Of a stretch of 64,000 bases of DNA, positions 1-64,000 are shown piece after piece. The notes under the pieces were generated by a model. The model made no database searches. It saw only the letters and a program-made list of their open reading frames with translations, and was not told the DNA's origin. This DNA is from Candidatus Bathyarchaeota archaeon (GTDB lineage Archaea > Thermoproteota > Bathyarchaeia > Bathyarchaeales > Bathycorpusculaceae). The stretch is from the NCBI GenBank assembly GCA_963782525.1, contig CAWAKC010000007.1, positions 1 through 64,000 on the forward strand. The letters run 5' to 3'. The translations under genes were made by a program, and so were the position numbers. Position 1 is the stretch's first letter; each line of letters opens with the position of its first letter.

Positions 1-53
1 AGACCCAGCGGCCTCACCACATTTTGCACGCTACACACAAAGCCAGTTAGTCT

Positions 54-1526
54 TTAGCCTCGGGGAATCATTGCAACAAATTGTTCAGGCACCATAGTCA
101 TGGATGCAAACAGGGCTAGCGCTATGCTCCAAAAAACGTCGTCGTGGGTGCCGTTGGGGTGAGAGTAGCCTATGGTTCCATCTCTGCGGTGCTCATAGCG
201 TTCGACGTTTAGTTCGCTGCAGATGTCTCCTCTGTAGGGTTTTTCCCAGTTTAGTAAGGGATAGTAAAACTTGCCGTTGGCCATGCGTTGCTTAAGGACG
301 CTGGCCATTTCGCTTTTTCTTGGTACACTAAAGATGACGCCTTCTGCGTTGTCGATGTCTGCATTTTGCATGTCGTCCATGATGCTTGGGCCTTCACGGG
401 TGAAATCTACTCTGATACGTGCAAAGCCTCCCCATCGATCCTGCAGAGCCTTAATATAACCTAAAACAGGGGCGTATTTGGTTGGCTGGCTGAATATTTT
501 GAGGTGACGCAGATAGAGGGTATCATTTCTGCGTTCTACAACCGAGAAGACAGTGTAGTCCCGGGTTTGGGCAAGGTCTAAACCAGCAAAAAATTCGCCT
601 TCCTGCGTAGCTTCGGGGTCAAGTAGATCGAGCTCTTCACTGCAATTTTTAACTGTGCCAATGCAGGAAGCAATTAAACTCTGATTTAACCAAACGTTGT
701 CATCCTCCACCCATTCAGCCTTCATTTCCCTCTGCCAACGCGACGGATCATCACCCATCTGTGCCTTTATCTGCTGGATAATGTTGGGTTTTAGGGGACC
801 GTTTGGGCTTAGGGCTTTTTCGTATGTGACATGCGAGGTTTTGAAGAGGCCAAAGTTTTTGTGGGTAAAGATTTTGTAGAAGACGCTATCGGTGTTCCAA
901 GGTGTGCTGCTGCAGACGAATTTGCCATCGGTTGTTCCAAGGGTGTAGAGAATGGCGTCGTAGAGGTCTTGGTCATTAGCCACGAAATTAAACTCATCCG
1001 CATACACCACATCAAAGGTTGGGCCTCGGATTGTTTCCGGGTTGTTGGGAAATGCCTCAACGCTGCTTCCATTGGCAAAATCGATTTTGGTTTTCTGTGG
1101 CTTAAGAGCAATGCCTGCTGGGAGCTTATGGGCGAATGCTGCTATGCGGGATATGATTCGTTTGGTTTGACGCCAAGAGGGTCCCACTATTGCGATTGCA
1201 GAGTTTGGATGGGTAACAGCATATTTTAGCAGGAGAGCTGAGATCGTTTCGGTTTTGCCGCTTTGCCTACACCATCGTGCAGCAGTGAACTGGTTGTTCT
1301 CAAAAACTGCAATGAATTCTTTTTGGTATGGATAGGGTTTAAAATCTAAGACACGCTCGAAGAAATCGAGGGTGTTGGTGCTTATTTGTTGGGTCCTTTC
1401 GGTAACCGTTTGCTTAAGTTGCGTGTTTTCTTGTTGGACCTCACGCCATTTAGCTGTGAACTGGTTGGGGCGTAGAGCTCGAGGTTCTTTCTTGAATCTC
1501 CTTGAGGGCCTCTTTGAGTTGTGCAT
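54..1526 (-). CDS. Terminase large subunit-like protein (Terminase_6-type ATPase plus RNase H-like nuclease)
   Basis: Walker A WCRQSGKT, Walker B VVYADE, motif III SSTP, nuclease motifs AGLDLA and HDDVFWSIALA. True start may lie nearer 1470. Confidence 0.9.
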   Translation of the reverse strand: MHNSKRPSRRFKKEPRALRPNQFTAKWREVQQENTQLKQTVTERTQQISTNTLDFFERVLDFKPYPYQKEFIAVFENNQFTAARWCRQSGKTETISALLLKYAVTHPNSAIAIVGPSWRQTKRIISRIAAFAHKLPAGIALKPQKTKIDFANGSSVEAFPNNPETIRGPTFDVVYADEFNFVANDQDLYDAILYTLGTTDGKFVCSSTPWNTDSVFYKIFTHKNFGLFKTSHVTYEKALSPNGPLKPNIIQQIKAQMGDDPSRWQREMKAEWVEDDNVWLNQSLIASCIGTVKNCSEELDLLDPEATQEGEFFAGLDLAQTRDYTVFSVVERRNDTLYLRHLKIFSQPTKYAPVLGYIKALQDRWGGFARIRVDFTREGPSIMDDMQNADIDNAEGVIFSVPRKSEMASVLKQRMANGKFYYPLLNWEKPYRGDICSELNVERYEHRRDGTIGYSHPNGTHDDVFWSIALALFASMTMVPEQFVAMIPRG

Positions 1527-1914
1527 TTTGGGCTTCCATTTCCTTTAGTTTTCGCTCAACATCTCGATAGTGAACATAGTCGGCTAAGAGTTCCTTGTAG
1601 GTTTTAGAAATGTTTGCTACCGCTTCCAAACGTTGAACTTCCAGCTTATTGAGCCCAGGTTTAACCGAGGCTTTGAGGGCACCCGCCAACATCTTGATGG
1701 CTTCTTCAACACTAGGCAACTCCCTTGGAAGAGAAACTGAAGAACAAACATAGCCTTGAGTCTGCAACTGCAAACCTAAACGTTGACACTTCACAATCAC
1801 AGCTCCAGGCGTCTTCTGCAGTTTACCAGCAATCTCATCGACACTTGCGTTACCTTCCACGAGTGCTTTGAGTTCAGTCTCCTCTTGGATTGTCCATCTT
1901 TTGCGATTAGTCAC
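1450..1914 (-). CDS. Small HTH (Myb-like) plus coiled-coil protein, putative terminase small subunit
   Basis: N-terminal RWTIQEETEL...IAGKLQKTPGAV HTH pattern, C-terminal coiled coil, overlaps the terminase 5' end. Confidence 0.55.
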   Translation of the reverse strand: MTNRKRWTIQEETELKALVEGNASVDEIAGKLQKTPGAVIVKCQRLGLQLQTQGYVCSSVSLPRELPSVEEAIKMLAGALKASVKPGLNKLEVQRLEAVANISKTYKELLADYVHYRDVERKLKEMEAQNAQLKEALKEIQERTSSSTPQPVHS

Positions 1915-2169
1915 CGATTGATACCCCCGATTGCTTGCTCGCCAACTGAGCTTATAAATTCTTAGCTACAGACCCAAAAAACACGAACTGTACAACAACA
2001 AACCCATCAACACAGAAACAAAAACGCCCACCTCGTGACCCCTATAGGGAATCTATCATTAAATTGCATCATTACGGAGCTTTGGAATGGGCAATTACCC
2101 ATTAAATGACTGGGATAAGGGAGTTAGTAAAATACTTGATTTATGTTCTAATAGCCTATACGGCTTGCT

Positions 2170-2192
2170 ACCTCTAATTCAGAATTAGAGGT
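2170..2192. repeat. Perfect 11-bp inverted repeat with 1-nt spacer
   Basis: ACCTCTAATTC-A-GAATTAGAGGT. Confidence 0.8.
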
Positions 2193-2304
2193 TCTTGCAA
2201 ATAGTGCATTTACCACAAACTTTCCAGACCGAAAGAGGCTTCAGGGGTTAAACTCTAATCAGGTTATCTAAAATCTTTTAAACAAACCCTATCAATTATG
2301 GTGT

Positions 2305-3092
2305 ATGCAATTTACAGAGTCATTCTTAATCGAAGGAGACCAAAATAAAGCCTTTGACTTACTTGAAAAATATGTTGAAGGCATGAAATTCAAGGTTAAG
2401 AATGTGGTTAGACCTAACTTATTGGTTCTTGAAAGGGCAGTAGTCTTGGGTCTGTTGCAAGTACAGGAATTGAAGATGTTAAAACTATCTTAATGATTAC
2501 CCTCAGGCAAATTTCCAAGAACATATAAGTCATCTGCAACTATGATGTTTCGGTTTATGGAATAATTTTAGAGAGTGATAAGATGACTCTCAAAACAGAA
2601 GTTGAGAGAATGCATAGTTTCTTACTAACGGCTTTGAATGCTTCAGAGGTTAGTCAAAACCTTCCTCCACCACCTCCACCGCTACCTCATCAGAAACAGA
2701 AGAAGTCACTTGGAATAATTGCTGTTGCTATTGTGGCTGTTGTAGTTATGGTTGCTGTGGGTGCATTTGTTGCTTTGCCATTGCTTGGTGTTACTGCACC
2801 TAAGCCAGAAGTTACAATGACCCAAGGTAGTGAGGGCTTGTCTGGTTTGAACTATGTTTACTATGTTGATGCAACAGTGGTTAATCATGGTGCAGATGGT
2901 CAAGTAACAGTTTATGCTGAAATTAATGGTGCTGGAAGGAATGAACAGCAAAGCACAAACATTTACTTGGCTAATGGTGAAAGCAAGACTGTGTCCTTGA
3001 CCTTTGATATAAGTCTTTTAGGAAGTCTAAGCAATCCCTCAATAAGCTATCATGCATGGGGGCTAATGCAAAATAATTCCAAGCCAAGATGA
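2305..3092 (+). pseudogene. Disrupted membrane-anchored protein (N-terminal domain, poly-Pro linker, TM helix, Ig/CARDB-like C-terminus)
   Basis: ORF 2305 shifts frame at ~2436 (GAAAGGGC) into GSSLGSVASTGIEDVKTIL..., hits TAA at 2526-2528, then continues in frame into ORF 2583-3092. Confidence 0.7.
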
Positions 3093-3137
3093 GCGCCTAT
3101 AAATCAAAAAATCGATATAAGCAGAATCCCTTTCTTT

Positions 3138-3251
3138 GTTGGCTGAAGTAGGAGAGTTAGCTTCTACTACTTGCCATCGGGATGCTCTTCAAAGAGACCG
3201 GATAAGATTGGGCGCCACAGGCAGTTAGACTCTCGGGCCGGCTAACTTTTT
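3138..3251 (+). ncRNA. Candidate structured small RNA gene of unknown family
   Basis: TATA-like ATATAAG at 3115-3121, nested stems (GTTGGCT/GGCCGGC, GAGAGT/ACTCTC, TGCC/GGCA, ATCGG/CCGGAT, CTCT/AGAG), T-run at 3247-3251. Confidence 0.4.
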
Positions 3252-3319
3252 AGTTACCTTGCAGGTTTTTGGCGGGGAAAGTTATTAGGCTATTATATGT
3301 TAACTATAGGTGATGTATA

Positions 3320-3550
3320 ATGAGTGAAGAAGTAACCACCATACAGCTCAAGAAATCCCTGGTCAAAGAGCTGAAAAGCATCAGAAGATACCCCAGAGAA
3401 ACCTACAACGAAATCATCGCAGACCTGATAAAGCTGGCCAAAGAATCCAAAACCCGTAGGCAATACGACGAGTTCCTCCATACGATTCAGCAGGCAAAAA
3501 TGAAGGAACTTTGGGACAACACCGAAGATGAGGCGTGGGAGCATGATTAA
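3320..3550 (+). CDS. Antitoxin (RHH-like, TTIQL...ETYNEII)
   Basis: 76 aa, acidic C-terminus ELWDNTEDEAW, overlaps downstream PemK/MazF toxin. Confidence 0.75.
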   Translation: MSEEVTTIQLKKSLVKELKSIRRYPRETYNEIIADLIKLAKESKTRRQYDEFLHTIQQAKMKELWDNTEDEAWEHD

Positions 3551-3857
3551 AGCCGGAGACGTCATTGTTGCATCCGTGCAGTTTACCGACATCGCTGAAG
3601 TGAAAACCAGACCCGCGGTTGTTCTTTTTGAAGAGTTAGGAAACGTTGTGGTAGCAGGTATAACAAGCAACCTTAAGATGAGGGGAATCCCGCAGTCGAA
3701 AAATGAGGGAGCCATAAAAGACAGCGTCATCAAATCAAACTACGTTTTTACTATATCCGATGAAATGGTCTTTAAAGTTATTTTTCACTTAAGCGAGGAG
3801 AAAAAGCACCTCATATTTGAAGAGCTAAACAAGAGACTTGATGGACTCAAAGCCTAA
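3543..3857 (+). CDS. PemK/MazF family toxin
   Basis: GDVIV...FTD...KTRPAVV...GITS motifs. ATG at 3543 overlaps the antitoxin end. Confidence 0.85.
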   Translation: MIKAGDVIVASVQFTDIAEVKTRPAVVLFEELGNVVVAGITSNLKMRGIPQSKNEGAIKDSVIKSNYVFTISDEMVFKVIFHLSEEKKHLIFEELNKRLDGLKA

Positions 3858-4091
3858 TTTCACTTATCGCTTTTCAGCGTAAAAGACGTTTAGTAGCGCT
3901 AGTAAATGTGGGTTGCTTTGGTGTCCGTTGTTTGGTCTGTGACGTTTAACAGGCAGGGGCTTTAAAGCTGCTTTTAAATAGTCATTAAAATTTTTAGTGA
4001 TCGCTGTTTGTCCGGCAGGTGCAAAGCAGAGCAGTACTTGTATCGTGTGAATAGCAAGAAAAAGACCATAATAAGCGTTTTTTGAATTAGC

Positions 4092-4115
4092 TGGTGCTAT
4101 GGACGGGATCTGAAC
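4092..4115 (-). other. Degenerate tRNA 3'-end remnant (possible att site)
   Basis: Reverse complement GTTCAGATCCCGTCCATAGCACCA reads as T-loop, 3' acceptor strand and CCA. No 5' half is present. Confidence 0.55.
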
Positions 4116-4149
4116 TTCCTGCGAACCCCTAATGGAAAGGATTCCTACT

Positions 4150-4407
4150 TTATTTATCGTAAACTTTTTTGCGGTGACCAATAGTCCGAATAACAATTGT
4201 CTGCTCCGACACTTGGTAGATTATTCTGTAATCACCTACTCGAAAGGACTTAAGCTCACTTAAACGTCCCACCAGCTGTTTGCTGGCAAAAGGCTTGTCT
4301 TCCAAAAATTTTAGTTCTCTTAGAATCCTAATTTGGGTCTGCTTATCAAGACGCTTTAGTCCCTTTAGGAACTCTCTAGTAAAGGTGAGCTCAAATTTCT
4401 TTTTCAT
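4150..4407 (-). CDS. RelE/ParE family toxin
   Basis: SFRVGDYRIIY...IGHRKKVY signature. Confidence 0.9.
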   Translation of the reverse strand: MKKKFELTFTREFLKGLKRLDKQTQIRILRELKFLEDKPFASKQLVGRLSELKSFRVGDYRIIYQVSEQTIVIRTIGHRKKVYDK

Positions 4408-4621
4408 CGATTTTAAGCTCTTCTAGCATTTCTTTGTAGGTGAGCACTTTTCCTTCTTTGAGGTCTTTTAGGCTCCTCTCAATGCTTTTCATCAGTTTTT
4501 CATCGCTCAGGATTTCCATTGTTTCAGTGAGCTCTTCAACGAGAGTTCTGAGTTTTGGTAGTTCTTCAGCTATGACTTTGAGGTTTTTCTTGTCCTCATT
4601 TGTGAAAACCGCTTCAACCAA
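4391..4621 (-). CDS. Antitoxin partner of RelE
   Basis: ETMEILSDEKLMKSIERSLKDLKEGK motif, overlaps RelE start. Confidence 0.8.
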   Translation of the reverse strand: MVEAVFTNEDKKNLKVIAEELPKLRTLVEELTETMEILSDEKLMKSIERSLKDLKEGKVLTYKEMLEELKIDEKEI

Positions 4622-4712
4622 CCCAAGTCACCAAGTATATTCTATTAATTAGAATGTTGGAGAGTATTAAAATTTCCCTAAAAACGCAAAAAGTCGAGAT
4701 TTTTTGTGGGGC

Positions 4713-4797
4713 AGTTTTCCTTCAACGCTTCCACCAACTTACTTTAACACATAAGTTAGGGATAAGGCGGCGCAATAGGTGGAAAAGAAGGAAAACT
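4713..4797. repeat. 85-bp imperfect palindrome at island edge
   Basis: AGTTTTCCTTC/GAAGGAAAACT, TTCCACC/GGTGGAA, inner AACTTA/TAAGTT. Confidence 0.75.
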
Positions 4798-5222
4798 AAA
4801 GTTATAAACCGTTTCGCGCTTAAGTAGAATATGAAGTACTAGAACAGCTGTGAATCAAAACTTTTCTGTGGTCTATTACCCAAATTGAAAAAGCGGATTA
4901 AAGTTTGTTGGACTGCTATTGGGACTGCTACCACCAACGATTCGGAAAAACTTGATCGACGCAAAAACAGATACGCCAACATACCCTCACACTACACTCA
5001 CACTCTTCAACATAGAATCCAACATCGCTGTGTGGACCAAACCATCTTCCCACACACAAAAAACAAGAGAGAACCAACCCAAACCCAAAAAGCAACCAAA
5101 TCCAAACCCCCAAGTGTAGTGTGCAATTTATAGCGCCCCACACCCACACAAAGAGAACTAAAGTTATTTTGCGATTGTTTTTTAAGAAGGCAGTCAGGTA
5201 ATTGGATTTAAGGCGAATCAAA

Positions 5223-6530
5223 GTGGGCTTAAGAAACTTCATTGAACAACTCCAAAACAAGGGTGAATTAACAAAGATTACAAAGCCTGTCTCAACCGAG
5301 TATGAGATGGCAGGCATTATCGCGGCTTTAGGCGAGAAACCAGTTTATTTTGAGAATGTTAAAGAATCAAGCGTCCCAGTCGTAGCAGGGCTGGTTTCTT
5401 CCAAAGAGTTGATTTGCCGCTCAATGGGCATAACCAAAGAGCAACTTCTCCCGAAACTGCTGTCAGCCATCGAAAAGCCTATCGCACCACAAATGGTTGA
5501 GAAGGCACCTTGTCAAGAAGTTGTCGAGAAAAACGTTGATTTAACCAAGCTTCCAATCATGCATTACACTGACAAGGACGGCGGAAAATACATTGCCTCT
5601 GCAGTCGCCATCGTCAAGGACCCGCAACTGGGCAGAAACATGTGTTTCCACCGCCTAATGCTCAAAGACAAGAACCACTTTGTAGCGCGAATTGTTGAGA
5701 ACCGAGGTACAGACTCTGCTCTTAAGAAGGCTGGCGGAGAACTCGACATTGCCTTCTGTGTTGGCAACGCAACAGCGGTGCTTCTTTCAGCGGCTACAAC
5801 CCTGCCCGTGGGCACAGACGAATTGGGAATGGCAAACGCATTAGAAAAAACTGATTTGGTCAAATGCAAAACTGTGGACCTTGAAGTTCCAGCAGACAGC
5901 GAATTCATCTTTGAAGGGCGCATCACCAAAGAGAAAGCGACGGAAGGACCCTTCCTCGACTTAACAGGCATCGTTGACCGCGAACGCCAACAACCTGTAG
6001 TAGAAATCAAATGTATCACCCACCGCAAGAACCCCATCTACCAAACCATCCTCGCAGGCAAAAACGAACACAAATTCTTAATGGGTATGCCCAAAGAACC
6101 CACCATCTACAACGAAGTCGGCAAAGTCTGCCAAGTCAAAGACGTTTACGTTACGCCGGGCGGATGCAGTTGGCTCCACGCCGTTGTACAAATCAAAAAG
6201 CAGAATGCTGATGACGGCAAAAAAGCCATAGCCGCAGCGTTCAAAGGACATGGATCTCTCAAACACTGCGTCATTGTGGACGATGACATAAACATCTACG
6301 ACCCACAGGACGTGGAATGGGCAATCGCAACAAGACTACAAGCAGACAAGAACGTAGTCATCCTCTCTAACCAACCGGGTTCATCGCTTGATCCCTCAGG
6401 AGACCTCTCTGAAGGCAAAAAAGCCACAACCGCCAAAGCAGGCTTAGACGCAACCGCACCCCTCGTATCCACGGGCAAGGGCTTTAAGAAAGTGGACTAC
6501 ATCAAAGTTGACTTAAACAAATACTTGTGA
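5223..6530 (+). CDS. UbiD-family decarboxylase, likely anhydromevalonate phosphate decarboxylase
   Basis: UbiD motifs (EGPF, VDDDINIYDPQDVEWAIATR, GSSLDPS), coupled to AcnX genes. Confidence 0.85.
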   Translation: MGLRNFIEQLQNKGELTKITKPVSTEYEMAGIIAALGEKPVYFENVKESSVPVVAGLVSSKELICRSMGITKEQLLPKLLSAIEKPIAPQMVEKAPCQEVVEKNVDLTKLPIMHYTDKDGGKYIASAVAIVKDPQLGRNMCFHRLMLKDKNHFVARIVENRGTDSALKKAGGELDIAFCVGNATAVLLSAATTLPVGTDELGMANALEKTDLVKCKTVDLEVPADSEFIFEGRITKEKATEGPFLDLTGIVDRERQQPVVEIKCITHRKNPIYQTILAGKNEHKFLMGMPKEPTIYNEVGKVCQVKDVYVTPGGCSWLHAVVQIKKQNADDGKKAIAAAFKGHGSLKHCVIVDDDINIYDPQDVEWAIATRLQADKNVVILSNQPGSSLDPSGDLSEGKKATTAKAGLDATAPLVSTGKGFKKVDYIKVDLNKYL

Positions 6531-6535
6531 TCAGT

Positions 6536-7735
6536 ATGGAACTAACTAAACAAGAACAAGCAATGCTGGATGGCAAAGAAGGCTACGCCGTCCGCAAAAG
6601 CATGGAAATCCTAGTTGCACTCGGAGAGATTTTCGGCGCAAAAGACCTGATTAAAGTGGGCAGCGTCCAAGTCGCAGGAGTATCCTACCATAACCTTGGC
6701 GACGCAGGCTTAGAATTCCTAAATGAATTAGCTGTCGACGGCAGAGTCAAAGTACTCACCACCCTCAACCCAGCAGGCATGGACCTTGAAAACTGGCAGC
6801 AACTCGGAATCAGCCCCGAATTCGCCGAAAAACAAAACCTCGTCATCGACGCTTTCAAACGCATGGGCATCCTGATCAGCTGCACCTGCACACCCTACCT
6901 CATCGGCAACCTACCTCTCTACGGCGAGCACCTTGCATGGTCCGAGAGCAGCGCCGTCACATTCGCCAACTCTGTCTTGGGCGCAAGAACCAACCGTGAA
7001 GGCGGACCATCCGCACTCGCAGCAGCGTTTGTCGGAAAAACCCCCAATTACGGGTTGCATTTGGGTGAGAATCGCGTGCCAGATGTGCATGTTCATGTTA
7101 ACGCAGAATTAACCAAACTCTCCGATTGGGGAGCACTGGGCTACGTGATTGGCAGGAAAGCAGAGAACAAAATCCCATACATCACAGGCATAAAAGCAGC
7201 AGAACTCGACGAGCTTAAATCATTCTGCGCATCAGTCGTGACCTATGGCGCAAAACCGCTCTTCTACATGAAGGGCGTAACGCCTGGAGCTGAACAGCAG
7301 CCGCAACTCAAAGAAAAAGTGGTAATTGAACAAACTGATCTGAAGAATGCCTACGACAGCATCAACGACGACGTATCTGAGATTGAGCTTGTTTGTGTCG
7401 GTTGCCCGCACTGTTCAATCAAGGAAATATCCGAAATCGCAGAGTTAGTCAAAGACAAAAAAGTGGCGCAGGGCACAGAGTTTTGGATTGCCACATCCCG
7501 AAGTGCTAAACACCTCTCGGACCAACGGGGCTACACTGAAGTCATCGAAGCGGCGGGCGGCAAATTTGCCTGTGACACATGCATGGCAGTGGCACCTCTG
7601 AAAGGTAGGTTCAAATCTTTGGCGACAACCTCGGCCAAAGGATGCTTCTACTCGAGGCAGAACCTCATGAAAACCAAAATGGGCAGCATGAAAGAATGCA
7701 TTGAAGCAGCGGTGACTGGAAAATGGAACAGCTAA
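6536..7735 (+). CDS. Aconitase X large subunit (phosphomevalonate dehydratase large subunit)
   Basis: CTCTPY, WSESSA, GARTNREGG, GCPHCS motifs. Confidence 0.9.
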   Translation: MELTKQEQAMLDGKEGYAVRKSMEILVALGEIFGAKDLIKVGSVQVAGVSYHNLGDAGLEFLNELAVDGRVKVLTTLNPAGMDLENWQQLGISPEFAEKQNLVIDAFKRMGILISCTCTPYLIGNLPLYGEHLAWSESSAVTFANSVLGARTNREGGPSALAAAFVGKTPNYGLHLGENRVPDVHVHVNAELTKLSDWGALGYVIGRKAENKIPYITGIKAAELDELKSFCASVVTYGAKPLFYMKGVTPGAEQQPQLKEKVVIEQTDLKNAYDSINDDVSEIELVCVGCPHCSIKEISEIAELVKDKKVAQGTEFWIATSRSAKHLSDQRGYTEVIEAAGGKFACDTCMAVAPLKGRFKSLATTSAKGCFYSRQNLMKTKMGSMKECIEAAVTGKWNS

Positions 7736-8109
7736 AAGGCAGAATAATCTACAAAGGCAAAGCCGAGGGAGAAGCTCTCGTTACAGAGATGCCGATTTCC
7801 TTCTATGGCGGCGTCGACCCCAACACAGGAGTCATAATCGAGAAGGGACACCAACTTAACGGCCAAAGCGTCAAAGGCAAAATCCTCGTGTTCCCACAAG
7901 GCAAAGGCAGCACAGTCGGCAGCTACACACTCTACCGCATGAAGAAAAACGGCACCGCACCCGCAGGCATGATAAACAAAGAATGCGAAACCATCATAGC
8001 CGTCGGCGCCATCATCAGCGAAATCCCCACCATAGACAAAGTAGACATCTGCAAAATCAAAACAGGCAACAAAATCACAATAGAAAACGACACCGTCAAG
8101 ATTCAATAA
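7723..8109 (+). CDS. Aconitase X swivel small subunit (DUF126)
   Basis: ISFYGGVDP, GKGSTVGS motifs. Confidence 0.9.
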   Translation: MEQLKGRIIYKGKAEGEALVTEMPISFYGGVDPNTGVIIEKGHQLNGQSVKGKILVFPQGKGSTVGSYTLYRMKKNGTAPAGMINKECETIIAVGAIISEIPTIDKVDICKIKTGNKITIENDTVKIQ

Positions 8110-8292
8110 GCCATTTCTTATTTTATCTTAAATTTTTTTATTCAATTCATTTTTAAAATTGAATTTTGTACATAACAAAATTGACGCATCCAAGATTAAG
8201 AAACCTACCAACATCAAAATATTCAGGAACATACAATGAACTGTAATGTTAAATTAGCAGAACACAAATAGACATAGTTGGTTACGATTACA

Positions 8293-9096
8293 ATGAATGA
8301 TTCAAGACCCATCATCCTAAAAATTGGCGGTTCAGCCATCACCGACAAAACAGGAGAATTAGCGGCAAAAACCGAAATCATCAACCGCTTAGCAGAAGAA
8401 ATCAAGCGAGCAGACCTCGACAACCTGATTGTTGTGCATGGAGGCGGCAGTTTTGGCCATCCGACTGCACTAAAATATGGCTTAAAAGACGGTTACAATG
8501 AAGACCCAAACCAAAAACTGGGATTCGCCGAAACCCATCACGTTATGACCGTACTAAATGGCTTAGTTATGGACGCCATGATTTGGCATGAAACCGCAGC
8601 CGTAAGCATAGCACCATCATCATGCTTCTTAACGGAGAACGGAAAAATCAAGTTCTTCGACGAAACCGTCCTCAAAGCCATGCAAAAAATGAATTTCACA
8701 CCAGTCATGTATGGCGACGCCGTTTTAGATGAAAAGATAGGCTTCACCATCCTCTCAGGCGACCAACTCGTAGCCTACCTAGCCATAAAGTATAATGCAT
8801 CAAAAATTGTTGTTGGCACAGACACAGACGGCATATTCGATGCAGACCCAAAAACCAACCCAGACGCCAAACCCTACAAGAAACTCACCTTAGCCGAACT
8901 CAAAGCTATCCAGCCTAAACTTGGAAAAGCCCAAGGCAAAGACGTCACAGGCGGTATGGCAGGAAAAATATCTGCACTTATCCCAGCAGTTGAGCATGGA
9001 ATCCATATAACAGTTACAGGAGCCACAAAAGGGTTATCTATTTACAGAGCCTTAACAGACCAAAGTGTGTTAGGCACTGAAATAGAGAAGACCTAA
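8293..9096 (+). CDS. ipk: Isopentenyl phosphate kinase
   Basis: LKIGGSAITDK, VHGGGSFGH, SGD, DVTGGMAGK. Confidence 0.9.
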   Translation: MNDSRPIILKIGGSAITDKTGELAAKTEIINRLAEEIKRADLDNLIVVHGGGSFGHPTALKYGLKDGYNEDPNQKLGFAETHHVMTVLNGLVMDAMIWHETAAVSIAPSSCFLTENGKIKFFDETVLKAMQKMNFTPVMYGDAVLDEKIGFTILSGDQLVAYLAIKYNASKIVVGTDTDGIFDADPKTNPDAKPYKKLTLAELKAIQPKLGKAQGKDVTGGMAGKISALIPAVEHGIHITVTGATKGLSIYRALTDQSVLGTEIEKT

Positions 9097-9097
9097 A

Positions 9098-10189
9098 ATG
9101 GCAGAAACAACTGGCAAACGCAAAGAGGACCACATAAGAATCTGCTTGGGAAACAAAGCTCAAGCCAAAAACGCCACGACGGGCTTCGAAGACATACAAC
9201 TGGTCCACCGCGCGCTGCCAGAAGTTAACAAATCCAAAATCAACCTAGCCACCACTTTTTTGGGCAAAAAATTCTCAGCCCCAATAATTGTTGGAGCCAT
9301 GACAGGCGGAACAGAACACGCCACACAAATAAACTCTGCGATCGCCCAAACCGTCGAAAAACTTGGGTTGGGGATGGGAGTTGGAAGCCAAAGAGCAGCC
9401 ATCGAAGACCAAAAACTTGAAGAAACCTACGCCATAACCCGAAAAATGGCGCCAAACGCATTCTTAATCGCTAACATCGGTGGAGTCCAGCTTGTTCACG
9501 GTTATGGCTTAAAAGAAGTGCGAAAAGTCGTAGAAATGATAGAGGCTGATGCTGTAGCAGTGCATTTGAATGCGTTGCAAGAAGCGGTTCAGCCGGAAGG
9601 TCAAACTAATTTTAAGGGCGTTTTAGCGAAAATAGCTGAAATCGCCGGAGCACTTGATACGCCAGTGATTGTTAAGGAAACTGGTGCAGGGATTTCTGCA
9701 GAAGATGCTAAAACGCTTGAAGATGCCGGCGTTAAAGCCATCGATGTAGGTGGGGTCGGTGGCACTAGTTTTGCGGCAGTCGAATATCACCGCACTTCGA
9801 CTAAACAAGTTTTGTCTGGGGAAGCTTTCTGGGACTGGGGCATCCCGACTGCAATTAGCTTGATAGAAACGGTGCAAACCGTAAAGTTGCCAGTGATTGC
9901 TTCAGGTGGCTTGCGAAGCGGCACCGACATAGCTAAAGCCTTAGCATTAAACGCCACGTTGGCAAGCATCTCTCAACCAATTCTTCAAACAGCAGTTAAA
10001 GGCGCCAAAGAAACTGAGGAAAAACTTTCATGTTTAATTGAGGAATTACGCAATGCCCTGTTTTTGGTTGGGGCAGAAAAAATAGATGATTTAGCCAAGA
10101 TACCCGTCGTCATTACAGGGAAGACTGGCGAGTGGCTACAAGCCAGAGGGTTTAATTTGCAAAAATACGCTAAAAGAGGAGCACACTAA
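9098..10189 (+). CDS. fni: Type 2 isopentenyl-diphosphate isomerase
   Basis: RKEDHI, AMTGG, GVGSQR, HLNALQE, KETGAG. Confidence 0.95.
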   Translation: MAETTGKRKEDHIRICLGNKAQAKNATTGFEDIQLVHRALPEVNKSKINLATTFLGKKFSAPIIVGAMTGGTEHATQINSAIAQTVEKLGLGMGVGSQRAAIEDQKLEETYAITRKMAPNAFLIANIGGVQLVHGYGLKEVRKVVEMIEADAVAVHLNALQEAVQPEGQTNFKGVLAKIAEIAGALDTPVIVKETGAGISAEDAKTLEDAGVKAIDVGGVGGTSFAAVEYHRTSTKQVLSGEAFWDWGIPTAISLIETVQTVKLPVIASGGLRSGTDIAKALALNATLASISQPILQTAVKGAKETEEKLSCLIEELRNALFLVGAEKIDDLAKIPVVITGKTGEWLQARGFNLQKYAKRGAH

Positions 10190-10190
10190 A

Positions 10191-11261
10191 GTGGATATCG
10201 AAAAGTTTCTAGAAGACACTGCACCTTTAATCGATAAAGCCATCGAAAAATACATTCCAAGAAAATTTGCCAAAGACGCAGTTCTCTTCAAGGTTAACCC
10301 GCCCATGTACAGTTACACCCTTGAACCGCTCAACAAGGCAATTGCCGACCCAATTTGGGATATGCTGGACCGAGGCGGAAAAAGATGGCGCCCTGCCCTC
10401 TTCCTACTCATCTGCGAAGCTCTCGGCCAAAAATCTGAGTACTGCACAGACTTCTCAATCATCCCCGAAGTCATCCACAACGGCACCCTCGTCATCGACG
10501 ACATCGAAGACAGCTCAGAAATACGCCGAGGTAAACCCTGCACCTACAAGATTTTCCAAATGGACATCGCCGTAAACGCTGGAAACGCCATGTACTATCT
10601 ACCGCTTTTACCGCTCATGGCGCAAAGCGCTAAAATATCAGCGGAGATGCAACGAGATGTTTACGAGGTTTATGTGCAGGAAATGATTAACCTTAGCATG
10701 GGGCAAGCTATGGACATCGCTTGGCACCGAGGAATCGCTAATGCCGACGACTTGTCGGAAGAAGACTATCTGCAGATGTGTGCCTACAAAACAGGCACTC
10801 TTGCGAGGATGGCAGCAAAAATGGCGGCAGTCATTTCGGACGCTAACAAGCCTCTAGTGGAAAAGCTGGGTCGCTTTGCAGAAAGCATCGGCGTTGCCTT
10901 CCAAATGCAAGACGATATCCTCGACTTGACCGGGGAACAGTTCGCTAAAAGCAAAGGTTGCGTTGGAGGCGACATCACCGAAGGCAAACGCTCCCTATTA
11001 GCTATCTACACCCTGAAAGTTGCAAAACCTGTAGATAAGAAACGCCTAATTGAAATCCTCAACATGCACACCAGCGACCAAAAACTCCGCGATGAAGCCA
11101 TCGCTCTGATGCAGAAATACGGCGCCATGGAACATGTCAAACGAACCGCGGAACGGATGGTTATGGAAAGCTGGAGTGAAGCAGAAAAACTGTTGCCCAC
11201 GCCGCAAGCTAAGGAAAAATTAAAAGCGTTCGCCGAATTCTTGATAAAACGAAACAAGTAA
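10191..11261 (+). CDS. Geranylgeranyl diphosphate synthase (polyprenyl synthetase)
   Basis: GGKRWRP, DDIED..RRG, FQMQDDILD motifs. Confidence 0.9.
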   Translation: MDIEKFLEDTAPLIDKAIEKYIPRKFAKDAVLFKVNPPMYSYTLEPLNKAIADPIWDMLDRGGKRWRPALFLLICEALGQKSEYCTDFSIIPEVIHNGTLVIDDIEDSSEIRRGKPCTYKIFQMDIAVNAGNAMYYLPLLPLMAQSAKISAEMQRDVYEVYVQEMINLSMGQAMDIAWHRGIANADDLSEEDYLQMCAYKTGTLARMAAKMAAVISDANKPLVEKLGRFAESIGVAFQMQDDILDLTGEQFAKSKGCVGGDITEGKRSLLAIYTLKVAKPVDKKRLIEILNMHTSDQKLRDEAIALMQKYGAMEHVKRTAERMVMESWSEAEKLLPTPQAKEKLKAFAEFLIKRNK

Positions 11262-11283
11262 CATTTCAGCGAGCGTATGTGAT

Positions 11284-13032
11284 TTGGCATTAGAAAACAA
11301 TAGTGAACTACGTGAGTTTATTCGGAAAGCCGCCTTGCTAAACGCTGTTGGGCATGATGGAAAAGCTCAAGCAGGCGCGTTGGTTGGCAAAATTCTAGGA
11401 GAAAAGGCAGAGCTACGGAGCAGAGTGAAGGAACTCTCTGGTGTTATTAACGCTGTTGTGAATGAAGTCAACAGTTTATCTCCGGCTGAGCAAAAGGCGA
11501 TTGTTGAAACAAATTGGCCTGAAACCCAAAAGAAACATGAAGCTGAAGATAAAAAGCTGCCCCCGCTACCGAACGCCGACAAATACAAACAAATAGTCAC
11601 ACGTTTCTCCCCGAACCCAGACTGCGTGCTGCATTTGGGTTCTGCAAGAGCCATCCTGTTAAGCCACGAGTACGCCCGCATATACAACGGCAAATTCATC
11701 CTTCGATTCGAAGACACTGACCCCAAAATTAAACGCCCATCCCTGAAGTTCTACGACAGCATACGCCAGGATTTGAAGTGGTTGGGCTGTACTGTCGACG
11801 AGGAATACATCCAAAGCGACCGCCTACCAATCTACTATGAATACGCAGAAAAACTCATTGGAGACGGCAACGCATACGTCTGTGAATGCCTTCCTGAAGT
11901 TTTCCGTAAAATGATCATTGAAAAACAGGCGTGCCCTTGCCGAGATTTACCAGCCTCTGAGAACCTTGAACGTTGGCATCGAATGCTGGATGGCAGTTAT
12001 ACAGAAGGGCAAGTAGTGGTTCGAGTGAAAACTGACCTTGAAAACCCCAACCCAGCCGTTCGAGATTGGCCGGCATTACGCATAATCGACACTAAAAAGT
12101 TTCCTCATCCACGTGTGGGAAGCAAATACTTCGTTTGGCCCCTCTACAACTTAGCCGCTGGTTTAGATGACCACTTGATGGGTATGACCCATATCATCCG
12201 AGGTAAAGAACACTACACCAACATGGTTCGCCAAAAATACATGTATCAATACCTTGGCTGGGAATATCCTGAAGCCATCCACTACGGCAGATTAAAAATC
12301 ACTGGTGCCGACTTGAGCAAGTCCAAAATCGTCGCAGGTATAAAGGCAGGCACCTACAAGGGTTTTGACGACCCCAGACTGGGAACCTTTTCTGCATTAC
12401 GAAAGAGAGGAATTAACCCGGAAGCTATCAAAAAAATGATAGTTGACGTGGGCATAAAACCAAACGATGTCACCTTGAGTTGGGAAAACCTGTATTCATA
12501 CAACCGAAAAATCCTCGATACCAAAAGCAGCCGCTACTTCTTCGTTGCTGACCCCGTCAAACTCAAAGTTACGCAGGTGCCGAAACGAAGTTTCCATGTT
12601 TTGTTGCCATTACAGCCTGACAAGCCTGATCAGCACAGAGAATATTCTATAAATCATGAAGAAAATGACCAACTGAGTTTTTGGGTTTCAAAGAAAGATG
12701 CTGAAACGATGGAACCCGAAAAAGTCTTCAGACTCATGGAGCTCTTCAACATCAAAATCGAATCCAAAAAAGACAACTTTGTGACTGCAAAGTTTGCCAG
12801 CGAATCCTACGAGGACGTACGCAAAATCAAAGTCCAACTCATCCAGTGGATACTCGAGGGCACCGAGTTCCCAAGCCAAGTAGTCATGCCAGACGCATCA
12901 GTCACCGAAGGATTTGCTGAATCTGACTGCAAAAAGTTAAAGCCAGACGCCATCATACAGTTTGAACGCTTCGGATTCGTCCGCGTAAACGAAGTCGGCG
13001 AAAAAATAGTCGCTTACTACGCACACAAATAG
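11284..13032 (+). CDS. gltX: Glutamyl-tRNA synthetase (archaeal)
   Basis: RFSPNP..LHLG, LRFEDTDP, IIRGKEH, LSKS, QFERFGF. Confidence 0.95.
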   Translation: MALENNSELREFIRKAALLNAVGHDGKAQAGALVGKILGEKAELRSRVKELSGVINAVVNEVNSLSPAEQKAIVETNWPETQKKHEAEDKKLPPLPNADKYKQIVTRFSPNPDCVLHLGSARAILLSHEYARIYNGKFILRFEDTDPKIKRPSLKFYDSIRQDLKWLGCTVDEEYIQSDRLPIYYEYAEKLIGDGNAYVCECLPEVFRKMIIEKQACPCRDLPASENLERWHRMLDGSYTEGQVVVRVKTDLENPNPAVRDWPALRIIDTKKFPHPRVGSKYFVWPLYNLAAGLDDHLMGMTHIIRGKEHYTNMVRQKYMYQYLGWEYPEAIHYGRLKITGADLSKSKIVAGIKAGTYKGFDDPRLGTFSALRKRGINPEAIKKMIVDVGIKPNDVTLSWENLYSYNRKILDTKSSRYFFVADPVKLKVTQVPKRSFHVLLPLQPDKPDQHREYSINHEENDQLSFWVSKKDAETMEPEKVFRLMELFNIKIESKKDNFVTAKFASESYEDVRKIKVQLIQWILEGTEFPSQVVMPDASVTEGFAESDCKKLKPDAIIQFERFGFVRVNEVGEKIVAYYAHK

Positions 13033-13041
13033 GTGAAACAT

Positions 13042-13353
13042 ATGAGGAAACTCGATAAAGCAATAATCTGGCCAGTCTACTTCGACTGCAACAAAACACG
13101 AAAAGATGGACGCCGAGTCCCCAAGACCATTGCAGTGCAATCCCCAAAAATCTTGGAAATCAAAGAAGCCGCCGACAAGCTGGGCTTACAGAATGAAGTT
13201 AACCTGGAAGCTCATTTTCCCAGAACACCCTGGACTAAGTCAGGTATGCTGTTGGTTGAGAAGAATGAACCGAAAGAAAAGATAATTCAAAAACTCGCAA
13301 AACAACTAGTGAAGATTAAAAGTCAGCAGCAACAATTGCCTGCAAGACGTTGA
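13042..13353 (+). CDS. srp19: Signal recognition particle 19 kDa protein
   Basis: IIWPVYFD..KTRKDGRRVPK. Confidence 0.95.
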   Translation: MRKLDKAIIWPVYFDCNKTRKDGRRVPKTIAVQSPKILEIKEAADKLGLQNEVNLEAHFPRTPWTKSGMLLVEKNEPKEKIIQKLAKQLVKIKSQQQQLPARR

Positions 13354-13368
13354 AATAAAAAAGCAATT

Positions 13369-13761
13369 TTATGCTTTTTCTTTTGTTATGAGAACAGCAT
13401 TGATTACGCCATCGCTGCCCGGACGACTCGTCACTTTCGCTAAGCCCAATGCGGTTTCGATTTCTGCGCCTTTGGTGATGACGCCTCTGCGATTGTAGTC
13501 AACGTTTGCGCCGTTTTTAACGACTCGGGTGATTTCGGTTTTCTCTGTTTTGCCGCTTTTAGGATCAGTTACTGAGGCGAACTTGTCAGCGAGAACTTTG
13601 ATTCTGCAGATGCCGCCCATTCCACGAGTGGTCTTGCGCCTTGGCTCCCCAAGAACTGTTTCCGCCGCATAACCGCCTGCTTCATACTTTTTCTTGCTGC
13701 GGTAAGCTCGTTTTTTGCCGCCTGTAAGCTTTCTTTTACGTAAACTACTATGAGTAGACAT
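13369..13761 (-). CDS. rps8e: 30S ribosomal protein S8e
   Basis: RKLTGGK, VITKGA, VTSRPG.DGVINAVL. Confidence 0.95.
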   Translation of the reverse strand: MSTHSSLRKRKLTGGKKRAYRSKKKYEAGGYAAETVLGEPRRKTTRGMGGICRIKVLADKFASVTDPKSGKTEKTEITRVVKNGANVDYNRRGVITKGAEIETALGLAKVTSRPGSDGVINAVLITKEKA

Positions 13762-13990
13762 ATTCTACCTATCCTTGATTCGAGTAGCAACTAAAACCGT
13801 AGATTCCAATATAAACATACTGTTTTAAAGCCAAAGTTTTGTGGGTTTTGTTGGTTTTTTCTTATGAGATGTAACAGAAAAAAACCGATACCACAACAAC
13901 CAACAGTTTGCTGAAAAAATTGGGTTTTAATATTTAGGCGGGTTTTAGCTTGCTTTCTTGTTTTTGCAAGTTTTTGCAAGCACCTGTAGC

Positions 13991-14656
13991 TTATGCTTTT
14001 TCAGCGTTATTCTCAGGATTTTCCTGTTCTGCATCTTTTTGTTGACGTTCTGCCAAGTCCTCTTTTATGGCTTCTCCAAATATCTTCTTGAGGTCCTTCT
14101 TCATGACAGCCATATCTGTTGTTAATCCGAAGTAGTCTGAGAAGTAATCTGTGGTCTTGAGTGCTAATGTTCGGCCACTTCGCTCGGACATTATTAGTCC
14201 CATGTCTTTGAGGAGTTTTACATGTCCATAGGCGTGTTGTCCTCGGACGTCTATGACTCTTTTCTGGCTGATAGGCTGGCGCCATGCAATGTAGGAGAGC
14301 GTTTTGAGTGGACCTGAAGATAGCAATGGGCGATTCACCAGTTTCTTAATTAAGTGAGTAAATTCTGCTTTTACCTGCAAAACGTAACGTTCATTCTTAA
14401 GAGCCAAGATCTCCAACGCCGTATTGCGTGCAACATATTCTTTCATGAGGATTTCAACGTAGGTTTGGGTTCTTTTCTTGGATCGGCTACCTACAACCTG
14501 ACATAGCTCGTTTAAGTCTAATGGACGACCAGCAACGTAAAGAGCTGCCTCTAAGAGCGCCAAATGATGGGCTTTTCGCTCGTTTTCCTGTACCTGCTCA
14601 AACGCAGGATTCGGAGGGTGACTTCGCTCAACTAATGGGTTTTTCGACTTTTCCAA
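13991..14656 (-). CDS. scpB: SMC-Scp complex subunit ScpB
   Basis: LEAALY, TLSYIAWRQPI, VRG, TTDYFSDYFGL; follows scpA. Confidence 0.9.
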   Translation of the reverse strand: MEKSKNPLVERSHPPNPAFEQVQENERKAHHLALLEAALYVAGRPLDLNELCQVVGSRSKKRTQTYVEILMKEYVARNTALEILALKNERYVLQVKAEFTHLIKKLVNRPLLSSGPLKTLSYIAWRQPISQKRVIDVRGQHAYGHVKLLKDMGLIMSERSGRTLALKTTDYFSDYFGLTTDMAVMKKDLKKIFGEAIKEDLAERQQKDAEQENPENNAEKA

Positions 14657-15353
14657 TGTTCAGTTTCCCCACAGCTATGTAGAGTTCCTCGGTTTCTTCA
14701 TTCTGCCACAGGCTAACTAAGCCATCCTGCGCAAGGAATAACAGATAAATAAACATTCTCAGCGCTTCGATGCGTGTTGCGCCTTTGATCAGGGTTGAGA
14801 AATCGATTATCCCTTGACCACCCGTTTTCTCTATGAGTATAGCATAGAGTTGGTCGACTTGCAGTTCGAGTTCGGCGATGAACCTGTCGAATTGAGGCAA
14901 CAAATCGGTGACGGCTGGCAAAACTGGATGCTGCTCGACTACATGTTTTAGGCTTAAGAGTTTTTCACCCTTCAACACGTCATCCAAAACTTCGAGCAGA
15001 TGCTGGATAGTTGTGGAAGTTAACTCGTGACGCAGGGGCAGGAATAGGGGTGGCGGAACAAAATCCGTGGGAACCTTAGGCAACGCGGCAGGCGGCTCCT
15101 GCAGAGTTAGCAACAGCTTTGATTTCATTAAGTAAATCAAAGCAGAAGAATCTAATGCAACACCGGATGCTCGGAAATCGACTTTTTCGGGGAGGGTACG
15201 CTCCATCTCCGATAAGAAGGACCTGAGGAGGTATGCGATATTGACGTTCCAGGGGGTAACTTTTTCGAGTTTGCTGATTTCGAAGAGGATGTTCCAGGGT
15301 GGACGCAAGTAGAAGGGTCGTCTCATGGGAATAGTTGGTGGCGGGGAGGTCAT
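14628..15353 (-). CDS. scpA: Kleisin ScpA
   Basis: PWNVNI, YLMKSKLLL, FIYLLFLAQDG; lies between smc and scpB. Confidence 0.85.
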   Translation of the reverse strand: MTSPPPTIPMRRPFYLRPPWNILFEISKLEKVTPWNVNIAYLLRSFLSEMERTLPEKVDFRASGVALDSSALIYLMKSKLLLTLQEPPAALPKVPTDFVPPPLFLPLRHELTSTTIQHLLEVLDDVLKGEKLLSLKHVVEQHPVLPAVTDLLPQFDRFIAELELQVDQLYAILIEKTGGQGIIDFSTLIKGATRIEALRMFIYLLFLAQDGLVSLWQNEETEELYIAVGKLNIGKVEKPIS

Positions 15354-18300
15354 TGTTTGGGTGCCTCCGGTGGGAACTTTGCAGTTACTACGTTTGAGAT
15401 GCCGTTGCGTTCGTAGACTCCGTAGACTTTCTGGGCTTTGTTTACCATTTCGGGTCTGAGGCTGATGACTATGAACTGGATTTTTCCCGCTTCCTCAAGC
15501 AGCACTTCGGCGAGTTTTGTGGTGTGGAAGGCGTCTAAATGGGCGTCGACTTCGTCAAGGATGTAGAAGGCTGCGGGCGTGAAGTCTTTGAGTGAGAAAA
15601 TGAAGCTAACTGCCGAAACTGAGCGTTCGCCGCCGCTTGCACCACTGACGACAATAGAGGGTTTATTTGGGAACTGCACCAACATGTCGATGCCGCCGCT
15701 GAATGGTGTCTCAGGGTTTTCTAGCTTAAGCGTTGCTTCTCCGCCGCCCGTGAGCTTAGAAAAGTAAACTTTTAGGCTGGCGTTGATTTTCTCGAATGCA
15801 TCCATGAAGATTTTGCGTTTCTTAGATTCAATCTCATCCATGAACAGCACGATGGCTTGTTTTTCCCGTTCCAACTCGTTTAAGCGCACGGACAATTCTC
15901 GGTAACGTGAAATCTGCTCTGAATAGTGTGAGGAAGCAAGCTGATTGATGGCGCCGATGCGTTCCATTTCAAACTGCATCATTCGGATGGTGGTTTCTGC
16001 TTCCTGAACTTGCCGTGGGTTAGTTTCCAGCGGCTTCTCATACCCGAACATTCGAAGTTGACCCTGAAGCTGCTGCAAACGCAGCTGGCTGGTTTCGATA
16101 CCCAATTGCAGTTGGTTTAGAAGCCGCTCTGCCTGCTCATATTCCGTATCCAGTAACCGTAACTCAGAGTCTATGGAGTCAATTTGGGAAGTGAACTTTT
16201 TAGATTCTTCACGCGCCGAGAACACTGCCTTTGAAAGGTCAACGCGGCTCTTCTCAAGCTCGTCCGCTTCTTTCTTGATTAGGTCGCGTTCCAAAATTGC
16301 GTCGGCAACTTCCTTCTCCAGCTTTCCTTTTTGCTGGTCAATTTTGTCAAGCTGAATCTTTGTGTTCTTGTACCCTATCCTTAGAACCCGATCGAACTGT
16401 GATTGATGAGTGGAAATCTCAGTTTGAGCAGAACCCAAACGTTGCCGCAGTGTGTTTAGTTCTTCACCGACTTTTTCGCGTTGAACTTCAAGTTCTTGGA
16501 TGTGTGCGACGTCGGTTTTTAGTCTTAGTGCTGTGATTTCTGCGTGGATTTTCTGATGGTTTCGTCGGATGTTATTTCTTTCGTTTCGGTAGACATCCAT
16601 GCGGCCTTTGTAAGATGCTGCTTCACGTTCAAGTTTGCCGCCGTATTTTTCTATATGACGGACGTTAAATTGGGTTCGTTTAACGCTGCGTTTTACCCTG
16701 ATTATTTCTCTCTCGAGCATGGCGACGGATTCAGTGAGTTTTGTAATTGCGATTTTTGTGTACTCAAGTTCTTCATCGATTCCAACGATGTCAGTGCCCC
16801 GTTGAGTTAGGTGGCTCTGGAGCGCTTTAACTGCTTCATCCAAACTCTTTAGGGCGTTTTCGCTGGGAATAATCGTTGAGAAATCTATCGGTGCACGGTA
16901 ATAGCCGCTTTCAAAAGCTCCAGGCTCATACAAGTCACCGTTAACTGTGACTGCCCTGTACCCTTCGTTTGAGAGTGCAAAAGCTGTTTTGTCGTTTGAG
17001 ACAACTACGGTGTCTCCGAAGACATAGTTAATGGCAAGCGCATAAGCGTCATCATACTTCATGAGGTTAGCAAGGGGGCCGACTGTGCCTTCCTGTTTGG
17101 GGGGGTCTTTGTTTTTTATGGTGATGGCGCCTTTTAGAGGTATGATTTTGATTCTGCCCAGTTTCATGCGTCTGAGGGTTTCCATGCAGGTGAAGGCTAC
17201 GTCTATGTCTTTAACGACTAAAGCATCGAGCCAGCCTGTGGCGGCGGCATCGACAGCTTTCTTGTAGCCTTTATCAATCTTTATGAGGTTCCGTAGTCTA
17301 CCGTGGATTCCAGCGATGGCGCCAACGTCGCTCATTTCTTCGATGCCTCGAAGCGCTTTTTCTTCGTTGGCGATGGTAGCTGCGAGGTCTCTTTGTGTAG
17401 CAAACTCTACCACGGCGTCTTTAGCGGAACTCGCGATTTTCTCGGCTTCTGTGATTTCTTTTTGAACTGTTTCCTTCTGGAGTGTTTTACGTTCAATGGT
17501 GTGCTCAAGGTTTTTGAGTTGGGTTTTTTGGTCTCTTTGAACTTGTTCGAGTTCAGATAGGGATTTTTCTATTTCGACTAGGCTGGTTTGGAATTTTTCC
17601 TTTCTAACAGACAGGTTTTTGATTCTTCCAACACAAAGTCGCAGAGCAGACTTATCCTGAGTGTATTCGGAACGTAAATAGGCAACTCGTTTGACATGAC
17701 TTTCGATTTGAGCTTCTAAAGCACGTATTTTCAGGTTGTTGTCGTCGAGTCCACCCCAAAGTTGACTGGTCTCTTGCGCCAACACACCATGCGAAGCTTC
17801 TTTTTCAGCTATTTGCGCTTTTAGTTTTTCGTGTTCGCTACGGAATTGACGGATTTTTAAGCGGTTCTCCCTAATCTCATTTCTTAGGTTCTCATGTTGG
17901 GTAATGCTGTTTTCGCGGACTCGCTTGAAACTTTCAAGGCTTGATTGTCCAGAACTAATTTTCGTCGTTAATTCGGTAAGTTTAGATTTTAACTCACCAA
18001 TTTTAATTTGGACTTTTAGAACTTCTGAACCGCCCTGCTCAAGTCCTTCGCCGCTGAGTTTGCGCCAGTCACCTTCAATCTCATGACGTTTGGATCTGCG
18101 TAGGTCCCGTTGCACCTTTAATTTGTCGACTCTTTCCTTGACCTTAACGGTTTGCCCCGTGCTTTCACTTATTTTTGTGTTCATCTGGGTTATGTCGCTT
18201 GAGATTTTGACGGCTTGGAACTTCTTGGTTTCGGATTGGATGAAGTTGTAGCGTAAAAGTTGGTTACGTTCACGTTCAAGGTCGTCGAGGCGTTTTTGAA

Positions 18301-18904
18301 CTTCATCGATTCTGCCCATTGCGGTTCGAATTGAAATATCTGCGGCACGCAGTTTCTCTTCTGCTTCAATCTTTTCATCGTCGTATTGGGCGATGCCAAT
18401 AAGGTCTTCGATGATTTTTCTTCGCTCAAGCGGATTTACATCGGTTAACCTTGTGATTGTGCCTTGAGGTATGATGTTTTGGCTCATGCTACTGATTGCA
18501 GCCATAGAAAGGGTTTCAGTTACGTGGGCGCGTGACATCCTTCGCCCATTTAATCGGTAAACGCTCTGTCCGTTGCGATAAACTTCCCGCGAAATTGTAA
18601 CGGTGGTTGTGTCAACGGGCATCAAGCCATCTGTATTGTCGAATTGGACCACGACTTTAGCCATCTTTGCTTTTTCTTGCCCAGCCTTTTCGGAGCCGTG
18701 AAAAATCAGTTTAGCAGAATTTTCTGCGCGGAGCCTTCTTGTACTAAGTTCTCCAAGAGAGAAAAGCAAAGCGTCCATTATGTTGGTTTTGCCGCTTCCG
18801 TTGGGTCCAGTGATGGCTGTAAAACCTTTATCGAGGTTTACCTTAACTGTCTGTGGCCCAAAAGACTTAAAGCCTTTTAACTCGATTTTTTTTATGAAGG
18901 GCAT
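15350..18904 (-). CDS. smc: Chromosome segregation protein SMC
   Basis: GPNGSGKTN Walker A, long coiled coils, hinge, SGGE signature, LDEVDAHLD. Confidence 0.97.
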   Translation of the reverse strand: MPFIKKIELKGFKSFGPQTVKVNLDKGFTAITGPNGSGKTNIMDALLFSLGELSTRRLRAENSAKLIFHGSEKAGQEKAKMAKVVVQFDNTDGLMPVDTTTVTISREVYRNGQSVYRLNGRRMSRAHVTETLSMAAISSMSQNIIPQGTITRLTDVNPLERRKIIEDLIGIAQYDDEKIEAEEKLRAADISIRTAMGRIDEVQKRLDDLERERNQLLRYNFIQSETKKFQAVKISSDITQMNTKISESTGQTVKVKERVDKLKVQRDLRRSKRHEIEGDWRKLSGEGLEQGGSEVLKVQIKIGELKSKLTELTTKISSGQSSLESFKRVRENSITQHENLRNEIRENRLKIRQFRSEHEKLKAQIAEKEASHGVLAQETSQLWGGLDDNNLKIRALEAQIESHVKRVAYLRSEYTQDKSALRLCVGRIKNLSVRKEKFQTSLVEIEKSLSELEQVQRDQKTQLKNLEHTIERKTLQKETVQKEITEAEKIASSAKDAVVEFATQRDLAATIANEEKALRGIEEMSDVGAIAGIHGRLRNLIKIDKGYKKAVDAAATGWLDALVVKDIDVAFTCMETLRRMKLGRIKIIPLKGAITIKNKDPPKQEGTVGPLANLMKYDDAYALAINYVFGDTVVVSNDKTAFALSNEGYRAVTVNGDLYEPGAFESGYYRAPIDFSTIIPSENALKSLDEAVKALQSHLTQRGTDIVGIDEELEYTKIAITKLTESVAMLEREIIRVKRSVKRTQFNVRHIEKYGGKLEREAASYKGRMDVYRNERNNIRRNHQKIHAEITALRLKTDVAHIQELEVQREKVGEELNTLRQRLGSAQTEISTHQSQFDRVLRIGYKNTKIQLDKIDQQKGKLEKEVADAILERDLIKKEADELEKSRVDLSKAVFSAREESKKFTSQIDSIDSELRLLDTEYEQAERLLNQLQLGIETSQLRLQQLQGQLRMFGYEKPLETNPRQVQEAETTIRMMQFEMERIGAINQLASSHYSEQISRYRELSVRLNELEREKQAIVLFMDEIESKKRKIFMDAFEKINASLKVYFSKLTGGGEATLKLENPETPFSGGIDMLVQFPNKPSIVVSGASGGERSVSAVSFIFSLKDFTPAAFYILDEVDAHLDAFHTTKLAEVLLEEAGKIQFIVISLRPEMVNKAQKVYGVYERNGISNVVTAKFPPEAPKQ

Positions 18905-19021
18905 TAGTCTTTATCCTCTCGGAAGCAACGTTTTCCTTTTTAACATCTCTCATCAACATATCTATAAAAGCTTATAGCGTTTCTTCTGCGTTTATACACT
19001 ATCACTCAGTACTCATTAATC

Positions 19022-19405
19022 CTATAGATTCGAGAACCTTTTAGGTTTTTTGTAAAAATGCATTTGCGTTCCGTTGAAAATCATTTCGTCGTATTTTATC
19101 CAGCCTGCAATGCCAAGTTTTTTGATTTCATCAGGAGTCGTTGCGGAAGTCACTTCGAAATCGTCATCTTCTAAGTTGAGCATCTGAATGTACTTCATTG
19201 TGCTGTCAACACGTTTATGCCGCAGGATTTGTTTGACTTTTAGCACGTTGCCGTTTGTGTAGTGCGCCAACATGCTTCCACCCCAATGCCTGAAGGTTCT
19301 AAGTTCAATGGATAGTAGTCGTGGGTTCTGGTGTATGTGGGCATATCTTTTGCGCATGCGATTGTAAGTATCATGGATTACGCCGCAGGTTGTTGGGAAG
19401 AATAG
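19022..19405 (-). pseudogene. Tyrosine recombinase/integrase C-terminal fragment
   Basis: LFFPTT...LRTFRHW...ILRHKRVDSTMKY (catalytic R, H, Y region). Frame closed by TGA just upstream; N-terminal part missing. Confidence 0.85.
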
Positions 19406-19579
19406 CTTTTTTCAGACAAGCCTTGGCCCTTCTCGCTATGGGGGGCAAAATGGCGAAGGCCTTCAAAAAACCGAGGCACCGTAACTATAGCGACGTTATA
19501 GGCCTGCCGTCCCGCCATTTCAGACAACACAAATCTTATATTAAATCGTAAGGCACATATGCCCCTAAGGAAACACGAA

Positions 19580-19951
19580 ATGTCAGAAACACGACAGTTA
19601 GGAATAGCTTTAGTCATCATCGGCGGACTTGTTCTAGCCGGAGCTGCTTTTGCATATGCGTATCAAGAAACAACAACAGAAACTATCCCCGAATTCAGCT
19701 TTGGCGGCATTCAAGTAACTCAACCCACGTATTACGATGTCACGACAACGCCGTATAAAGATTATGCCGTTCCCTTGATTATAGGAAGCGTTGCTTTGTT
19801 CGTTGTCGGCTTTGCCCTCATGTTCAGCCAATCCCGAAATCTCGCCCCCGCCGCCCCAAGGTCAACCTCAACTGTACCAGTCTATCCCTTGACAGGCTTG
19901 GGCAAGGCACACAGTGGAAAGACGTCAAGGTTTCCTCTTCGGCTGTTTTGA
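19580..19951 (+). CDS. Small two-TM membrane protein
   Basis: Two hydrophobic segments. The 3' end overlaps an opposite-strand gene and may be read-through. Confidence 0.6.
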   Translation: MSETRQLGIALVIIGGLVLAGAAFAYAYQETTTETIPEFSFGGIQVTQPTYYDVTTTPYKDYAVPLIIGSVALFVVGFALMFSQSRNLAPAAPRSTSTVPVYPLTGLGKAHSGKTSRFPLRLF

Positions 19952-20027
19952 GGCCTAGGAACTTAAGCACTCTCCGCTGAGCTTCAGGTGTCAGGTCGCT
20001 CAGGTAAATCTCAAGCTCGTCTGCCAC
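19882..20027 (-). pseudogene. Small virus-like hypothetical protein with 1-nt frameshift
   Basis: GTG start MADELEIYLSDLTPEAQRRVLKFLGLKTAEE, then shifted frame NLDVFPLCALPKPVKG*. Span is 146 nt (3n-1). Confidence 0.5.
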
Positions 20028-20172
20028 GCTCCAAAACCTTGATTTCTGTTTGGGTTTTAACCGAGTAAACACATCCGCAATCGGGGCATTTGAATTGGGC
20101 AATCCGCAGATTCCCAGAGTATGTGAATCCGAAAAACTTAGGGTTTAAGGCGTGGCATTCTGGGCAGGTCAT
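20011..20172 (-). CDS. Small zinc-ribbon protein (53 aa, not in ORF track)
   Basis: MTCPECHALNPKFFGFTYSGNLRIAQFKCPDCGCVYSVK...; two CxxC motifs, GGAGG upstream. Confidence 0.75.
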   Translation of the reverse strand: MTCPECHALNPKFFGFTYSGNLRIAQFKCPDCGCVYSVKTQTEIKVLERGRRA

Positions 20173-20299
20173 TCCGGCGCCTCCATGAACATCCGCTCTA
20201 TCCTGTTCGTGCTTGGTGATTCTTTATGCCGAATACATTGTAATGGAAAAATTGTTGTCTTTAGGCTTCAAAGCAATGCATAATAAGGAAAAGATACAA

Positions 20300-20768
20300 A
20301 AGGCGGTGAATGTTGGCCTAAAGACTTGAGACGCGATTCGGTTGATATCTGCATTTTATCATCCGATCAGCCTAAAGGCGTTGAGGTAAAATATTCAGGC
20401 GACTATGGAAGCGGGCATAAGGCTGGCAGATGGCAATTCCAAAATATTAGTCCAAGAAAATTTGATTTCCTCGTTTTGGTAGCTGAAGCCGAGCCAAATC
20501 GTAAGTTTTTTATTTTCACAAAAGAGGAAGCTAAAATGTATCTTCCGTTCTGCGACTGGGCGTGGAGAAGCCTACTGGCGAAAATCATCGATGGGTCGGA
20601 ATCTATGATAGTTCAGAGAATTGGCAGACAAACATGAAAATTTGGAAACCAAGACGACCAAACCCTAAAGATGCAAAAACTAAATTCATGCTTTCAGAAG
20701 CTGACTTCATATGATTTATAGCCAACAATAACGCGAACTTTGATGAAAGATGGGACAAGTTTAAGTAG
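20300..20768 (+). pseudogene. PD-(D/E)xK nuclease-like pseudogene
   Basis: VDICI...VEVK core, FDFLVLV, frameshift near 20560, internal TGA, ends FDERWDKFK*. Confidence 0.55.
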
Positions 20769-20795
20769 CTTTTTTTAAATTTAGCCATGATTCAC

Positions 20796-20934
20796 AGCGT
20801 CCAATAAAGCCAGTCGCCTATTGGTCGGACAGGATAAGTCAACCTCGAAATTATTTTTGTATTTATATCGGATAATAATATAAAACCCGAAAGATCTAAC
20901 CCCCTTCATAGGGCACCCAGATTTTGGAAGGCTT
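20796..20934. repeat. ~130-bp inverted-repeat element, copy A (left end degenerate)
   Basis: Right end ACCCAGATTTTGGAAG (20915-20930) is identical to copy C 23145-23160; T-rich core. Confidence 0.7.
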
Positions 20935-20941
20935 CAATCCA

Positions 20942-21244
20942 TTAACTCTTTTGCACGCTTGCTTTTTTAAAGACCTCAGCAATTAAATAGTTCTCGATAC
21001 GTTCAGCCTCAAGTTCAGCCACACCTTCATTTTCAGCATCAGTCTTCGAGCAATCCTTCTCAATTTTTCTATGCGTTTCCACGTGCGCCTCTATAGCTTT
21101 ACTCATAGCCTTCAAGTCAGGGACCAACAAGATTTCCCAGCCACACTCACATTTAATTGTTGACTTAGCTACATTTATGGAAACGTTTTTTTTCAAAGCA
21201 TTAGCTTTTGCAGCTTTGTCATATCTATCTTCGCGAGCTTGCAT
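20942..21244 (-). CDS. Hypothetical protein with CxC...H...H putative Zn site
   Basis: IKCECGWEILLVPDLKAMSKAIEAHVETH; GGAGG upstream. Confidence 0.7.
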   Translation of the reverse strand: MQAREDRYDKAAKANALKKNVSINVAKSTIKCECGWEILLVPDLKAMSKAIEAHVETHRKIEKDCSKTDAENEGVAELEAERIENYLIAEVFKKASVQKS

Positions 21245-21401
21245 AGTTTTCCTCCATTTCGTCTAAAGCACGGGCAAAAAAAATTCTTGTTGAACAATTA
21301 GCCATATTTGGAGCAGTAATAAAAAGGCATGTTGGCTATGGTTAGATACAACAAACAGAAAATTAAGCCCTGAGTTAACAGATAAACTTCCATAATACTC
21401 A

Positions 21402-21532
21402 AAGGCCTTCCAAAAATTGGGCGGTATAGAAACAAACAACTGCAATATTATTTGTTTGTTTTTATAGGTTCTGATGATAAGATAAAACCTGTCAAGCCGT
21501 TCCTACTATACCCCTAATCGGTGGAAGGCCTT
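21402..21532. repeat. 131-bp inverted-repeat element, copy B
   Basis: Ends AAGGCCTTCCAAAAATTGGGCGGTATAG / CTATACCCCTAATCGGTGGAAGGCCTT; core TTTTATAGGTTCTGATGATAAGATAAAACCTG. Confidence 0.85.
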
Positions 21533-21662
21533 ACGCATGCCAGAAACAGCGTACACTGATTGAACTACTTACACGACCGCTTGAAAATATTCAGGACCTA
21601 AAAAAAGTTTGGAAGTTTATTTAAGAATTTAGCTCTACCTTCTCCGAGTGAACTTCTGGCTT

Positions 21663-21851
21663 TCAACGCTCAGCCATTTTTTCATTTGCCATTTTAGCGA
21701 GTTTCTCATACATCACTTGTCTGCGTCCCCAATTTGGATCTTCCCAATGGCCATGGAAGAAATCTGTGACCCACAATATAAAATCTTGGCGATTTTTAAT
21801 GGCTGCAGGAGTTAAAGCTGCTACCTTATCGGCAATTTTAGGTGTAGACAT
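21663..21851 (-). CDS. Small hypothetical protein (possibly internally deleted)
   Basis: 62 aa, GAGG RBS, FFHGHWEDPNWGRR segment. Confidence 0.5.
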   Translation of the reverse strand: MSTPKIADKVAALTPAAIKNRQDFILWVTDFFHGHWEDPNWGRRQVMYEKLAKMANEKMAER

Positions 21852-21911
21852 ATTAAAACCTCATTAATTATATCTCTTGTCTTAATATAAAAAGTTTTAT
21901 CGTTGTTAAAA

Positions 21912-22022
21912 ATGTCAAAAAAGAGATACAGCTTTTTTCTCGGACTCACTGCTGGCGACACGCTCGAATGGCAAATGACAGACACTTCAGATGGACGCAA
22001 AGCCACAGTTAGAAAAATCTAA
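21912..22022 (+). pseudogene. Truncated AbrB/MazE/SpoVT-like DNA-binding protein
   Basis: FLGLTAGDTLEWQM...ATVRKI matches the C-terminal half of the swapped-hairpin fold; N-terminal strands absent. Confidence 0.5.
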
Positions 22023-22300
22023 AATCCGTCCACCGAAGTTCCACTCGGGCAGAAATGGTGAATCCGGACTAGGACTAGGCTCGAGCGTGTGGGCGCGTCA
22101 GAAAATTTCCCGGAAAAATTCCATGACGAACTAAACATTGTGTCAATAAAAGGACACATAGTAATTTATGGAATGTGTACACCTAAAGTCATCCCAGCAT
22201 ACATTTTAGGTGCAAAACTAAGTGATCCAAAAATTTTATAAGCAGTTGTCACGTGCATTCTATATTGAGAGTTAAGAAAACGTTTTTTGGTGGGACCTAA

Positions 22301-22918
22301 ATGTCATATACCCTTGATGATTTTAGAACGGCAGCTGCCGCCGATGGTGTGAACGTAATACCATTCTACGATCTGCGCAGAGATGCCACTTCAATTGCTG
22401 ATGAGGTGCAACGCCGAAAAGAAGATGCAAAATATGATTCGAGCACTTTTGAAAAACAAAAAGATGGTATGCTGGAAGAAATAAAGAAAAACAAGGAAAA
22501 AATTAACGACATTAGAAAACAAATTGAGGACTTTAAAAGTCAGAATCCAGACGGCAGTGTGAATACCTTTGAAGACGATATTAAGAAGTGCGAAAGGGAG
22601 ATTGAAGAGTACAACGGTAAAATTGGAGATCTGAACAATGAAATGGCAAGGGCCGTAGATGCCTTTGAGAGACTTTATAACGCCCGTGCCGGATTGCGAG
22701 AATATTTTGACAAAGCCAAAGATCAATTGAGAGACGTAAAGTCAGACCCTGCAAGGTACTTGGGAGGCAGCCCATCAGATGATGACTTGAAAAAATTGCA
22801 GGAGTATCTTAGGGTTATTGAAGGCGAGATTGAAGACGCGGAAGTAAACCACAAGGAACAAGAGGATGGCGCCAAAAAACAAATGGAAAAGTTCCGCGAA
22901 CTAATTAGAAAAACCTGA
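22301..22918 (+). CDS. Coiled-coil hypothetical protein (205 aa)
   Basis: Long charged heptad-rich ORF with TATA-like TTTTATAA upstream. Confidence 0.8.
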   Translation: MSYTLDDFRTAAAADGVNVIPFYDLRRDATSIADEVQRRKEDAKYDSSTFEKQKDGMLEEIKKNKEKINDIRKQIEDFKSQNPDGSVNTFEDDIKKCEREIEEYNGKIGDLNNEMARAVDAFERLYNARAGLREYFDKAKDQLRDVKSDPARYLGGSPSDDDLKKLQEYLRVIEGEIEDAEVNHKEQEDGAKKQMEKFRELIRKT

Positions 22919-23032
22919 ATGGTGACGCTGAATTTCGTTGCTGTGATATTATGGACAGGCATATTCCTTTAGGGCATGTCCAAAACTTTTTAGAAAAAAC
23001 TTCGGGCAAACTCAATACTGTACATGATAGGG

Positions 23033-23164
23033 AGGTCTTCCGAAAACTGAAGGGTATAGAATAGATGAGTTTGATTTTATTTATTTGATTTTTATATGTT
23101 CTGATGGTAAGACAAATCCTGAAAGACCTCTTTCCTACTATGGGACCCAGATTTTGGAAGACCT
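23033..23164. repeat. 132-bp inverted-repeat element, copy C
   Basis: Ends AGGTCTTCCGAAAACTGAAGGGTATAG / CTATGGGACCCAGATTTTGGAAGACCT; core TTTTATATGTTCTGATGGTAAGACAAATCCTG. Confidence 0.85.
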
Positions 23165-23232
23165 TGGTGCATTCGAATTCTCTGGTTCACCGCAATATCC
23201 CATTCGTTTTATACACTTAAACACATAAGCTT

Positions 23233-23260
23233 ATAAGCATGTATGCACATACATACTTAT
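23233..23260. promoter_or_regulatory. Palindromic operator upstream of RHH gene
   Basis: ATAAGCATGTATG-CA-CATACATACTTAT (12/13 symmetric), overlapping TTATAA. Confidence 0.55.
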
Positions 23261-23348
23261 GTTAATAAGCGACCTCGAAGGGACAAAAAAGAAACAAGCA
23301 AAAATTTGCCTGCTCACTCATTCCAGAAGCAAAAACAAGTGACTAAAA

Positions 23349-23492
23349 TTGGGCCGCATCAACATTGACATTCCAGACGAATTAGAAAGACAGCTCAGAT
23401 TAAAAACGATAGAGCAATTCGGAGGCAAAAAAGGCGATTTATCTAAAGCTATCCAAGAAGCGGTCAAAACATGGATCGACAAAAAACAATGA
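23349..23492 (+). CDS. Ribbon-helix-helix (CopG-like) protein, 47 aa (not in ORF track)
   Basis: MGRINIDIPDELERQLRLKTIEQFGGKKGDLSKAIQEAVKTWIDKKQ. Confidence 0.8.
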   Translation: MGRINIDIPDELERQLRLKTIEQFGGKKGDLSKAIQEAVKTWIDKKQ

Positions 23493-23672
23493 AGCCGTCC
23501 CTCTTCAAATCCTAATAACTACATTATAAGAAGCCTATGTAAAATGCAAGGTCGCCGAGTAATCGATATGTAAACCTTTGAATAAAAAACCATGATACAC
23601 AATGCTCTCGAACATTCAGAAAGTTAGAAGTGCATACGGCGAAGACTTCCAATAGTCAAGTTTTAGCTGATG

Positions 23673-24422
23673 TCATTTGTTGGTTCTTTTAAGAGCTATA
23701 AAACAGAGGAAAAAGAACACGGCTCCAAAAGCAATCAGGATTAGAAAAGAGATCCATGGGAAGGGTTGGCCAAGGGCGGAAGAGCGCAAACATAAACAAG
23801 CATGTGTTAGCGGCGAAAGGTTAAGGATGGTGCTTAATGCCGTTGGAACTTGGCTTAAAGAAAAGAAGGTTCCGCTTAGAAAAGCCATGGGCAAAACGAC
23901 TAAGCTCATGAACAAAGTCATGTCCTGATGAGTCTTAGCTAACAAAGCAACTATGACACCCAAAAACGAGAATGTGAAACAAGTAACGACAAGGCTTAAT
24001 GGAAAAAGCCAACTTACCGCGGGCAAAGGCGAGAAAACGAGGCATGCCAAAAGCAAAGCTGCTGAACTCAACAGCCCACGCAGCACCCCGATTAAAGCTT
24101 TACCCACAATTATCGAAAAAGCACTGACAGGCGCCATCAAAGTCTCATCAAAACACTTGAAGAACAAGCGGTCCACATGCAACTTTAAGCCAGATGTGTT
24201 AAAAGCTGTGGTCATCGCCGTAAGTGCCAAGATTCCTGGAACAATAAACTGAAGATAACTAAATCCTTCGATGTTTGCGCCTCTTCCTAATCCATAGCCG
24301 AAAGCCAAAAGGTAGAGGATTGGCGCGACAAGCGTTAGAGCCATTGTTTTGCCCAAGTTGCGGCTTAGGAAACGCAAATCAACCCACACCACTGCATAGA
24401 TGTCTTGCAGAGTATCCATCAT
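23673..24422 (-). CDS. ABC-2 type transporter permease
   Basis: Six TM segments, YLQFIVPG, FLSGTFF, SPLTH. Confidence 0.9.
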   Translation of the reverse strand: MMDTLQDIYAVVWVDLRFLSRNLGKTMALTLVAPILYLLAFGYGLGRGANIEGFSYLQFIVPGILALTAMTTAFNTSGLKLHVDRLFFKCFDETLMAPVSAFSIIVGKALIGVLRGLLSSAALLLACLVFSPLPAVSWLFPLSLVVTCFTFSFLGVIVALLAKTHQDMTLFMSLVVLPMAFLSGTFFSLSQVPTALSTILNLSPLTHACLCLRSSALGQPFPWISFLILIAFGAVFFFLCFIALKRTNK

Positions 24423-25285
24423 TAGTCTTCGCCTACCTTTTTACCTGTTAACTCAACAAAGACGTCTTCAAGGTTTGAATCACGAATTATGATGGTTTTA
24501 TGGTCTGAAGAGAGATTCTGCACATAGCGGTTGGCGGTTTCTCGGTCAGCGAAGTGTTCATAAAGGGTAAATGAGCCGTCGACAAGAATCTCAACAGTTA
24601 CCATACCCACTTTTTGCCTAAGCTCTGAGGGTGCACCCAACGCAATTAAGTGTCCTTGATGAACGATGCCGACCCTTTGACACAACGCTTCAGCTTCCTC
24701 GATGTAATGAGTAGTCAAAAAAATTGTTGTGCCGTTTCGGCTTAAACTGCGAATTAAATCCCACATCTTACGTCGAACCTGAACATCCAACCCTACAGTA
24801 GGTTCATCAAGGAACAGCACCTTTGGCTTATGAATAAGGGCACGGGCAATCATAGCGGCTTTCTTCATTCCCCCTGATAATTCGTCAACCATCTTCTCGG
24901 TCTGCTTGGATAAGCCAACAAATTCAAGAAGCTCACCGATGCGTTGCTTGCGTTCGTTCGAGGGAATATGATGCAATCGTGCATGAAGCTCCATATTCTC
25001 TCTTAAGCTCAAATCTAAATCAAATGTTAAGTGCTGCTGTACTACACCGATCAATTCTTTGACTTTACCAGGTTCTTTTTCTACGTCAAACCCAGAAATC
25101 CAAATGGATCCTGAGGTGGGTTTGGTTAGTGTCGTGAGGACTCGGATGGTTGTGGTTTTGCCTGCACCATTGGGACCCAGAAAACCAAAGATTTCACCTG
25201 AATTAACGCTGAGGTTCAGGTCTTCTACTGCACAAACATCCTTGTATTTTTTGGTTAAGTTTCGGGTTGCAATTACCTCTTCCAA
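24422..25285 (-). CDS. ABC transporter ATP-binding protein (DrrA/NodI-like)
   Basis: GPNGAGKTT, LSGGM, LDEPT, TTHYIEEAE. Confidence 0.95.
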   Translation of the reverse strand: MEEVIATRNLTKKYKDVCAVEDLNLSVNSGEIFGFLGPNGAGKTTTIRVLTTLTKPTSGSIWISGFDVEKEPGKVKELIGVVQQHLTFDLDLSLRENMELHARLHHIPSNERKQRIGELLEFVGLSKQTEKMVDELSGGMKKAAMIARALIHKPKVLFLDEPTVGLDVQVRRKMWDLIRSLSRNGTTIFLTTHYIEEAEALCQRVGIVHQGHLIALGAPSELRQKVGMVTVEILVDGSFTLYEHFADRETANRYVQNLSSDHKTIIIRDSNLEDVFVELTGKKVGED

Positions 25286-25396
25286 CGGCAGGTTCCCTCC
25301 TCAAGGTTAGATTTGATATTCACATACCCTATAAAGCCTAGTAAAAATGCTTTTCAAAAATCCTAAAAACAAAAGGTGCAACATTATGAATTTCCT

Positions 25397-26557
25397 CTAC
25401 AAATACAGTTGACGAGTCGTAAACAAAATCGTGCCTATAATCAAAATCACTGTAGAAATGATAAGCAATAACTTGCCAGCTGTTTTATTTTTACCCCAAA
25501 CTAAACCTGAAACCCAGTACAAGGGCAATATAGGCAACGCATACCTATGCAGGTTCTTCGGGTCAGAATAGAACGCTAGAATTACCAGGGTGTAAATTGC
25601 AAAAGCCCAGTATTTCAGGTCTTTTCTCTCACTAACTGTTCCCTTAACGAAATCTCTTATTGGAACTTTCTCTGTGAAGAGAAACCATACAAACGGAGCA
25701 AGAATTAAAGCGGTTTCAGCTGAAAACAGCACCGTGTAACCTAATTGGTCAGTGATTACTTGGGTAAGGGTTAGTCTTGAAGCTCCCCAAACATGGTTGT
25801 AAACAATTTCTCTGACAGGAAACAGTCCAGTCAAGAAGTAACCATAAACATTGAATAAAAAATATGGCAAAGCAACAACAATTGCCTGGCTAATCGCTGT
25901 TCCATACTTACGCGTTTGCAACCCATTATAGACAAAAGGAATCAAAACTAAAAAGCCGCTGCTACGGGTTAAGGAAGCAAAAAACCCTAAAACAGATGAT
26001 TTCACCGATTTACCTTTCTCCAAAAAATAGAAGGTGCCTAAAGCAAACGTCATAAACAAACTCTCCGAGTAAACGCTCGAATAGAACAAAGCGCCCGGCC
26101 AAAACGCGAAGAAAACCGTGGATATTAAAGCAAAACTGCTCTTAGAAAAAACAAGTTTAGTTACATTGTAAAATAGGAATAAGCTGACAAAAAAAAGTAT
26201 GTTGCTAATTACGAATCCAGAAACCAGAACAGCTTGGTCATCAGGCATGATTCCTAACAACGGAGTTCCAAACACACGCATCAAAAGGGGGTATAAGGGA
26301 AAGAAAGCCCAGTTTCCGCTAACAGGGTTATTTCCAGCTGGATAACCTGTAAGTGCGATTTGACTGTACCAGCCACCATCCCACTGGCTAAAATAGTTAA
26401 CAATCGAAATCGATGACATTGTCTTTGCTGAAGAAGAGAAAAGAGCCGCAACCGCCGCAACAGCAAAAATAAGAAGTCTAGAAGATAAACCAACAAGGAA
26501 AACTTTGCCATTCTCAGAAGAAACAGCCCCGCGCATCCTAACCTTCAGATTCAGCAA
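25397..26557 (-). CDS. GT-C membrane mannosyltransferase (PIG-V-like)
   Basis: WDGGWY..IA..GY, AFFPLYP, YSESLF; polytopic. Start uncertain. Confidence 0.85.
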   Translation of the reverse strand: MLNLKVRMRGAVSSENGKVFLVGLSSRLLIFAVAAVAALFSSSAKTMSSISIVNYFSQWDGGWYSQIALTGYPAGNNPVSGNWAFFPLYPLLMRVFGTPLLGIMPDDQAVLVSGFVISNILFFVSLFLFYNVTKLVFSKSSFALISTVFFAFWPGALFYSSVYSESLFMTFALGTFYFLEKGKSVKSSVLGFFASLTRSSGFLVLIPFVYNGLQTRKYGTAISQAIVVALPYFLFNVYGYFLTGLFPVREIVYNHVWGASRLTLTQVITDQLGYTVLFSAETALILAPFVWFLFTEKVPIRDFVKGTVSERKDLKYWAFAIYTLVILAFYSDPKNLHRYALPILPLYWVSGLVWGKNKTAGKLLLIISTVILIIGTILFTTRQLYL

Positions 26558-27033
26558 ATATAATTGTACTCCCTTTGAGGTTTAATCCTGTATTTCAAGA
26601 GAATATTCAATATAAGTTTTAGCGGTTAAACGGTGAATCGTTCTTTGAAGAAAAAAATGTTGACATTAAGAGAGCTTTGGAACATTTTAAATAGGTAATT
26701 TTCACATAGCTGTAACTTGACTTTAGAGTTATCGACTATGGGCATCCTACAGGACATATTTAACTTTATTACATTCGGAAGCAATAGCTCGTTTATCCTT
26801 CTCAAGACATTCTGCCACTTGGAATTGGATTTATAGTTAGATTGATAATCGGTTTGTTCTAACAAAATAGAGGCGAAAAAGCAAGAATTTCTCGGTTTCT
26901 TTCAATTATTGACGTAGTGAATCGACTGTAAGAATTTGAAATTCATAAGCCTTACTTATCATTGCTGCATCGACTACTATGTCCAAGAACAAAGTCATGT
27001 ATACATAGTGCACTAACTGAGGATGAAGGGAAT

Positions 27034-27441
27034 TTGAGCAAACGAAAAAGTGGAAACAACTTTAGCAATATCTTACTGGAATCGATTGACCAGGCCTTCA
27101 CTTTACTAGGAGAAAAAGCAAGAACATCAATATACATTCAACTTGAAATTCACTTTGCAATTCCACGAAAAGACATCCCTAAAAGAGTAGGAGATTTTTC
27201 AGATGCACTTGAACAGATTTTTGGTTTAGCTGCCCCACAACTTGAGATTCTAATCATGAAATATCTTAATCAGAAGGTCAACTGCGCTTACGATTGGGTT
27301 GGACCAAACTGGCTTATTCCAGATTTGACTTTAACAAAATACATAAAGTTGCTTGAGCTGTGGTGTGAAGAAAACGAAAAAAGTTGGGAATTAGAGGTGA
27401 GGATAAATGCTGAAGAACGACAAGAACAAAGAGCACAATGA
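27034..27441 (+). CDS. Hypothetical protein associated with archaeal two-component systems
   Basis: LLESIDQAFTLLGE...FSDALEQIFG..A..LEILI pattern; overlaps the kinase gene. Confidence 0.65.
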   Translation: MSKRKSGNNFSNILLESIDQAFTLLGEKARTSIYIQLEIHFAIPRKDIPKRVGDFSDALEQIFGLAAPQLEILIMKYLNQKVNCAYDWVGPNWLIPDLTLTKYIKLLELWCEENEKSWELEVRINAEERQEQRAQ

Positions 27442-28588
27442 TTCTTTAGAAGACTTGTTTGGTCTAGTCAAGGAAGCAATAATCGTTGTAGACGAGGATG
27501 CTATGGTAACTTATTGGAATCCTGCAGCGGAAAAAACATTCGGATATTCGAATGAAGAAGCACTTGGCAAAAATATCCATGGGCTTGTCGTTCCTCATTC
27601 GCTTTGTCGAGAAGGAAAAGAACGCATCGACTTAAGTGTGAAAACCTTCACTCAAACAGGCATGGGCTACTTCACAGTAGGAAACGTTGAGTTAGTTGCA
27701 CGCCGAAAGGACGACAGCGAATTCCCAGCAGAATTATCAATTTCTCCAGCCCTCCAGAACGGAAAATGGAGTGCTGTTGCCGTAGTAAAAAATATTACTG
27801 AAAGAAAACGTTTGCAGACAAAGCTTTCAGAATATTCTCAGAAGCTTGAGGAACTAGTTCAGCAAAGAACCCTTCAATTGGAAATCGCTCAGGCTGAACT
27901 AGTTAAAACGGAGCGTCTTGCAGCAATCGGGGAATTAGCAGGCATGGTTGGACACGACCTACGCAACCCCCTAACAGGAATCAAGAACTCCGCCTATTTC
28001 CTAAAGAAGAAGGGTGACTCTATCTCACACACGCAATCTCAAGAAATGCTTGAAACAATTGATAAATGCGTAGATTACTCCAACAAAATCGTCAATGACC
28101 TCTTAGAATATTCAAAAGAAGTGAATCTGCAACTGCAAGAGCAGTCACCAAAGAAATTGCTCATCGAATCTCTAAGCCTCATAGACATACCTCAAAAAAT
28201 CGAATTCCAAAACCACCTAACTGACAACCCTAAAGTAAAAGTTGATGCCAACAAAATAAAACGCGTATTCGTCAATTTAGCCAAAAATGCCTTCGATGCG
28301 ATGCAGAGCGGAGGCAAAATAATCGTCGATAGCAAACAAGTCAACGGAAATTTGGAAATTTCGTTCTCAGATAACGGTGAAGGAATCCCTGAAGAGGTTT
28401 TACCCAAGCTTTTTTCACCCTTGTTTACTACTAAAGCGCAGGGGATGGGTTTTGGCTTAGCCATATGCAAACGCATCGTCGAGGCGCATAACGGAACAAT
28501 AGCTGTTAAATCAGTGAGAGGCAGGGGAACCACTTTTACGTTAACTTTACCGATCGAGCTAAAGTTGGAGGTGAAAGAACTTGAATAA
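27407..28588 (+). CDS. PAS-domain sensor histidine kinase
   Basis: WNPAAEKTFGY PAS, GHDLRNPL H-box, N/G1/F/G2 boxes. Confidence 0.95.
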   Translation: MLKNDKNKEHNDSLEDLFGLVKEAIIVVDEDAMVTYWNPAAEKTFGYSNEEALGKNIHGLVVPHSLCREGKERIDLSVKTFTQTGMGYFTVGNVELVARRKDDSEFPAELSISPALQNGKWSAVAVVKNITERKRLQTKLSEYSQKLEELVQQRTLQLEIAQAELVKTERLAAIGELAGMVGHDLRNPLTGIKNSAYFLKKKGDSISHTQSQEMLETIDKCVDYSNKIVNDLLEYSKEVNLQLQEQSPKKLLIESLSLIDIPQKIEFQNHLTDNPKVKVDANKIKRVFVNLAKNAFDAMQSGGKIIVDSKQVNGNLEISFSDNGEGIPEEVLPKLFSPLFTTKAQGMGFGLAICKRIVEAHNGTIAVKSVRGRGTTFTLTLPIELKLEVKELE

Positions 28589-29033
28589 ACACGCCCGAAT
28601 ACTCGTTGTCGACGACGACGAAACCATAAGAAAAACCATGAAAGCCATATTAGAAGACGAAGGATACCTCGTTGATTTAGCAAGCACCGGAAAGGAAGCC
28701 ATCCAGAAAACTCACGAAAAAATTTACGACATTGCACTGCTCGACATCAGGCTGCCCGACATGGAAGGCATAGAACTGCTGGAAAAAATGAAGGATAACG
28801 TTCCCAGAACACGAAAAATCATGGTTACAGGTTACCCCTCAATGCAGAACGCCATATCTTCTCTAAACAAGAAAGCCGACGCTTATCTGCTTAAGCCAGT
28901 AGACATTGAAAAAATACTGCAAACCATAAAGGAACAGTTGCAAGCTCAGGAGAACGAACGAAAATTTAGTGAACAAAAAATCGCTGAATTCATCGAAAGC
29001 CGAGTTTACGAACTAACCACAGAGCACACTTAG
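28581..29033 (+). CDS. Response regulator (receiver domain)
   Basis: ILVVDDD, LLDIRLPD, TGY, KP. Confidence 0.95.
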   Translation: MNKHARILVVDDDETIRKTMKAILEDEGYLVDLASTGKEAIQKTHEKIYDIALLDIRLPDMEGIELLEKMKDNVPRTRKIMVTGYPSMQNAISSLNKKADAYLLKPVDIEKILQTIKEQLQAQENERKFSEQKIAEFIESRVYELTTEHT

Positions 29034-29164
29034 AAACCCTTCTTCAATTTCCACTATTTTGATCCCAATTTTGAATAATCCACTTGTTGGAATTTCAGGT
29101 CCAGAAAAATTGGCTTTTTGGGACAGAAAATTAATATCCTGCGCATGTGCAAGGAGCATAGAAA

Positions 29165-29389
29165 GTGGTGAATCAAAAGTTGAGTTTTGGAAACAAAGTC
29201 TTTAATGGCGTCCAAGAAGCGCTTGTTTTAGCGTTGATGCTGGTGACTGTTTTTACGCTCTTCTACGTTAACATAGACATCACCTACAAAATTGGCATCG
29301 CAGTGATAGTGTTCACAATAATCTTCTTGGCGACTCTGGCAGCTACGCTTCTGCGTCAGCAAAAAGAAATCAGGCAAGCTCGAGCCTAA
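29165..29389 (+). CDS. Small two-TM membrane protein
   Basis: 74 aa, two hydrophobic helices. Confidence 0.65.
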   Translation: MVNQKLSFGNKVFNGVQEALVLALMLVTVFTLFYVNIDITYKIGIAVIVFTIIFLATLAATLLRQQKEIRQARA

Positions 29390-29498
29390 ACGCTTTTTAC
29401 TTTCACTTTACCCTCCTATGCCCTGCAAAGTTGTTTTGCTGATACTTTAAAAAGGGTTAGCAACCGTAATTGGCTTCCATACATCGGAGAAAGAAAAG

Positions 29499-30230
29499 AT
29501 GATTCTTCAGGACGTAATCGCTAAACCCTCAACTGCTAAACCACTTTTGTCCTTGAACATGCAATGTGTAAATGAGCTTTTTCCAGGTTTTGCTCCAGGA
29601 GACTTCGCCGTCCTCTACGGGTCCCCATCGGTTATTTCGTTAACTTCCCTTCTATGCGTAAGAGCCCAGTTGCCTATGCAGCTTGGCGGTTTAGGAGGAA
29701 ACGTCGTTTTCATCGACGGCGGAAACACCTTTAGACTATACAACATCGCACGTTTAGCCCGACTACACCAGTTAAACCCAACTGAAACCTTAAAGCACAT
29801 CTTCATCTCCAGAGCATTCACCGCCTACCAGTTAACATCGCTTATAATGGAGAAACTCGAAGAAGCCATAAAAACTCACAACGCCAAACTCGTGATCATC
29901 TCAGACATCGCCGGGTTCTTCTTAGACAACGACGTTCCACAGGAAGAAGCCCAAAGAGTCTACAGCCAAATCATCAGTTACCTCTCAAACTTCGCAAGAA
30001 AACACCAAATCGCCGTCATCGCAACTTATTTGCCCTATGAAAGCGGCAGAAGAAGCAGTGCGCTCCAAGAAATGACGTTTGCAAGAGCAGCCACTGTGGT
30101 CGCGTTCATTAAAACAAAGTACATACGAGAGGTATCTTTAGAGAAGCATCCTTCCTTTGTTTTAGGCACAGCTGAGCTTCCATTCGAAAACTCGACGTTA
30201 ACCGATTTTATGGGTACGGGCGGCAAATAA
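29499..30230 (+). CDS. RadA/Rad51-like protein with degenerate Walker A
   Basis: QLGGL..VVFIDGGNTF, ISRAFTAYQ, LVIISD; the P-loop position reads YGSPSVISL. Confidence 0.8.
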   Translation: MILQDVIAKPSTAKPLLSLNMQCVNELFPGFAPGDFAVLYGSPSVISLTSLLCVRAQLPMQLGGLGGNVVFIDGGNTFRLYNIARLARLHQLNPTETLKHIFISRAFTAYQLTSLIMEKLEEAIKTHNAKLVIISDIAGFFLDNDVPQEEAQRVYSQIISYLSNFARKHQIAVIATYLPYESGRRSSALQEMTFARAATVVAFIKTKYIREVSLEKHPSFVLGTAELPFENSTLTDFMGTGGK

Positions 30231-30262
30231 AGTAGCTTAATCCTATCACAGTAAACTAAGGT

Positions 30263-30427
30263 TTAGAGCAACGCATTAACGATGACTAAAACATTGTTTA
30301 TGACGACAAATGCAAAGAATAGAACAACGCCAATGCAGGAGCCAAGCAGAGTGTTCTGCGAAATTTTGAAAGCACGGTTACTGTTATTCTCGGTAATAAG
30401 TAGAATTTTTTCAGCATATTGGATCAT
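30263..30427 (-). CDS. Small single-TM protein, 54 aa (not in ORF track)
   Basis: MIQYAEKILLITENNSNRAFKISQNTLLGSCIGVVLFFAFVVINNVLVIVNALL. Confidence 0.4.
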   Translation of the reverse strand: MIQYAEKILLITENNSNRAFKISQNTLLGSCIGVVLFFAFVVINNVLVIVNALL

Positions 30428-30542
30428 AATAGGATGATTGAAAAAATTATAGGAGGTAGGCGAAAAGCCCTAAGATGGGCACGTAGTATTGGCTGCTTTC
30501 AATGTCATTAGCATATTAAAAAAATTAAACTAAAGAAAGAGT

Positions 30543-31346
30543 TTAGTGGGAGAAGAGTTTTTCGTAGGGTCGCTTTGATAGAGGCAGTATCTTTTTGAAT
30601 TTGCCGCCGAGGATTACTTGGGAGTCTGCGCCGAAGTTGTTGCAGTATTCTTTAACTAAGCCCTCGATGACTTGCATGTCGCGTTTGCCAACTGGTAGGG
30701 TTTTGGTACCTTTGACAGGTTCAAGGATTTCGCCGCGTTCATAGATGACCCCGCCATGCATGCCTGTAGCTACGAATTTTGCTTTGCATTTTTCGCCTTC
30801 TTTAAGGTTCAAACCCAAAATGACGATGACTCCGCCAGCCATGTATTCTGCGAGGAAGTCACCTGCAGTTTCGCCCACGACTATCTGAGGAATCTTTGAT
30901 TTGTATTCTTTCATGTGGATGCCGACTCGGTAGCCGACGTAGTCTTTAACGAAGATTTTGCCGCCGCGCATAGAGTTGCCTGTAACGTCTCCGGCGTGTC
31001 CATGTATGATGATTTGGCCTTGGTTCATGGTGTTGCCGCAGCCGTCTTGGGCGTTGCCGTGAATTACCAGTTTGGGTCCGCTCATGAAGGCGCCAAGGTC
31101 GTTGCCGGGTGTGCCGTAAATGTCAATCTGTATCGATGTTGCAAGGTCAGTTCCGATGTATCTTTGTCCGCAGACGTTGTGTAGCTCAATGCGTTCAACG
31201 CCGTCAGCTCTGATTAATTGCCGCAGCAGACAGTTGAGTTCTCTGTAGTAGAGCCCTTCTGCGTCGACTTTGACGACTTTGCCTTCTCTTGTGATTCGAT
31301 TTTGGTATTTAGAGTCGATTTCTACTGGTGTGTTTTGAGTTTGCAT
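30543..31346 (-). CDS. Glutamate synthase GXGXG (domain 3) subunit
   Basis: GQRYIG, GNDLGAFM, AGDFLAEYMAGG, GMHGG. Confidence 0.9.
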   Translation of the reverse strand: MQTQNTPVEIDSKYQNRITREGKVVKVDAEGLYYRELNCLLRQLIRADGVERIELHNVCGQRYIGTDLATSIQIDIYGTPGNDLGAFMSGPKLVIHGNAQDGCGNTMNQGQIIIHGHAGDVTGNSMRGGKIFVKDYVGYRVGIHMKEYKSKIPQIVVGETAGDFLAEYMAGGVIVILGLNLKEGEKCKAKFVATGMHGGVIYERGEILEPVKGTKTLPVGKRDMQVIEGLVKEYCNNFGADSQVILGGKFKKILPLSKRPYEKLFSH

Positions 31347-31350
31347 TTGT

Positions 31351-32862
31351 TTATTCTCCTGCCATTTTAACGCCAAGTATCTTAAGCTCCGTCTTCGTTA
31401 AGCCGACGCCTCGCAGGGCAAGTCGGTTGCCGCGTAAGCTTTCGATGGCGTTTATGCCCATGCCGCCCATCATGTCTTTGATTTCGATGCTCCAACTGTT
31501 AAGCAGGTTGATGAGGCGTTTGGAGGCGATGTCGGGGTTTATGCGTTTGCTGATCCAAGCGTCGCTGGTAGCGATGCCCCAAGGGCATTTGCCGGTGTAA
31601 CAGCGTTGGCAAACCGTGCAGCCAATAGCAATCAATGCTGCCGTGCCAATGTACACCGCGTCTGCGCCCAACGCTATGGCTTTGAACACATCTGCTGCGC
31701 TTCTGAAGCCTCCAGCCGCAACCACGCCTGCTTGGTTTCGTATGCCTTCTTCACGGAGACGTTGGTCAATTTGCGCCAATGCCAATTCGATGGGTATTCC
31801 TACGTTGTCTCGGATGACTTTGGGTGCCGCACCTGTTGCGCCTCGCACGCCGTCTATTGCGATTATGTCTGCTCCAGCCCGAACCATGCCACTGGCTATT
31901 GCGGGGGCGTTGTGGACTGCAGCAATTTTGACGGATATGGGTTTGGTGTAGTTGGTTGCTTCTTTGAGGGCGTAGATGAGTTGGCGTAGGTCTTCTATTG
32001 AGTAGATGTCGTGTTGTGGATAGGGTGAAAGTGCATCTGTGCCTTCCGGTATCATGCGTGTCTTGGAGACGTGTTCAGTGACTTTTTCTCCGGGAAGGTG
32101 ACCGCCTATTCCGGGTTTTGCGCCTTGCCCAATCTTGATTTCGACTGCGGCACCTGCATTGAGGTACTCGCTGTGGACGCCGAATCTGCCAGAAGCAACC
32201 TGCACTATTGTGTGAGCGCCGTACTTGTAGAGGCTCTTGTCTAAGCCGCCTTCGCCTGTGTTCCAGTAAGTTCCGCACTCAGTGGCTGCACGAGCTAACG
32301 ATTCATGCACGTTTAGGCTGATGGCGCCATAGGACATGGCAGAGAACATTATTGGGGTATCCAAGCAGAGTTGTGGAGTCAGTTGAGTTTTAAGGACAGC
32401 TTCGCCGTTTTCCACTGCCAAATCTATTCTGTCAGGTTTTGCGCCAAGATACGTACGGATTTCCATTGGTTCTCTTAGTGGGTCGATTGAGGGGTTGGTG
32501 ACTTGGCTTGCGTTTAGGAGCAATCTGTCCCAGTAGGTGTATTCGGGTTTGTCGCAGCCCATACCAGTTAAGATGACGCCCCCGCTTTCCGCTTGCCGTT
32601 TCAAGTCGCGGATTGCTTCCATTTTCCAGTTGGCGTTTTCTCTGCTGACGTTCAGGTTCTTCTTTATGGTTAATGCGTGAGTTGGACAGAAGGTTACGCA
32701 TCGCTGGCAGTTAACGCAGTTCTCATCTTTGCTGCAAACAGTGTCAGTTTCGGCATCGTAGAAATGGGTGTCGTATGTGCACTGGTTAACGCAGACTTTG
32801 CAGCGTATGCAACGTTTCTCGTCTCGTTCAACTATGTATTCTGGTTGGACGTAGGTTTTCAT
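31351..32862 (-). CDS. Archaeal glutamate synthase FMN-binding subunit with 2x[4Fe-4S] domain
   Basis: AMSYGA, NTGEGG, QVASGRFGV, IKIGQGAKPG.GG.LPG.KV, CxxCxxC motifs. Confidence 0.95.
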   Translation of the reverse strand: MKTYVQPEYIVERDEKRCIRCKVCVNQCTYDTHFYDAETDTVCSKDENCVNCQRCVTFCPTHALTIKKNLNVSRENANWKMEAIRDLKRQAESGGVILTGMGCDKPEYTYWDRLLLNASQVTNPSIDPLREPMEIRTYLGAKPDRIDLAVENGEAVLKTQLTPQLCLDTPIMFSAMSYGAISLNVHESLARAATECGTYWNTGEGGLDKSLYKYGAHTIVQVASGRFGVHSEYLNAGAAVEIKIGQGAKPGIGGHLPGEKVTEHVSKTRMIPEGTDALSPYPQHDIYSIEDLRQLIYALKEATNYTKPISVKIAAVHNAPAIASGMVRAGADIIAIDGVRGATGAAPKVIRDNVGIPIELALAQIDQRLREEGIRNQAGVVAAGGFRSAADVFKAIALGADAVYIGTAALIAIGCTVCQRCYTGKCPWGIATSDAWISKRINPDIASKRLINLLNSWSIEIKDMMGGMGINAIESLRGNRLALRGVGLTKTELKILGVKMAGE

Positions 32863-32863
32863 T

Positions 32864-33979
32864 TTAGAGCTCTCCTGTGAGCATGTTTTTTAGTCTGCAT
32901 ACAACGGGTTCTCCGCCGCGGGGCGCCCAAAACTTGTCAAGCCGGGGCGAGACTAGCCGCATTGCCGCTTCCTCAGATGAAATGTACTGGAAGTCGCCAC
33001 GTATACCTGCAACCATCGGACGCAGTTTAATACGGTCGCATAAACCGATCATTTCGCCATGATGGGCTATGACGATGCCGAATGGTCCGTTCATGAGTAG
33101 GCTGCCGTAGGTTTGGCGTAGTGTCCGTAGCAAAGTTGCCTGTTTAGGCTCCATACTGTCGATTTCGTTCCACATCGGCGCAGCTAAGATTTGGGCTACC
33201 AAGTTTATGGGCAGGTGCTGTCTTCGCATAAGCAAATCCACCGCGTAAGCTAACACTTCAGTATCGGTTTGCATGGTGCATTTGTAACCGTACATCTCTA
33301 GGAAACGGCGGTTTATGCCGTAAGATGAGAGTTCACCGTTGTGTACTACTGTCCAGTCTAGGATGTTGAATGGGTGTGCTCCGCCCCACCAGCCGGGGGT
33401 GTTTGTTGGGAATCGGCTGTGGCATGACCACAAATAGCCCTGGTAGTCTTCTAAACAGAAGAAGTCTGCTACGTCCTCTGGGAAACCGACGCCTTTGAAG
33501 ACGCCCATGTCTTTGCCGCTTGAAAAGACAAAGGCTTTGCCTGTTTCAGTGTTGATGCGCATGATGGCTTCTATGACGTAGTCTTCTTCTGTTCGGTTTT
33601 CAGGTCGATGTTTTTTGGGTTCAACAAAGTACCGCCAAACCAGCGGTGGGTCACGAACGTCGGCTGGTTTTGTCTGCATTTCTTCATCGTATGCTATGTC
33701 GAATTTTGAAGCAAGTATATGGTCGGTTTTTTCTTTAGCGTCTTTGCTTAGGTACATGACGTGGAATGCGTAGTAGTCTTTGAAGTCGGGGTAGATACCA
33801 TAGACCGCAAAGCCGCCGCCTAAGCCGTTGCCGCGGTCATGCATATTTGCCATGGCGCGCACAGGGTCTTTGCTGCCGAAGCGGTTGCCTTCTGTGTTTA
33901 TCGCTGCAAAGATTCCGCAGGCTGCAAAATCTTTGTCGTCGCCGTAGGGGTTGATTATTTTTCTGTCGTTTTGGTCCAT
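32864..33979 (-). CDS. Glutamate synthase class II glutamine amidotransferase subunit
   Basis: ACGI, HSRFPTNT, HPF, VHNGE, TDTE. Confidence 0.93.
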   Translation of the reverse strand: MDQNDRKIINPYGDDKDFAACGIFAAINTEGNRFGSKDPVRAMANMHDRGNGLGGGFAVYGIYPDFKDYYAFHVMYLSKDAKEKTDHILASKFDIAYDEEMQTKPADVRDPPLVWRYFVEPKKHRPENRTEEDYVIEAIMRINTETGKAFVFSSGKDMGVFKGVGFPEDVADFFCLEDYQGYLWSCHSRFPTNTPGWWGGAHPFNILDWTVVHNGELSSYGINRRFLEMYGYKCTMQTDTEVLAYAVDLLMRRQHLPINLVAQILAAPMWNEIDSMEPKQATLLRTLRQTYGSLLMNGPFGIVIAHHGEMIGLCDRIKLRPMVAGIRGDFQYISSEEAAMRLVSPRLDKFWAPRGGEPVVCRLKNMLTGEL

Positions 33980-35259
33980 TATTGTACCACACTCATTTTT
34001 CTTTGAAGAGTAACGGGCAAGACTGCTAAGCCGAAGTCGTCTCTTAGTAGGTCTTGCTTGAATTTCTTCACGTTCACTTGGGTTTTCATCAGGTTGAATA
34101 GGATTCCAGCGCGGTCGATGCAGTTGACCAAGGTCATTCCGACGATGACGTTGTTTTTGAGGACCACTTTCTTGTACACGTTGTTCTGAAGATCTTGTTT
34201 TACGAGGATTTCCAGTGTTGGGTCTTCTTTGGGGTTTGCCATGCCGATGGAGACGATGGGTATGCCGAAGTACTTGAGGCTGCTCATGTTGGTTCCGCCC
34301 TCATAGGTGGCTTTTGCACCCGCCATGTTGGAACCTGCAACTCTACCCTCCAAAACCGCCAGAGGCCAGAGTGGCAAGAGCCGGTTCTGGTTAAGGATGA
34401 AATCGAAGGTTTCTGCAACATCGCCGCTGGCGTAAACGTCGGGTACCGTGGTTTGCATGTAGTTGTCAACCACTATACCTCGGTTAAGTTTCACTGCGGT
34501 TCCCGCTACGAGTTCGGTTCTTGGGATAACTCCGATGGCTACGATGACTAAGTCACAGGGCACTTGGTCGCCTTTGGTCAGGATAACTCCGCCGACTGTA
34601 CCGTCGTTTTCTGACCGGCCAAGGATTTTCTGCACTGATTGCCCAGTGGCAAAGTTGACGCCTGCTTTTCTGATGATGGCTTCAACAATGTCAGAGGCTT
34701 TAGCATCTAACAGTAAGCTCAGGATTTTTTCTTGCAGTTCCACGACAGTGACTTTTAACCCTTTTTTGACTAGGGCCTCGGTTACGCTTATACCAATCAA
34801 TCCTGCGCCGATGACGACTGCGCTTTTGGCGTGGATACTGTCGATTTTTGCTGCTAACCGCTGGGCGTCGGAGAGGTTTGTGAAGGTGAATACACCGTCT
34901 TTTTCTTGTCCTTCCATTTTGGGCACGAAGGGTTTGCCGCCTGTTGCAAGCAAAAGTTTTTCGTAGGCTACTTTTTCGCCGTCGTCTAAGTTGACGGTTT
35001 TCTCGGTCAAGTTTAGGCTGATGGCTTTTTTGCCGATACGTGCTTCAGCATTGTTTGTTTTCCAGAAGTCGTCGGTTTTACACTTCATCTTTTGGACGTC
35101 GGCTTTACCGCTGACTAAATCACTAATCATTGGGCGACTGTAGTGAGCGCAGGCTTCTTCAGTGATTACCACAATGTCGCCTACTTGGTCTACTTTTCGA
35201 ATAGCCTCAACTGCGGCTATGCCTGCTGCAGAAGCGCCAACGATAACGTACTTTGCCAT
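33979..35259 (-). CDS. FAD-dependent pyridine nucleotide-disulfide oxidoreductase
   Basis: IVGASAAG, ATGG, IGAGLIG, VYASGD. Confidence 0.92.
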   Translation of the reverse strand: MAKYVIVGASAAGIAAVEAIRKVDQVGDIVVITEEACAHYSRPMISDLVSGKADVQKMKCKTDDFWKTNNAEARIGKKAISLNLTEKTVNLDDGEKVAYEKLLLATGGKPFVPKMEGQEKDGVFTFTNLSDAQRLAAKIDSIHAKSAVVIGAGLIGISVTEALVKKGLKVTVVELQEKILSLLLDAKASDIVEAIIRKAGVNFATGQSVQKILGRSENDGTVGGVILTKGDQVPCDLVIVAIGVIPRTELVAGTAVKLNRGIVVDNYMQTTVPDVYASGDVAETFDFILNQNRLLPLWPLAVLEGRVAGSNMAGAKATYEGGTNMSSLKYFGIPIVSIGMANPKEDPTLEILVKQDLQNNVYKKVVLKNNVIVGMTLVNCIDRAGILFNLMKTQVNVKKFKQDLLRDDFGLAVLPVTLQRKMSVVQ

Positions 35260-35702
35260 TACGGTTTAACCTCCTTAAACACCAACGCCTGGTTGGGACA
35301 GTTGGCTACACATGCGGGTTCAGCTAAGCCCTGGCAAAGGTCGCATTTCGCGACTACATGGCCTTCTTTATCCATGATTAACGCGCCGTAGGGGCAAACC
35401 ATGACACATGTCCAACAGCCTATGCATTTGTCTTTGTTGTGGGTGACTTCGCCTGTTTTCTGGTCTTTTTGCATGGCGCCTGATAGGCAGGCGGTTACGC
35501 AGGGTGCGTCTTCGCAGTGGCGGCATTGAATTGCAAACGAGACGGGTTTGTTTACTTCGCGTCTGATTCTGGCGATGGGTTTGGGGCGTTCGCTATTGTA
35601 GGCTTTGATGATGTCTTTGGATTTTGAATGCGCAGTGGTGCAGTAGACTTCGCAGAGTCCGCAGCCCATGCATGCTTCTTGGTTTGCGATTATTTTCTTC
35701 AT
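35259..35702 (-). CDS. 4Fe-4S dicluster (CooF/HydN-like) protein
   Basis: Four Cys cluster motifs (CMGCGLC, CRHC..APC, CIGCWTC, KCDLC). Confidence 0.92.
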   Translation of the reverse strand: MKKIIANQEACMGCGLCEVYCTTAHSKSKDIIKAYNSERPKPIARIRREVNKPVSFAIQCRHCEDAPCVTACLSGAMQKDQKTGEVTHNKDKCIGCWTCVMVCPYGALIMDKEGHVVAKCDLCQGLAEPACVANCPNQALVFKEVKP

Positions 35703-35967
35703 CTTAATCTCTCTCCATTAAGGTTAGCGTGGACAAGTAAGCATCTGCACATGGAGTTCAATGTCATTTGTGCATAGAATGCTCTTGCTTGTGATTGCTT
35801 GATTACCGTTTTTGATTACTATTTTGCAACTGTTAAGCGGCATTTTTTTTCTCTCTTTTTTGGGAGTGCCCTTTCAATAGCATGTATTCTATATAACTTT
35901 GTTGATAATCATTTATATGTAACGCAAGGAAATATGTAATCTAAATGAAACATTTACCAATAGGTGT

Positions 35968-37077
35968 ATGTTAATGGCTGAAAAAGACCTCGGATACAGG
36001 CGCGTCCAATGCACAGGCAGAGGATCTTACATAATATCCCTACCAAAAGAGTGGGTAGAAGACTCAGGTTTGAACAGAGGCAGCGAAATCGCATTCAATA
36101 TCCAACCCGACTCAACCCTCACACTAGTTCCTAGAAAAATCATGGAGAAAGAAGGCAGAGAAAACGGCTCCAAACCCAAAGAATATTACATAAACATCGA
36201 CCCCAAAGAACCCCCGCAGTCCACAATACGCATGATACGTGCACTCTACGCCATAGGCGCCGACATCATACGGGTCCACTTCAAAAACACGACAGATGCC
36301 ACCAAAAACAAAAATGACATAAAAAACCTCGCTCGCGACAACTTTTTGGGCTCAGAAATAATCGATGAAACCCCTGACGAAATCACCATGCAAATTCTTA
36401 TTAAACACTCCGAGTTCCCGCTCGAAAAAGCAGTGCGCCGCATGGCAATCGTAGCGTTAGCCGCAAACCGCGACGCCATAGCAGCCTTAAAAGACCGTAG
36501 CACAACTCTCTTTGACAGCGTAATCAGTGCCCACAACGACGTCAACCGATTGGGACTCTACATCGTTCGCCAACTCAAACATGGCATAGAACGCAACCTC
36601 TACCGTGAACTCGGTTTCCGAACCCCCAAAGAATTCTTGCTCTACCGCATAGCTGTTAATGACGTAGAAAGCATCGCCCAAAACGCCATGAATATAATAA
36701 ATAACTTAGGCGCACTCCAAAAATTAATCGACAGCGAAACCCTATTCGTCAAAGACCCGATAGACGAAGAAATCTACAACCAACTTGTCTACTTCAGCAT
36801 CCAAGCCCACCAACTCTACGACGACTCCATCAAAGCCCTCTTCAAACGCGACTACAAGGACGCAGAAAAATTAATTTCCAAGCGCGAAGCTCTAATCCCC
36901 CTCGAAAATGAGTTAATCATGCTTATGTCAAGCAAAAAACTCGACCCCAACATCGCCTCAGTCCTCCGTTTAATCTTTGACAGCTCCAGGCGCATCATGG
37001 ACTACAGCCGCAACATGGCAGAACTAACACTCAACCGCACAGTCGAAGAACTCTGCTCCACACTCACATCCAAATAA
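35968..37077 (+). CDS. AbrB-PhoU fusion phosphate uptake regulator-like protein
   Basis: RRVQCTGRGSYIISLPKEW N-terminus plus two PhoU-like helical repeats. Confidence 0.88.
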   Translation: MLMAEKDLGYRRVQCTGRGSYIISLPKEWVEDSGLNRGSEIAFNIQPDSTLTLVPRKIMEKEGRENGSKPKEYYINIDPKEPPQSTIRMIRALYAIGADIIRVHFKNTTDATKNKNDIKNLARDNFLGSEIIDETPDEITMQILIKHSEFPLEKAVRRMAIVALAANRDAIAALKDRSTTLFDSVISAHNDVNRLGLYIVRQLKHGIERNLYRELGFRTPKEFLLYRIAVNDVESIAQNAMNIINNLGALQKLIDSETLFVKDPIDEEIYNQLVYFSIQAHQLYDDSIKALFKRDYKDAEKLISKREALIPLENELIMLMSSKKLDPNIASVLRLIFDSSRRIMDYSRNMAELTLNRTVEELCSTLTSK

Positions 37078-37095
37078 TTAATTTTTGAGAAAGAG

Positions 37096-37170
37096 TGCTC
37101 CGGCCGGGATTTGGACCCGGGTCGCCGACTCGAGAGGCCGGCATACTTGACCGGACTATACTACCGGAGC
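37096..37170 (-). tRNA. tRNA-Glu(CTC)
   Basis: GCTCCGG/CCGGAGC acceptor stem, anticodon arm CCGGC-CTCTCGA-GTCGG, no intron, CCA not encoded; T-loop reads TCCAAAT. Confidence 0.95.
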
Positions 37171-37232
37171 TCGGAACAAAAGGTTCTCTAATAGAAATAA
37201 ATAGGTTTTGTGCCTCAAACTTACTTAGCATT

Positions 37233-38198
37233 CTAGAACCTGAGCCTTTTCATCCAGCTCTGCCGCGGCTGATTTTTCAGTGTGTTTTTTGGAAGCAGTC
37301 GGTAGGACGCATAGAACGCTACACCTATAACGATGAACGTAACGATTGTAGGTAAGTACGAGGGCAACTCTAAACCAAAGCTTTCAACCAGCATAAAAAT
37401 TCCAAGAAAACCGATTGAAGTTAAAGCGCCGTTCTTGAGATACTTATATTTGCTGATAGTATCGATTCCTTTTATGGTTAATTCTCTTACTACAAGAGCG
37501 CCGATGCCTAACCCTATAAGAATCAACAGCAGGTTTATAGTGAAAGCAAATGCGCCGACGACGCCGTCAAAACTAAATGTTGTATCTAAAACTTCAAGGT
37601 AAACGAACTTTGAAAGGTCACTTAGGCTGCCGCCGCCACCTAATAACCGCTCCTCGTTTTTTTCTGCAGTTTCCTTTAACCCATAGACTAAGAAGAAAGT
37701 GGCACTGCCAATTGCTGCTGCCAACATCATTGTGGAATTAGCCCTTGCAAGGTACAACACAACTACCAACATCAGACTGGCGACAGCGAAGAACCAGACG
37801 CCGTACTTTTCCTTTAAGAACCTCTCCACGTAGAGCGGGTCTTTTTTCTCGAGGAACAACCAGTGGAAGTATAGGAGTAACAGGAATATTCCTCCGAAGA
37901 CAAGAATTACTGGCTTTTGAATTTCGATAGCTTGCGCAGCAATAGTGCTTTGTCCCGAGAAAGCAAGGAACATTTCGGGGAGGCTTATAGTTGGAACAGA
38001 AATCCAAACTATGATTAGCGGCAGAATAAACCTTACCAGAAACACAGACGTTACAATTCCGATTAAGAGGAATCGCTTGCGCCACAACATGCTCATCGTC
38101 TTCAGGACTGTGGCGTTCACTACAGCGTTGTCTACGCTATTGACAACTTCGAATACCACCAAACCCAGAACAATCGCTATAGACTCTAATAGTGACAC
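37233..38198 (-). CDS. DUF475/TerC-like membrane protein
   Basis: SVDNAVVNA, YLEVLDTTFSFDGVVGAFA, YLKNGA. Confidence 0.88.
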   Translation of the reverse strand: MSLLESIAIVLGLVVFEVVNSVDNAVVNATVLKTMSMLWRKRFLLIGIVTSVFLVRFILPLIIVWISVPTISLPEMFLAFSGQSTIAAQAIEIQKPVILVFGGIFLLLLYFHWLFLEKKDPLYVERFLKEKYGVWFFAVASLMLVVVLYLARANSTMMLAAAIGSATFFLVYGLKETAEKNEERLLGGGGSLSDLSKFVYLEVLDTTFSFDGVVGAFAFTINLLLILIGLGIGALVVRELTIKGIDTISKYKYLKNGALTSIGFLGIFMLVESFGLELPSYLPTIVTFIVIGVAFYASYRLLPKNTLKNQPRQSWMKRLRF

Positions 38199-38456
38199 GA
38201 TTCAAGCACGTGCCAATTTATGGTGTTAGTGTATAAAACGGTTTTTGATAAACAAGCCCTTGTTTAGATATCGATAAACTATAACCCACAAGCATTTGAT
38301 TCTATTTTTTGAAAAAGAGATTTGCATTTAAGTCGTTCTCTATCTTTTTGGATCCTAAGATGTCCATGTTGGATTAAACCATAGCCATTAAAATGTTAGA
38401 ACAGAGTGCTTTTCGTCAAAATTACTAAAATTAAAAAAGAAGTTATTTGGGGAAGT

Positions 38457-40106
38457 TTATTCTTCGCCCATGCCGCCCGGCATTCCGCCTGGGCCACCTG
38501 GACCGCCTTTCGGCGCCTTGGAGGTGATAACGTCGTCGATGCGTAGTATCATGGCTGCTGATTCTGCTGCGGATTTGATGGCTTGTTCTTTGACAACGAT
38601 TGGTTCGATAACGCCGTTTGCGATGCTGTCTTGGAGTTTGCCTGTGAATACGTTGATTCCCATGAATTTGCCGGTTTCTTTGTCATGTACTTGTCGCAAT
38701 TCAACGAGTATGTCGATTGGCTCTAAGCCTGCGTTCTCTGCGAGCGTGCGTGGGATGACTTCTACTGCGTCTGCGAATGCTTCAACTGCGAGTTGTTCGC
38801 GTCCGCCGACTTTCGTTGCGTATTTGCGTAGTTCTTTTGCGATTTCAATTTCTACTGCTCCGCCGCCTGCGACGATTTTGTTGTTTTCTAAAACGTCTGA
38901 GACTACTGAGAGTGAATCGGTCATGGCTCTTTCGGCTTCGTCAACGAGGCGTTCGAGTCCTGCTCTGATGAGGATTGCTACGCTGTGAGGGTCTTTGCAT
39001 TTTTCGACGAAGATCATTTTGTCGTCGCCGATCTTGCGTTCTTCAATGTGTCCTGCAAAGCCAAGGTCTGCTTTCTTGAGGTCATCTAAGTCACTTACTA
39101 TTCTTCCGCCTGTGGCTCTTGCGAGTTTCTCCATGTCTGATTCTTTTACACGTCTTGCCGCCATTATACCTGCTTTAGACAAGAAGTGCTGAACCATGTC
39201 ATCGATACCTTTTTGGCAGAAGACTACGTCTGCGCCAGAGGCTTTAACTTTGGTAACCATATCTTGCATCATGTCGTTTTCTTGGTCTAAGAATGCTTTC
39301 ATCTGTGAGGGGTCTTTAATGCGGATTTCTGCGGTTATTTCTGTTTTTTCGATTTCTAAGGCTGAATCTAACAATGCGACCTTGGCATTTTCTTTAATTT
39401 TTGGCATGCCTGGGCTTACGACTTCTTTGTCGATGATTATGCCTTGGATTAATTGTGTTTCAAGGAGACTTTTGCCTGTTTTCTTGACGAGTTGAATGTT
39501 GTCTATGTCAGCGATTGTTTTGTCTCCACGTTGTTCAGAGATTTGTGTAACTGCATCTATGGATATTTCTGCTAAGTGTTCTCTTGCTGAACCCAGTGAT
39601 TTGCTGCTCATTGAGGTTAATGCGACTTTAAGGAGTGTTTTGCGGTCTTTGATGTCTAATGGCACGGCCATTTTTCCAATGGCTTCAATAGCTTTGACTG
39701 AGGCTTTGCGGTAGCCACTTACTAGAATGGTTGGGTGAATGTTTTGGTCGAGAAGTTCTTCGGCTTTTCTGAGTAATTCGCTTGCGAGAACTACTGCGGA
39801 GGTTGTTCCGTCGCCTACCATGTCATCTTGGGTTTTGGCGATTTCAACCATCATTTTTGCCGCTGGATGTTCAACGTCGATTTCTTTGAGGATGGCTGCG
39901 CCGTCGTTGGTGATTGTGATGTCTCCTAGGCTGTCGATGAGCATTTTATCCATGCCTCGCGGGCCTAAGGTTGTTTTCAGCACCTCGCCGATTACGCGGG
40001 CTGCCATGATGTTGTTTCTTTGGGCTTCTTTGCCTCTGCTTCTTGTTGTTCCTTCTTTAAGGATGAGGACTGGTTGTCCTGAACCTGTTGTTGTTAAATA
40101 CGCCAT
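38457..40106 (-). CDS. ths: Thermosome (group II chaperonin) subunit
   Basis: TLGPRGMDKM, TNDGA, GDGTT, LRIDD, GGM-rich tail. Confidence 0.97.
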   Translation of the reverse strand: MAYLTTTGSGQPVLILKEGTTRSRGKEAQRNNIMAARVIGEVLKTTLGPRGMDKMLIDSLGDITITNDGAAILKEIDVEHPAAKMMVEIAKTQDDMVGDGTTSAVVLASELLRKAEELLDQNIHPTILVSGYRKASVKAIEAIGKMAVPLDIKDRKTLLKVALTSMSSKSLGSAREHLAEISIDAVTQISEQRGDKTIADIDNIQLVKKTGKSLLETQLIQGIIIDKEVVSPGMPKIKENAKVALLDSALEIEKTEITAEIRIKDPSQMKAFLDQENDMMQDMVTKVKASGADVVFCQKGIDDMVQHFLSKAGIMAARRVKESDMEKLARATGGRIVSDLDDLKKADLGFAGHIEERKIGDDKMIFVEKCKDPHSVAILIRAGLERLVDEAERAMTDSLSVVSDVLENNKIVAGGGAVEIEIAKELRKYATKVGGREQLAVEAFADAVEVIPRTLAENAGLEPIDILVELRQVHDKETGKFMGINVFTGKLQDSIANGVIEPIVVKEQAIKSAAESAAMILRIDDVITSKAPKGGPGGPGGMPGGMGEE

Positions 40107-40307
40107 ATTATCATTCCCTGTTTTACTAGAACTTGTTTTGATTCGGAAATATGCAAAAACCCTACGGAAATATAAACTTTTACCCTTGCAATGAAGCGGT
40201 CTTTATGATACCAGTTTTAAAGATTGGAAAATTTTGATTGAAACAGTTCAGTTCTCGAAAATCCTTAACATACACAAAGCTAAAAAATCCATCGAAACAA
40301 ACATCGC

Positions 40308-40805
40308 ATGGAGGTCAAAATGCGTCTTCAACCAGCGAATAAATCCAAACGGATCTACGCAGTAATTGCTGCCGCCCTATTGATTGTAACAATCGTAAGC
40401 GTTACCATTTATGTTTTAACCCAACCAGGTCCCACTGGTCCAGGCCCAGTTAAAATCGACATAATAACGGATAAAACTGTTTACTTGCAGGGTGAACAAG
40501 CGCATTTCTCAATATACATTAATAACACCCAGAACTGGAGGATTCCCAAGCCTACTACCATTAGCTTTCAAATAGGAAATTATTCTTCGAAAACAGTTTG
40601 TATTGATTACGTTAATCCTCCCCCGACCTTTCCTGCCCATTCACGAGAATTCTTTTTTGATTATGATTGGAATCAACAAACAGACAATGGCAGCAACAGC
40701 ACACAGGTGGAACCAGGATACTACACGCTTACCGTTACCTTAGAGGGGGCAGTTAATTATGGTGCCCCAGCGAAGTACACTTTCGAAATAAAACCAAACG
40801 TCTAA
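40308..40805 (+). CDS. Membrane-anchored exported protein with Ig-like domain
   Basis: N-terminal TM, TDKTVY..GE, WNQ...PGYYTL. Confidence 0.7.
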   Translation: MEVKMRLQPANKSKRIYAVIAAALLIVTIVSVTIYVLTQPGPTGPGPVKIDIITDKTVYLQGEQAHFSIYINNTQNWRIPKPTTISFQIGNYSSKTVCIDYVNPPPTFPAHSREFFFDYDWNQQTDNGSNSTQVEPGYYTLTVTLEGAVNYGAPAKYTFEIKPNV

Positions 40806-40887
40806 AAACCAATTTAACAGAACGCAAACAGGGAAGGCAAAGCAAAAATAACCAGTTCACATTCATTCCATTTCTGTGTGAACTACA

Positions 40888-41415
40888 ATGATTAGCGGCT
40901 TCAACCTTCTAGCAACTACTTCCCGCGGAAACGAACGCCCAATGATCAACGAGATGCTATATCTGCTCAAGGATGAGTTGGGCGACGCCGAAGCCCAAGC
41001 CGCAAAAACTAAAATCCGCGGCTTAATAGTCGCCAAAACCACACTTGACCAATGCATTGTAATAGAAAAATTCCGGACAATCCTCAAAGAACGCCCATAC
41101 GAGTTCCGCTACGCCCTAAGGATACTGCCTATCGAAAAGGTTGTGCCTACAGATTTGGAGGAAATCAAAAAAGCCAGCGCCGAATTAGCATCAAAAATAG
41201 GCGAAAAAGAAACTTTCAGGGTTACAATAGAAAAGCGCTTCACAACCTTACATACAAAAGACCTAATTGAGGCAGCTGTGGGAGAAATTAAAAATAAAGC
41301 CGACCTTGAAAACCCAGATCAAATCTTGCTGGTTGAGGTTCTGGGTGCGTTAACGGGATTGTCGTTGTTGAAACCCACGGATGTTTTAGCGGTTGTTAAA
41401 GAAAAAATGCTCTAA
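40888..41415 (+). CDS. THUMP domain protein
   Basis: ETFRVTIEKR, ADLENPD.ILLVEVLG. Confidence 0.85.
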   Translation: MISGFNLLATTSRGNERPMINEMLYLLKDELGDAEAQAAKTKIRGLIVAKTTLDQCIVIEKFRTILKERPYEFRYALRILPIEKVVPTDLEEIKKASAELASKIGEKETFRVTIEKRFTTLHTKDLIEAAVGEIKNKADLENPDQILLVEVLGALTGLSLLKPTDVLAVVKEKML

Positions 41416-41761
41416 CCTTATAGTTGAGTTCTTCTTTTTAGAGAAGAAGAATAAATCGACTCCTTCCTAAATAGCAATTTTTTCTTCTTTCAACTTGACT
41501 GAAAGAACAACAACACTATGAATTTTTTATCTGTTGTTGTTATCCCGATCAGGGAAGAAACTGTTTAACGGGTAGAAGAAGATTGCTGAATTGCTACTAC
41601 TTCTTCTTCTTCTTTTTCTGCTCTTAAAATGGGGTACAGTTGAAGTTCAGACATGATCTTTGTTAATACGTTCTATTGTTAGGTAAAGTTAATTTAGAGC
41701 CTTCGAAATCTCATCAACAACCTCATTTAAAACATGGCAAAGTCTTTCATTGGACTTTTAA

Positions 41762-42319
41762 TCACTTTACGGCCAACAGGGCGATTTGCTCGATTACTAA
41801 GTTAACTATTGCCTTCTTTGGGTTATCGTTTTTGAGGATGTTTAACTCTTCATTTTGGATGTTGAAGGCTTTTTTGATTTTTGTTTCCTTGGTTTTAGTC
41901 ATTGCAAGAACCGCCTCGTCTAGGTCAGTACCAACGCATTTGGTAAGCGCTTCAAGGATCTTTTGAATATGTGTTGGATCTTCGCCGATTATTGCTACTG
42001 CGAGGTTTTTAGTTTTGGGTTTGATTCCGGAGCGTTCGATGGCTTTTTGTATTTGTAGCTGTGCGGAAGCGTAGAGTATTGTTTCCATGGCGAGGCTTTT
42101 TGAATGGTTGGTTTTGTTTTGGAATGCCTGCAGGGCGTTTAGGATAGCAAAGTAGAGATGTTCCTGCGTGGCGATTAGTTCGGCGTCGAAGAATTGGATG
42201 TCGACGTTTTGGGTTTGTTTTCGGTTTGCTTTTAAGAATGCCTCCGCTTTATCGAACGCTATGCTTCGGTAACCTGTTATTTCCACGTATTTGTCGTGTT
42301 CTTTTATGTACTGCAACAT
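41762..42319 (-). CDS. cgi121: KEOPS complex subunit Cgi121
   Basis: QFFDAELI...HL..A, SLAMETILYASAQ.QI.KAI..G. Confidence 0.88.
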   Translation of the reverse strand: MLQYIKEHDKYVEITGYRSIAFDKAEAFLKANRKQTQNVDIQFFDAELIATQEHLYFAILNALQAFQNKTNHSKSLAMETILYASAQLQIQKAIERSGIKPKTKNLAVAIIGEDPTHIQKILEALTKCVGTDLDEAVLAMTKTKETKIKKAFNIQNEELNILKNDNPKKAIVNLVIEQIALLAVK

Positions 42320-42329
42320 CTAAGGTTCC

Positions 42330-42914
42330 TCAATGCATGTCTTTTAAGAGTTTTTCGGCTAGCTGTTTTGGCAAGCCAGCCTTCACGAGTTTTGTCACTT
42401 CCTGATTTAAGACGCGTTTGCCCTGAGGTTTGTGGATTATTTTTCGCAGAGTTTCTTTTGTGTCCCACGGGAAGACAACCCAGTTGGTTGTTTGTTTTTC
42501 GTAGAAGTCAGGGGTTGTGATGGATTGGGGTTTTTGATAGAGGGTAGCGGTTTTTACTTCATTGGCGCCTTGCTGTTGAAGGTGAGTTTTGGCTAGTTTT
42601 AGGCTTTGACCGCTGTCTGCGATGTCGTCAACCAACAGCACTTTTTTGTCCTCCACATTTGTCATAATGGGGTGTTTTAGGGTTGGCTTTGCCTTTGTCT
42701 GGTTTATGTCAACATAGAATTCTATCTGGATGGTTGCGAACTCTAAAGTTTCTAATAAATCAGCTAGAATACGGGCAGGTATTAAGCCTCCTCGGGTTAC
42801 CGCGACTACGATATCGTGTTGGTAGTTTTGGGATAGAATTTTTTGGGCTTGGCAGAAAAGCATCTCATATATTTGATTCCATGTTGGGACTTCGTATTCG
42901 ATGGTGCCAGCCAA
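42330..42914 (-). CDS. Purine phosphoribosyltransferase (type I PRT)
   Basis: VTRGGLIPA, LLVDDIADSGQS, WVVFPW; start placed at TTG 42914. Confidence 0.88.
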   Translation of the reverse strand: MAGTIEYEVPTWNQIYEMLFCQAQKILSQNYQHDIVVAVTRGGLIPARILADLLETLEFATIQIEFYVDINQTKAKPTLKHPIMTNVEDKKVLLVDDIADSGQSLKLAKTHLQQQGANEVKTATLYQKPQSITTPDFYEKQTTNWVVFPWDTKETLRKIIHKPQGKRVLNQEVTKLVKAGLPKQLAEKLLKDMH

Positions 42915-43242
42915 AAACTCAAACCTCGTATAGAGGATAAGTACATTTTTTGCTTCTGTTAAGCCTTTCGATGATACAAATGACCATGCAATTTCCTTAC
43001 TTCGTAAATTTTGGTATTTCACTAATTATTGATTTATTGTGAATGCTATTCTATTTTTGAATGGATTTTTGGTGAGACTGATTATTTTTTTGCTTGCTTG
43101 GTTGCAGATTTATAAGGGGGTTGTTGTTATATTTTTTATTCGGGAGATAGGCGTCAGGAGATATGTGTCGTCTTTCGTAATATAGTTTATATGCTTAGAC
43201 GTCTTTTCCAATAATAATCAACAATGAAAGGAGACTTGAAAA

Positions 43243-43584
43243 ATGGTGAAGAATGTGAATGAAGAAAAGATTAAGCGCGTGCTAACAGAGCCAAAGCTAG
43301 CTGCCATAAAATCGATGCTCGAGAAAGACCATGCAATAGACTGTTTATTGCTGCTCCACGTTGGCCGCGGCAAATGGAAGGATGCTAAAGACTTCATGAA
43401 GGACAATGGCTTGACACTCAGCGATGGCACTTTTAGGGCTAGAATGATCGAGATTGAATCCTTGGGTTTAGCTAAGAGTGAACGTATTGATCCACTCAAA
43501 AAGTATTATGTTAAGACTGAACTCGGGGAAAAAGTTGCGAAACTTCTTCTCGGTTTTTTTGACACGCTTGATTCTAAGAGTTAG
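43243..43584 (+). CDS. Winged-helix transcriptional regulator-like protein
   Basis: LSDGTFRARMIEIESLGL...KYYVKTELGEKV. Confidence 0.7.
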   Translation: MVKNVNEEKIKRVLTEPKLAAIKSMLEKDHAIDCLLLLHVGRGKWKDAKDFMKDNGLTLSDGTFRARMIEIESLGLAKSERIDPLKKYYVKTELGEKVAKLLLGFFDTLDSKS

Positions 43585-43744
43585 TCTTTTTTTGGCTTTT
43601 TAGCCGTTTTCTTCCTTTTGTTTATTTTTTTTGGGCTTCTGTGGTTGTGTCCTACATACCCATACTATTGTGTAGTAAGACGTAATATTTAAAAGATGCT
43701 TTTAGACAACTACCTATTACAAGCAAAAATAGGAAGATAGAAAA

Positions 43745-44206
43745 ATGAATACATACCTAAGAAAAATCAAGAAAAACTCAAAAGCCCTCAGCCCCGTCAT
43801 CGCATCAATCATCCTCATCGCCGTCACCGTCGCAGTCAGCGTCGTCGTCGCAGCATGGATGGGTGGAATGACCATCGGATTCATGGGCAACGCAGAACAA
43901 GTATCGATCACAAACATAGCATTCGTGCCAGGGGATGGTACTACTAAAGACCAATTAGAAATAATGGTAACGAACTCAGGCAGTACACCAGCAACTATTA
44001 GCAAAGCATTCATCAATGGAGCAGCAGTTGCGGACACAGATATGACCGTGATTCCATCCGGAGCAATCGCGAAAAGCTCATCTGCTACAATAACGTTGAA
44101 TTTAGATGCTGGCACTTTAGCAGACAACGCAGGAACTGCATACCAAGTTAAGCTCATCACTCAGAAGGGCACATCAGTCGTCAACACAGCAACATACAAC
44201 CCATAA
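43745..44206 (+). CDS. Archaeal type IV pilin (class III signal peptide)
   Basis: KKNSKA|LSPVIASIILIAVTVAVSVVV, VTNSG. Confidence 0.9.
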   Translation: MNTYLRKIKKNSKALSPVIASIILIAVTVAVSVVVAAWMGGMTIGFMGNAEQVSITNIAFVPGDGTTKDQLEIMVTNSGSTPATISKAFINGAAVADTDMTVIPSGAIAKSSSATITLNLDAGTLADNAGTAYQVKLITQKGTSVVNTATYNP

Positions 44207-44240
44207 ACACCCAACATTTAAAAATCTAAACAAGGGGCAA

Positions 44241-44278
44241 GGTGAAGCAAACATTCACCCAACTCTCCTCTTTCTCTT
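44241..44278 (+). terminator. Hairpin plus pyrimidine tract after pilin
   Basis: GGTGAA-GCAAACA-TTCACC followed by CTCTCCTCTTTCTCTT. Confidence 0.45.
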
Positions 44279-44302
44279 CAAAAAAATCAGGAGTAATAAA
44301 TC

Positions 44303-44728
44303 ATGGTAACACAAATCAAAGAATATACATCTGCACAGGCAATCGCCGATGCAATGGACAAGCAATTGTCCGAGACCAAAAGCGTTCTGGGCGAGTACCT
44401 GCGTAAGTTAGACGAAATCCGCACGTTAGCGGAAAAATCAAAGAAAGTCCGTGAAGTCGTTCTCAAACTCGCAGGCAAAAAAGCCCCAACCGAGAACACC
44501 AGCGAAATCACGGTCGGCACATTAAACATCGTTTTAGACGCTAACCCAACCCACGAGTTAAGTGCCATAGAATCCGTGGTCCGAAGCCACCAGGAACGTC
44601 TGCTGGTTTTGCAGAAGGTTCGGGAAGCCCTCAAATGGCTCGACCAACTTGGCGACACAGAAGGCCTCAGGTATCTAGTAGTAGAAGACGAAGGCATCCC
44701 AGAACGGATCCTATTCAAATTATCCTAA
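44303..44728 (+). CDS. Conserved-looking hypothetical helical protein
   Basis: 141 aa ORF, GGAG RBS, first gene of a three-gene cluster. Confidence 0.75.
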   Translation: MVTQIKEYTSAQAIADAMDKQLSETKSVLGEYLRKLDEIRTLAEKSKKVREVVLKLAGKKAPTENTSEITVGTLNIVLDANPTHELSAIESVVRSHQERLLVLQKVREALKWLDQLGDTEGLRYLVVEDEGIPERILFKLS

Positions 44729-44744
44729 CCTGGGAGATTAAACG

Positions 44745-45524
44745 GTGACTGAGGCTTACAGCAACCCAATCCAAACAATCATAGATGAAATCAGAACTCT
44801 AAGCCCAGAAACCACCAATGCATTATTTTTTAGGAACACCGGACAAACAATCGCAAACACCCAAACCGGAACCGAAAAACAAATCAAAAAATTCGTCGCC
44901 AACTTCGCCAACATCTCAGTGCAGGCCCAAGCAATCGGCGGCATAGAAAGCTTTACAATCCAAACTCCGGAAAGTCAACTTAACATCGTTGCAGTGGAAG
45001 ATTACTTTTTGGCAACACTATCTTCACAGACGGCAAACCAGGAAATTCTCAAGTCGATAACTAAAGTTGTGGTCCCAACAGTAGTGAGACTTGTTAACCA
45101 GATTGACATAAAAGATAAAGAACTTGAAGAAAAACCCTACGAAGAACTAGCTGTGTCAGCATCACAAGAAGCCAAACCAACCGTTGAACCCACCCTTGAA
45201 ATACAACCGCCCTTTGAACCGTTCCTGCCCAAGACACCCACCAACCAGTTTATGGTAGAGAAAATCAGCGGGTTTATGGTTGCAGCTGACACTGTGCGAA
45301 TCGACGGCGAAATCGTGGAGCAATGGAGTAACCTCTATGAGGGCAAACAATTTAGCACAGTAATCATCGAAGCGTTAGACGGAAAGAAAACGACTTGCAA
45401 GTTTAAAGCGATTAAAGACGCAAAAAACAGTGCTAAAGGCATAATCCAGATTCCAGAAAAAATCCTGCAAACCCTGCAAACCGAAAAAGGTAAACTGGTG
45501 ATAGTTAAGCCAGTATTCGAGTAA
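44745..45524 (+). CDS. Roadblock-like N-terminal domain plus linker plus C-terminal beta-barrel-like domain
   Basis: Helix-beta-beta-helix-beta pattern; C-terminus DTVRID...KGIIQIPEKI..L..EKG.LVIVKP. Confidence 0.55.
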   Translation: MTEAYSNPIQTIIDEIRTLSPETTNALFFRNTGQTIANTQTGTEKQIKKFVANFANISVQAQAIGGIESFTIQTPESQLNIVAVEDYFLATLSSQTANQEILKSITKVVVPTVVRLVNQIDIKDKELEEKPYEELAVSASQEAKPTVEPTLEIQPPFEPFLPKTPTNQFMVEKISGFMVAADTVRIDGEIVEQWSNLYEGKQFSTVIIEALDGKKTTCKFKAIKDAKNSAKGIIQIPEKILQTLQTEKGKLVIVKPVFE

Positions 45525-45530
45525 TGAGGA

Positions 45531-45935
45531 ATGATGTTGAAGCAGAAAAATAGCCAAGTCGAAACCGAATTTCCCGATGGAGCAGCAGTTATTACTGTTG
45601 GGACCGAAGATTCTGTGTTTACGGATTTGGCTGCGAGTTTGGCGGAGATACGTAAACTCGATGGTGTTAGGGGCTATATTCTTCGAAGTGATACTTCTGC
45701 GATAATAGATTTGACTGAACAAGAAAAAATAATCGAGTACGCCATCCTATCCTCGCAAATCTCTGAGTCCAGTGCTGAAATAGCCAAACAATTCAACCTA
45801 ACAGATGTAGAGAGCGTGCTGGTGGAAGGAAAAACCGTTAAAATGCTCTGCATGAACAAGTCACAAAATCGCGTAAGCGTGTTCATAGATAAGACAGCGA
45901 CTCATGATTCAATAATAAAACGAATCTTGCAATAG
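45531..45935 (+). CDS. Roadblock/LC7 domain protein
   Basis: LAEIRKLDGVRGYIL...F.L.DVESVLVEGK. Confidence 0.7.
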   Translation: MMLKQKNSQVETEFPDGAAVITVGTEDSVFTDLAASLAEIRKLDGVRGYILRSDTSAIIDLTEQEKIIEYAILSSQISESSAEIAKQFNLTDVESVLVEGKTVKMLCMNKSQNRVSVFIDKTATHDSIIKRILQ

Positions 45936-46052
45936 CGCGGCTTTGATTATTTCTACAGTTTTCAACATGGTAACTCGAAAAAAACCCAGTACGACCTATC
46001 CTCTCTTAGGGCTATTTTTCTTAGAGAAAAGAATTGACGATGAAATAAAAAA

Positions 46053-46283
46053 TTAGTAGAAGTTGCGGGCTTCTTTGCGTTTTTCTGCTTCTTCGTAGAA
46101 CCGCAGAACTTCGTCGATGATTTCTACATTAGAGAGCAACATGCGTCTACAACAGTATCGTTTCAAGCCTAAACTGTCAAGGACGTCACTGGCGTTTTCG
46201 CCTGTTTTGATGCGTCTTGTGAATTCATCCCATCGGTCTCCAACGAGTTTGCCGCAAGTGAAGCATCTTACGGGAATAATCAT
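46053..46283 (-). CDS. rpoN: RNA polymerase subunit N (Rpo10)
   Basis: [19 protein letters not shown]. Confidence 0.97.
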
Positions 46284-46297
46284 TTTGTCTTATTCTC

Positions 46298-46708
46298 CTA
46301 CCTGTAGCTCTTCTGTTCTTTAGACCGTGCGCCTGCTCCGCCGACTTTCTTTGTCTCTTTGGTTCTGCTGTCTCCAGCAATCATGGTTCGGTCGTATTCG
46401 TTGAAGACGGTGCGTAGGTGTGTGCTCTTGGTCCATTTTAAAAGAGCATTTGAGATTGCCATGCGTGCTGCTTCAGCTTGTCCCATGTAGCCGCCACCGC
46501 TGGTTTTAACGTCCATGTCTAATTGTTGCCAGACATCGGCGCCTGCTTGCAAGAGGGGTTCCATGATTTTGGCTTTAGCTATGTCGGGTTCGTAAATTTC
46601 AACTGGAGTTAGGTTTATTCGTACTCTACCAACGCCCTGTTTCACTATGGCGCGGGCAACTGCTGTTTTTCGCTTTCCACTAACAACTAAGACTTTTTTT
46701 GCGGGCAT
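46298..46708 (-). CDS. rps9: 30S ribosomal protein S9
   Basis: GKRKTAVA, GGG..GQAEA, GAR...QKSYR. Confidence 0.97.
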   Translation of the reverse strand: MPAKKVLVVSGKRKTAVARAIVKQGVGRVRINLTPVEIYEPDIAKAKIMEPLLQAGADVWQQLDMDVKTSGGGYMGQAEAARMAISNALLKWTKSTHLRTVFNEYDRTMIAGDSRTKETKKVGGAGARSKEQKSYR

Positions 46709-46710
46709 AA

Positions 46711-47160
46711 TTATTCCATCCTGTTGAACCATCCGATTTCAGTTGCCAATTCACCAAGGGTAAAGTGTGGCCCTTTGAGGTTTGCGGAATTGGCTTCTTC
46801 GAAGGTTATCATTTTTTGATCTTTGAACTCAAGTGGGACGCCCATGAAAACTTTCAGTCGTTTGAAGGCGTTTTTACCTTTAGGCAACTTGAAGGGAACC
46901 ATGCCACGAACGGTTTTTCGTAGAAACCGGTCGGGTCTACGGTAATGGAATGGTCCTCGCATTGGAGCGCCTACTTCGAGGAATTTGTGTGCTTCTAACA
47001 CTTTGCTTTTCTTTTTACCAGAGAACACTGCTTTCTCCGCGTTAAGAATGATTACTTCTTCTCCGTTTAACAATCGTTTAGCAACTTTGCTGCACATTCT
47101 GCCAACGATTAAGCCTTCAGCGTTCACGAAAGTTATTGGGGATTGTATTGTGGTTGCCAT
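46711..47160 (-). CDS. rpl13: 50S ribosomal protein L13
   Basis: GR..S.VAK.LLNGE, GPFH.RRPD, VRGM.P. Confidence 0.96.
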   Translation of the reverse strand: MATTIQSPITFVNAEGLIVGRMCSKVAKRLLNGEEVIILNAEKAVFSGKKKSKVLEAHKFLEVGAPMRGPFHYRRPDRFLRKTVRGMVPFKLPKGKNAFKRLKVFMGVPLEFKDQKMITFEEANSANLKGPHFTLGELATEIGWFNRME

Positions 47161-47167
47161 TTCTTAT

Positions 47168-47530
47168 TCACCGGATGATTTTTACGTTTGAACCTTTGGG
47201 GTTTTTCTCCATCAAGTCTTGGATTGTGATGTATTTTGCTTTGACAGCTTCAAGCTTTGCTTTAGCTTTATCGGAGATATCAAAGGATGCGACGGTCACG
47301 GAGTGTTCGATGCTGCCTGAAGCTAAGAGCTTGCCGGGAACAATCACTACGTCAGCTTTTTTGGTGTGCCTGTTTAGTTTGCTCAGGTTTACAGCGACAC
47401 GTTGGCTACGTGATTTGGCTAAGTGATCTGCGACGTCTAGCCAGATGGGGGCTTGTTTTTCTCTGCTTTCTTTCTTTAAAAGACCAATAAGATCGATTAA
47501 TTGGGGGTTTGTAGTTTTTGTTTCTCTCAT
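47168..47530 (-). CDS. rpl18e: 50S ribosomal protein L18e
   Basis: TNP.L, VNLSKL, VPGKLL.SG. Confidence 0.96.
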   Translation of the reverse strand: MRETKTTNPQLIDLIGLLKKESREKQAPIWLDVADHLAKSRSQRVAVNLSKLNRHTKKADVVIVPGKLLASGSIEHSVTVASFDISDKAKAKLEAVKAKYITIQDLMEKNPKGSNVKIIR

Positions 47531-48342
47531 TGTGGTCCAGCCTTTATTTGTTCTTCAAACTCGTTTAGTTGTTTGCCTAACAGTTTAGTTGCTTCTTTTA
47601 AGACTCGTTCTGGAGGAAGCGCACCTGTAGACTCTATGTTCATTACGAAAGTATCCTTTTCCCATTCAACCTTCAACGGTGAAGGTTTTTGTGGGCAAGC
47701 ATCAACGCAGTCCATGCAGAGGTTACATGCCAATAGGTCGCGGACATCGATTTTTTCATCCTTGACAACGTAAACTCTTTTGGGGCATATGTCAGCGCAT
47801 TTTTGGCACCCTTCACATTTCCCGGTTGGAGTGGTGATTTTTGGGTAGTACTTATATGCACACATTGATACGGGCTGCCATTTGGCATGGACTTTGCCTT
47901 TTCCAAGCTTTGCGTAAGCTTCAAGTTTTAGTTTCTGATTTTTCGCCAACTTAACTATCGGGATTCTGTCTGAGACAGGGACGATTTCAGGGTTTTCCGA
48001 AACGATTTCTCCCGAATAAACGGTTCTTGTCCCGTCTCTGGCTTCTGCGTCAAGTGTTAGGGTTACTCGGCATAGTTGGCAGCCGAATTCGCTTTTACAT
48101 TCGCATTCTTCAGGCAGATTGTATGCATCTAAATCAGTCTTCAGCGGAGTAAGACCGAGCCTGTGAGAGATTATTTCGTCTTGGAGAATTGAAGAGTTTT
48201 CTATCATGACAACTTCTTCAATTGCCATGCAGGGGACCTCAGCAAGTGCTAGACGTCGTAGAGCATTCATTAAAGGCACGTCCGCATCTTTGACAACTAT
48301 GCGGAGGTTAGTATCGTTTTTTTCAAGGACTTCTATTTTCAC
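47527..48342 (-). CDS. rpoD: RNA polymerase subunit D (Rpo3) with Fe-S domain
   Basis: NALRR, HRLGL.PL, HAKWQP, CxxCxxC motifs. Confidence 0.96.
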   Translation of the reverse strand: MKIEVLEKNDTNLRIVVKDADVPLMNALRRLALAEVPCMAIEEVVMIENSSILQDEIISHRLGLTPLKTDLDAYNLPEECECKSEFGCQLCRVTLTLDAEARDGTRTVYSGEIVSENPEIVPVSDRIPIVKLAKNQKLKLEAYAKLGKGKVHAKWQPVSMCAYKYYPKITTPTGKCEGCQKCADICPKRVYVVKDEKIDVRDLLACNLCMDCVDACPQKPSPLKVEWEKDTFVMNIESTGALPPERVLKEATKLLGKQLNEFEEQIKAGPQ

Positions 48343-48389
48343 TTGCTAGACACTCCATAAATTACTTCAATAAAGAGGGATATTGCAGA

Positions 48390-48797
48390 TTAAACTCTTC
48401 TGCCTCTTCTGCCACCGGGCCTTCTGGTTCCGTCGTGGGGGATTGGTGTAACTTCTTCGATGCGTTCAATGCGGAAACCGAATCGGGCTAATGCTCTAAT
48501 GGCTGCTTGTGCGCCTGGTCCAGGTGTTCTTGGTCCTGCGCCGCCTGGAGCTCGGACTTTGATATGAATGGCTGTTATTCCTTTGTCGCGTGCGATTTCA
48601 GCTGCTCCTGTGGATGCGCGCATGGCTGCATAAGGGGATGATTCCATTCGGTCTGCTTTAACGAACATACCGCCGGTGGTACGAGCGATGGTTTCTGCAC
48701 CTGAAATATCAGTGATGTGAATTAAGGTGTTGTTGTAACTGCTGAAGATGTGAACGATTGCCCACTTCTCGTTACGTTTGTTGTTGGGAGCGCTCAG
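48390..48797 (-). CDS. rps11: 30S ribosomal protein S11 (probable CTG start)
   Basis: Frame extends 5' of the ORF-track start through [27 protein letters not shown] to CTG at 48797; in-frame TAG two codons upstream. Confidence 0.95.
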
Positions 48798-49384
48798 AAT
48801 CTACCGCCTCCGCGTCCGCCTCTGCGGCCTCTGCTTGGTGGCCGAGCTTCTACTTGTTTAGCTACGACTGTCAAGCCGACTCGTAGTGCGTGTTCTTGGC
48901 TTGCTAATGCGCTTTCTGGTGAGTACACCATTTTTGTTTCATCTTCTTTTAGTACTATATAACCGGGGATTGTTACTCTGCGTCCATCGATTGTTATGTG
49001 TCCATGTGTGATAAGTTGGCGTGATTGATAGACAGTTCTTGCTAAACCTTTGCGGAACACAATGGTTTGTAATCGGCGTTCCAAGATGTCTTCTATGGTT
49101 AAGTCTAACACGTTATCGAGGACTGCGGTTTCTTGCAAGATTCCTTTCTTTTTGAGTTGGGCGAGTAATTCGTTTTCCATCTTTGCGCGTTCTTCAGTGG
49201 TTTTGCTGATGAGTGAACGGGCGATGCTTCTGGTCTTAGATAGGGTGGTTTTGTGGCGCCAGAGTTCATGTTTGTTTCTTAAACCAAATTGCCCCAGAAG
49301 TTTAAGTTCTTCTTGGAGGACATCTTTTCGCCAACGAAAACGTGGCGTATCAAATTTCTTACGCTGCTTCTTTGGATCTCCCAT
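48794..49384 (-). CDS. rps4: 30S ribosomal protein S4
   Basis: [32 protein letters not shown]. Confidence 0.97.
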
Positions 49385-49386
49385 GC

Positions 49387-49875
49387 TTATTTGCCTCCTT
49401 CTGGTGCTCCACCGGGCTTTTGCATCAGAGTCTTCTTCTTAACTCCTAGTGCGTTGCCTGCTCTTCCAGTGGTTTTTGTTCTTTGGCCACGTACTTTCAG
49501 GCTGTAAGCATGGCGGTATCCACGCCAAGACCTGATTTCTTTAGCTTGATCAATGTCAGTTTTAATTTTAAAGGCTAGTTCAGCGCTTAAAATGTGTGCG
49601 TCTTTGCCAACTTCTACATCTTTTCGGCGGTTAAACATCCAGCTTGGGATGCTGTATTTTGCCGGGTCTTTAATGACATCTTCTATTTTTGCGATGTCAG
49701 ATTCTGTTATATAGCCAACACGCAGGTCTGGATTTACGCCTGCTTTTTTGAGGACTGCATTTGCGAGCGCGGAGCTTACTCCTTTAACTTGCGCTACGGC
49801 GTATGAAGTCTTTAAGGTACCTTGAACGTCTGTACCCATGATACGAAGTATATAGCGATATTCCTGCTGTGACAT
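49387..49875 (-). CDS. rps13: 30S ribosomal protein S13
   Basis: [24 protein letters not shown]. Confidence 0.97.
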
Positions 49876-49980
49876 GCTAAATTTTCATCCGTTTTTTTAA
49901 CTTAAAGCATATACGAAATATGACGGTATTTATTTAAACCTTCTCTTCCAAAAACTACCATCAACGTTAACTGAAAAATG

Positions 49981-52179
49981 TTAGCAACTGCATGCCAGCA
50001 TCTTAAGATGAAGTTCATTCCGCAGCTTATCAAAGCTCTCTTGTATCCCACTAATTAAGTCATCATCTTTACCCAATTCAAGACCAACATATTTTGTTTT
50101 ATTGCATTCACCGTTGAAGGTGATAACATCAACAATAGAACGCCTTTTTTCATACAATTCCTTTATTTTTAAGCTTTCAACATCATTTTCATTTAGGTAT
50201 AAAATAGAATACATAAGTGCGCAAGCAGCCCCAAACTCCAAACCTCTTGTACCTAATCCATGTTTTTTCGCCAAAGCGATTGTACCAAGTATACGTTCGC
50301 CGCATTGAAGTTTTCTCATGGGATCTCGCCCAACCCTCGAACACTTATCTTTAAAAGAAGCGCGGCACCTTTTAAGAAAATTTTGGGCTATAGAATTTAT
50401 GTACTGTTTAGAATTGGGGTTTTCTTTTAACAGTGCGGGCATTATTTCGTTTTTAATTATACATTCAGCAAGTATTGAGACTCTCGAGTCACCCATACCT
50501 TGCCCTATAGTCTTATACCCAAGAAGTGCCGAATACCAAGCAATTATTGCATGCGGTCCGTTTGAGAGCTTATTTTTTATTTCTTGCATGGATTTTATAT
50601 TCTCGACTGTTACTACCTGTCTTAATCGCTCTAAAATTGGGCTTCCTTCACTGGCGTAGATTGGCATGTCTGGTTCGCTACTGAATAGGGTAACACTTAA
50701 TTTTGATAGTTCATTGGCAAATTGAGTTACAGACGAAACGAAGTCGGCAATGTGAATTGTCTGGTTAATTGCTTGGTTTTCGTCTTTTAATGATTTATTG
50801 TGTTTAGTTAAATTTTTTTCTGCAAAATAGGCTCGCGAAAACTCAAAGACTTCTTTCATTTTCCCAGAATACTCCAGGATGCATTTGTTCATACTGTATA
50901 ATTCCTTGTGCATGTTTGAAAGAATAATTTCATCGGGAATTTTCGACACCATTCTGTTAACAACGGTTTCAGTGAAAAATGTGCTTTTCATAATTTTTTT
51001 TGCTTTTTCTTCACCTGCTATCTGGATGATTGCGTTCTCGACATGGTGTCGGACAAAATTTGCCGAATTAATCTTGTTCATGACGATGAGCAAAGTGAGG
51101 CTTTTACCGGTGCTTTCGTATCGTTCTATCAAGCCTTTGGCAATCATCTTTGATTGAGACCTGATAGCGTGTTCTGGAAGAGCCAGCCCAATTATTTGCG
51201 CTTTTTTATACATATTGATTATTTGTGCTTCGTCGTTCATATCGATAATTTTTACATTTGAAATCGTTTGAAAATATGCAAGGCTCTCATACTTTACATT
51301 GTATTTACCTAAGGCATTGACTAGCTGCCGTTTAAGATTGTCACTTGTAGCGCCAATTATCTGACCCGGTCTTGTGTATCCATCCCAATGGGAAAAAATT
51401 TGGGCAAGATAACCACCTCCCATTGCACCAAACCCGTGTATCCCTACAACAGTGTAACCTATACTTTGAGGAAAATGCTCATTGAGTGTCGGGATTGGCA
51501 TCTTTGGCATTTGCTGAATTAGTTCATCCAAAAAATCCGTCATTTTTTCGCAGGACTTATACGCAAGTGCCTTAACCGCTAAATCAGGTTCTTTTATGTC
51601 CTTGATGAAGATGGGTATTCCGCCTGAAGCGTTTGCGGATAAAAGTCCGTTTTGTGAATCTTCAAAAATAAAGCATTTGCTTGGCGCACAATTAAGTTCG
51701 CTTGCTGCTTTGAGAAATATTTCTGGGTCGGGCTTTCCTTTTTCTACGTCCTCCCCGCATATAGTCACATCAAAAAATCGAAGTACCCTTGCACTGAGCA
51801 GATATTCTTCGGCGATTTCTCTTCGGCTTGAGGTAGCTAAAGCGATAAGTACCCCATTCTTTTTGAGACGTTCAAGTAAATTATAAAGACCCTCCTTAAC
51901 TGGAACCCCGTTTTCTCTTACGTACCCTCTTTCGAGTTCATCTGCGCGTACTCTTATTTTTTTATACGGATAGTTCTCGCCATAAAATTCTTTTGCAAGC
52001 TTTTCACCGGTTACGGCGCTTATTCCGAGGGAATCATAGAGGATTTGGTCTGAAATTTCTTCGCCAAAGATTTCCTTAGAGGCCTGTTTAAGCATCTTGA
52101 ATCGTAGGCGTTCGGTATCAAACATCGTTCCGTCCATGTCGAAAATGACAGCCTCTAAGGTTTTGTTCTGAAAAATCAA
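49981..52179 (-). CDS. mtlD: Bifunctional HAD phosphatase / mannitol-1-phosphate dehydrogenase
   Basis: N-terminal HAD (FDMDGT, ATSS, KPDP, FEDS..G); C-terminal GIHGFGAMGGG, VVNRMV, KNKLSNGPHA, RVGRDPMRKL. Confidence 0.88.
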   Translation of the reverse strand: MIFQNKTLEAVIFDMDGTMFDTERLRFKMLKQASKEIFGEEISDQILYDSLGISAVTGEKLAKEFYGENYPYKKIRVRADELERGYVRENGVPVKEGLYNLLERLKKNGVLIALATSSRREIAEEYLLSARVLRFFDVTICGEDVEKGKPDPEIFLKAASELNCAPSKCFIFEDSQNGLLSANASGGIPIFIKDIKEPDLAVKALAYKSCEKMTDFLDELIQQMPKMPIPTLNEHFPQSIGYTVVGIHGFGAMGGGYLAQIFSHWDGYTRPGQIIGATSDNLKRQLVNALGKYNVKYESLAYFQTISNVKIIDMNDEAQIINMYKKAQIIGLALPEHAIRSQSKMIAKGLIERYESTGKSLTLLIVMNKINSANFVRHHVENAIIQIAGEEKAKKIMKSTFFTETVVNRMVSKIPDEIILSNMHKELYSMNKCILEYSGKMKEVFEFSRAYFAEKNLTKHNKSLKDENQAINQTIHIADFVSSVTQFANELSKLSVTLFSSEPDMPIYASEGSPILERLRQVVTVENIKSMQEIKNKLSNGPHAIIAWYSALLGYKTIGQGMGDSRVSILAECIIKNEIMPALLKENPNSKQYINSIAQNFLKRCRASFKDKCSRVGRDPMRKLQCGERILGTIALAKKHGLGTRGLEFGAACALMYSILYLNENDVESLKIKELYEKRRSIVDVITFNGECNKTKYVGLELGKDDDLISGIQESFDKLRNELHLKMLACSC

Positions 52180-52403
52180 TCCTTTCTCCTCTAATTATTT
52201 TTTGTTACTTACTGGGAAGCTTTTCTTATAAGTTTTATCCATGAATTAAGAAAAAACATCAAATTTTTACGGGAAAACTACAGAGTTTATGTAGAGTTTA
52301 CCAAAATAAGTCGCTATTACTGCATCAGACAAGATAATAAATTTTAAGGAGACGAACCCAGAGTAAAAAAAAACCTCCAAAAAAATTTTAATCCCAAACT
52401 AAG

Positions 52404-52661
52404 TTAAGCCTGCTCAACCATGCCGACAACGTTCAAGGTTGAGTTTATCCATCGCAGATAAGCGTTCAATGTTGCGCGCAAAGCAACTGTGTCGTCCGCC
52501 TCAACAGTTAACTCAAGAAACAATCCTTCATCTTCAAGTGTTATTTTGGAGCGTTTAGTTGCTGGCGATTTAGCTTCTGGCGTTAAAGCGTGGAGAACAG
52601 TTGAAATTTGCTTTTGCGAATCAAACTTTAGGCGTACGATTGCTTTTGCTGTGGTTGACAT
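52404..52661 (-). CDS. pcc1: KEOPS complex subunit Pcc1
   Basis: AL.PE, ADDTVALRATLNAYLRW. Confidence 0.9.
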   Translation of the reverse strand: MSTTAKAIVRLKFDSQKQISTVLHALTPEAKSPATKRSKITLEDEGLFLELTVEADDTVALRATLNAYLRWINSTLNVVGMVEQA

Positions 52662-52736
52662 TCAGCATTCCCTACGCTAACAGAATATATAGAGTTTTAA
52701 ACATAAAATAAAAAATACAAAAAGAAAAAAAGTTGT

Positions 52737-53060
52737 TTACTCGGTTGTTTCTTCTTCAGTTGCCGACTCGACAGCTGCAGTGGCCTTCGCTATTTCTTCA
52801 ACTGGCGCACCTTTAGCTGCTCGTTTGGCCACAACACCCAGCTTTGTTACTGGCGTGTATGCTCCGCCTGCAAAAGTGTACTCGCACTTGCTGCATTTCC
52901 AAATGCCGACGCTTTCGCGTTTAACGCGGGTAAAACCGCAGTTTGGGCATCTGTGGGGCTTCTTGAGTTCAGTGATTACTTTGACGTAGCGTTTTCGAAC
53001 GGTTGAACCGTAACGTACGCCTAATCCTCGTGTTGGACCAACTTTCTTCATTCTTGGCAA
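52737..53060 (-). CDS. rpl37ae: 50S ribosomal protein L37ae
   Basis: RYGSTVRK, CPNC, GIWKCSKC, FAGGAY. Confidence 0.96.
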   Translation of the reverse strand: MPRMKKVGPTRGLGVRYGSTVRKRYVKVITELKKPHRCPNCGFTRVKRESVGIWKCSKCEYTFAGGAYTPVTKLGVVAKRAAKGAPVEEIAKATAAVESATEEETTE

Positions 53061-53067
53061 CTTTTAT

Positions 53068-53859
53068 TCACCAATCTAGTTTCTTGCGCAGTTCTGCTGC
53101 TTTGTCCAGAGCAATCTTTGAGGCTTCTAAAATCTGTTGCGGTGTGAAATAGCCTGAGCCGCCCTTCTGTATGGCGCAAATGGTTCCGTCTTCTTTAGTT
53201 GCGAAGGTGATGCGTGAATCCATGACTTGTTCTTCTTCAGCTATGGGGTCAGTGATTAGTTTGTTGCTGATTTTTCCGATGGTAACTGTTACAGGGTGGC
53301 TTCTCAGTGCTAAAGGTGTGTAGCCTTGTTTCATTTTTAGTTCACCGTCTTTGATTTCATAGTTGGGCATCTTTGTATTCAACAATGCAGCCATTGCAGC
53401 GATTGCGGATGCGTCAATTAGGTTTCCTCCGTGGTCAAGAACATAAATGTCGACGAATACAACGAACACTTTCTTTCCGGGTTCGATGCACAGTTTTTCG
53501 TTGTCGATGCATTTTGATTCCCTGATACCCCTGTCAACTACTCGAGCAAGTTCGATGCTATTTTCGTCTGGTGGACCTGGCTCAAAGCTCGGTGAAGCAA
53601 CTGGCACAAGCTCTGCATTTACTGTCAAGACGCCTTCGTTTGGTGTGTCTGAAAAGGGTTCGCCTAAGCCGACTTTGACGCCTACGAGAATTTGGGTTTT
53701 TCCCATGAAAACTCTTGCGGAGCCTTCAGCCTTCTCGATTATGCCTTGTTCAATTTTGATTTCGCGGGTATCGAGTAAGCCTCTATCGTCTAGGCGTTTG
53801 CCTTTCTCGATTAATTGTTCAATTTGTCTTAGTCTAACTTTAGTTACGAGTGATGACAT
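53068..53859 (-). CDS. rrp42: Exosome complex component Rrp42
   Basis: G.R.D.R, AEGSA, FEPGPPDE, ELARVVDRGIRES. Confidence 0.96.
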   Translation of the reverse strand: MSSLVTKVRLRQIEQLIEKGKRLDDRGLLDTREIKIEQGIIEKAEGSARVFMGKTQILVGVKVGLGEPFSDTPNEGVLTVNAELVPVASPSFEPGPPDENSIELARVVDRGIRESKCIDNEKLCIEPGKKVFVVFVDIYVLDHGGNLIDASAIAAMAALLNTKMPNYEIKDGELKMKQGYTPLALRSHPVTVTIGKISNKLITDPIAEEEQVMDSRITFATKEDGTICAIQKGGSGYFTPQQILEASKIALDKAAELRKKLDW

Positions 53860-54593
53860 TATTCTTCAACCTCTTTAACGACCATGTACTTGGTCTTAAG
53901 TGCTTCTTTCTGCATTTCATAGATTTTCTTGCATCCTTCCATTGCCATGTTTACGGCTTTCTCGAATTCAGCGGGCTCCAAAATTCCATCCATCTGTAGT
54001 AGTGTAATGGCGTTTAAGCTTGGCATGTAAGCGACTGGAACGTCTGCGGCGCCGAGTTTGTCTTCTGCATCATAGAGGTCAAGAACTACTGTATCTTCTA
54101 CTTTGCCTGCTGCACATCCAACGACTAAGTCGCGCATTGGAACGCCTGCGTCTGCAACGGCTAAGGCAGCTGCGGTGATAGCTGCACATCTTGTTCCTCC
54201 ATCTGCCTGCAAGACTTCAACATATACGTCGACGCCTGTGCGTGGGTAGAGTTCAAGGAACAGTGCGGGTTCTATTGATTCTTTTATTACTTTTGAGAGT
54301 TCAACTTCTCTTCTTGAGGGTGCTGGGGATTTTCTTTCCTGAACGGAAAAGGGTGCCATGTGATAGCGGACTTTTAGGACCATGCGGTCAGCTTGCATGA
54401 GGTGTTTTGGATGTACTTCTCTTGGGCCGAAAGCTGCGGCTAAAATCTTGTTTTTTCCGTGTTCAATGTAGGCTGAGCCGTCAGCGTTTGAGAGTACGCC
54501 TACTTGAAGTTTTACAGGGCGAAGTTCATCCGCTTTTCTACCGTCCAGTCGGATGCCTTTCTTATCGATTAATTTCTCTGTTTTTTCATTCAA
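53859..54593 (-). CDS. rrp41: Exosome complex component Rrp41
   Basis: RLDGRK.DELRP, ADGSA, YHMAPFS, QADGGTR. Confidence 0.97.
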
Positions 54594-55299
54594 CTTTGTT
54601 TTCCTCCACTTTACCTAATTTCTTTTCTTTCAGCAACTGTGTTATGCGATCAGTAAGACCGCTTGTGTGGGATTCTTCCTCGATTTTTCGAATAACGCTT
54701 ATGGCAAGTTCTTCTTCTTCCAGAGTTTTGCCAGTGACCAATATCACGCCGTTTAAGCCCAATATGATTTGGCAGTTGGTTTCTTGTTTAATCATGGAAA
54801 TCATTGAGCCTTTGCGTCCGATGATACGGGGAATCTTTGTTGGTGTAACATGCAGGATTTGACCGCGAGTAATCTTTCCCAGTCCAGGTTCGCCCACGGT
54901 TAATTGTGGGTCGTGTGCTCTGTCGAAGGATGCTATTTTGGCAACGATTAAGTCGCCGGCAGTTAGGACTGCGGATAACTCATCGTTTTGTGGCTTAAAG
55001 GGCCTGCTGAGTACGTCGGATGCACGCAGCATTGCTGTGTAGGGTGCTTTAATGTTGACGGTCCAGCCGTTGAATCCGACTTCAGTGACTGTTCCAATAA
55101 CTATGTCGCCCATTTTCGGGACGTAAAAAGCCCTTAGTGCAACAACGTTTACTTTTTTATTGTCACTGTCTACGAGTCCAATCCTTGAGGCATAAATCTT
55201 GCCTGCTTCCACATACGTGTTTTCGCCAGGTAAATAGTCGCCTTCAGCGAGCATTTCGCCCGGGGTCACGAGCTGTTTTTTTTCAAAGAATGTTGGCAT
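54586..55299 (-). CDS. rrp4: Exosome complex RNA-binding protein Rrp4
   Basis: VTPGE, S1 domain, [19 protein letters not shown]. Confidence 0.96.
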
Positions 55300-55328
55300 A
55301 AAATCACATTTTCCATATTTTTATTACT

Positions 55329-56018
55329 TTAAGAGATTATTTTTGCTTCTCCACTTCCCTTGGTTGCATCACCAAGCTTGTTCAAAAGCGAAGCGTATGA
55401 TCCTGCGGGTAACTCAAGTTCACCATACCAGGAACCGTCACCGCGCCATTCTTCCCGTTTAATAGTACCCAACGTTTTGATTGTGCCGTAAGCTCTTGCA
55501 GCATGTTGAGTTGGTATTTTGATTGCAACTGTAACCTGTTCGATTTTCAAGGGTAAAATGGGTCGTAACAGTTTAACTATGTCTTTAGCCTGCTCTTCCA
55601 CAGACTTGTACGGGTCAATTGGATAACGAATCTGCTCCATCGCATTTTCGATGCGCGCAGGCGGATGCGGCAAATTTGTTTTAGGGTCTACTGCTTGGCG
55701 GGAAATAAAATCTATAACTAGCCTTTTTTTGTCTTCGACCATTTTCCGTCTTTGGTCAGTTGTTAGCTGCAAAGTTCCTTTCTTTAAGATTTCATCAGCG
55801 ATTTTTAGCGGGTCACATGTTTTGAAGGCTTTTTTCATAGCTTCTTCAGAAACCTTAGTGCCCTTGTTTGCGTCAGCAAAAATCATTTCAGCGGCTAAAA
55901 CCTCAGTTATGCCTGCGATTTTGCCGTTTCGGTAGTCGAGCGCTTTGTTGGGCTTAACTAATATTTCAAAATGCTCATTTTCTCTTGTTAAGCGCGCGAC
56001 GGTGAACTTTTCGCTCAT
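55329..56018 (-). CDS. Ribosome assembly factor SBDS/Sdo1
   Basis: FEILV, G.LQLT..QRR, DPKT.LPHPP.RIE. Confidence 0.95.
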   Translation of the reverse strand: MSEKFTVARLTRENEHFEILVKPNKALDYRNGKIAGITEVLAAEMIFADANKGTKVSEEAMKKAFKTCDPLKIADEILKKGTLQLTTDQRRKMVEDKKRLVIDFISRQAVDPKTNLPHPPARIENAMEQIRYPIDPYKSVEEQAKDIVKLLRPILPLKIEQVTVAIKIPTQHAARAYGTIKTLGTIKREEWRGDGSWYGELELPAGSYASLLNKLGDATKGSGEAKIIS

Positions 56019-56025
56019 TAGTTTT

Positions 56026-56754
56026 TCACTTGCTTGAACCCAGCTCTTTGATGTAACCTTCCACTGTGTTGTCGTTTAACATTTCCATTTTCTGTGTTGC
56101 AGCTGGGATGATTGCGATTTTTATTCTCGGCGGTAGCTGGCGCGCTTCGAGGGCTTTAACTAGACATTTGACTGTTAGTTTTATGCTGCTGTCTAGGTTT
56201 AGGTCCTCTTTGTATTCTTCTTTCAGGATTCCTAGAACTGTTTCTCTTCCTGCGCCGAGTGCTGTGGCTTTGTAGCCGCGATAGGTTCCACTTGGGTGTG
56301 TGCCGAAGACGCGGGTTCCGGTTTTGTCGACTCCGCCGAAGATGATTGAGACTCCGAAGGGTCGAACACCTGCATGCTGCGTGTACATCTGCTGGATATC
56401 GCATATGCGTTTGGTTACGACTTCTACGTCGATGGGTTCGTCGTAGGTTAGTTTGTTACTTTGAGCGTAGATTCTTGCTTGGTCAATTAGGATTCTTGCG
56501 TCGGAACTTAACCCGACTATGGCTGCGCCAATATGGTCGTCTACTCGGAAGATTTTCCATGAGTAACCTGCTTCTTCGAGGACTTCTATGTTTTCTTCTG
56601 AACCTAGAACTAATCCTTCTGAACTTTGGATGCCTATAATGGTGGCTCCGCGGTTCACAAGTTCCATTGCGTATTCTACTTGGAAGAGTCGTCCATCAGG
56701 CGAGAAAACGGTAATGGCACGGTCATATGCTCCTGGTGCTGCAAATACAGACAT
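56026..56754 (-). CDS. psmA: Proteasome alpha subunit
   Basis: YDRAITVFSPDGRLFQVEYA, RPFGVS. Confidence 0.97.
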   Translation of the reverse strand: MSVFAAPGAYDRAITVFSPDGRLFQVEYAMELVNRGATIIGIQSSEGLVLGSEENIEVLEEAGYSWKIFRVDDHIGAAIVGLSSDARILIDQARIYAQSNKLTYDEPIDVEVVTKRICDIQQMYTQHAGVRPFGVSIIFGGVDKTGTRVFGTHPSGTYRGYKATALGAGRETVLGILKEEYKEDLNLDSSIKLTVKCLVKALEARQLPPRIKIAIIPAATQKMEMLNDNTVEGYIKELGSSK

Positions 56755-57017
56755 AATGTTAACCTCACTTTACACTATACACTTTTTCACAGTCTCATAC
56801 AACAACTATACTAAAAACCTTTCCTATAAAAGCAAAACCTAACCAGCAAGGTTTTGAGATTTTGAAGGTGACTCTAACAACCTTAGTCATGGACAATTTG
56901 TAGTCCATAAGCCTGTTGCTTGGAAAAAAACTATAGCCCCCCTAATATAGTGAGACTTGAGTGAAATGGAGAAGGACTAAACCCAATTGGTTGTTATCCA
57001 AACAAGTTAATGTAACC

Positions 57018-57539
57018 TTAGCTTACTACTTGGATGGGTAAAACACAGTAATTTTGAGTAAACTCGTAAGTTCCCGCTGAGTTTTGTTGCCATAACTCGA
57101 AAACAACGGAGTAATTTCCTACCGCGTTCTCCGTAACAGTAGCTGTGTTCTCACTGGTCTTTCCGTCTCCTAAACTGTTTATTTGGAGAACTTGGCTTGC
57201 TGGAACATCAACGGGAAAAGTGGAGAGGTTCTCGGTTATTTTCACCTGCACCTGATAAGAAGCACCATGCCCCAGATGGTTTACTACGTCAACGTAGATG
57301 TTGAATGTGCTGTTCTGGTTAGCCAACAAGGTTTCAGGGTAATCTACGGCTTTTTTGTTGGAGTCAAGCAAGTAAATACTGTTATATGGTTCTGCAGGCG
57401 GTCTAAACCAAACAAAATAGCTCAAAACTGCAACGGAAACGATGAGTAACGCAAGAAAAATGGCAACTGCAAAGCCTTTCTCTTCATTAAGCCCGAGTTT
57501 TCTTCCAAGCCGCTTCGCGCTTTCTAATCGTATCTGCAT
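57018..57539 (-). CDS. DUF1616-like membrane-anchored protein
   Basis: TM helix then EPY..IYLL...A.DYP, VVNH.G, FELW. Start uncertain. Confidence 0.7.
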   Translation of the reverse strand: MQIRLESAKRLGRKLGLNEEKGFAVAIFLALLIVSVAVLSYFVWFRPPAEPYNSIYLLDSNKKAVDYPETLLANQNSTFNIYVDVVNHLGHGASYQVQVKITENLSTFPVDVPASQVLQINSLGDGKTSENTATVTENAVGNYSVVFELWQQNSAGTYEFTQNYCVLPIQVVS

Positions 57540-58218
57540 CCAAAGACCCCTTGAATATAGTGCTAAATATCTCGATACCTGACTTAAACCTTCGCAGTTT
57601 AGGCCTGCCATACTTTCGGGCTTTATAGGTCGTGGGAACCTCAATCATGCTATAGCCTTCCTTAGCGAATTTTATGAGCATCTCCGTTGCAAACGCCATG
57701 TCACCCTCGACTAAATTGACGTTGTCGATGGCATCATGGGATATCGCTCGGAACCCCGATTGTGTGTCACTGAGGAATTGGCTATAAACGAAGTCGAAGA
57801 AGAACGTAATGACTTTGTTGCCGATGAAGTTCATAATGCCCATAGCTTTTTTGGGATCATACATGCGGGTTGCTAAAACCATGTCTGCGTCTTGCTCAAT
57901 CATTTTAGCTATCATACGGTTGATGTGTCGCACTTCGTAGGTTCCGTCGCCGTCTACCATGATTATGATGTTGCCCTTGGCGTTTTTCATGCCCGTTTTA
58001 AGAGCTAAGCCGTAGCCTCGTCGAGGTTCAACGATGAGTCTGCAGTACCCAAGTTCCTGAACGATTTCTTTGGTTCCATCTGTCGAGTTCCCGTCGACGA
58101 CGATGATTTCTTTTGGATAAGATAAATCTTCATGGATGGTTGTTATGGCTTCCAGAATGTTACCTGCTTCGTTGAGTGTTGGAATTACCACCGAGACCAT
58201 TTCAACTTTTGACGTCAT
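57487..58218 (-). CDS. GT2 glycosyltransferase (DPM1-like)
   Basis: VVIPTLNE, VVDGNSTDGT, VDGDGTY, DTQSGFRA. Confidence 0.92.
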   Translation of the reverse strand: MTSKVEMVSVVIPTLNEAGNILEAITTIHEDLSYPKEIIVVDGNSTDGTKEIVQELGYCRLIVEPRRGYGLALKTGMKNAKGNIIIMVDGDGTYEVRHINRMIAKMIEQDADMVLATRMYDPKKAMGIMNFIGNKVITFFFDFVYSQFLSDTQSGFRAISHDAIDNVNLVEGDMAFATEMLIKFAKEGYSMIEVPTTYKARKYGRPKLRRFKSGIEIFSTIFKGSLDADTIRKREAAWKKTRA

Positions 58219-58262
58219 CAGCTAACTTCCATTCAAAGGGCTAATATGTTTCCGTTACATGG

Positions 58263-59429
58263 TTAAATAAGCTCTTCGTATATTTCCACGAGCCTTTCAA
58301 CGTTCTTATCCCAACTATACTTATCTTCCATCATGGAGCGGAGTTCTTTTTTGCGTGAAGAGAAATCTTGTTTGGCGAAATCCAATATGGCTTTTGCAAG
58401 CAGTTCAGGCTGATTGGGCGGCACCAGTTTTCCATATTCTTCCATAAGGATTTCCCTTATTCCTCCAACGTCCGTTGCGATTACTGGCAACGCGCACGCC
58501 ATGGCTTCAAGCGCAACCAGCGGCAGACCTTCACCTGATTTTGAAGGCAGTACAAAAATGTCTGAGGCATTGTAGTAGATAGGTAAATCTTCATCGCTTA
58601 CAAAGCCTGCAAGCTTAAAGTTCTCCTCAATACCCAACTCATGAATCCTTAACTTGACGCTTTCGGAATCTGGACCTTTACCTACCGCCAAAAACACAAT
58701 TCGCGGGTTCTTTTTGACCGCGATGTTAGCGCCTTCAATGAGGGTGTCCACACCGTTCTTGTAAACAAGTCGCCGCACAGTCAAAATCACGACCGCATCC
58801 GACGGAATTCCGAGCTTTCGCCTCATTTCTTCACGTTTTTTAGCCATCGGCTTAAACTTTTCCAAATCAACCCCGTTATGCACAACCTCGACCTTCTTGG
58901 GTTTGGCGCCTAAACGAAGCACATATTCTTTTGTGGCGCCGCTTACGGCGATAATTCTGTCTGCGTCTTGGAGGTTTTGTTTGCCGACAGTTAGGTCGTT
59001 TAAGTTTTCAATGTCGTCGAAGAGGTTGTTGTATTCGATGAAGGTGTTGTGTTGGGTGAGTACGAAGGGTTTAGAGTACATTTTGGCAAGTTTACCTGCG
59101 GTTAGCGAGGTTAAGTATGGGTGGCCGTGTGCGTGGACTATTTTGCTCTGGTTCACCGCTTTAAGAAAAGTGGGGAAACTCGTGACCGTTGGAATCGAAT
59201 AAGGAATCCCCAACCTAAAGCCAGTGTTTAGCGATTCATAGCATTCTACTGATACGCCGTCAACCACGTATTTTTGAGGTGTACCTATCCTATTAGTTAC
59301 AACCATGGGCACAAAATTTTTCGTTCGCAACCGCTTGCTTTGTTCATTAACCACCTTTTCTATACCGCCCACATGCGGCAGAAAAGTGTGCGTGACAATG
59401 CAGAGCCTTGTTTGAACCATGCTGCCCAA
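58263..59429 (-). CDS. GT4 glycosyltransferase
   Basis: GGIE, HNGVD, EGLPLVALEAMAC.LPVIATDVGG. Confidence 0.92.
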   Translation of the reverse strand: MGSMVQTRLCIVTHTFLPHVGGIEKVVNEQSKRLRTKNFVPMVVTNRIGTPQKYVVDGVSVECYESLNTGFRLGIPYSIPTVTSFPTFLKAVNQSKIVHAHGHPYLTSLTAGKLAKMYSKPFVLTQHNTFIEYNNLFDDIENLNDLTVGKQNLQDADRIIAVSGATKEYVLRLGAKPKKVEVVHNGVDLEKFKPMAKKREEMRRKLGIPSDAVVILTVRRLVYKNGVDTLIEGANIAVKKNPRIVFLAVGKGPDSESVKLRIHELGIEENFKLAGFVSDEDLPIYYNASDIFVLPSKSGEGLPLVALEAMACALPVIATDVGGIREILMEEYGKLVPPNQPELLAKAILDFAKQDFSSRKKELRSMMEDKYSWDKNVERLVEIYEELI

Positions 59430-59522
59430 CAGGCTAAATCCTCAATCGGCATAGTATTATAATCTTATGGTAAAGTCAAGGCTATCGTTGTCGCGACTGA
59501 AACTGCACAAAAACATGGAATT

Positions 59523-60005
59523 TTACGGTTTTATTCCTGCATCCCTCACAGCGCGCGTATAAACGTTTGCTGATGCGCCCGCAACTAAAGCACCTATGGC
59601 GTCGTTTGTTAAGGAACCTAATGTTTTTAGAATTCCAGGTTTGGCTTGATCAAAGCGTACATACTCAAACACGCCTCGGGTTCCGCCGATGTAGGTTGCG
59701 ATTGCCAACCCCAAGATTTCGTCAGCGACTGGACCAGGTCTTCCCCTGAACCTTTCTTGCGTTAACCCTGGAATTTGTCCCTTTTCTGCTTGATCTTGGA
59801 CGGAAAACGCAGCTACTTCAAGTATAGAGACATTGACATCTGAGAGGATGTCGAGAAGTTCCTCTTTGAGCATTTCGGTGGCTTTTTTCTCGGTTTCTAT
59901 GCCGGGGTGGGGCACGTACATTTCGAGGGCGCAGTCGATGAGGCTTTGCAGTGTAATCCCCTTTGCTTTTAGGTAAGTTAGAAGTGGAGGAGTTTGCGTT
60001 TTCAT
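59523..60005 (-). CDS. Alpha-ribazole phosphatase CobZ-like / PgpA family
   Basis: SDVNV, ADEILG.AIA.YIGG.RG.FEY.RFD..KPGIL; divergent from cob genes. Confidence 0.75.
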   Translation of the reverse strand: MKTQTPPLLTYLKAKGITLQSLIDCALEMYVPHPGIETEKKATEMLKEELLDILSDVNVSILEVAAFSVQDQAEKGQIPGLTQERFRGRPGPVADEILGLAIATYIGGTRGVFEYVRFDQAKPGILKTLGSLTNDAIGALVAGASANVYTRAVRDAGIKP

Positions 60006-60259
60006 GCTGTTCAACCGCATTTTTAGTGGTGAAGTTTGTTTTAAGTGTTGTGTGGCAGGTTTTACCGATATACTTATATCAAAAAGGCTGGATAAACCAA
60101 CCAACAGCGGGTTGATAATTTGCTGAACATAAAGAAAACAAACGTTATTTCAGCTAAAGTTTTACAAGAAGGCAAATTATCTAAAAACCTGAGCAGAAAA
60201 ATTGGATTTTTGCATTCAAATGTTTGTGAGAAAAAGGAAATATTGGAGGAAAAAACTGA

Positions 60260-60931
60260 ATGAAAGTTGTTGCTTCATGGAGCGGCGGCAAAGACAGCTG
60301 CTACGCACAATACCTCGCAACTCAGCAAGGCCACCAAGTAATGAACCTGTTCACTATGATGATGAGCGAGGAAAAATCTAACTTCCACATGATACCTTCT
60401 GCCATCCTCGATGCGCAGGCCGAAGCTATTGGGATTCCGTTGATTAAAAAAACCACCAGTCCACAGAACTATGAGAAGGATTTCAAAGCAGTCCTTTTAG
60501 AGTGCAAGACAAAGGGGATGCAGGGCTTGGTTACAGGTGACATCTATGAGGTTGCTGGGCACGAGGAGGGCTGGCTTGGACGAGTATGCAAAGAAGTCGG
60601 CTTAACACCCGTCAAACCCCTATGGATGGGCGACACAAAACAGATTTACTTAAACTACCTCAAAACGGGGTTCAAAGCAACTGTTGTCCGCACCAAACTA
60701 GACTTACTCGACGTCGACTGGCTTGGACGAGTACTAGACCGCAAATTCTACGATGAAATCCTAAACCTCGGCAACGTTGACCCATGCGGTGAAGGCGGCG
60801 AATACCACACTGTCGTAACAGACGGACCCACCTTCAAGAAGAAGATTGAAATCCAAGAAGCACAAAAGCATAAACTGGATGGCGGTTTTGGATACTTGGA
60901 AATCAAAAAGTGGAAAGCCGCCCCTAAGTAA
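60260..60931 (+). CDS. PP-loop ATPase, Dph6/DUF71 family
   Basis: SWSGGKDS, GDI, PLW, DPCGEGGEYHT.V.DGP.F. Confidence 0.88.
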   Translation: MKVVASWSGGKDSCYAQYLATQQGHQVMNLFTMMMSEEKSNFHMIPSAILDAQAEAIGIPLIKKTTSPQNYEKDFKAVLLECKTKGMQGLVTGDIYEVAGHEEGWLGRVCKEVGLTPVKPLWMGDTKQIYLNYLKTGFKATVVRTKLDLLDVDWLGRVLDRKFYDEILNLGNVDPCGEGGEYHTVVTDGPTFKKKIEIQEAQKHKLDGGFGYLEIKKWKAAPK

Positions 60932-60941
60932 GTGAAACATT

Positions 60942-62030
60942 ATGGACGTACTAATTGCGAATAACGCGCTTAAAGCAAAAGCTTTCCTTGACGAAATCGA
61001 AAGCAAGAAGCCCCTCTTCATAGCCACCATAGCAACCACAGAAACCGGAAAAATCCCAGGGTTGTCTGCGGCAGGGGCAAACCCTGATTTCACCGATTTC
61101 ACGCCTCCTGCAGATGCCGAGCTACTTTTGCTTGGCAAATGTAAATCAATCCAAGGCGTCCCAATCACACCCGACGGAATTCCGACACCTGGCTTGATTA
61201 CCATGTCAGCGCTGCATTTAGCCGACATACCCGTGCTGGTTGTAAACGGAGGAGTAAAGGTTAAGCCACAAATTCCCTACGTTGATTTAGGGGGCAACTC
61301 TGGGCGCGACATACGCACCGGCAACTCGGTTGATAATGTGGAAGAAGTAATCGAACACGCTAAGATTTTAGGTGAACAACTAGCTAAAGCGTCGGATTAC
61401 CTGGTTATCGGAGAGAGTATTCCGGGGGGCACCACAACGGCGCTCGGTGTATTGTCGGCTTTGGGCGTAAATGCACAGGGTAAAGTAAGCAGCACCCTCC
61501 CCGAAAACCCCCACAACTTAAAAGCGGAGGTGGTTGCGGCTGGTCTAAAAGCGGCAGGTGAAAAATTCGGAAGCCTAAAGGGCAACCCCATAAAAGCGGT
61601 TTCCTGTGTTGGCGACCCAATGATGGCGGCAATGGCTGGTTTAGCCATCGGTGGTGCTCGGCAGGGCCCTGTTCTGATGGCTGGTGGCACCCAAATGACC
61701 GCGGTCTTAGCAGTAATCAACGCTTTGAGTCCTGAATCTCTCTGCAACGTCGCCATCGGCACAACGCGGTGGGTTGCAAAAGACGTAAAATCCGATATCT
61801 GCGGTATAGTTAATCAATTCTGTGAGGTTCCGATTTTAGCGGCTGACTTAGACTTCGGACCCTCAAAATATCCGGGCTTACGAATCTATGAAACTGGACT
61901 AGTCAAAGAAGGCGTCGGAGCAGGTGGAGCGTCAATCGCTGCCATGGCAAAGACAGGCGGTGCAGTCACGAAGGATATACTTCTTAAGGAAATAGAACGT
62001 AACTATGCTCTACTGATGAGCAAAAAGTGA
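60942..62030 (+). CDS. cobT: Archaeal nicotinate-nucleotide--dimethylbenzimidazole phosphoribosyltransferase
   Basis: GLSAAGA, GESIPGGTTTAL, AGGTQM, KEGVGAGG. Confidence 0.9.
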   Translation: MDVLIANNALKAKAFLDEIESKKPLFIATIATTETGKIPGLSAAGANPDFTDFTPPADAELLLLGKCKSIQGVPITPDGIPTPGLITMSALHLADIPVLVVNGGVKVKPQIPYVDLGGNSGRDIRTGNSVDNVEEVIEHAKILGEQLAKASDYLVIGESIPGGTTTALGVLSALGVNAQGKVSSTLPENPHNLKAEVVAAGLKAAGEKFGSLKGNPIKAVSCVGDPMMAAMAGLAIGGARQGPVLMAGGTQMTAVLAVINALSPESLCNVAIGTTRWVAKDVKSDICGIVNQFCEVPILAADLDFGPSKYPGLRIYETGLVKEGVGAGGASIAAMAKTGGAVTKDILLKEIERNYALLMSKK

Positions 62031-62037
62031 CATTGTC

Positions 62038-62820
62038 TTGGTCGTTAAACAACTAAAAAACCTCCTATCCTTCTTAACCGTCTTTCCAGTCGCTATGGAC
62101 AAAGACCTGCTTACGGATTGTGCCCAGAACATGTGGGCTTTTCCCCTAATCGGCGCATTCCTTGGCTTGTTAGCGGGTGTTTTCGGTTGGGTAGCGTTAC
62201 AGTTTTTGCCCAGCCTCGTCGTCGGCGCCTTGGCGTTGGCGTTGCTTCTTTGGATGACTGGTTTGCATCATACTGATGGGTTGCTGGATTTTGGCGATGG
62301 CATCATGGTCCACGGTTCATTCGAGAAAAAAATCGAGGTTATGCATGACCAGTTGACAGGCGCAGGAGCGATCGGCTTAACACTTATGACTTACATAATT
62401 ACCGCTTTCGCGTTTGCCGAATTGGGTATAAGACTATTTTATGGAAGTTTTGCTGTTCCCCTGATTTTCCCTGCCTTAATCGTAATAGAATTATGTGCAA
62501 AATTATCCATGGTTGTTGTTGCTTGGGCGGGCAAGTCCGTGCATGAAGGCATGAACTCAGCTTTTCTGGCAGCGATGCGGGGTGGCAAAGGCAACTTACG
62601 GTTGATTGTGGCTTTGGCGATTTCTCTTGTAATTGCTGTACTGCTTCTCGGTTGGGCAGGCATCTTTGCCATTTTGGCGGCGGTGCTAACAGGCTTTGTT
62701 ATGGTGGGAATTGCCCACAAAAACTTTAACGGTGTTACCGGCGACGTGTTTGGCGCGACTAATGAGTTGTCGCGGATGGTTTGTGTGGTTGTTTTGTTGG
62801 CGGCGATTGCATGGGTGTAG
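62038..62820 (+). CDS. cobS: Cobalamin synthase (adenosylcobinamide-GDP ribazoletransferase)
   Basis: FLT..P, TGLHHTDGL.DF.DG, M.D...G..G, GVTGDVFGA. Confidence 0.93.
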   Translation: MVVKQLKNLLSFLTVFPVAMDKDLLTDCAQNMWAFPLIGAFLGLLAGVFGWVALQFLPSLVVGALALALLLWMTGLHHTDGLLDFGDGIMVHGSFEKKIEVMHDQLTGAGAIGLTLMTYIITAFAFAELGIRLFYGSFAVPLIFPALIVIELCAKLSMVVVAWAGKSVHEGMNSAFLAAMRGGKGNLRLIVALAISLVIAVLLLGWAGIFAILAAVLTGFVMVGIAHKNFNGVTGDVFGATNELSRMVCVVVLLAAIAWV

Positions 62821-63425
62821 TTGCGCTGGTTATGGCTGGCGGCAAGGGCACACGCATGAAACTCGCTGAAGAAAAGCCATTGATTAAAGTCTGCAGGAAA
62901 CCCGTTATCGAATATGTCCTTGCGGCGTTGAAAGAGGCTAAAAAAATCGACAAAGTCATCGTTGCCACAACCTACTGGACACCAAAAACCACAGCCCTCA
63001 TGCGTAAACTTGGCGTGGAAGTAATCGAAACCCCGGGCAAAGATTACGTTTCTGACATGGGCTATGTCGTTCAAACCCTCAAACTTGGCGTTTTCTTAGC
63101 CGTCGCGGCTGACTTGCCATTGGTTAGGGGTGAAATGATAGATGCCGTCGTGGAACGCTATGAACACTGCGGAAAACCAGCCTTAACTGTGGCAGTCCCT
63201 CTGGAAATTAAGGCAAAGTTGGGCATGTGCATTGAATACTCCTTCAAAGAGGACAGCCGCGAAGTTGTTCCCGTTGGCATAAACGTCATTGATGGAACCA
63301 AACGCTATGGCGACGAATGGCTCGACCAAGATATCTTCCTAATGAATAACGAAGAATTAGCCGTAAACATAAACACGGTACAGGAACTCCAACTTGCAGA
63401 ACGATTGCTATCTAGTAAAAAATGA
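62811..63425 (+). CDS. cobY: Adenosylcobinamide-phosphate guanylyltransferase
   Basis: MAGGKGTRM..EKP, TPG.DYVSD, ADLP, NINT; follows cobS. Confidence 0.88.
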   Translation: MGVVALVMAGGKGTRMKLAEEKPLIKVCRKPVIEYVLAALKEAKKIDKVIVATTYWTPKTTALMRKLGVEVIETPGKDYVSDMGYVVQTLKLGVFLAVAADLPLVRGEMIDAVVERYEHCGKPALTVAVPLEIKAKLGMCIEYSFKEDSREVVPVGINVIDGTKRYGDEWLDQDIFLMNNEELAVNINTVQELQLAERLLSSKK

Positions 63426-64000
63426 CCTATCGCTCTCTGCGACCGCTCCTTAATTATAAACACAAAATCTCAACATACGAATAAGCTGAAAACGCCAATT
63501 CGTATCTATATCCCCTCAATCGTTTTCTACATGGATTTGCTATTTGGATCCTGATGTCGCCTATCAGGTTGATGATCAACAAAGAAATCAGTATTGTATT
63601 TGAGTTTAGCTTGGTAGATGCAACTGTTGATTTGCAGAATCGCGTTGCAGCAGCATCAGCAGCAGCAACTTCTCGGGTGCCCCTCGCAACTTTTTGATTC
63701 TGATTGTTGTTGCAACTGCTCTGCAGAATGCAGGTGCAATAACAACAACTTCTCTTCAAAATTTACCCGTTACTGGCACCCCACAACACAAAGCCACAAC
63801 AACGACGACTTAAGAACCCACACGAATAGACCAATTCCTATCAACGTGCAAACTACAAACCAATATTCAACATATTAATAATCAAGAAAACACCATACCA
63901 ACTGCGCCCTTAGAAATATGTGACATCCCGTTTAGTTTCTGAAATGAGTTTCTATAGATCAAAATAGGTTTGTACTTTTAGGGTTCATGTTTATGATGCT

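Follow-up and report, generated by a model that had tools for sequence, protein, structure and literature searches.

Cassette arrays are the best-understood means by which prokaryotes stockpile and reshuffle accessory genes. To our knowledge, essentially one cassette-array system has been described, the integron with its attC sites, and the reported archaeal cases use it too. An integron consists of intI, attI, and a cassette array with attC sites, whose ends are defined by the boxes R'' (RYYYAAC) and R' (GTTRRRY). The pdif modules of Acinetobacter plasmids are moved by XerC/XerD, and their sites are 28-bp Xer sites. In the tycheposon study, the repeats are reportedly partial copies of the target tRNA. 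Integrons have been reported in Archaea by Ghaly et al. (2022; PMC9668308), where, according to that paper, the ORFs generally point one way, and the tycheposons of Prochlorococcus (10.1101/2020.12.28.424599) are an example of tyrosine-recombinase integrative elements that stand in tandem at tRNA genes, together with remnants that lack an integrase. The arrays described here resemble integrons but use a different kind of site, and the top-ranked titles and abstract openings found in the literature contain no earlier description of arrays of this type.

The repeat on which these arrays are built, here called E, is present three times in the window (the whole stretch of DNA that was analyzed, 64,000 nucleotides). 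The features of the array and its surroundings are as follows.

19022-19357, minus strand: tyrosine-integrase remnant, C-terminal third (aa ~269-392), left of the array and antiparallel to the elements
19358-20804: island DNA before copy A, with ORFs for a 130-aa membrane protein, a 53-aa Zn ribbon, and proteins of 92 aa and 103 aa (Pfam matches weak or none)
20805-20936, plus strand: element copy A (covariance model 102 bits, model positions 1-135), full length with a diverged left arm
20942-21244, minus strand: cassette gene for a CxC...HxxxH small protein, with its stop codon 6 nt from the right end of A
21401-21533, plus strand: element copy B (covariance model 129 bits)
21543-21563, plus strand: motif M (ACAGCGTACACTG...), 10 nt after the right end of B
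21663-21851, minus strand: 62-aa ORF of the second cassette, no known family
22024-22121: remnant of the 5' region of an integrase gene, 79% nucleotide identity to L041 13965-14063
22301-22918, plus strand: 205-aa coiled-coil ORF of the second cassette (Pfam, only weak coiled-coil matches)
22974-23030, plus strand: conserved left extension of copy C, with an M-like motif (ACTGTACATGATAGGG), common to other loci
23031-23166, plus strand: element copy C (covariance model 131 bits)
23349-23492, plus strand: last-cassette gene for a ribbon-helix-helix (RHH) protein, lying downstream of C in the same orientation (Pfam RHH_6, E 5e-6)

E is a ~133-bp element with imperfect terminal inverted arms of ~20 nt, an AT-rich interior, and a conserved asymmetric core, TTTTATATGTTCTGATGATAAG. 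A preliminary description had claimed three co-oriented copies of one element, two of them with imperfect terminal inverted repeats, and both claims hold: the covariance model places full-length copies A, B, and C on the plus strand, and the inverted arms measure 20 nt at 80% complementarity in B and 17 nt at 88% in C. B and C align over 136 nt at 72% identity (E 5e-12 in a blastn search of the whole genome). The identical right end that was ascribed to A and C is real (both have the run ACCCAGATTTTGGAAG), yet the resemblance is wider than claimed, as A matches the model over its full length. More full-length copies are found in the same genome (C11:113295-113425, C2:33271-33403 on the minus strand, and C2:61894-62023), and there are hundreds of further copies among relatives; the repeat is therefore not a product of chance. 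We conclude that the three window copies are full-length, co-oriented members of one repeat family.

Scanning relatives with the covariance model, as had been proposed, places E in 60 of the 120 species genomes of the genus (E ≤ 1e-4); a first draw gave 15 of 61, and none of 24 genomes from other families of the order has it. Metagenomes contain 84 model matches on 37 contigs. The copies are neither scattered singly nor limited to the three in the window but stand in arrays, in which E recurs every ~0.2 to 2 kb (median spacing of neighbors, 591 nt); the largest arrays have 7 to 8 copies, with up to 8 within 6 kb. In the genome loci, pairs of neighboring elements ≤5 kb apart are on the same strand in 48 cases and on opposite strands in 1. 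With the metagenome contigs added (147 elements), 87 of 88 such pairs are on the same strand, a count without de-duplication, which includes at least three arrays twice or three times. Some arrays adjoin the 3' ends of tRNA-Thr and tRNA-Cys at 38 to 39 nt. A viral origin of E is not seen in IMG/VR, in which an exact 21-mer has no match and a degenerate 19-mer has 7 matches, none of which fits the covariance model.

What is conserved in the arms and core of E is sequence, not pairing. The core is the most conserved part (mean distance, 0.26 versus 0.39 to 0.43 elsewhere), while entire copies are mutually only ~60 to 75% identical and share few long identical runs. Compared with shuffled sequences, single-strand folding gives z scores of -5.6 for B, -3.5 for C, and -0.11 for A, so that A, unlike the far better B and C, folds no better than shuffles. 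Arm complementarity in 45 copies is 8.31 within a copy and 8.21 between copies (permutation p 0.39), and enlarging the set to 67 copies gives 8.45 for all pairs, against 8.51 when both arms come from one copy and 8.67 when they are paired cassette-wise (p 0.44 and 0.43). The RNAalifold consensus retains a terminal stem of just 7 bp. A compensatory change between B and C is anecdotal. Because arm covariation is absent across the family, we rejected a folded RNA or single-strand DNA hairpin, even though B and C fold well.

Matches to known RNAs are likewise lacking. In an Rfam 15 scan of the window, a tRNA-Glu alone reaches the gathering score and E does not; over an array segment with three copies (L036 11850-12950), E has no Rfam match at E ≤ 1. 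E is not tRNA-like by either ARAGORN or Rfam. A reading of CTGATGA, made by eye, as part of a hammerhead or C/D box was dropped, since Rfam gives no match and the alignment shows no conservation of the partner motifs. The core holds TTTTATAT, which is TATA-like, and on the opposite strand GAAC-ATATAAAA resembles, by eye, the RAAASS-TTWAWA found ~30 to 42 nt upstream of this genome's tRNA genes. All of the ten best matches to motif M in array loci directly precede the left arm of E or follow its right end by ~10 nt; nine have the strand of the element, and the tenth is the opposite-strand reading of a palindromic site. The left extension of C is also found at L042 6084-6141, L041 13975-13932, and L060 (7766 to its element's left end). 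Four DNA runs yielded short, low-depth contig pieces, too sparse to reveal circular or deleted forms, and contain no joints; two loose ends at 21444/21487 represent another copy of the core.

The genes between the elements turn over between arrays and between species, as the preliminary description had anticipated. The 87 cassettes of 38 arrays fall into 56 families, of which 13 are recurrent, and recurrent cassettes have different neighbors and a different order from array to array (the DUF5752 cassette has four different downstream neighbors). A cassette comprises a single small gene or a few of them, or else a noncoding unit of ~170 nt (range, 165 to 182 nt), and sits flush against E; the DUF5752 ORF, in two contexts, even takes its stop codon from the first bases of E. 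Most common among the cassette genes are those for HTH_45, RHH, and the CxC zinc protein, all small DNA-binding proteins. Among the gene labels first given to the window cassettes, RHH, CxC, and coiled-coil stand, while Pfam has no match at E ≤ 0.1 to the supposed "nuclease" (20326-20637) or "AbrB fragment" (22089-22241). The layout of E followed by RHH recurs in C2 of this genome and in L037, L038, and L044. The CxC family has 12 matches in this genome and is present in 87 of the 120 genus genomes. By hand tally, in which relatives are nonindependent, it occurs in 55 of the 60 genomes with E and in 32 of the 60 without, so its range is broader than that of E. The 3' ends of CxC genes lie 6 to 18 nt from the right end of E in 5 loci. 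The predicted CxC fold (mean pLDDT 69) has no Foldseek match in the PDB at E ≤ 0.001.

Turnover is also seen where the window array is inserted, the SMC-ABC site. The insert at this site comes to 4.7 kb in the window, as against 10.3 kb in G023 and 13.6 kb in G104. In other relatives it has only 162 nt (G137), an integrase remnant only (G010), or 0.5 kb (G127), and all three of these lack segment 19358-20804. The empty site of G137 contains no E-like (attB-like) sequence.

A tyrosine recombinase remnant at 19022 had been noted beside the array. Its identification is borne out: the ORF has no Pfam match, and by tblastn it is 47 to 51% identical to the C-terminal third of intact integrases of the same genome. 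Relatives have the same remnant next to SMC: its ORF is uninterrupted in G064, whereas G010 and G103 have it broken and G127 and G023 have it shortened. The L041 segment resembling the second window remnant is the start region of an integrase pseudogene that adjoins an element in G016. Overall, 15 of 58 loci have tyrosine-integrase genes or fragments, most of them decayed, no more than 5 kb away. Their geometry is consistent: 18 of 20 integrase pieces are antiparallel to E, and 13 of 20 lie left of E with their 5' side towards its left arm, with varied truncation points. Some integrases stand beside a tRNA gene at the island border (tRNA-Ala and tRNA-Arg in L211 and L218; the remnant of the window island does not adjoin one), and in G103 the order is tRNA-Leu, the gene of an intact 386-aa integrase (L065 7246-8406, minus strand), and E, which stands 18 nt upstream of that gene. 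Array-side integrases match Pfam Phage_integrase (E 9e-12) or, weakly, Phage_integr_3 (E 7.5e-4, below the curated cutoff). The integrase family is present in 107 of the 120 genomes, E-bearing or not, which makes its co-occurrence with E uninformative. Close intact relatives of the 19022 integrase, near which arrays had been expected, have E within 1.5 kb at only 1 of 30 loci, and by hand tally 6 E-bearing genomes have no match to the integrase at E ≤ 1e-15. For these two reasons, the link between E and the integrase is circumstantial. The original proposal of a cassette array served by a tyrosine recombinase is supported in part, by the co-oriented arrays, the gene turnover, and the fixed orientation of the integrase genes or remnants found beside many arrays.

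Individual copies of E are mosaics. Pairwise distances computed for each of five segments of E show essentially no correlation between segments (Mantel r -0.07 to 0.21), and the homology of shared cassettes extends into E and ends inside it. Segments linked to the right-hand cassette begin at E positions 37 to 134, and those linked to the left-hand cassette end at positions 0 to 119; this scatter persists in pairs whose flanks are 96 to 100% identical. In the pairwise analysis, the junctions spread over positions 0 to 134 with no single fixed crossover, and they cluster in the three conserved parts of E, its two arms and its core. Early impressions of a single crossover at ~45 to 50 or ~92 to 100 were not upheld by the larger pairwise analysis.

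The likeness to integrons lies in the arrays of co-oriented repeats (~60 to 140 bp) between short, unrelated, shuffled cassettes, in cassettes flush against the site, in a tyrosine recombinase gene divergent from the array start, and in the many arrays without an intact integrase, as in CALINs. However, E keeps its sequence while attC keeps its folding, and with no arm covariation, within the element or across a cassette, and with scattered exchange points, the idea of attC-like, structure-defined sites fails. The reported lack of the attC cores was correct: among 121 distinct copies, none has both R boxes on either strand, none has RYYYAAC in its first 35 nt, and one has GTTRRRY in its last 35 nt. 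ORFs in E arrays face either direction, unlike archaeal integron ORFs as characterized in PMC9668308, and E-array integrases adjoin tRNA genes, as island integrases do. With pdif modules, the arrays share small accessory modules bounded by short recombination sites and shuffled between replicons, and if the two arms of E were true sites, site orientation would alternate along the array as it does there. In contrast, E measures 133 bp, its arms enclose a conserved asymmetric core, its host is archaeal, and we identified no Xer-type site layout in it. Tycheposons offer hypervariable tRNA-gene islands with integrase genes and remnants and cargo modules between direct repeats, but E is not tRNA-like, and its spacing of ~0.2 to 2 kb is far denser than that of whole integrative elements.

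Based on array structure, cassette turnover, and mosaicism, we consider it likely, with a probability of roughly 0.7, that E is a cassette-junction repeat at which recombination shuffles cassettes. E would mark the junctions of small gene cassettes in hypervariable islands of one Bathyarchaeia genus, with each cassette bounded on both sides by co-oriented elements, and recombination at or inside E would transfer cassettes between arrays. A resident E would then become mosaic, with its left part tending to follow the left cassette and its right part the right cassette. Insertion hot spots would host the islands, the SMC-ABC transporter gap in the window and tRNA-gene 3' ends elsewhere, and the least decayed of them appear to begin with a tyrosine-integrase gene whose 5' end points towards the first E on its left-arm side. 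Some recombinase, this integrase being the most plausible candidate (in cis or in trans), may bind both inverted arms of E in double-stranded form; an excised circular cassette would recombine through its E with an array E, always giving direct repeats, and homology-dependent exchange between copies may later blur the junctions. That these are the sites of an undescribed integron-like system, dedicated site-specific recombinase included, we put at slightly short of even odds. Scattered crossovers are not what a classical tyrosine recombinase with one 6- to 8-bp overlap predicts, almost all array-side integrase genes are broken, the empty site of G137 lacks E, and the conserved TATA-like core is given no role.

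E could instead be a functional intergenic module, a protein-bound regulatory or boundary element in which selection maintains arms and core, with shuffling as a by-product of homologous recombination or gene conversion and no dedicated recombinase. Exchange points that are scattered and clustered in conserved blocks are what homologous exchange predicts, and conservation of arm and core sequence rather than pairing, greatest in the core, and the abundance of small DNA-binding proteins among cassette genes also fit. Since a single crossover between a circle and an array likewise yields direct repeats, this module account predicts co-orientation too. We nevertheless find it rather unlikely: the low identity between copies and their few long identical runs make them poor substrates for homologous exchange, and how each new cassette gains E is left unexplained, as is the fixed integrase geometry. 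Moreover, flanking genes start and end at E about equally often (right-hand neighbors, 25 co-oriented and 33 antiparallel; left-hand neighbors, 34 and 29), so no simple promoter or terminator role fits. Those neighbors also count against a cassette-borne promoter-operator, in which a TATA box would be joined by an operator for the island RHH, HTH, and CxC proteins, with the right arm as leader. The TATA-like core and its tRNA-promoter-like reverse strand are consistent with such a role, and genes for RHH, LOR, DUF5752, Alba, and one integrase, all co-oriented, start 18 to 60 nt past the right end of E. However, antiparallel genes are the more numerous on that side, 14 of these 33 end ≤20 nt from E, the CxC genes always end at E, and both the terminal inverted arms and the strict co-orientation irrespective of gene direction would go unexplained; a promoter-operator is quite unlikely.

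A nonautonomous, MITE-like transposable element inserting between genes of mobile islands, which the preliminary description had offered as an alternative, would account for the ~133-bp size, the ~20-nt terminal inverted repeats, and the AT-rich interior, traits also of other short intergenic repeats with inverted ends, and for a multicopy family restricted to one genus. MITE copies, however, are dispersed in either orientation, while 87 of 88 neighboring pairs of E are co-oriented, and copies of E are mosaic rather than whole-element lineages. By eye, the flanks of 45 copies show no target-site duplications, and 249 collinear flank pairs among the array sequences compared (not genus-wide) include no empty site, every gap being 120 to 159 nt. 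Upstream of the LOR gene, G012 seemed at first to lack E, but a degenerate copy with a preserved right arm is present there. We rejected a parent insertion sequence (IS) for E, because the one IS in array loci with identifiable terminal inverted repeats (31 nt) has ends unrelated to the arms of E; two other IS loci examined have no ends matching E, and the genome of the window yielded no element longer than E with such ends. The transposon alternative thus becomes very unlikely. As a small replication origin or iteron unit, E would offer inverted binding sites around an AT-rich unwinding region, which is how its arms and center are arranged, but up to 8 origins within 6 kb are implausible, the asymmetric conserved core is unlike an unwinding region, and no initiator gene (Orc1/Cdc6 or Rep) is present among 150 neighboring ORFs scanned; we regard an origin as hardly tenable.

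If the cassette-junction reading is taken to its furthest extent, a second, integron-independent platform for gene capture arose in Archaea by way of the tyrosine recombinase of Bathyarchaeia islands, which is conceivable although we doubt it. One-gene cassettes would be inserted and excised at a double-stranded, sequence-defined 133-bp site whose two inverted arms and asymmetric core fix direction, in arrays at tRNA genes and other hot spots, so that the solution of integrons would have been reached with unrelated sites and without single-strand folding. As it stands, arrays of integron logic on an unrelated, sequence-defined site occur in one of every two species genomes of an archaeal genus that is common in soil and peat. 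If a recombinase acts on E, cassette capture could be studied in a second model, gene flow in uncultivated Bathyarchaeia would become easier to follow, and a compact, directional site for recombination would be available as a possible tool. Even if exchange is driven by homology only, E would explain where and how the hypervariable islands of these archaea get rebuilt.

The presence of three related stretches of ~130 bp on the forward strand was confirmed from the sequence itself, with a repeat finder and by alignment. We call this ~133-bp repeat E (copies A, 20805 to 20936; B, 21401 to 21533; C, 23031 to 23166), its inverted termini the left and right arms, and the DNA between two neighboring copies a cassette. 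B and C share 72% identity over 136 nt (E-value 5e-12 against the whole 2.87-Mb genome). The inverted-repeat termini noticed in these two copies are real by the repeat finder (20 nt with 80% complementarity in B; 17 nt with 88% in C), and both fold as single strands much better than shuffled sequences do (z scores of -5.6 and -3.5). A folds no better than shuffles (z score of -0.11); by covariance model it is a full-length copy whose left arm has diverged. The array sits within the 4.7 kb that separate two features of the ORF list:

15350 to 18904, reverse strand: SMC gene
23673 to 25285, reverse strand: ABC-transporter gene pair

Among the genes named in the preliminary description, the RHH gene has Pfam support (E-value 5e-6); the supposed nuclease and the AbrB fragment have no Pfam match at an E-value of ≤0.1. 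With nhmmer and a covariance model (R1) trained on the six copies of the window's own genome (GCA_963782525.1), that genome contains six full-length copies and a few degenerate ones. Of the full-length copies, three belong to the window, C2 has two, and C11 has one. Contig C2 (116 kb), which has the lowest G+C content of the 12 contigs (0.41), carries two E copies together with five paralogues of the CxC gene and two of the RHH gene, and based on these features it may be largely accessory DNA.

The proposed covariance-model scan of other Bathyarchaeia genomes detected further copies in many relatives: 15 of 61 genomes in a first draw, including 14 of 36 other members of the genus. Among 120 genomes of the genus, 60 contain E at an E-value of ≤1e-4, with copy counts per genome being minimum values because at most 27 candidates were scored in each. 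None of the 24 genomes of the first draw that come from eleven other families of the order contains E by this model. A core-word scan of all species genomes matched mostly Candidatus Bathyarchaeota or Bathyarchaeia, and the model gave 84 matches on 37 metagenome contigs picked by a 28-nt core word. No E was found in IMG/VR viral contigs, and no Rfam family matches it. The consensus of the aligned copies is AAAGGTCTTTCGCGAATTGG-ACGGTATAGGATAAGTCAAGCC-(A/T-rich)-TTTTATATGTTCTGATGATAAGATAAAACC-GAAAGACCTTTCC-TCTATGG-CCCAGATTTTGGAAGGCCTT, in which the asymmetric core is the best-kept part (mean pairwise distance of 0.26, versus 0.39 to 0.43 for the arms and flanking interior).

In the relatives, E copies are grouped on one strand, as in these arrays (G numbers are genomes; C numbers are contigs):

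G016:C5, seven copies in 5.3 kb, one strand
G002:C3, seven copies, one strand
G103:C6, eight copies, one strand
G085:C23, five copies, one strand

Neighboring copies within 5 kb of each other in the fetched loci (≥40 bits) form 48 same-strand pairs and 1 opposite pair, and with metagenome contigs added the figures are 87 and 1 for 147 elements, a set that was not de-duplicated (at least three arrays occur in it two or three times) and that has a median spacing of 591 nt (range, 165 to 4259). The direction of E is supplied by its TATA-like core, which, read on the reverse strand, resembles local tRNA promoters by eye. However, gene orientation lends no support to a simple promoter: genes to the right of E are co-oriented in 25 cases and antiparallel in 33 (none within 200 nt in 15), and those to the left are co-oriented in 34 and antiparallel in 29 (none in 10). 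The direction of flanking genes is independent of that of E.

The genes between elements, whose variation was proposed for testing, do vary. The 87 cassettes of 38 arrays represent 56 sequence families, 13 of them recurrent, and recurrent cassettes differ in neighbors and order from array to array. Depending on the array, one of four different cassettes comes after the DUF5752 cassette, and the RHH, Zn-protein, and noncoding F5 cassettes likewise change neighbors. Cargo includes Alba, metallo-beta-lactamase, histidine kinase, AIPR, LURP-one-related (LOR), and DUF5752 proteins and a 974-amino-acid PQQ propeller, while the commonest types in the first 16 loci are small DNA-binding proteins: HTH_45 (10), CxC...HxxxH (10), and RHH. 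Three proteins are each encoded by the sole cassette between two E copies (L numbers are fetched loci):

L046, 7058 to 8818: AIPR (abortive-infection type) protein
L042, 7270 to 7860: metallo-beta-lactamase-fold protein
L036, 7840 to 8154: Alba protein

The small zinc-protein family CxC...HxxxH has 12 matches in the window's own genome and up to 18 per genome, and it occurs in 87 of 120 genus genomes. Its gene is divergently paired with an HTH_45 gene in four of the loci examined, and no PDB structure matches its AlphaFold model (pLDDT 69). F5 is a conserved noncoding cassette of 165 to 182 nt between two E copies, in which a T run follows a G+C-rich stretch; three of the four copies end in motif M (a short motif near E ends). 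F5 may be a small RNA gene; it has no Rfam match at an E-value of ≤1.

Window, 20942 to 21244, and own contigs C2, C9, C8, and C11: CxC...HxxxH members
L036, 12067 to 12248; L186, 2232 to 2411; L210, 4724 to 4890; L211, 205 to 369: F5 copies

The SMC-ABC site of the window is a hot spot. The gap between the two genes measures 162 nt in G137, 0.5 kb in G127, 10.3 kb in G023, and 13.6 kb in G104; the SMC ends of G104 show 94% identity to those of the window. The G023 site holds four E copies with cassettes other than those of the window. By tblastn to intact paralogues, the ORF described as a recombinase remnant is what is left of a tyrosine integrase, its C-terminal third, and such a remnant adjoins SMC in many species of the genus:

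Window, 19022 to 19357; L049 to L053; L056: orthologous sites of the integrase remnant

It is found in varied stages of decay: an intact 111-amino-acid ORF in G064 (84% identity), a sequence with stops in both G010 and G103, and a truncated one in G127 and in G023; in G010, a cut-down remnant alone separates SMC from ABC. The remnant is therefore inherited and decaying, and the insertion beside SMC is old.

E is neither an attC site nor an ordinary MITE. The reported lack of attC cores holds for every one of 121 distinct copies, none of which carries both RYYYAAC and GTTRRRY, and the consensus fold keeps just a 7-bp terminal stem. The two arms of one copy pair no better than arms of different copies (8.31 versus 8.21, P = 0.39; second test, 8.51 versus 8.45, P = 0.44), nor do the arms across a cassette, which excision as a circle would bring together (8.67, P = 0.43). 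Missing R boxes, the short stem, and the absence of a pairing preference rule out an attC site. The last also indicates that the arms are consensus sequences, as would be expected of protein-binding sites in duplex DNA. The MITE alternative fails because target duplications are not visible by eye in the flanks of 45 copies, no empty site occurs among 249 collinear flank pairs of the fetched sequences, and the IS elements of the islands have ends unrelated to E. In G012, E seemed to be missing upstream of the LOR gene, but a degenerate copy with its right arm kept lies there. IS1182/IS5-type transposase genes share islands with E, and the 31-bp terminal inverted repeats of the L041 IS bear no relation to E:

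L001, 5691 to 7244; L041, 10529 to 11977 and 2364 to 3374: IS1182/IS5-type transposase genes

E copies are mosaics, since distances between them in five E segments are essentially uncorrelated (Mantel r, -0.07 to 0.21). When five DUF5752 cassettes are aligned, high identity begins where the upstream E ends on its right side, spans the ORF, and extends ~45 nt into the downstream E, whose unusual left-arm variant is common to all five and whose first bases form the ORF stop (TAA or TGA) in two contexts:

L036, 12382 to 12768; L037, 15903 to 16290; and homologues: DUF5752 ORF with E-supplied stop

RHH and LOR cassettes carry along the part of E from about position 47 onward. Pairwise change-point analysis of all pairs with one homologous flank (18 right linked and 16 left linked) did not find a single junction. 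Right-linked identity starts at 37, 44, 47, 47, 60, 77, 96, 101 (three times), 107, 108, 116 to 120 (five times), and 134; left-linked identity ends at 0 to 14 (five), 73 to 88 (nine), 107, and 119. The scatter remains at 96 to 100% flank identity. One fixed overlap region does not fit; exchange at more than one place does, e.g., at both arms or, dependent on homology, in conserved blocks.

In 15 of 58 loci, many of them short contigs, E has an integrase gene or fragment within 5 kb. Eighteen of the 20 pieces run antiparallel to E, and 13 lie left of the array with their 5' side toward the left arm of the first E; left-side pieces are cut at amino acids 9, 60, 88, 234, 294, and 352. A near-full-length pseudogene abuts E in G016:C4 with M between its start and E, and in G103 an intact 386-amino-acid integrase is flanked by tRNA-Leu on one side and, 18 nt ahead of its start, by E on the other. 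A spacer of 38 to 39 nt that resembles M separates the left arm of E from the tRNA-Thr or tRNA-Cys 3' end in G016:C5 and G023:C11. The window has two integrase traces, the 19022 to 19357 remnant and a ~100-nt piece of the 5' region at 22024 to 22121. In L047, C-terminal (6321 to 6479) and N-terminal (8862 to 8966) fragments on the same strand flank a two-element array, as if the array had replaced the middle of an integrase gene. M, defined post hoc from the same sites, is near-palindromic (ACAGCGTACAYTG-N3-GGGC) and, on the strand of E, adjoins the left arm directly or lies ~10 nt past the right end:

Window, 21543 to 21563 and 22992 to 23030; L041, 13932 to 13953; L045, 6526 to 6546: M sites

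In the proposed test for arrays near intact relatives of the 19022 integrase, E lies within 1.5 kb of just 1 of the 30 best intact loci. This, the spread of the family (107 of 120 genomes), and six E-bearing genomes without an integrase match at an E-value of ≤1e-15 speak against a dedicated integrase role.

Thus, of the suggested cassette arrays served by a tyrosine recombinase, the arrays stand, whereas scattered junctions argue against the classical single-overlap reaction. They are compatible with homology-driven exchange between E copies, which we keep as an alternative. The top-ranked titles and abstract openings on Bathyarchaeia integrases, mobile elements, MITEs, and cassette arrays contain no account of E. 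Archaeal integrons, as published, have canonical folded attC sites, detected with attC models, and cassettes generally sharing one orientation (PMC9668308); compared with these, E arrays are a different system. E is a junction repeat that is specific to one lineage and defined by its sequence; its copies are mosaics and strictly co-oriented, the cassettes packed flush against it are shuffled, and at insertion hot spots its geometry with respect to integrase genes is fixed. These findings are best explained by a system of cassette arrays that functions as an integron platform does, though with different, double-stranded sites, and in which the exchange catalyst would be the island integrase, another enzyme, or the general recombination machinery.
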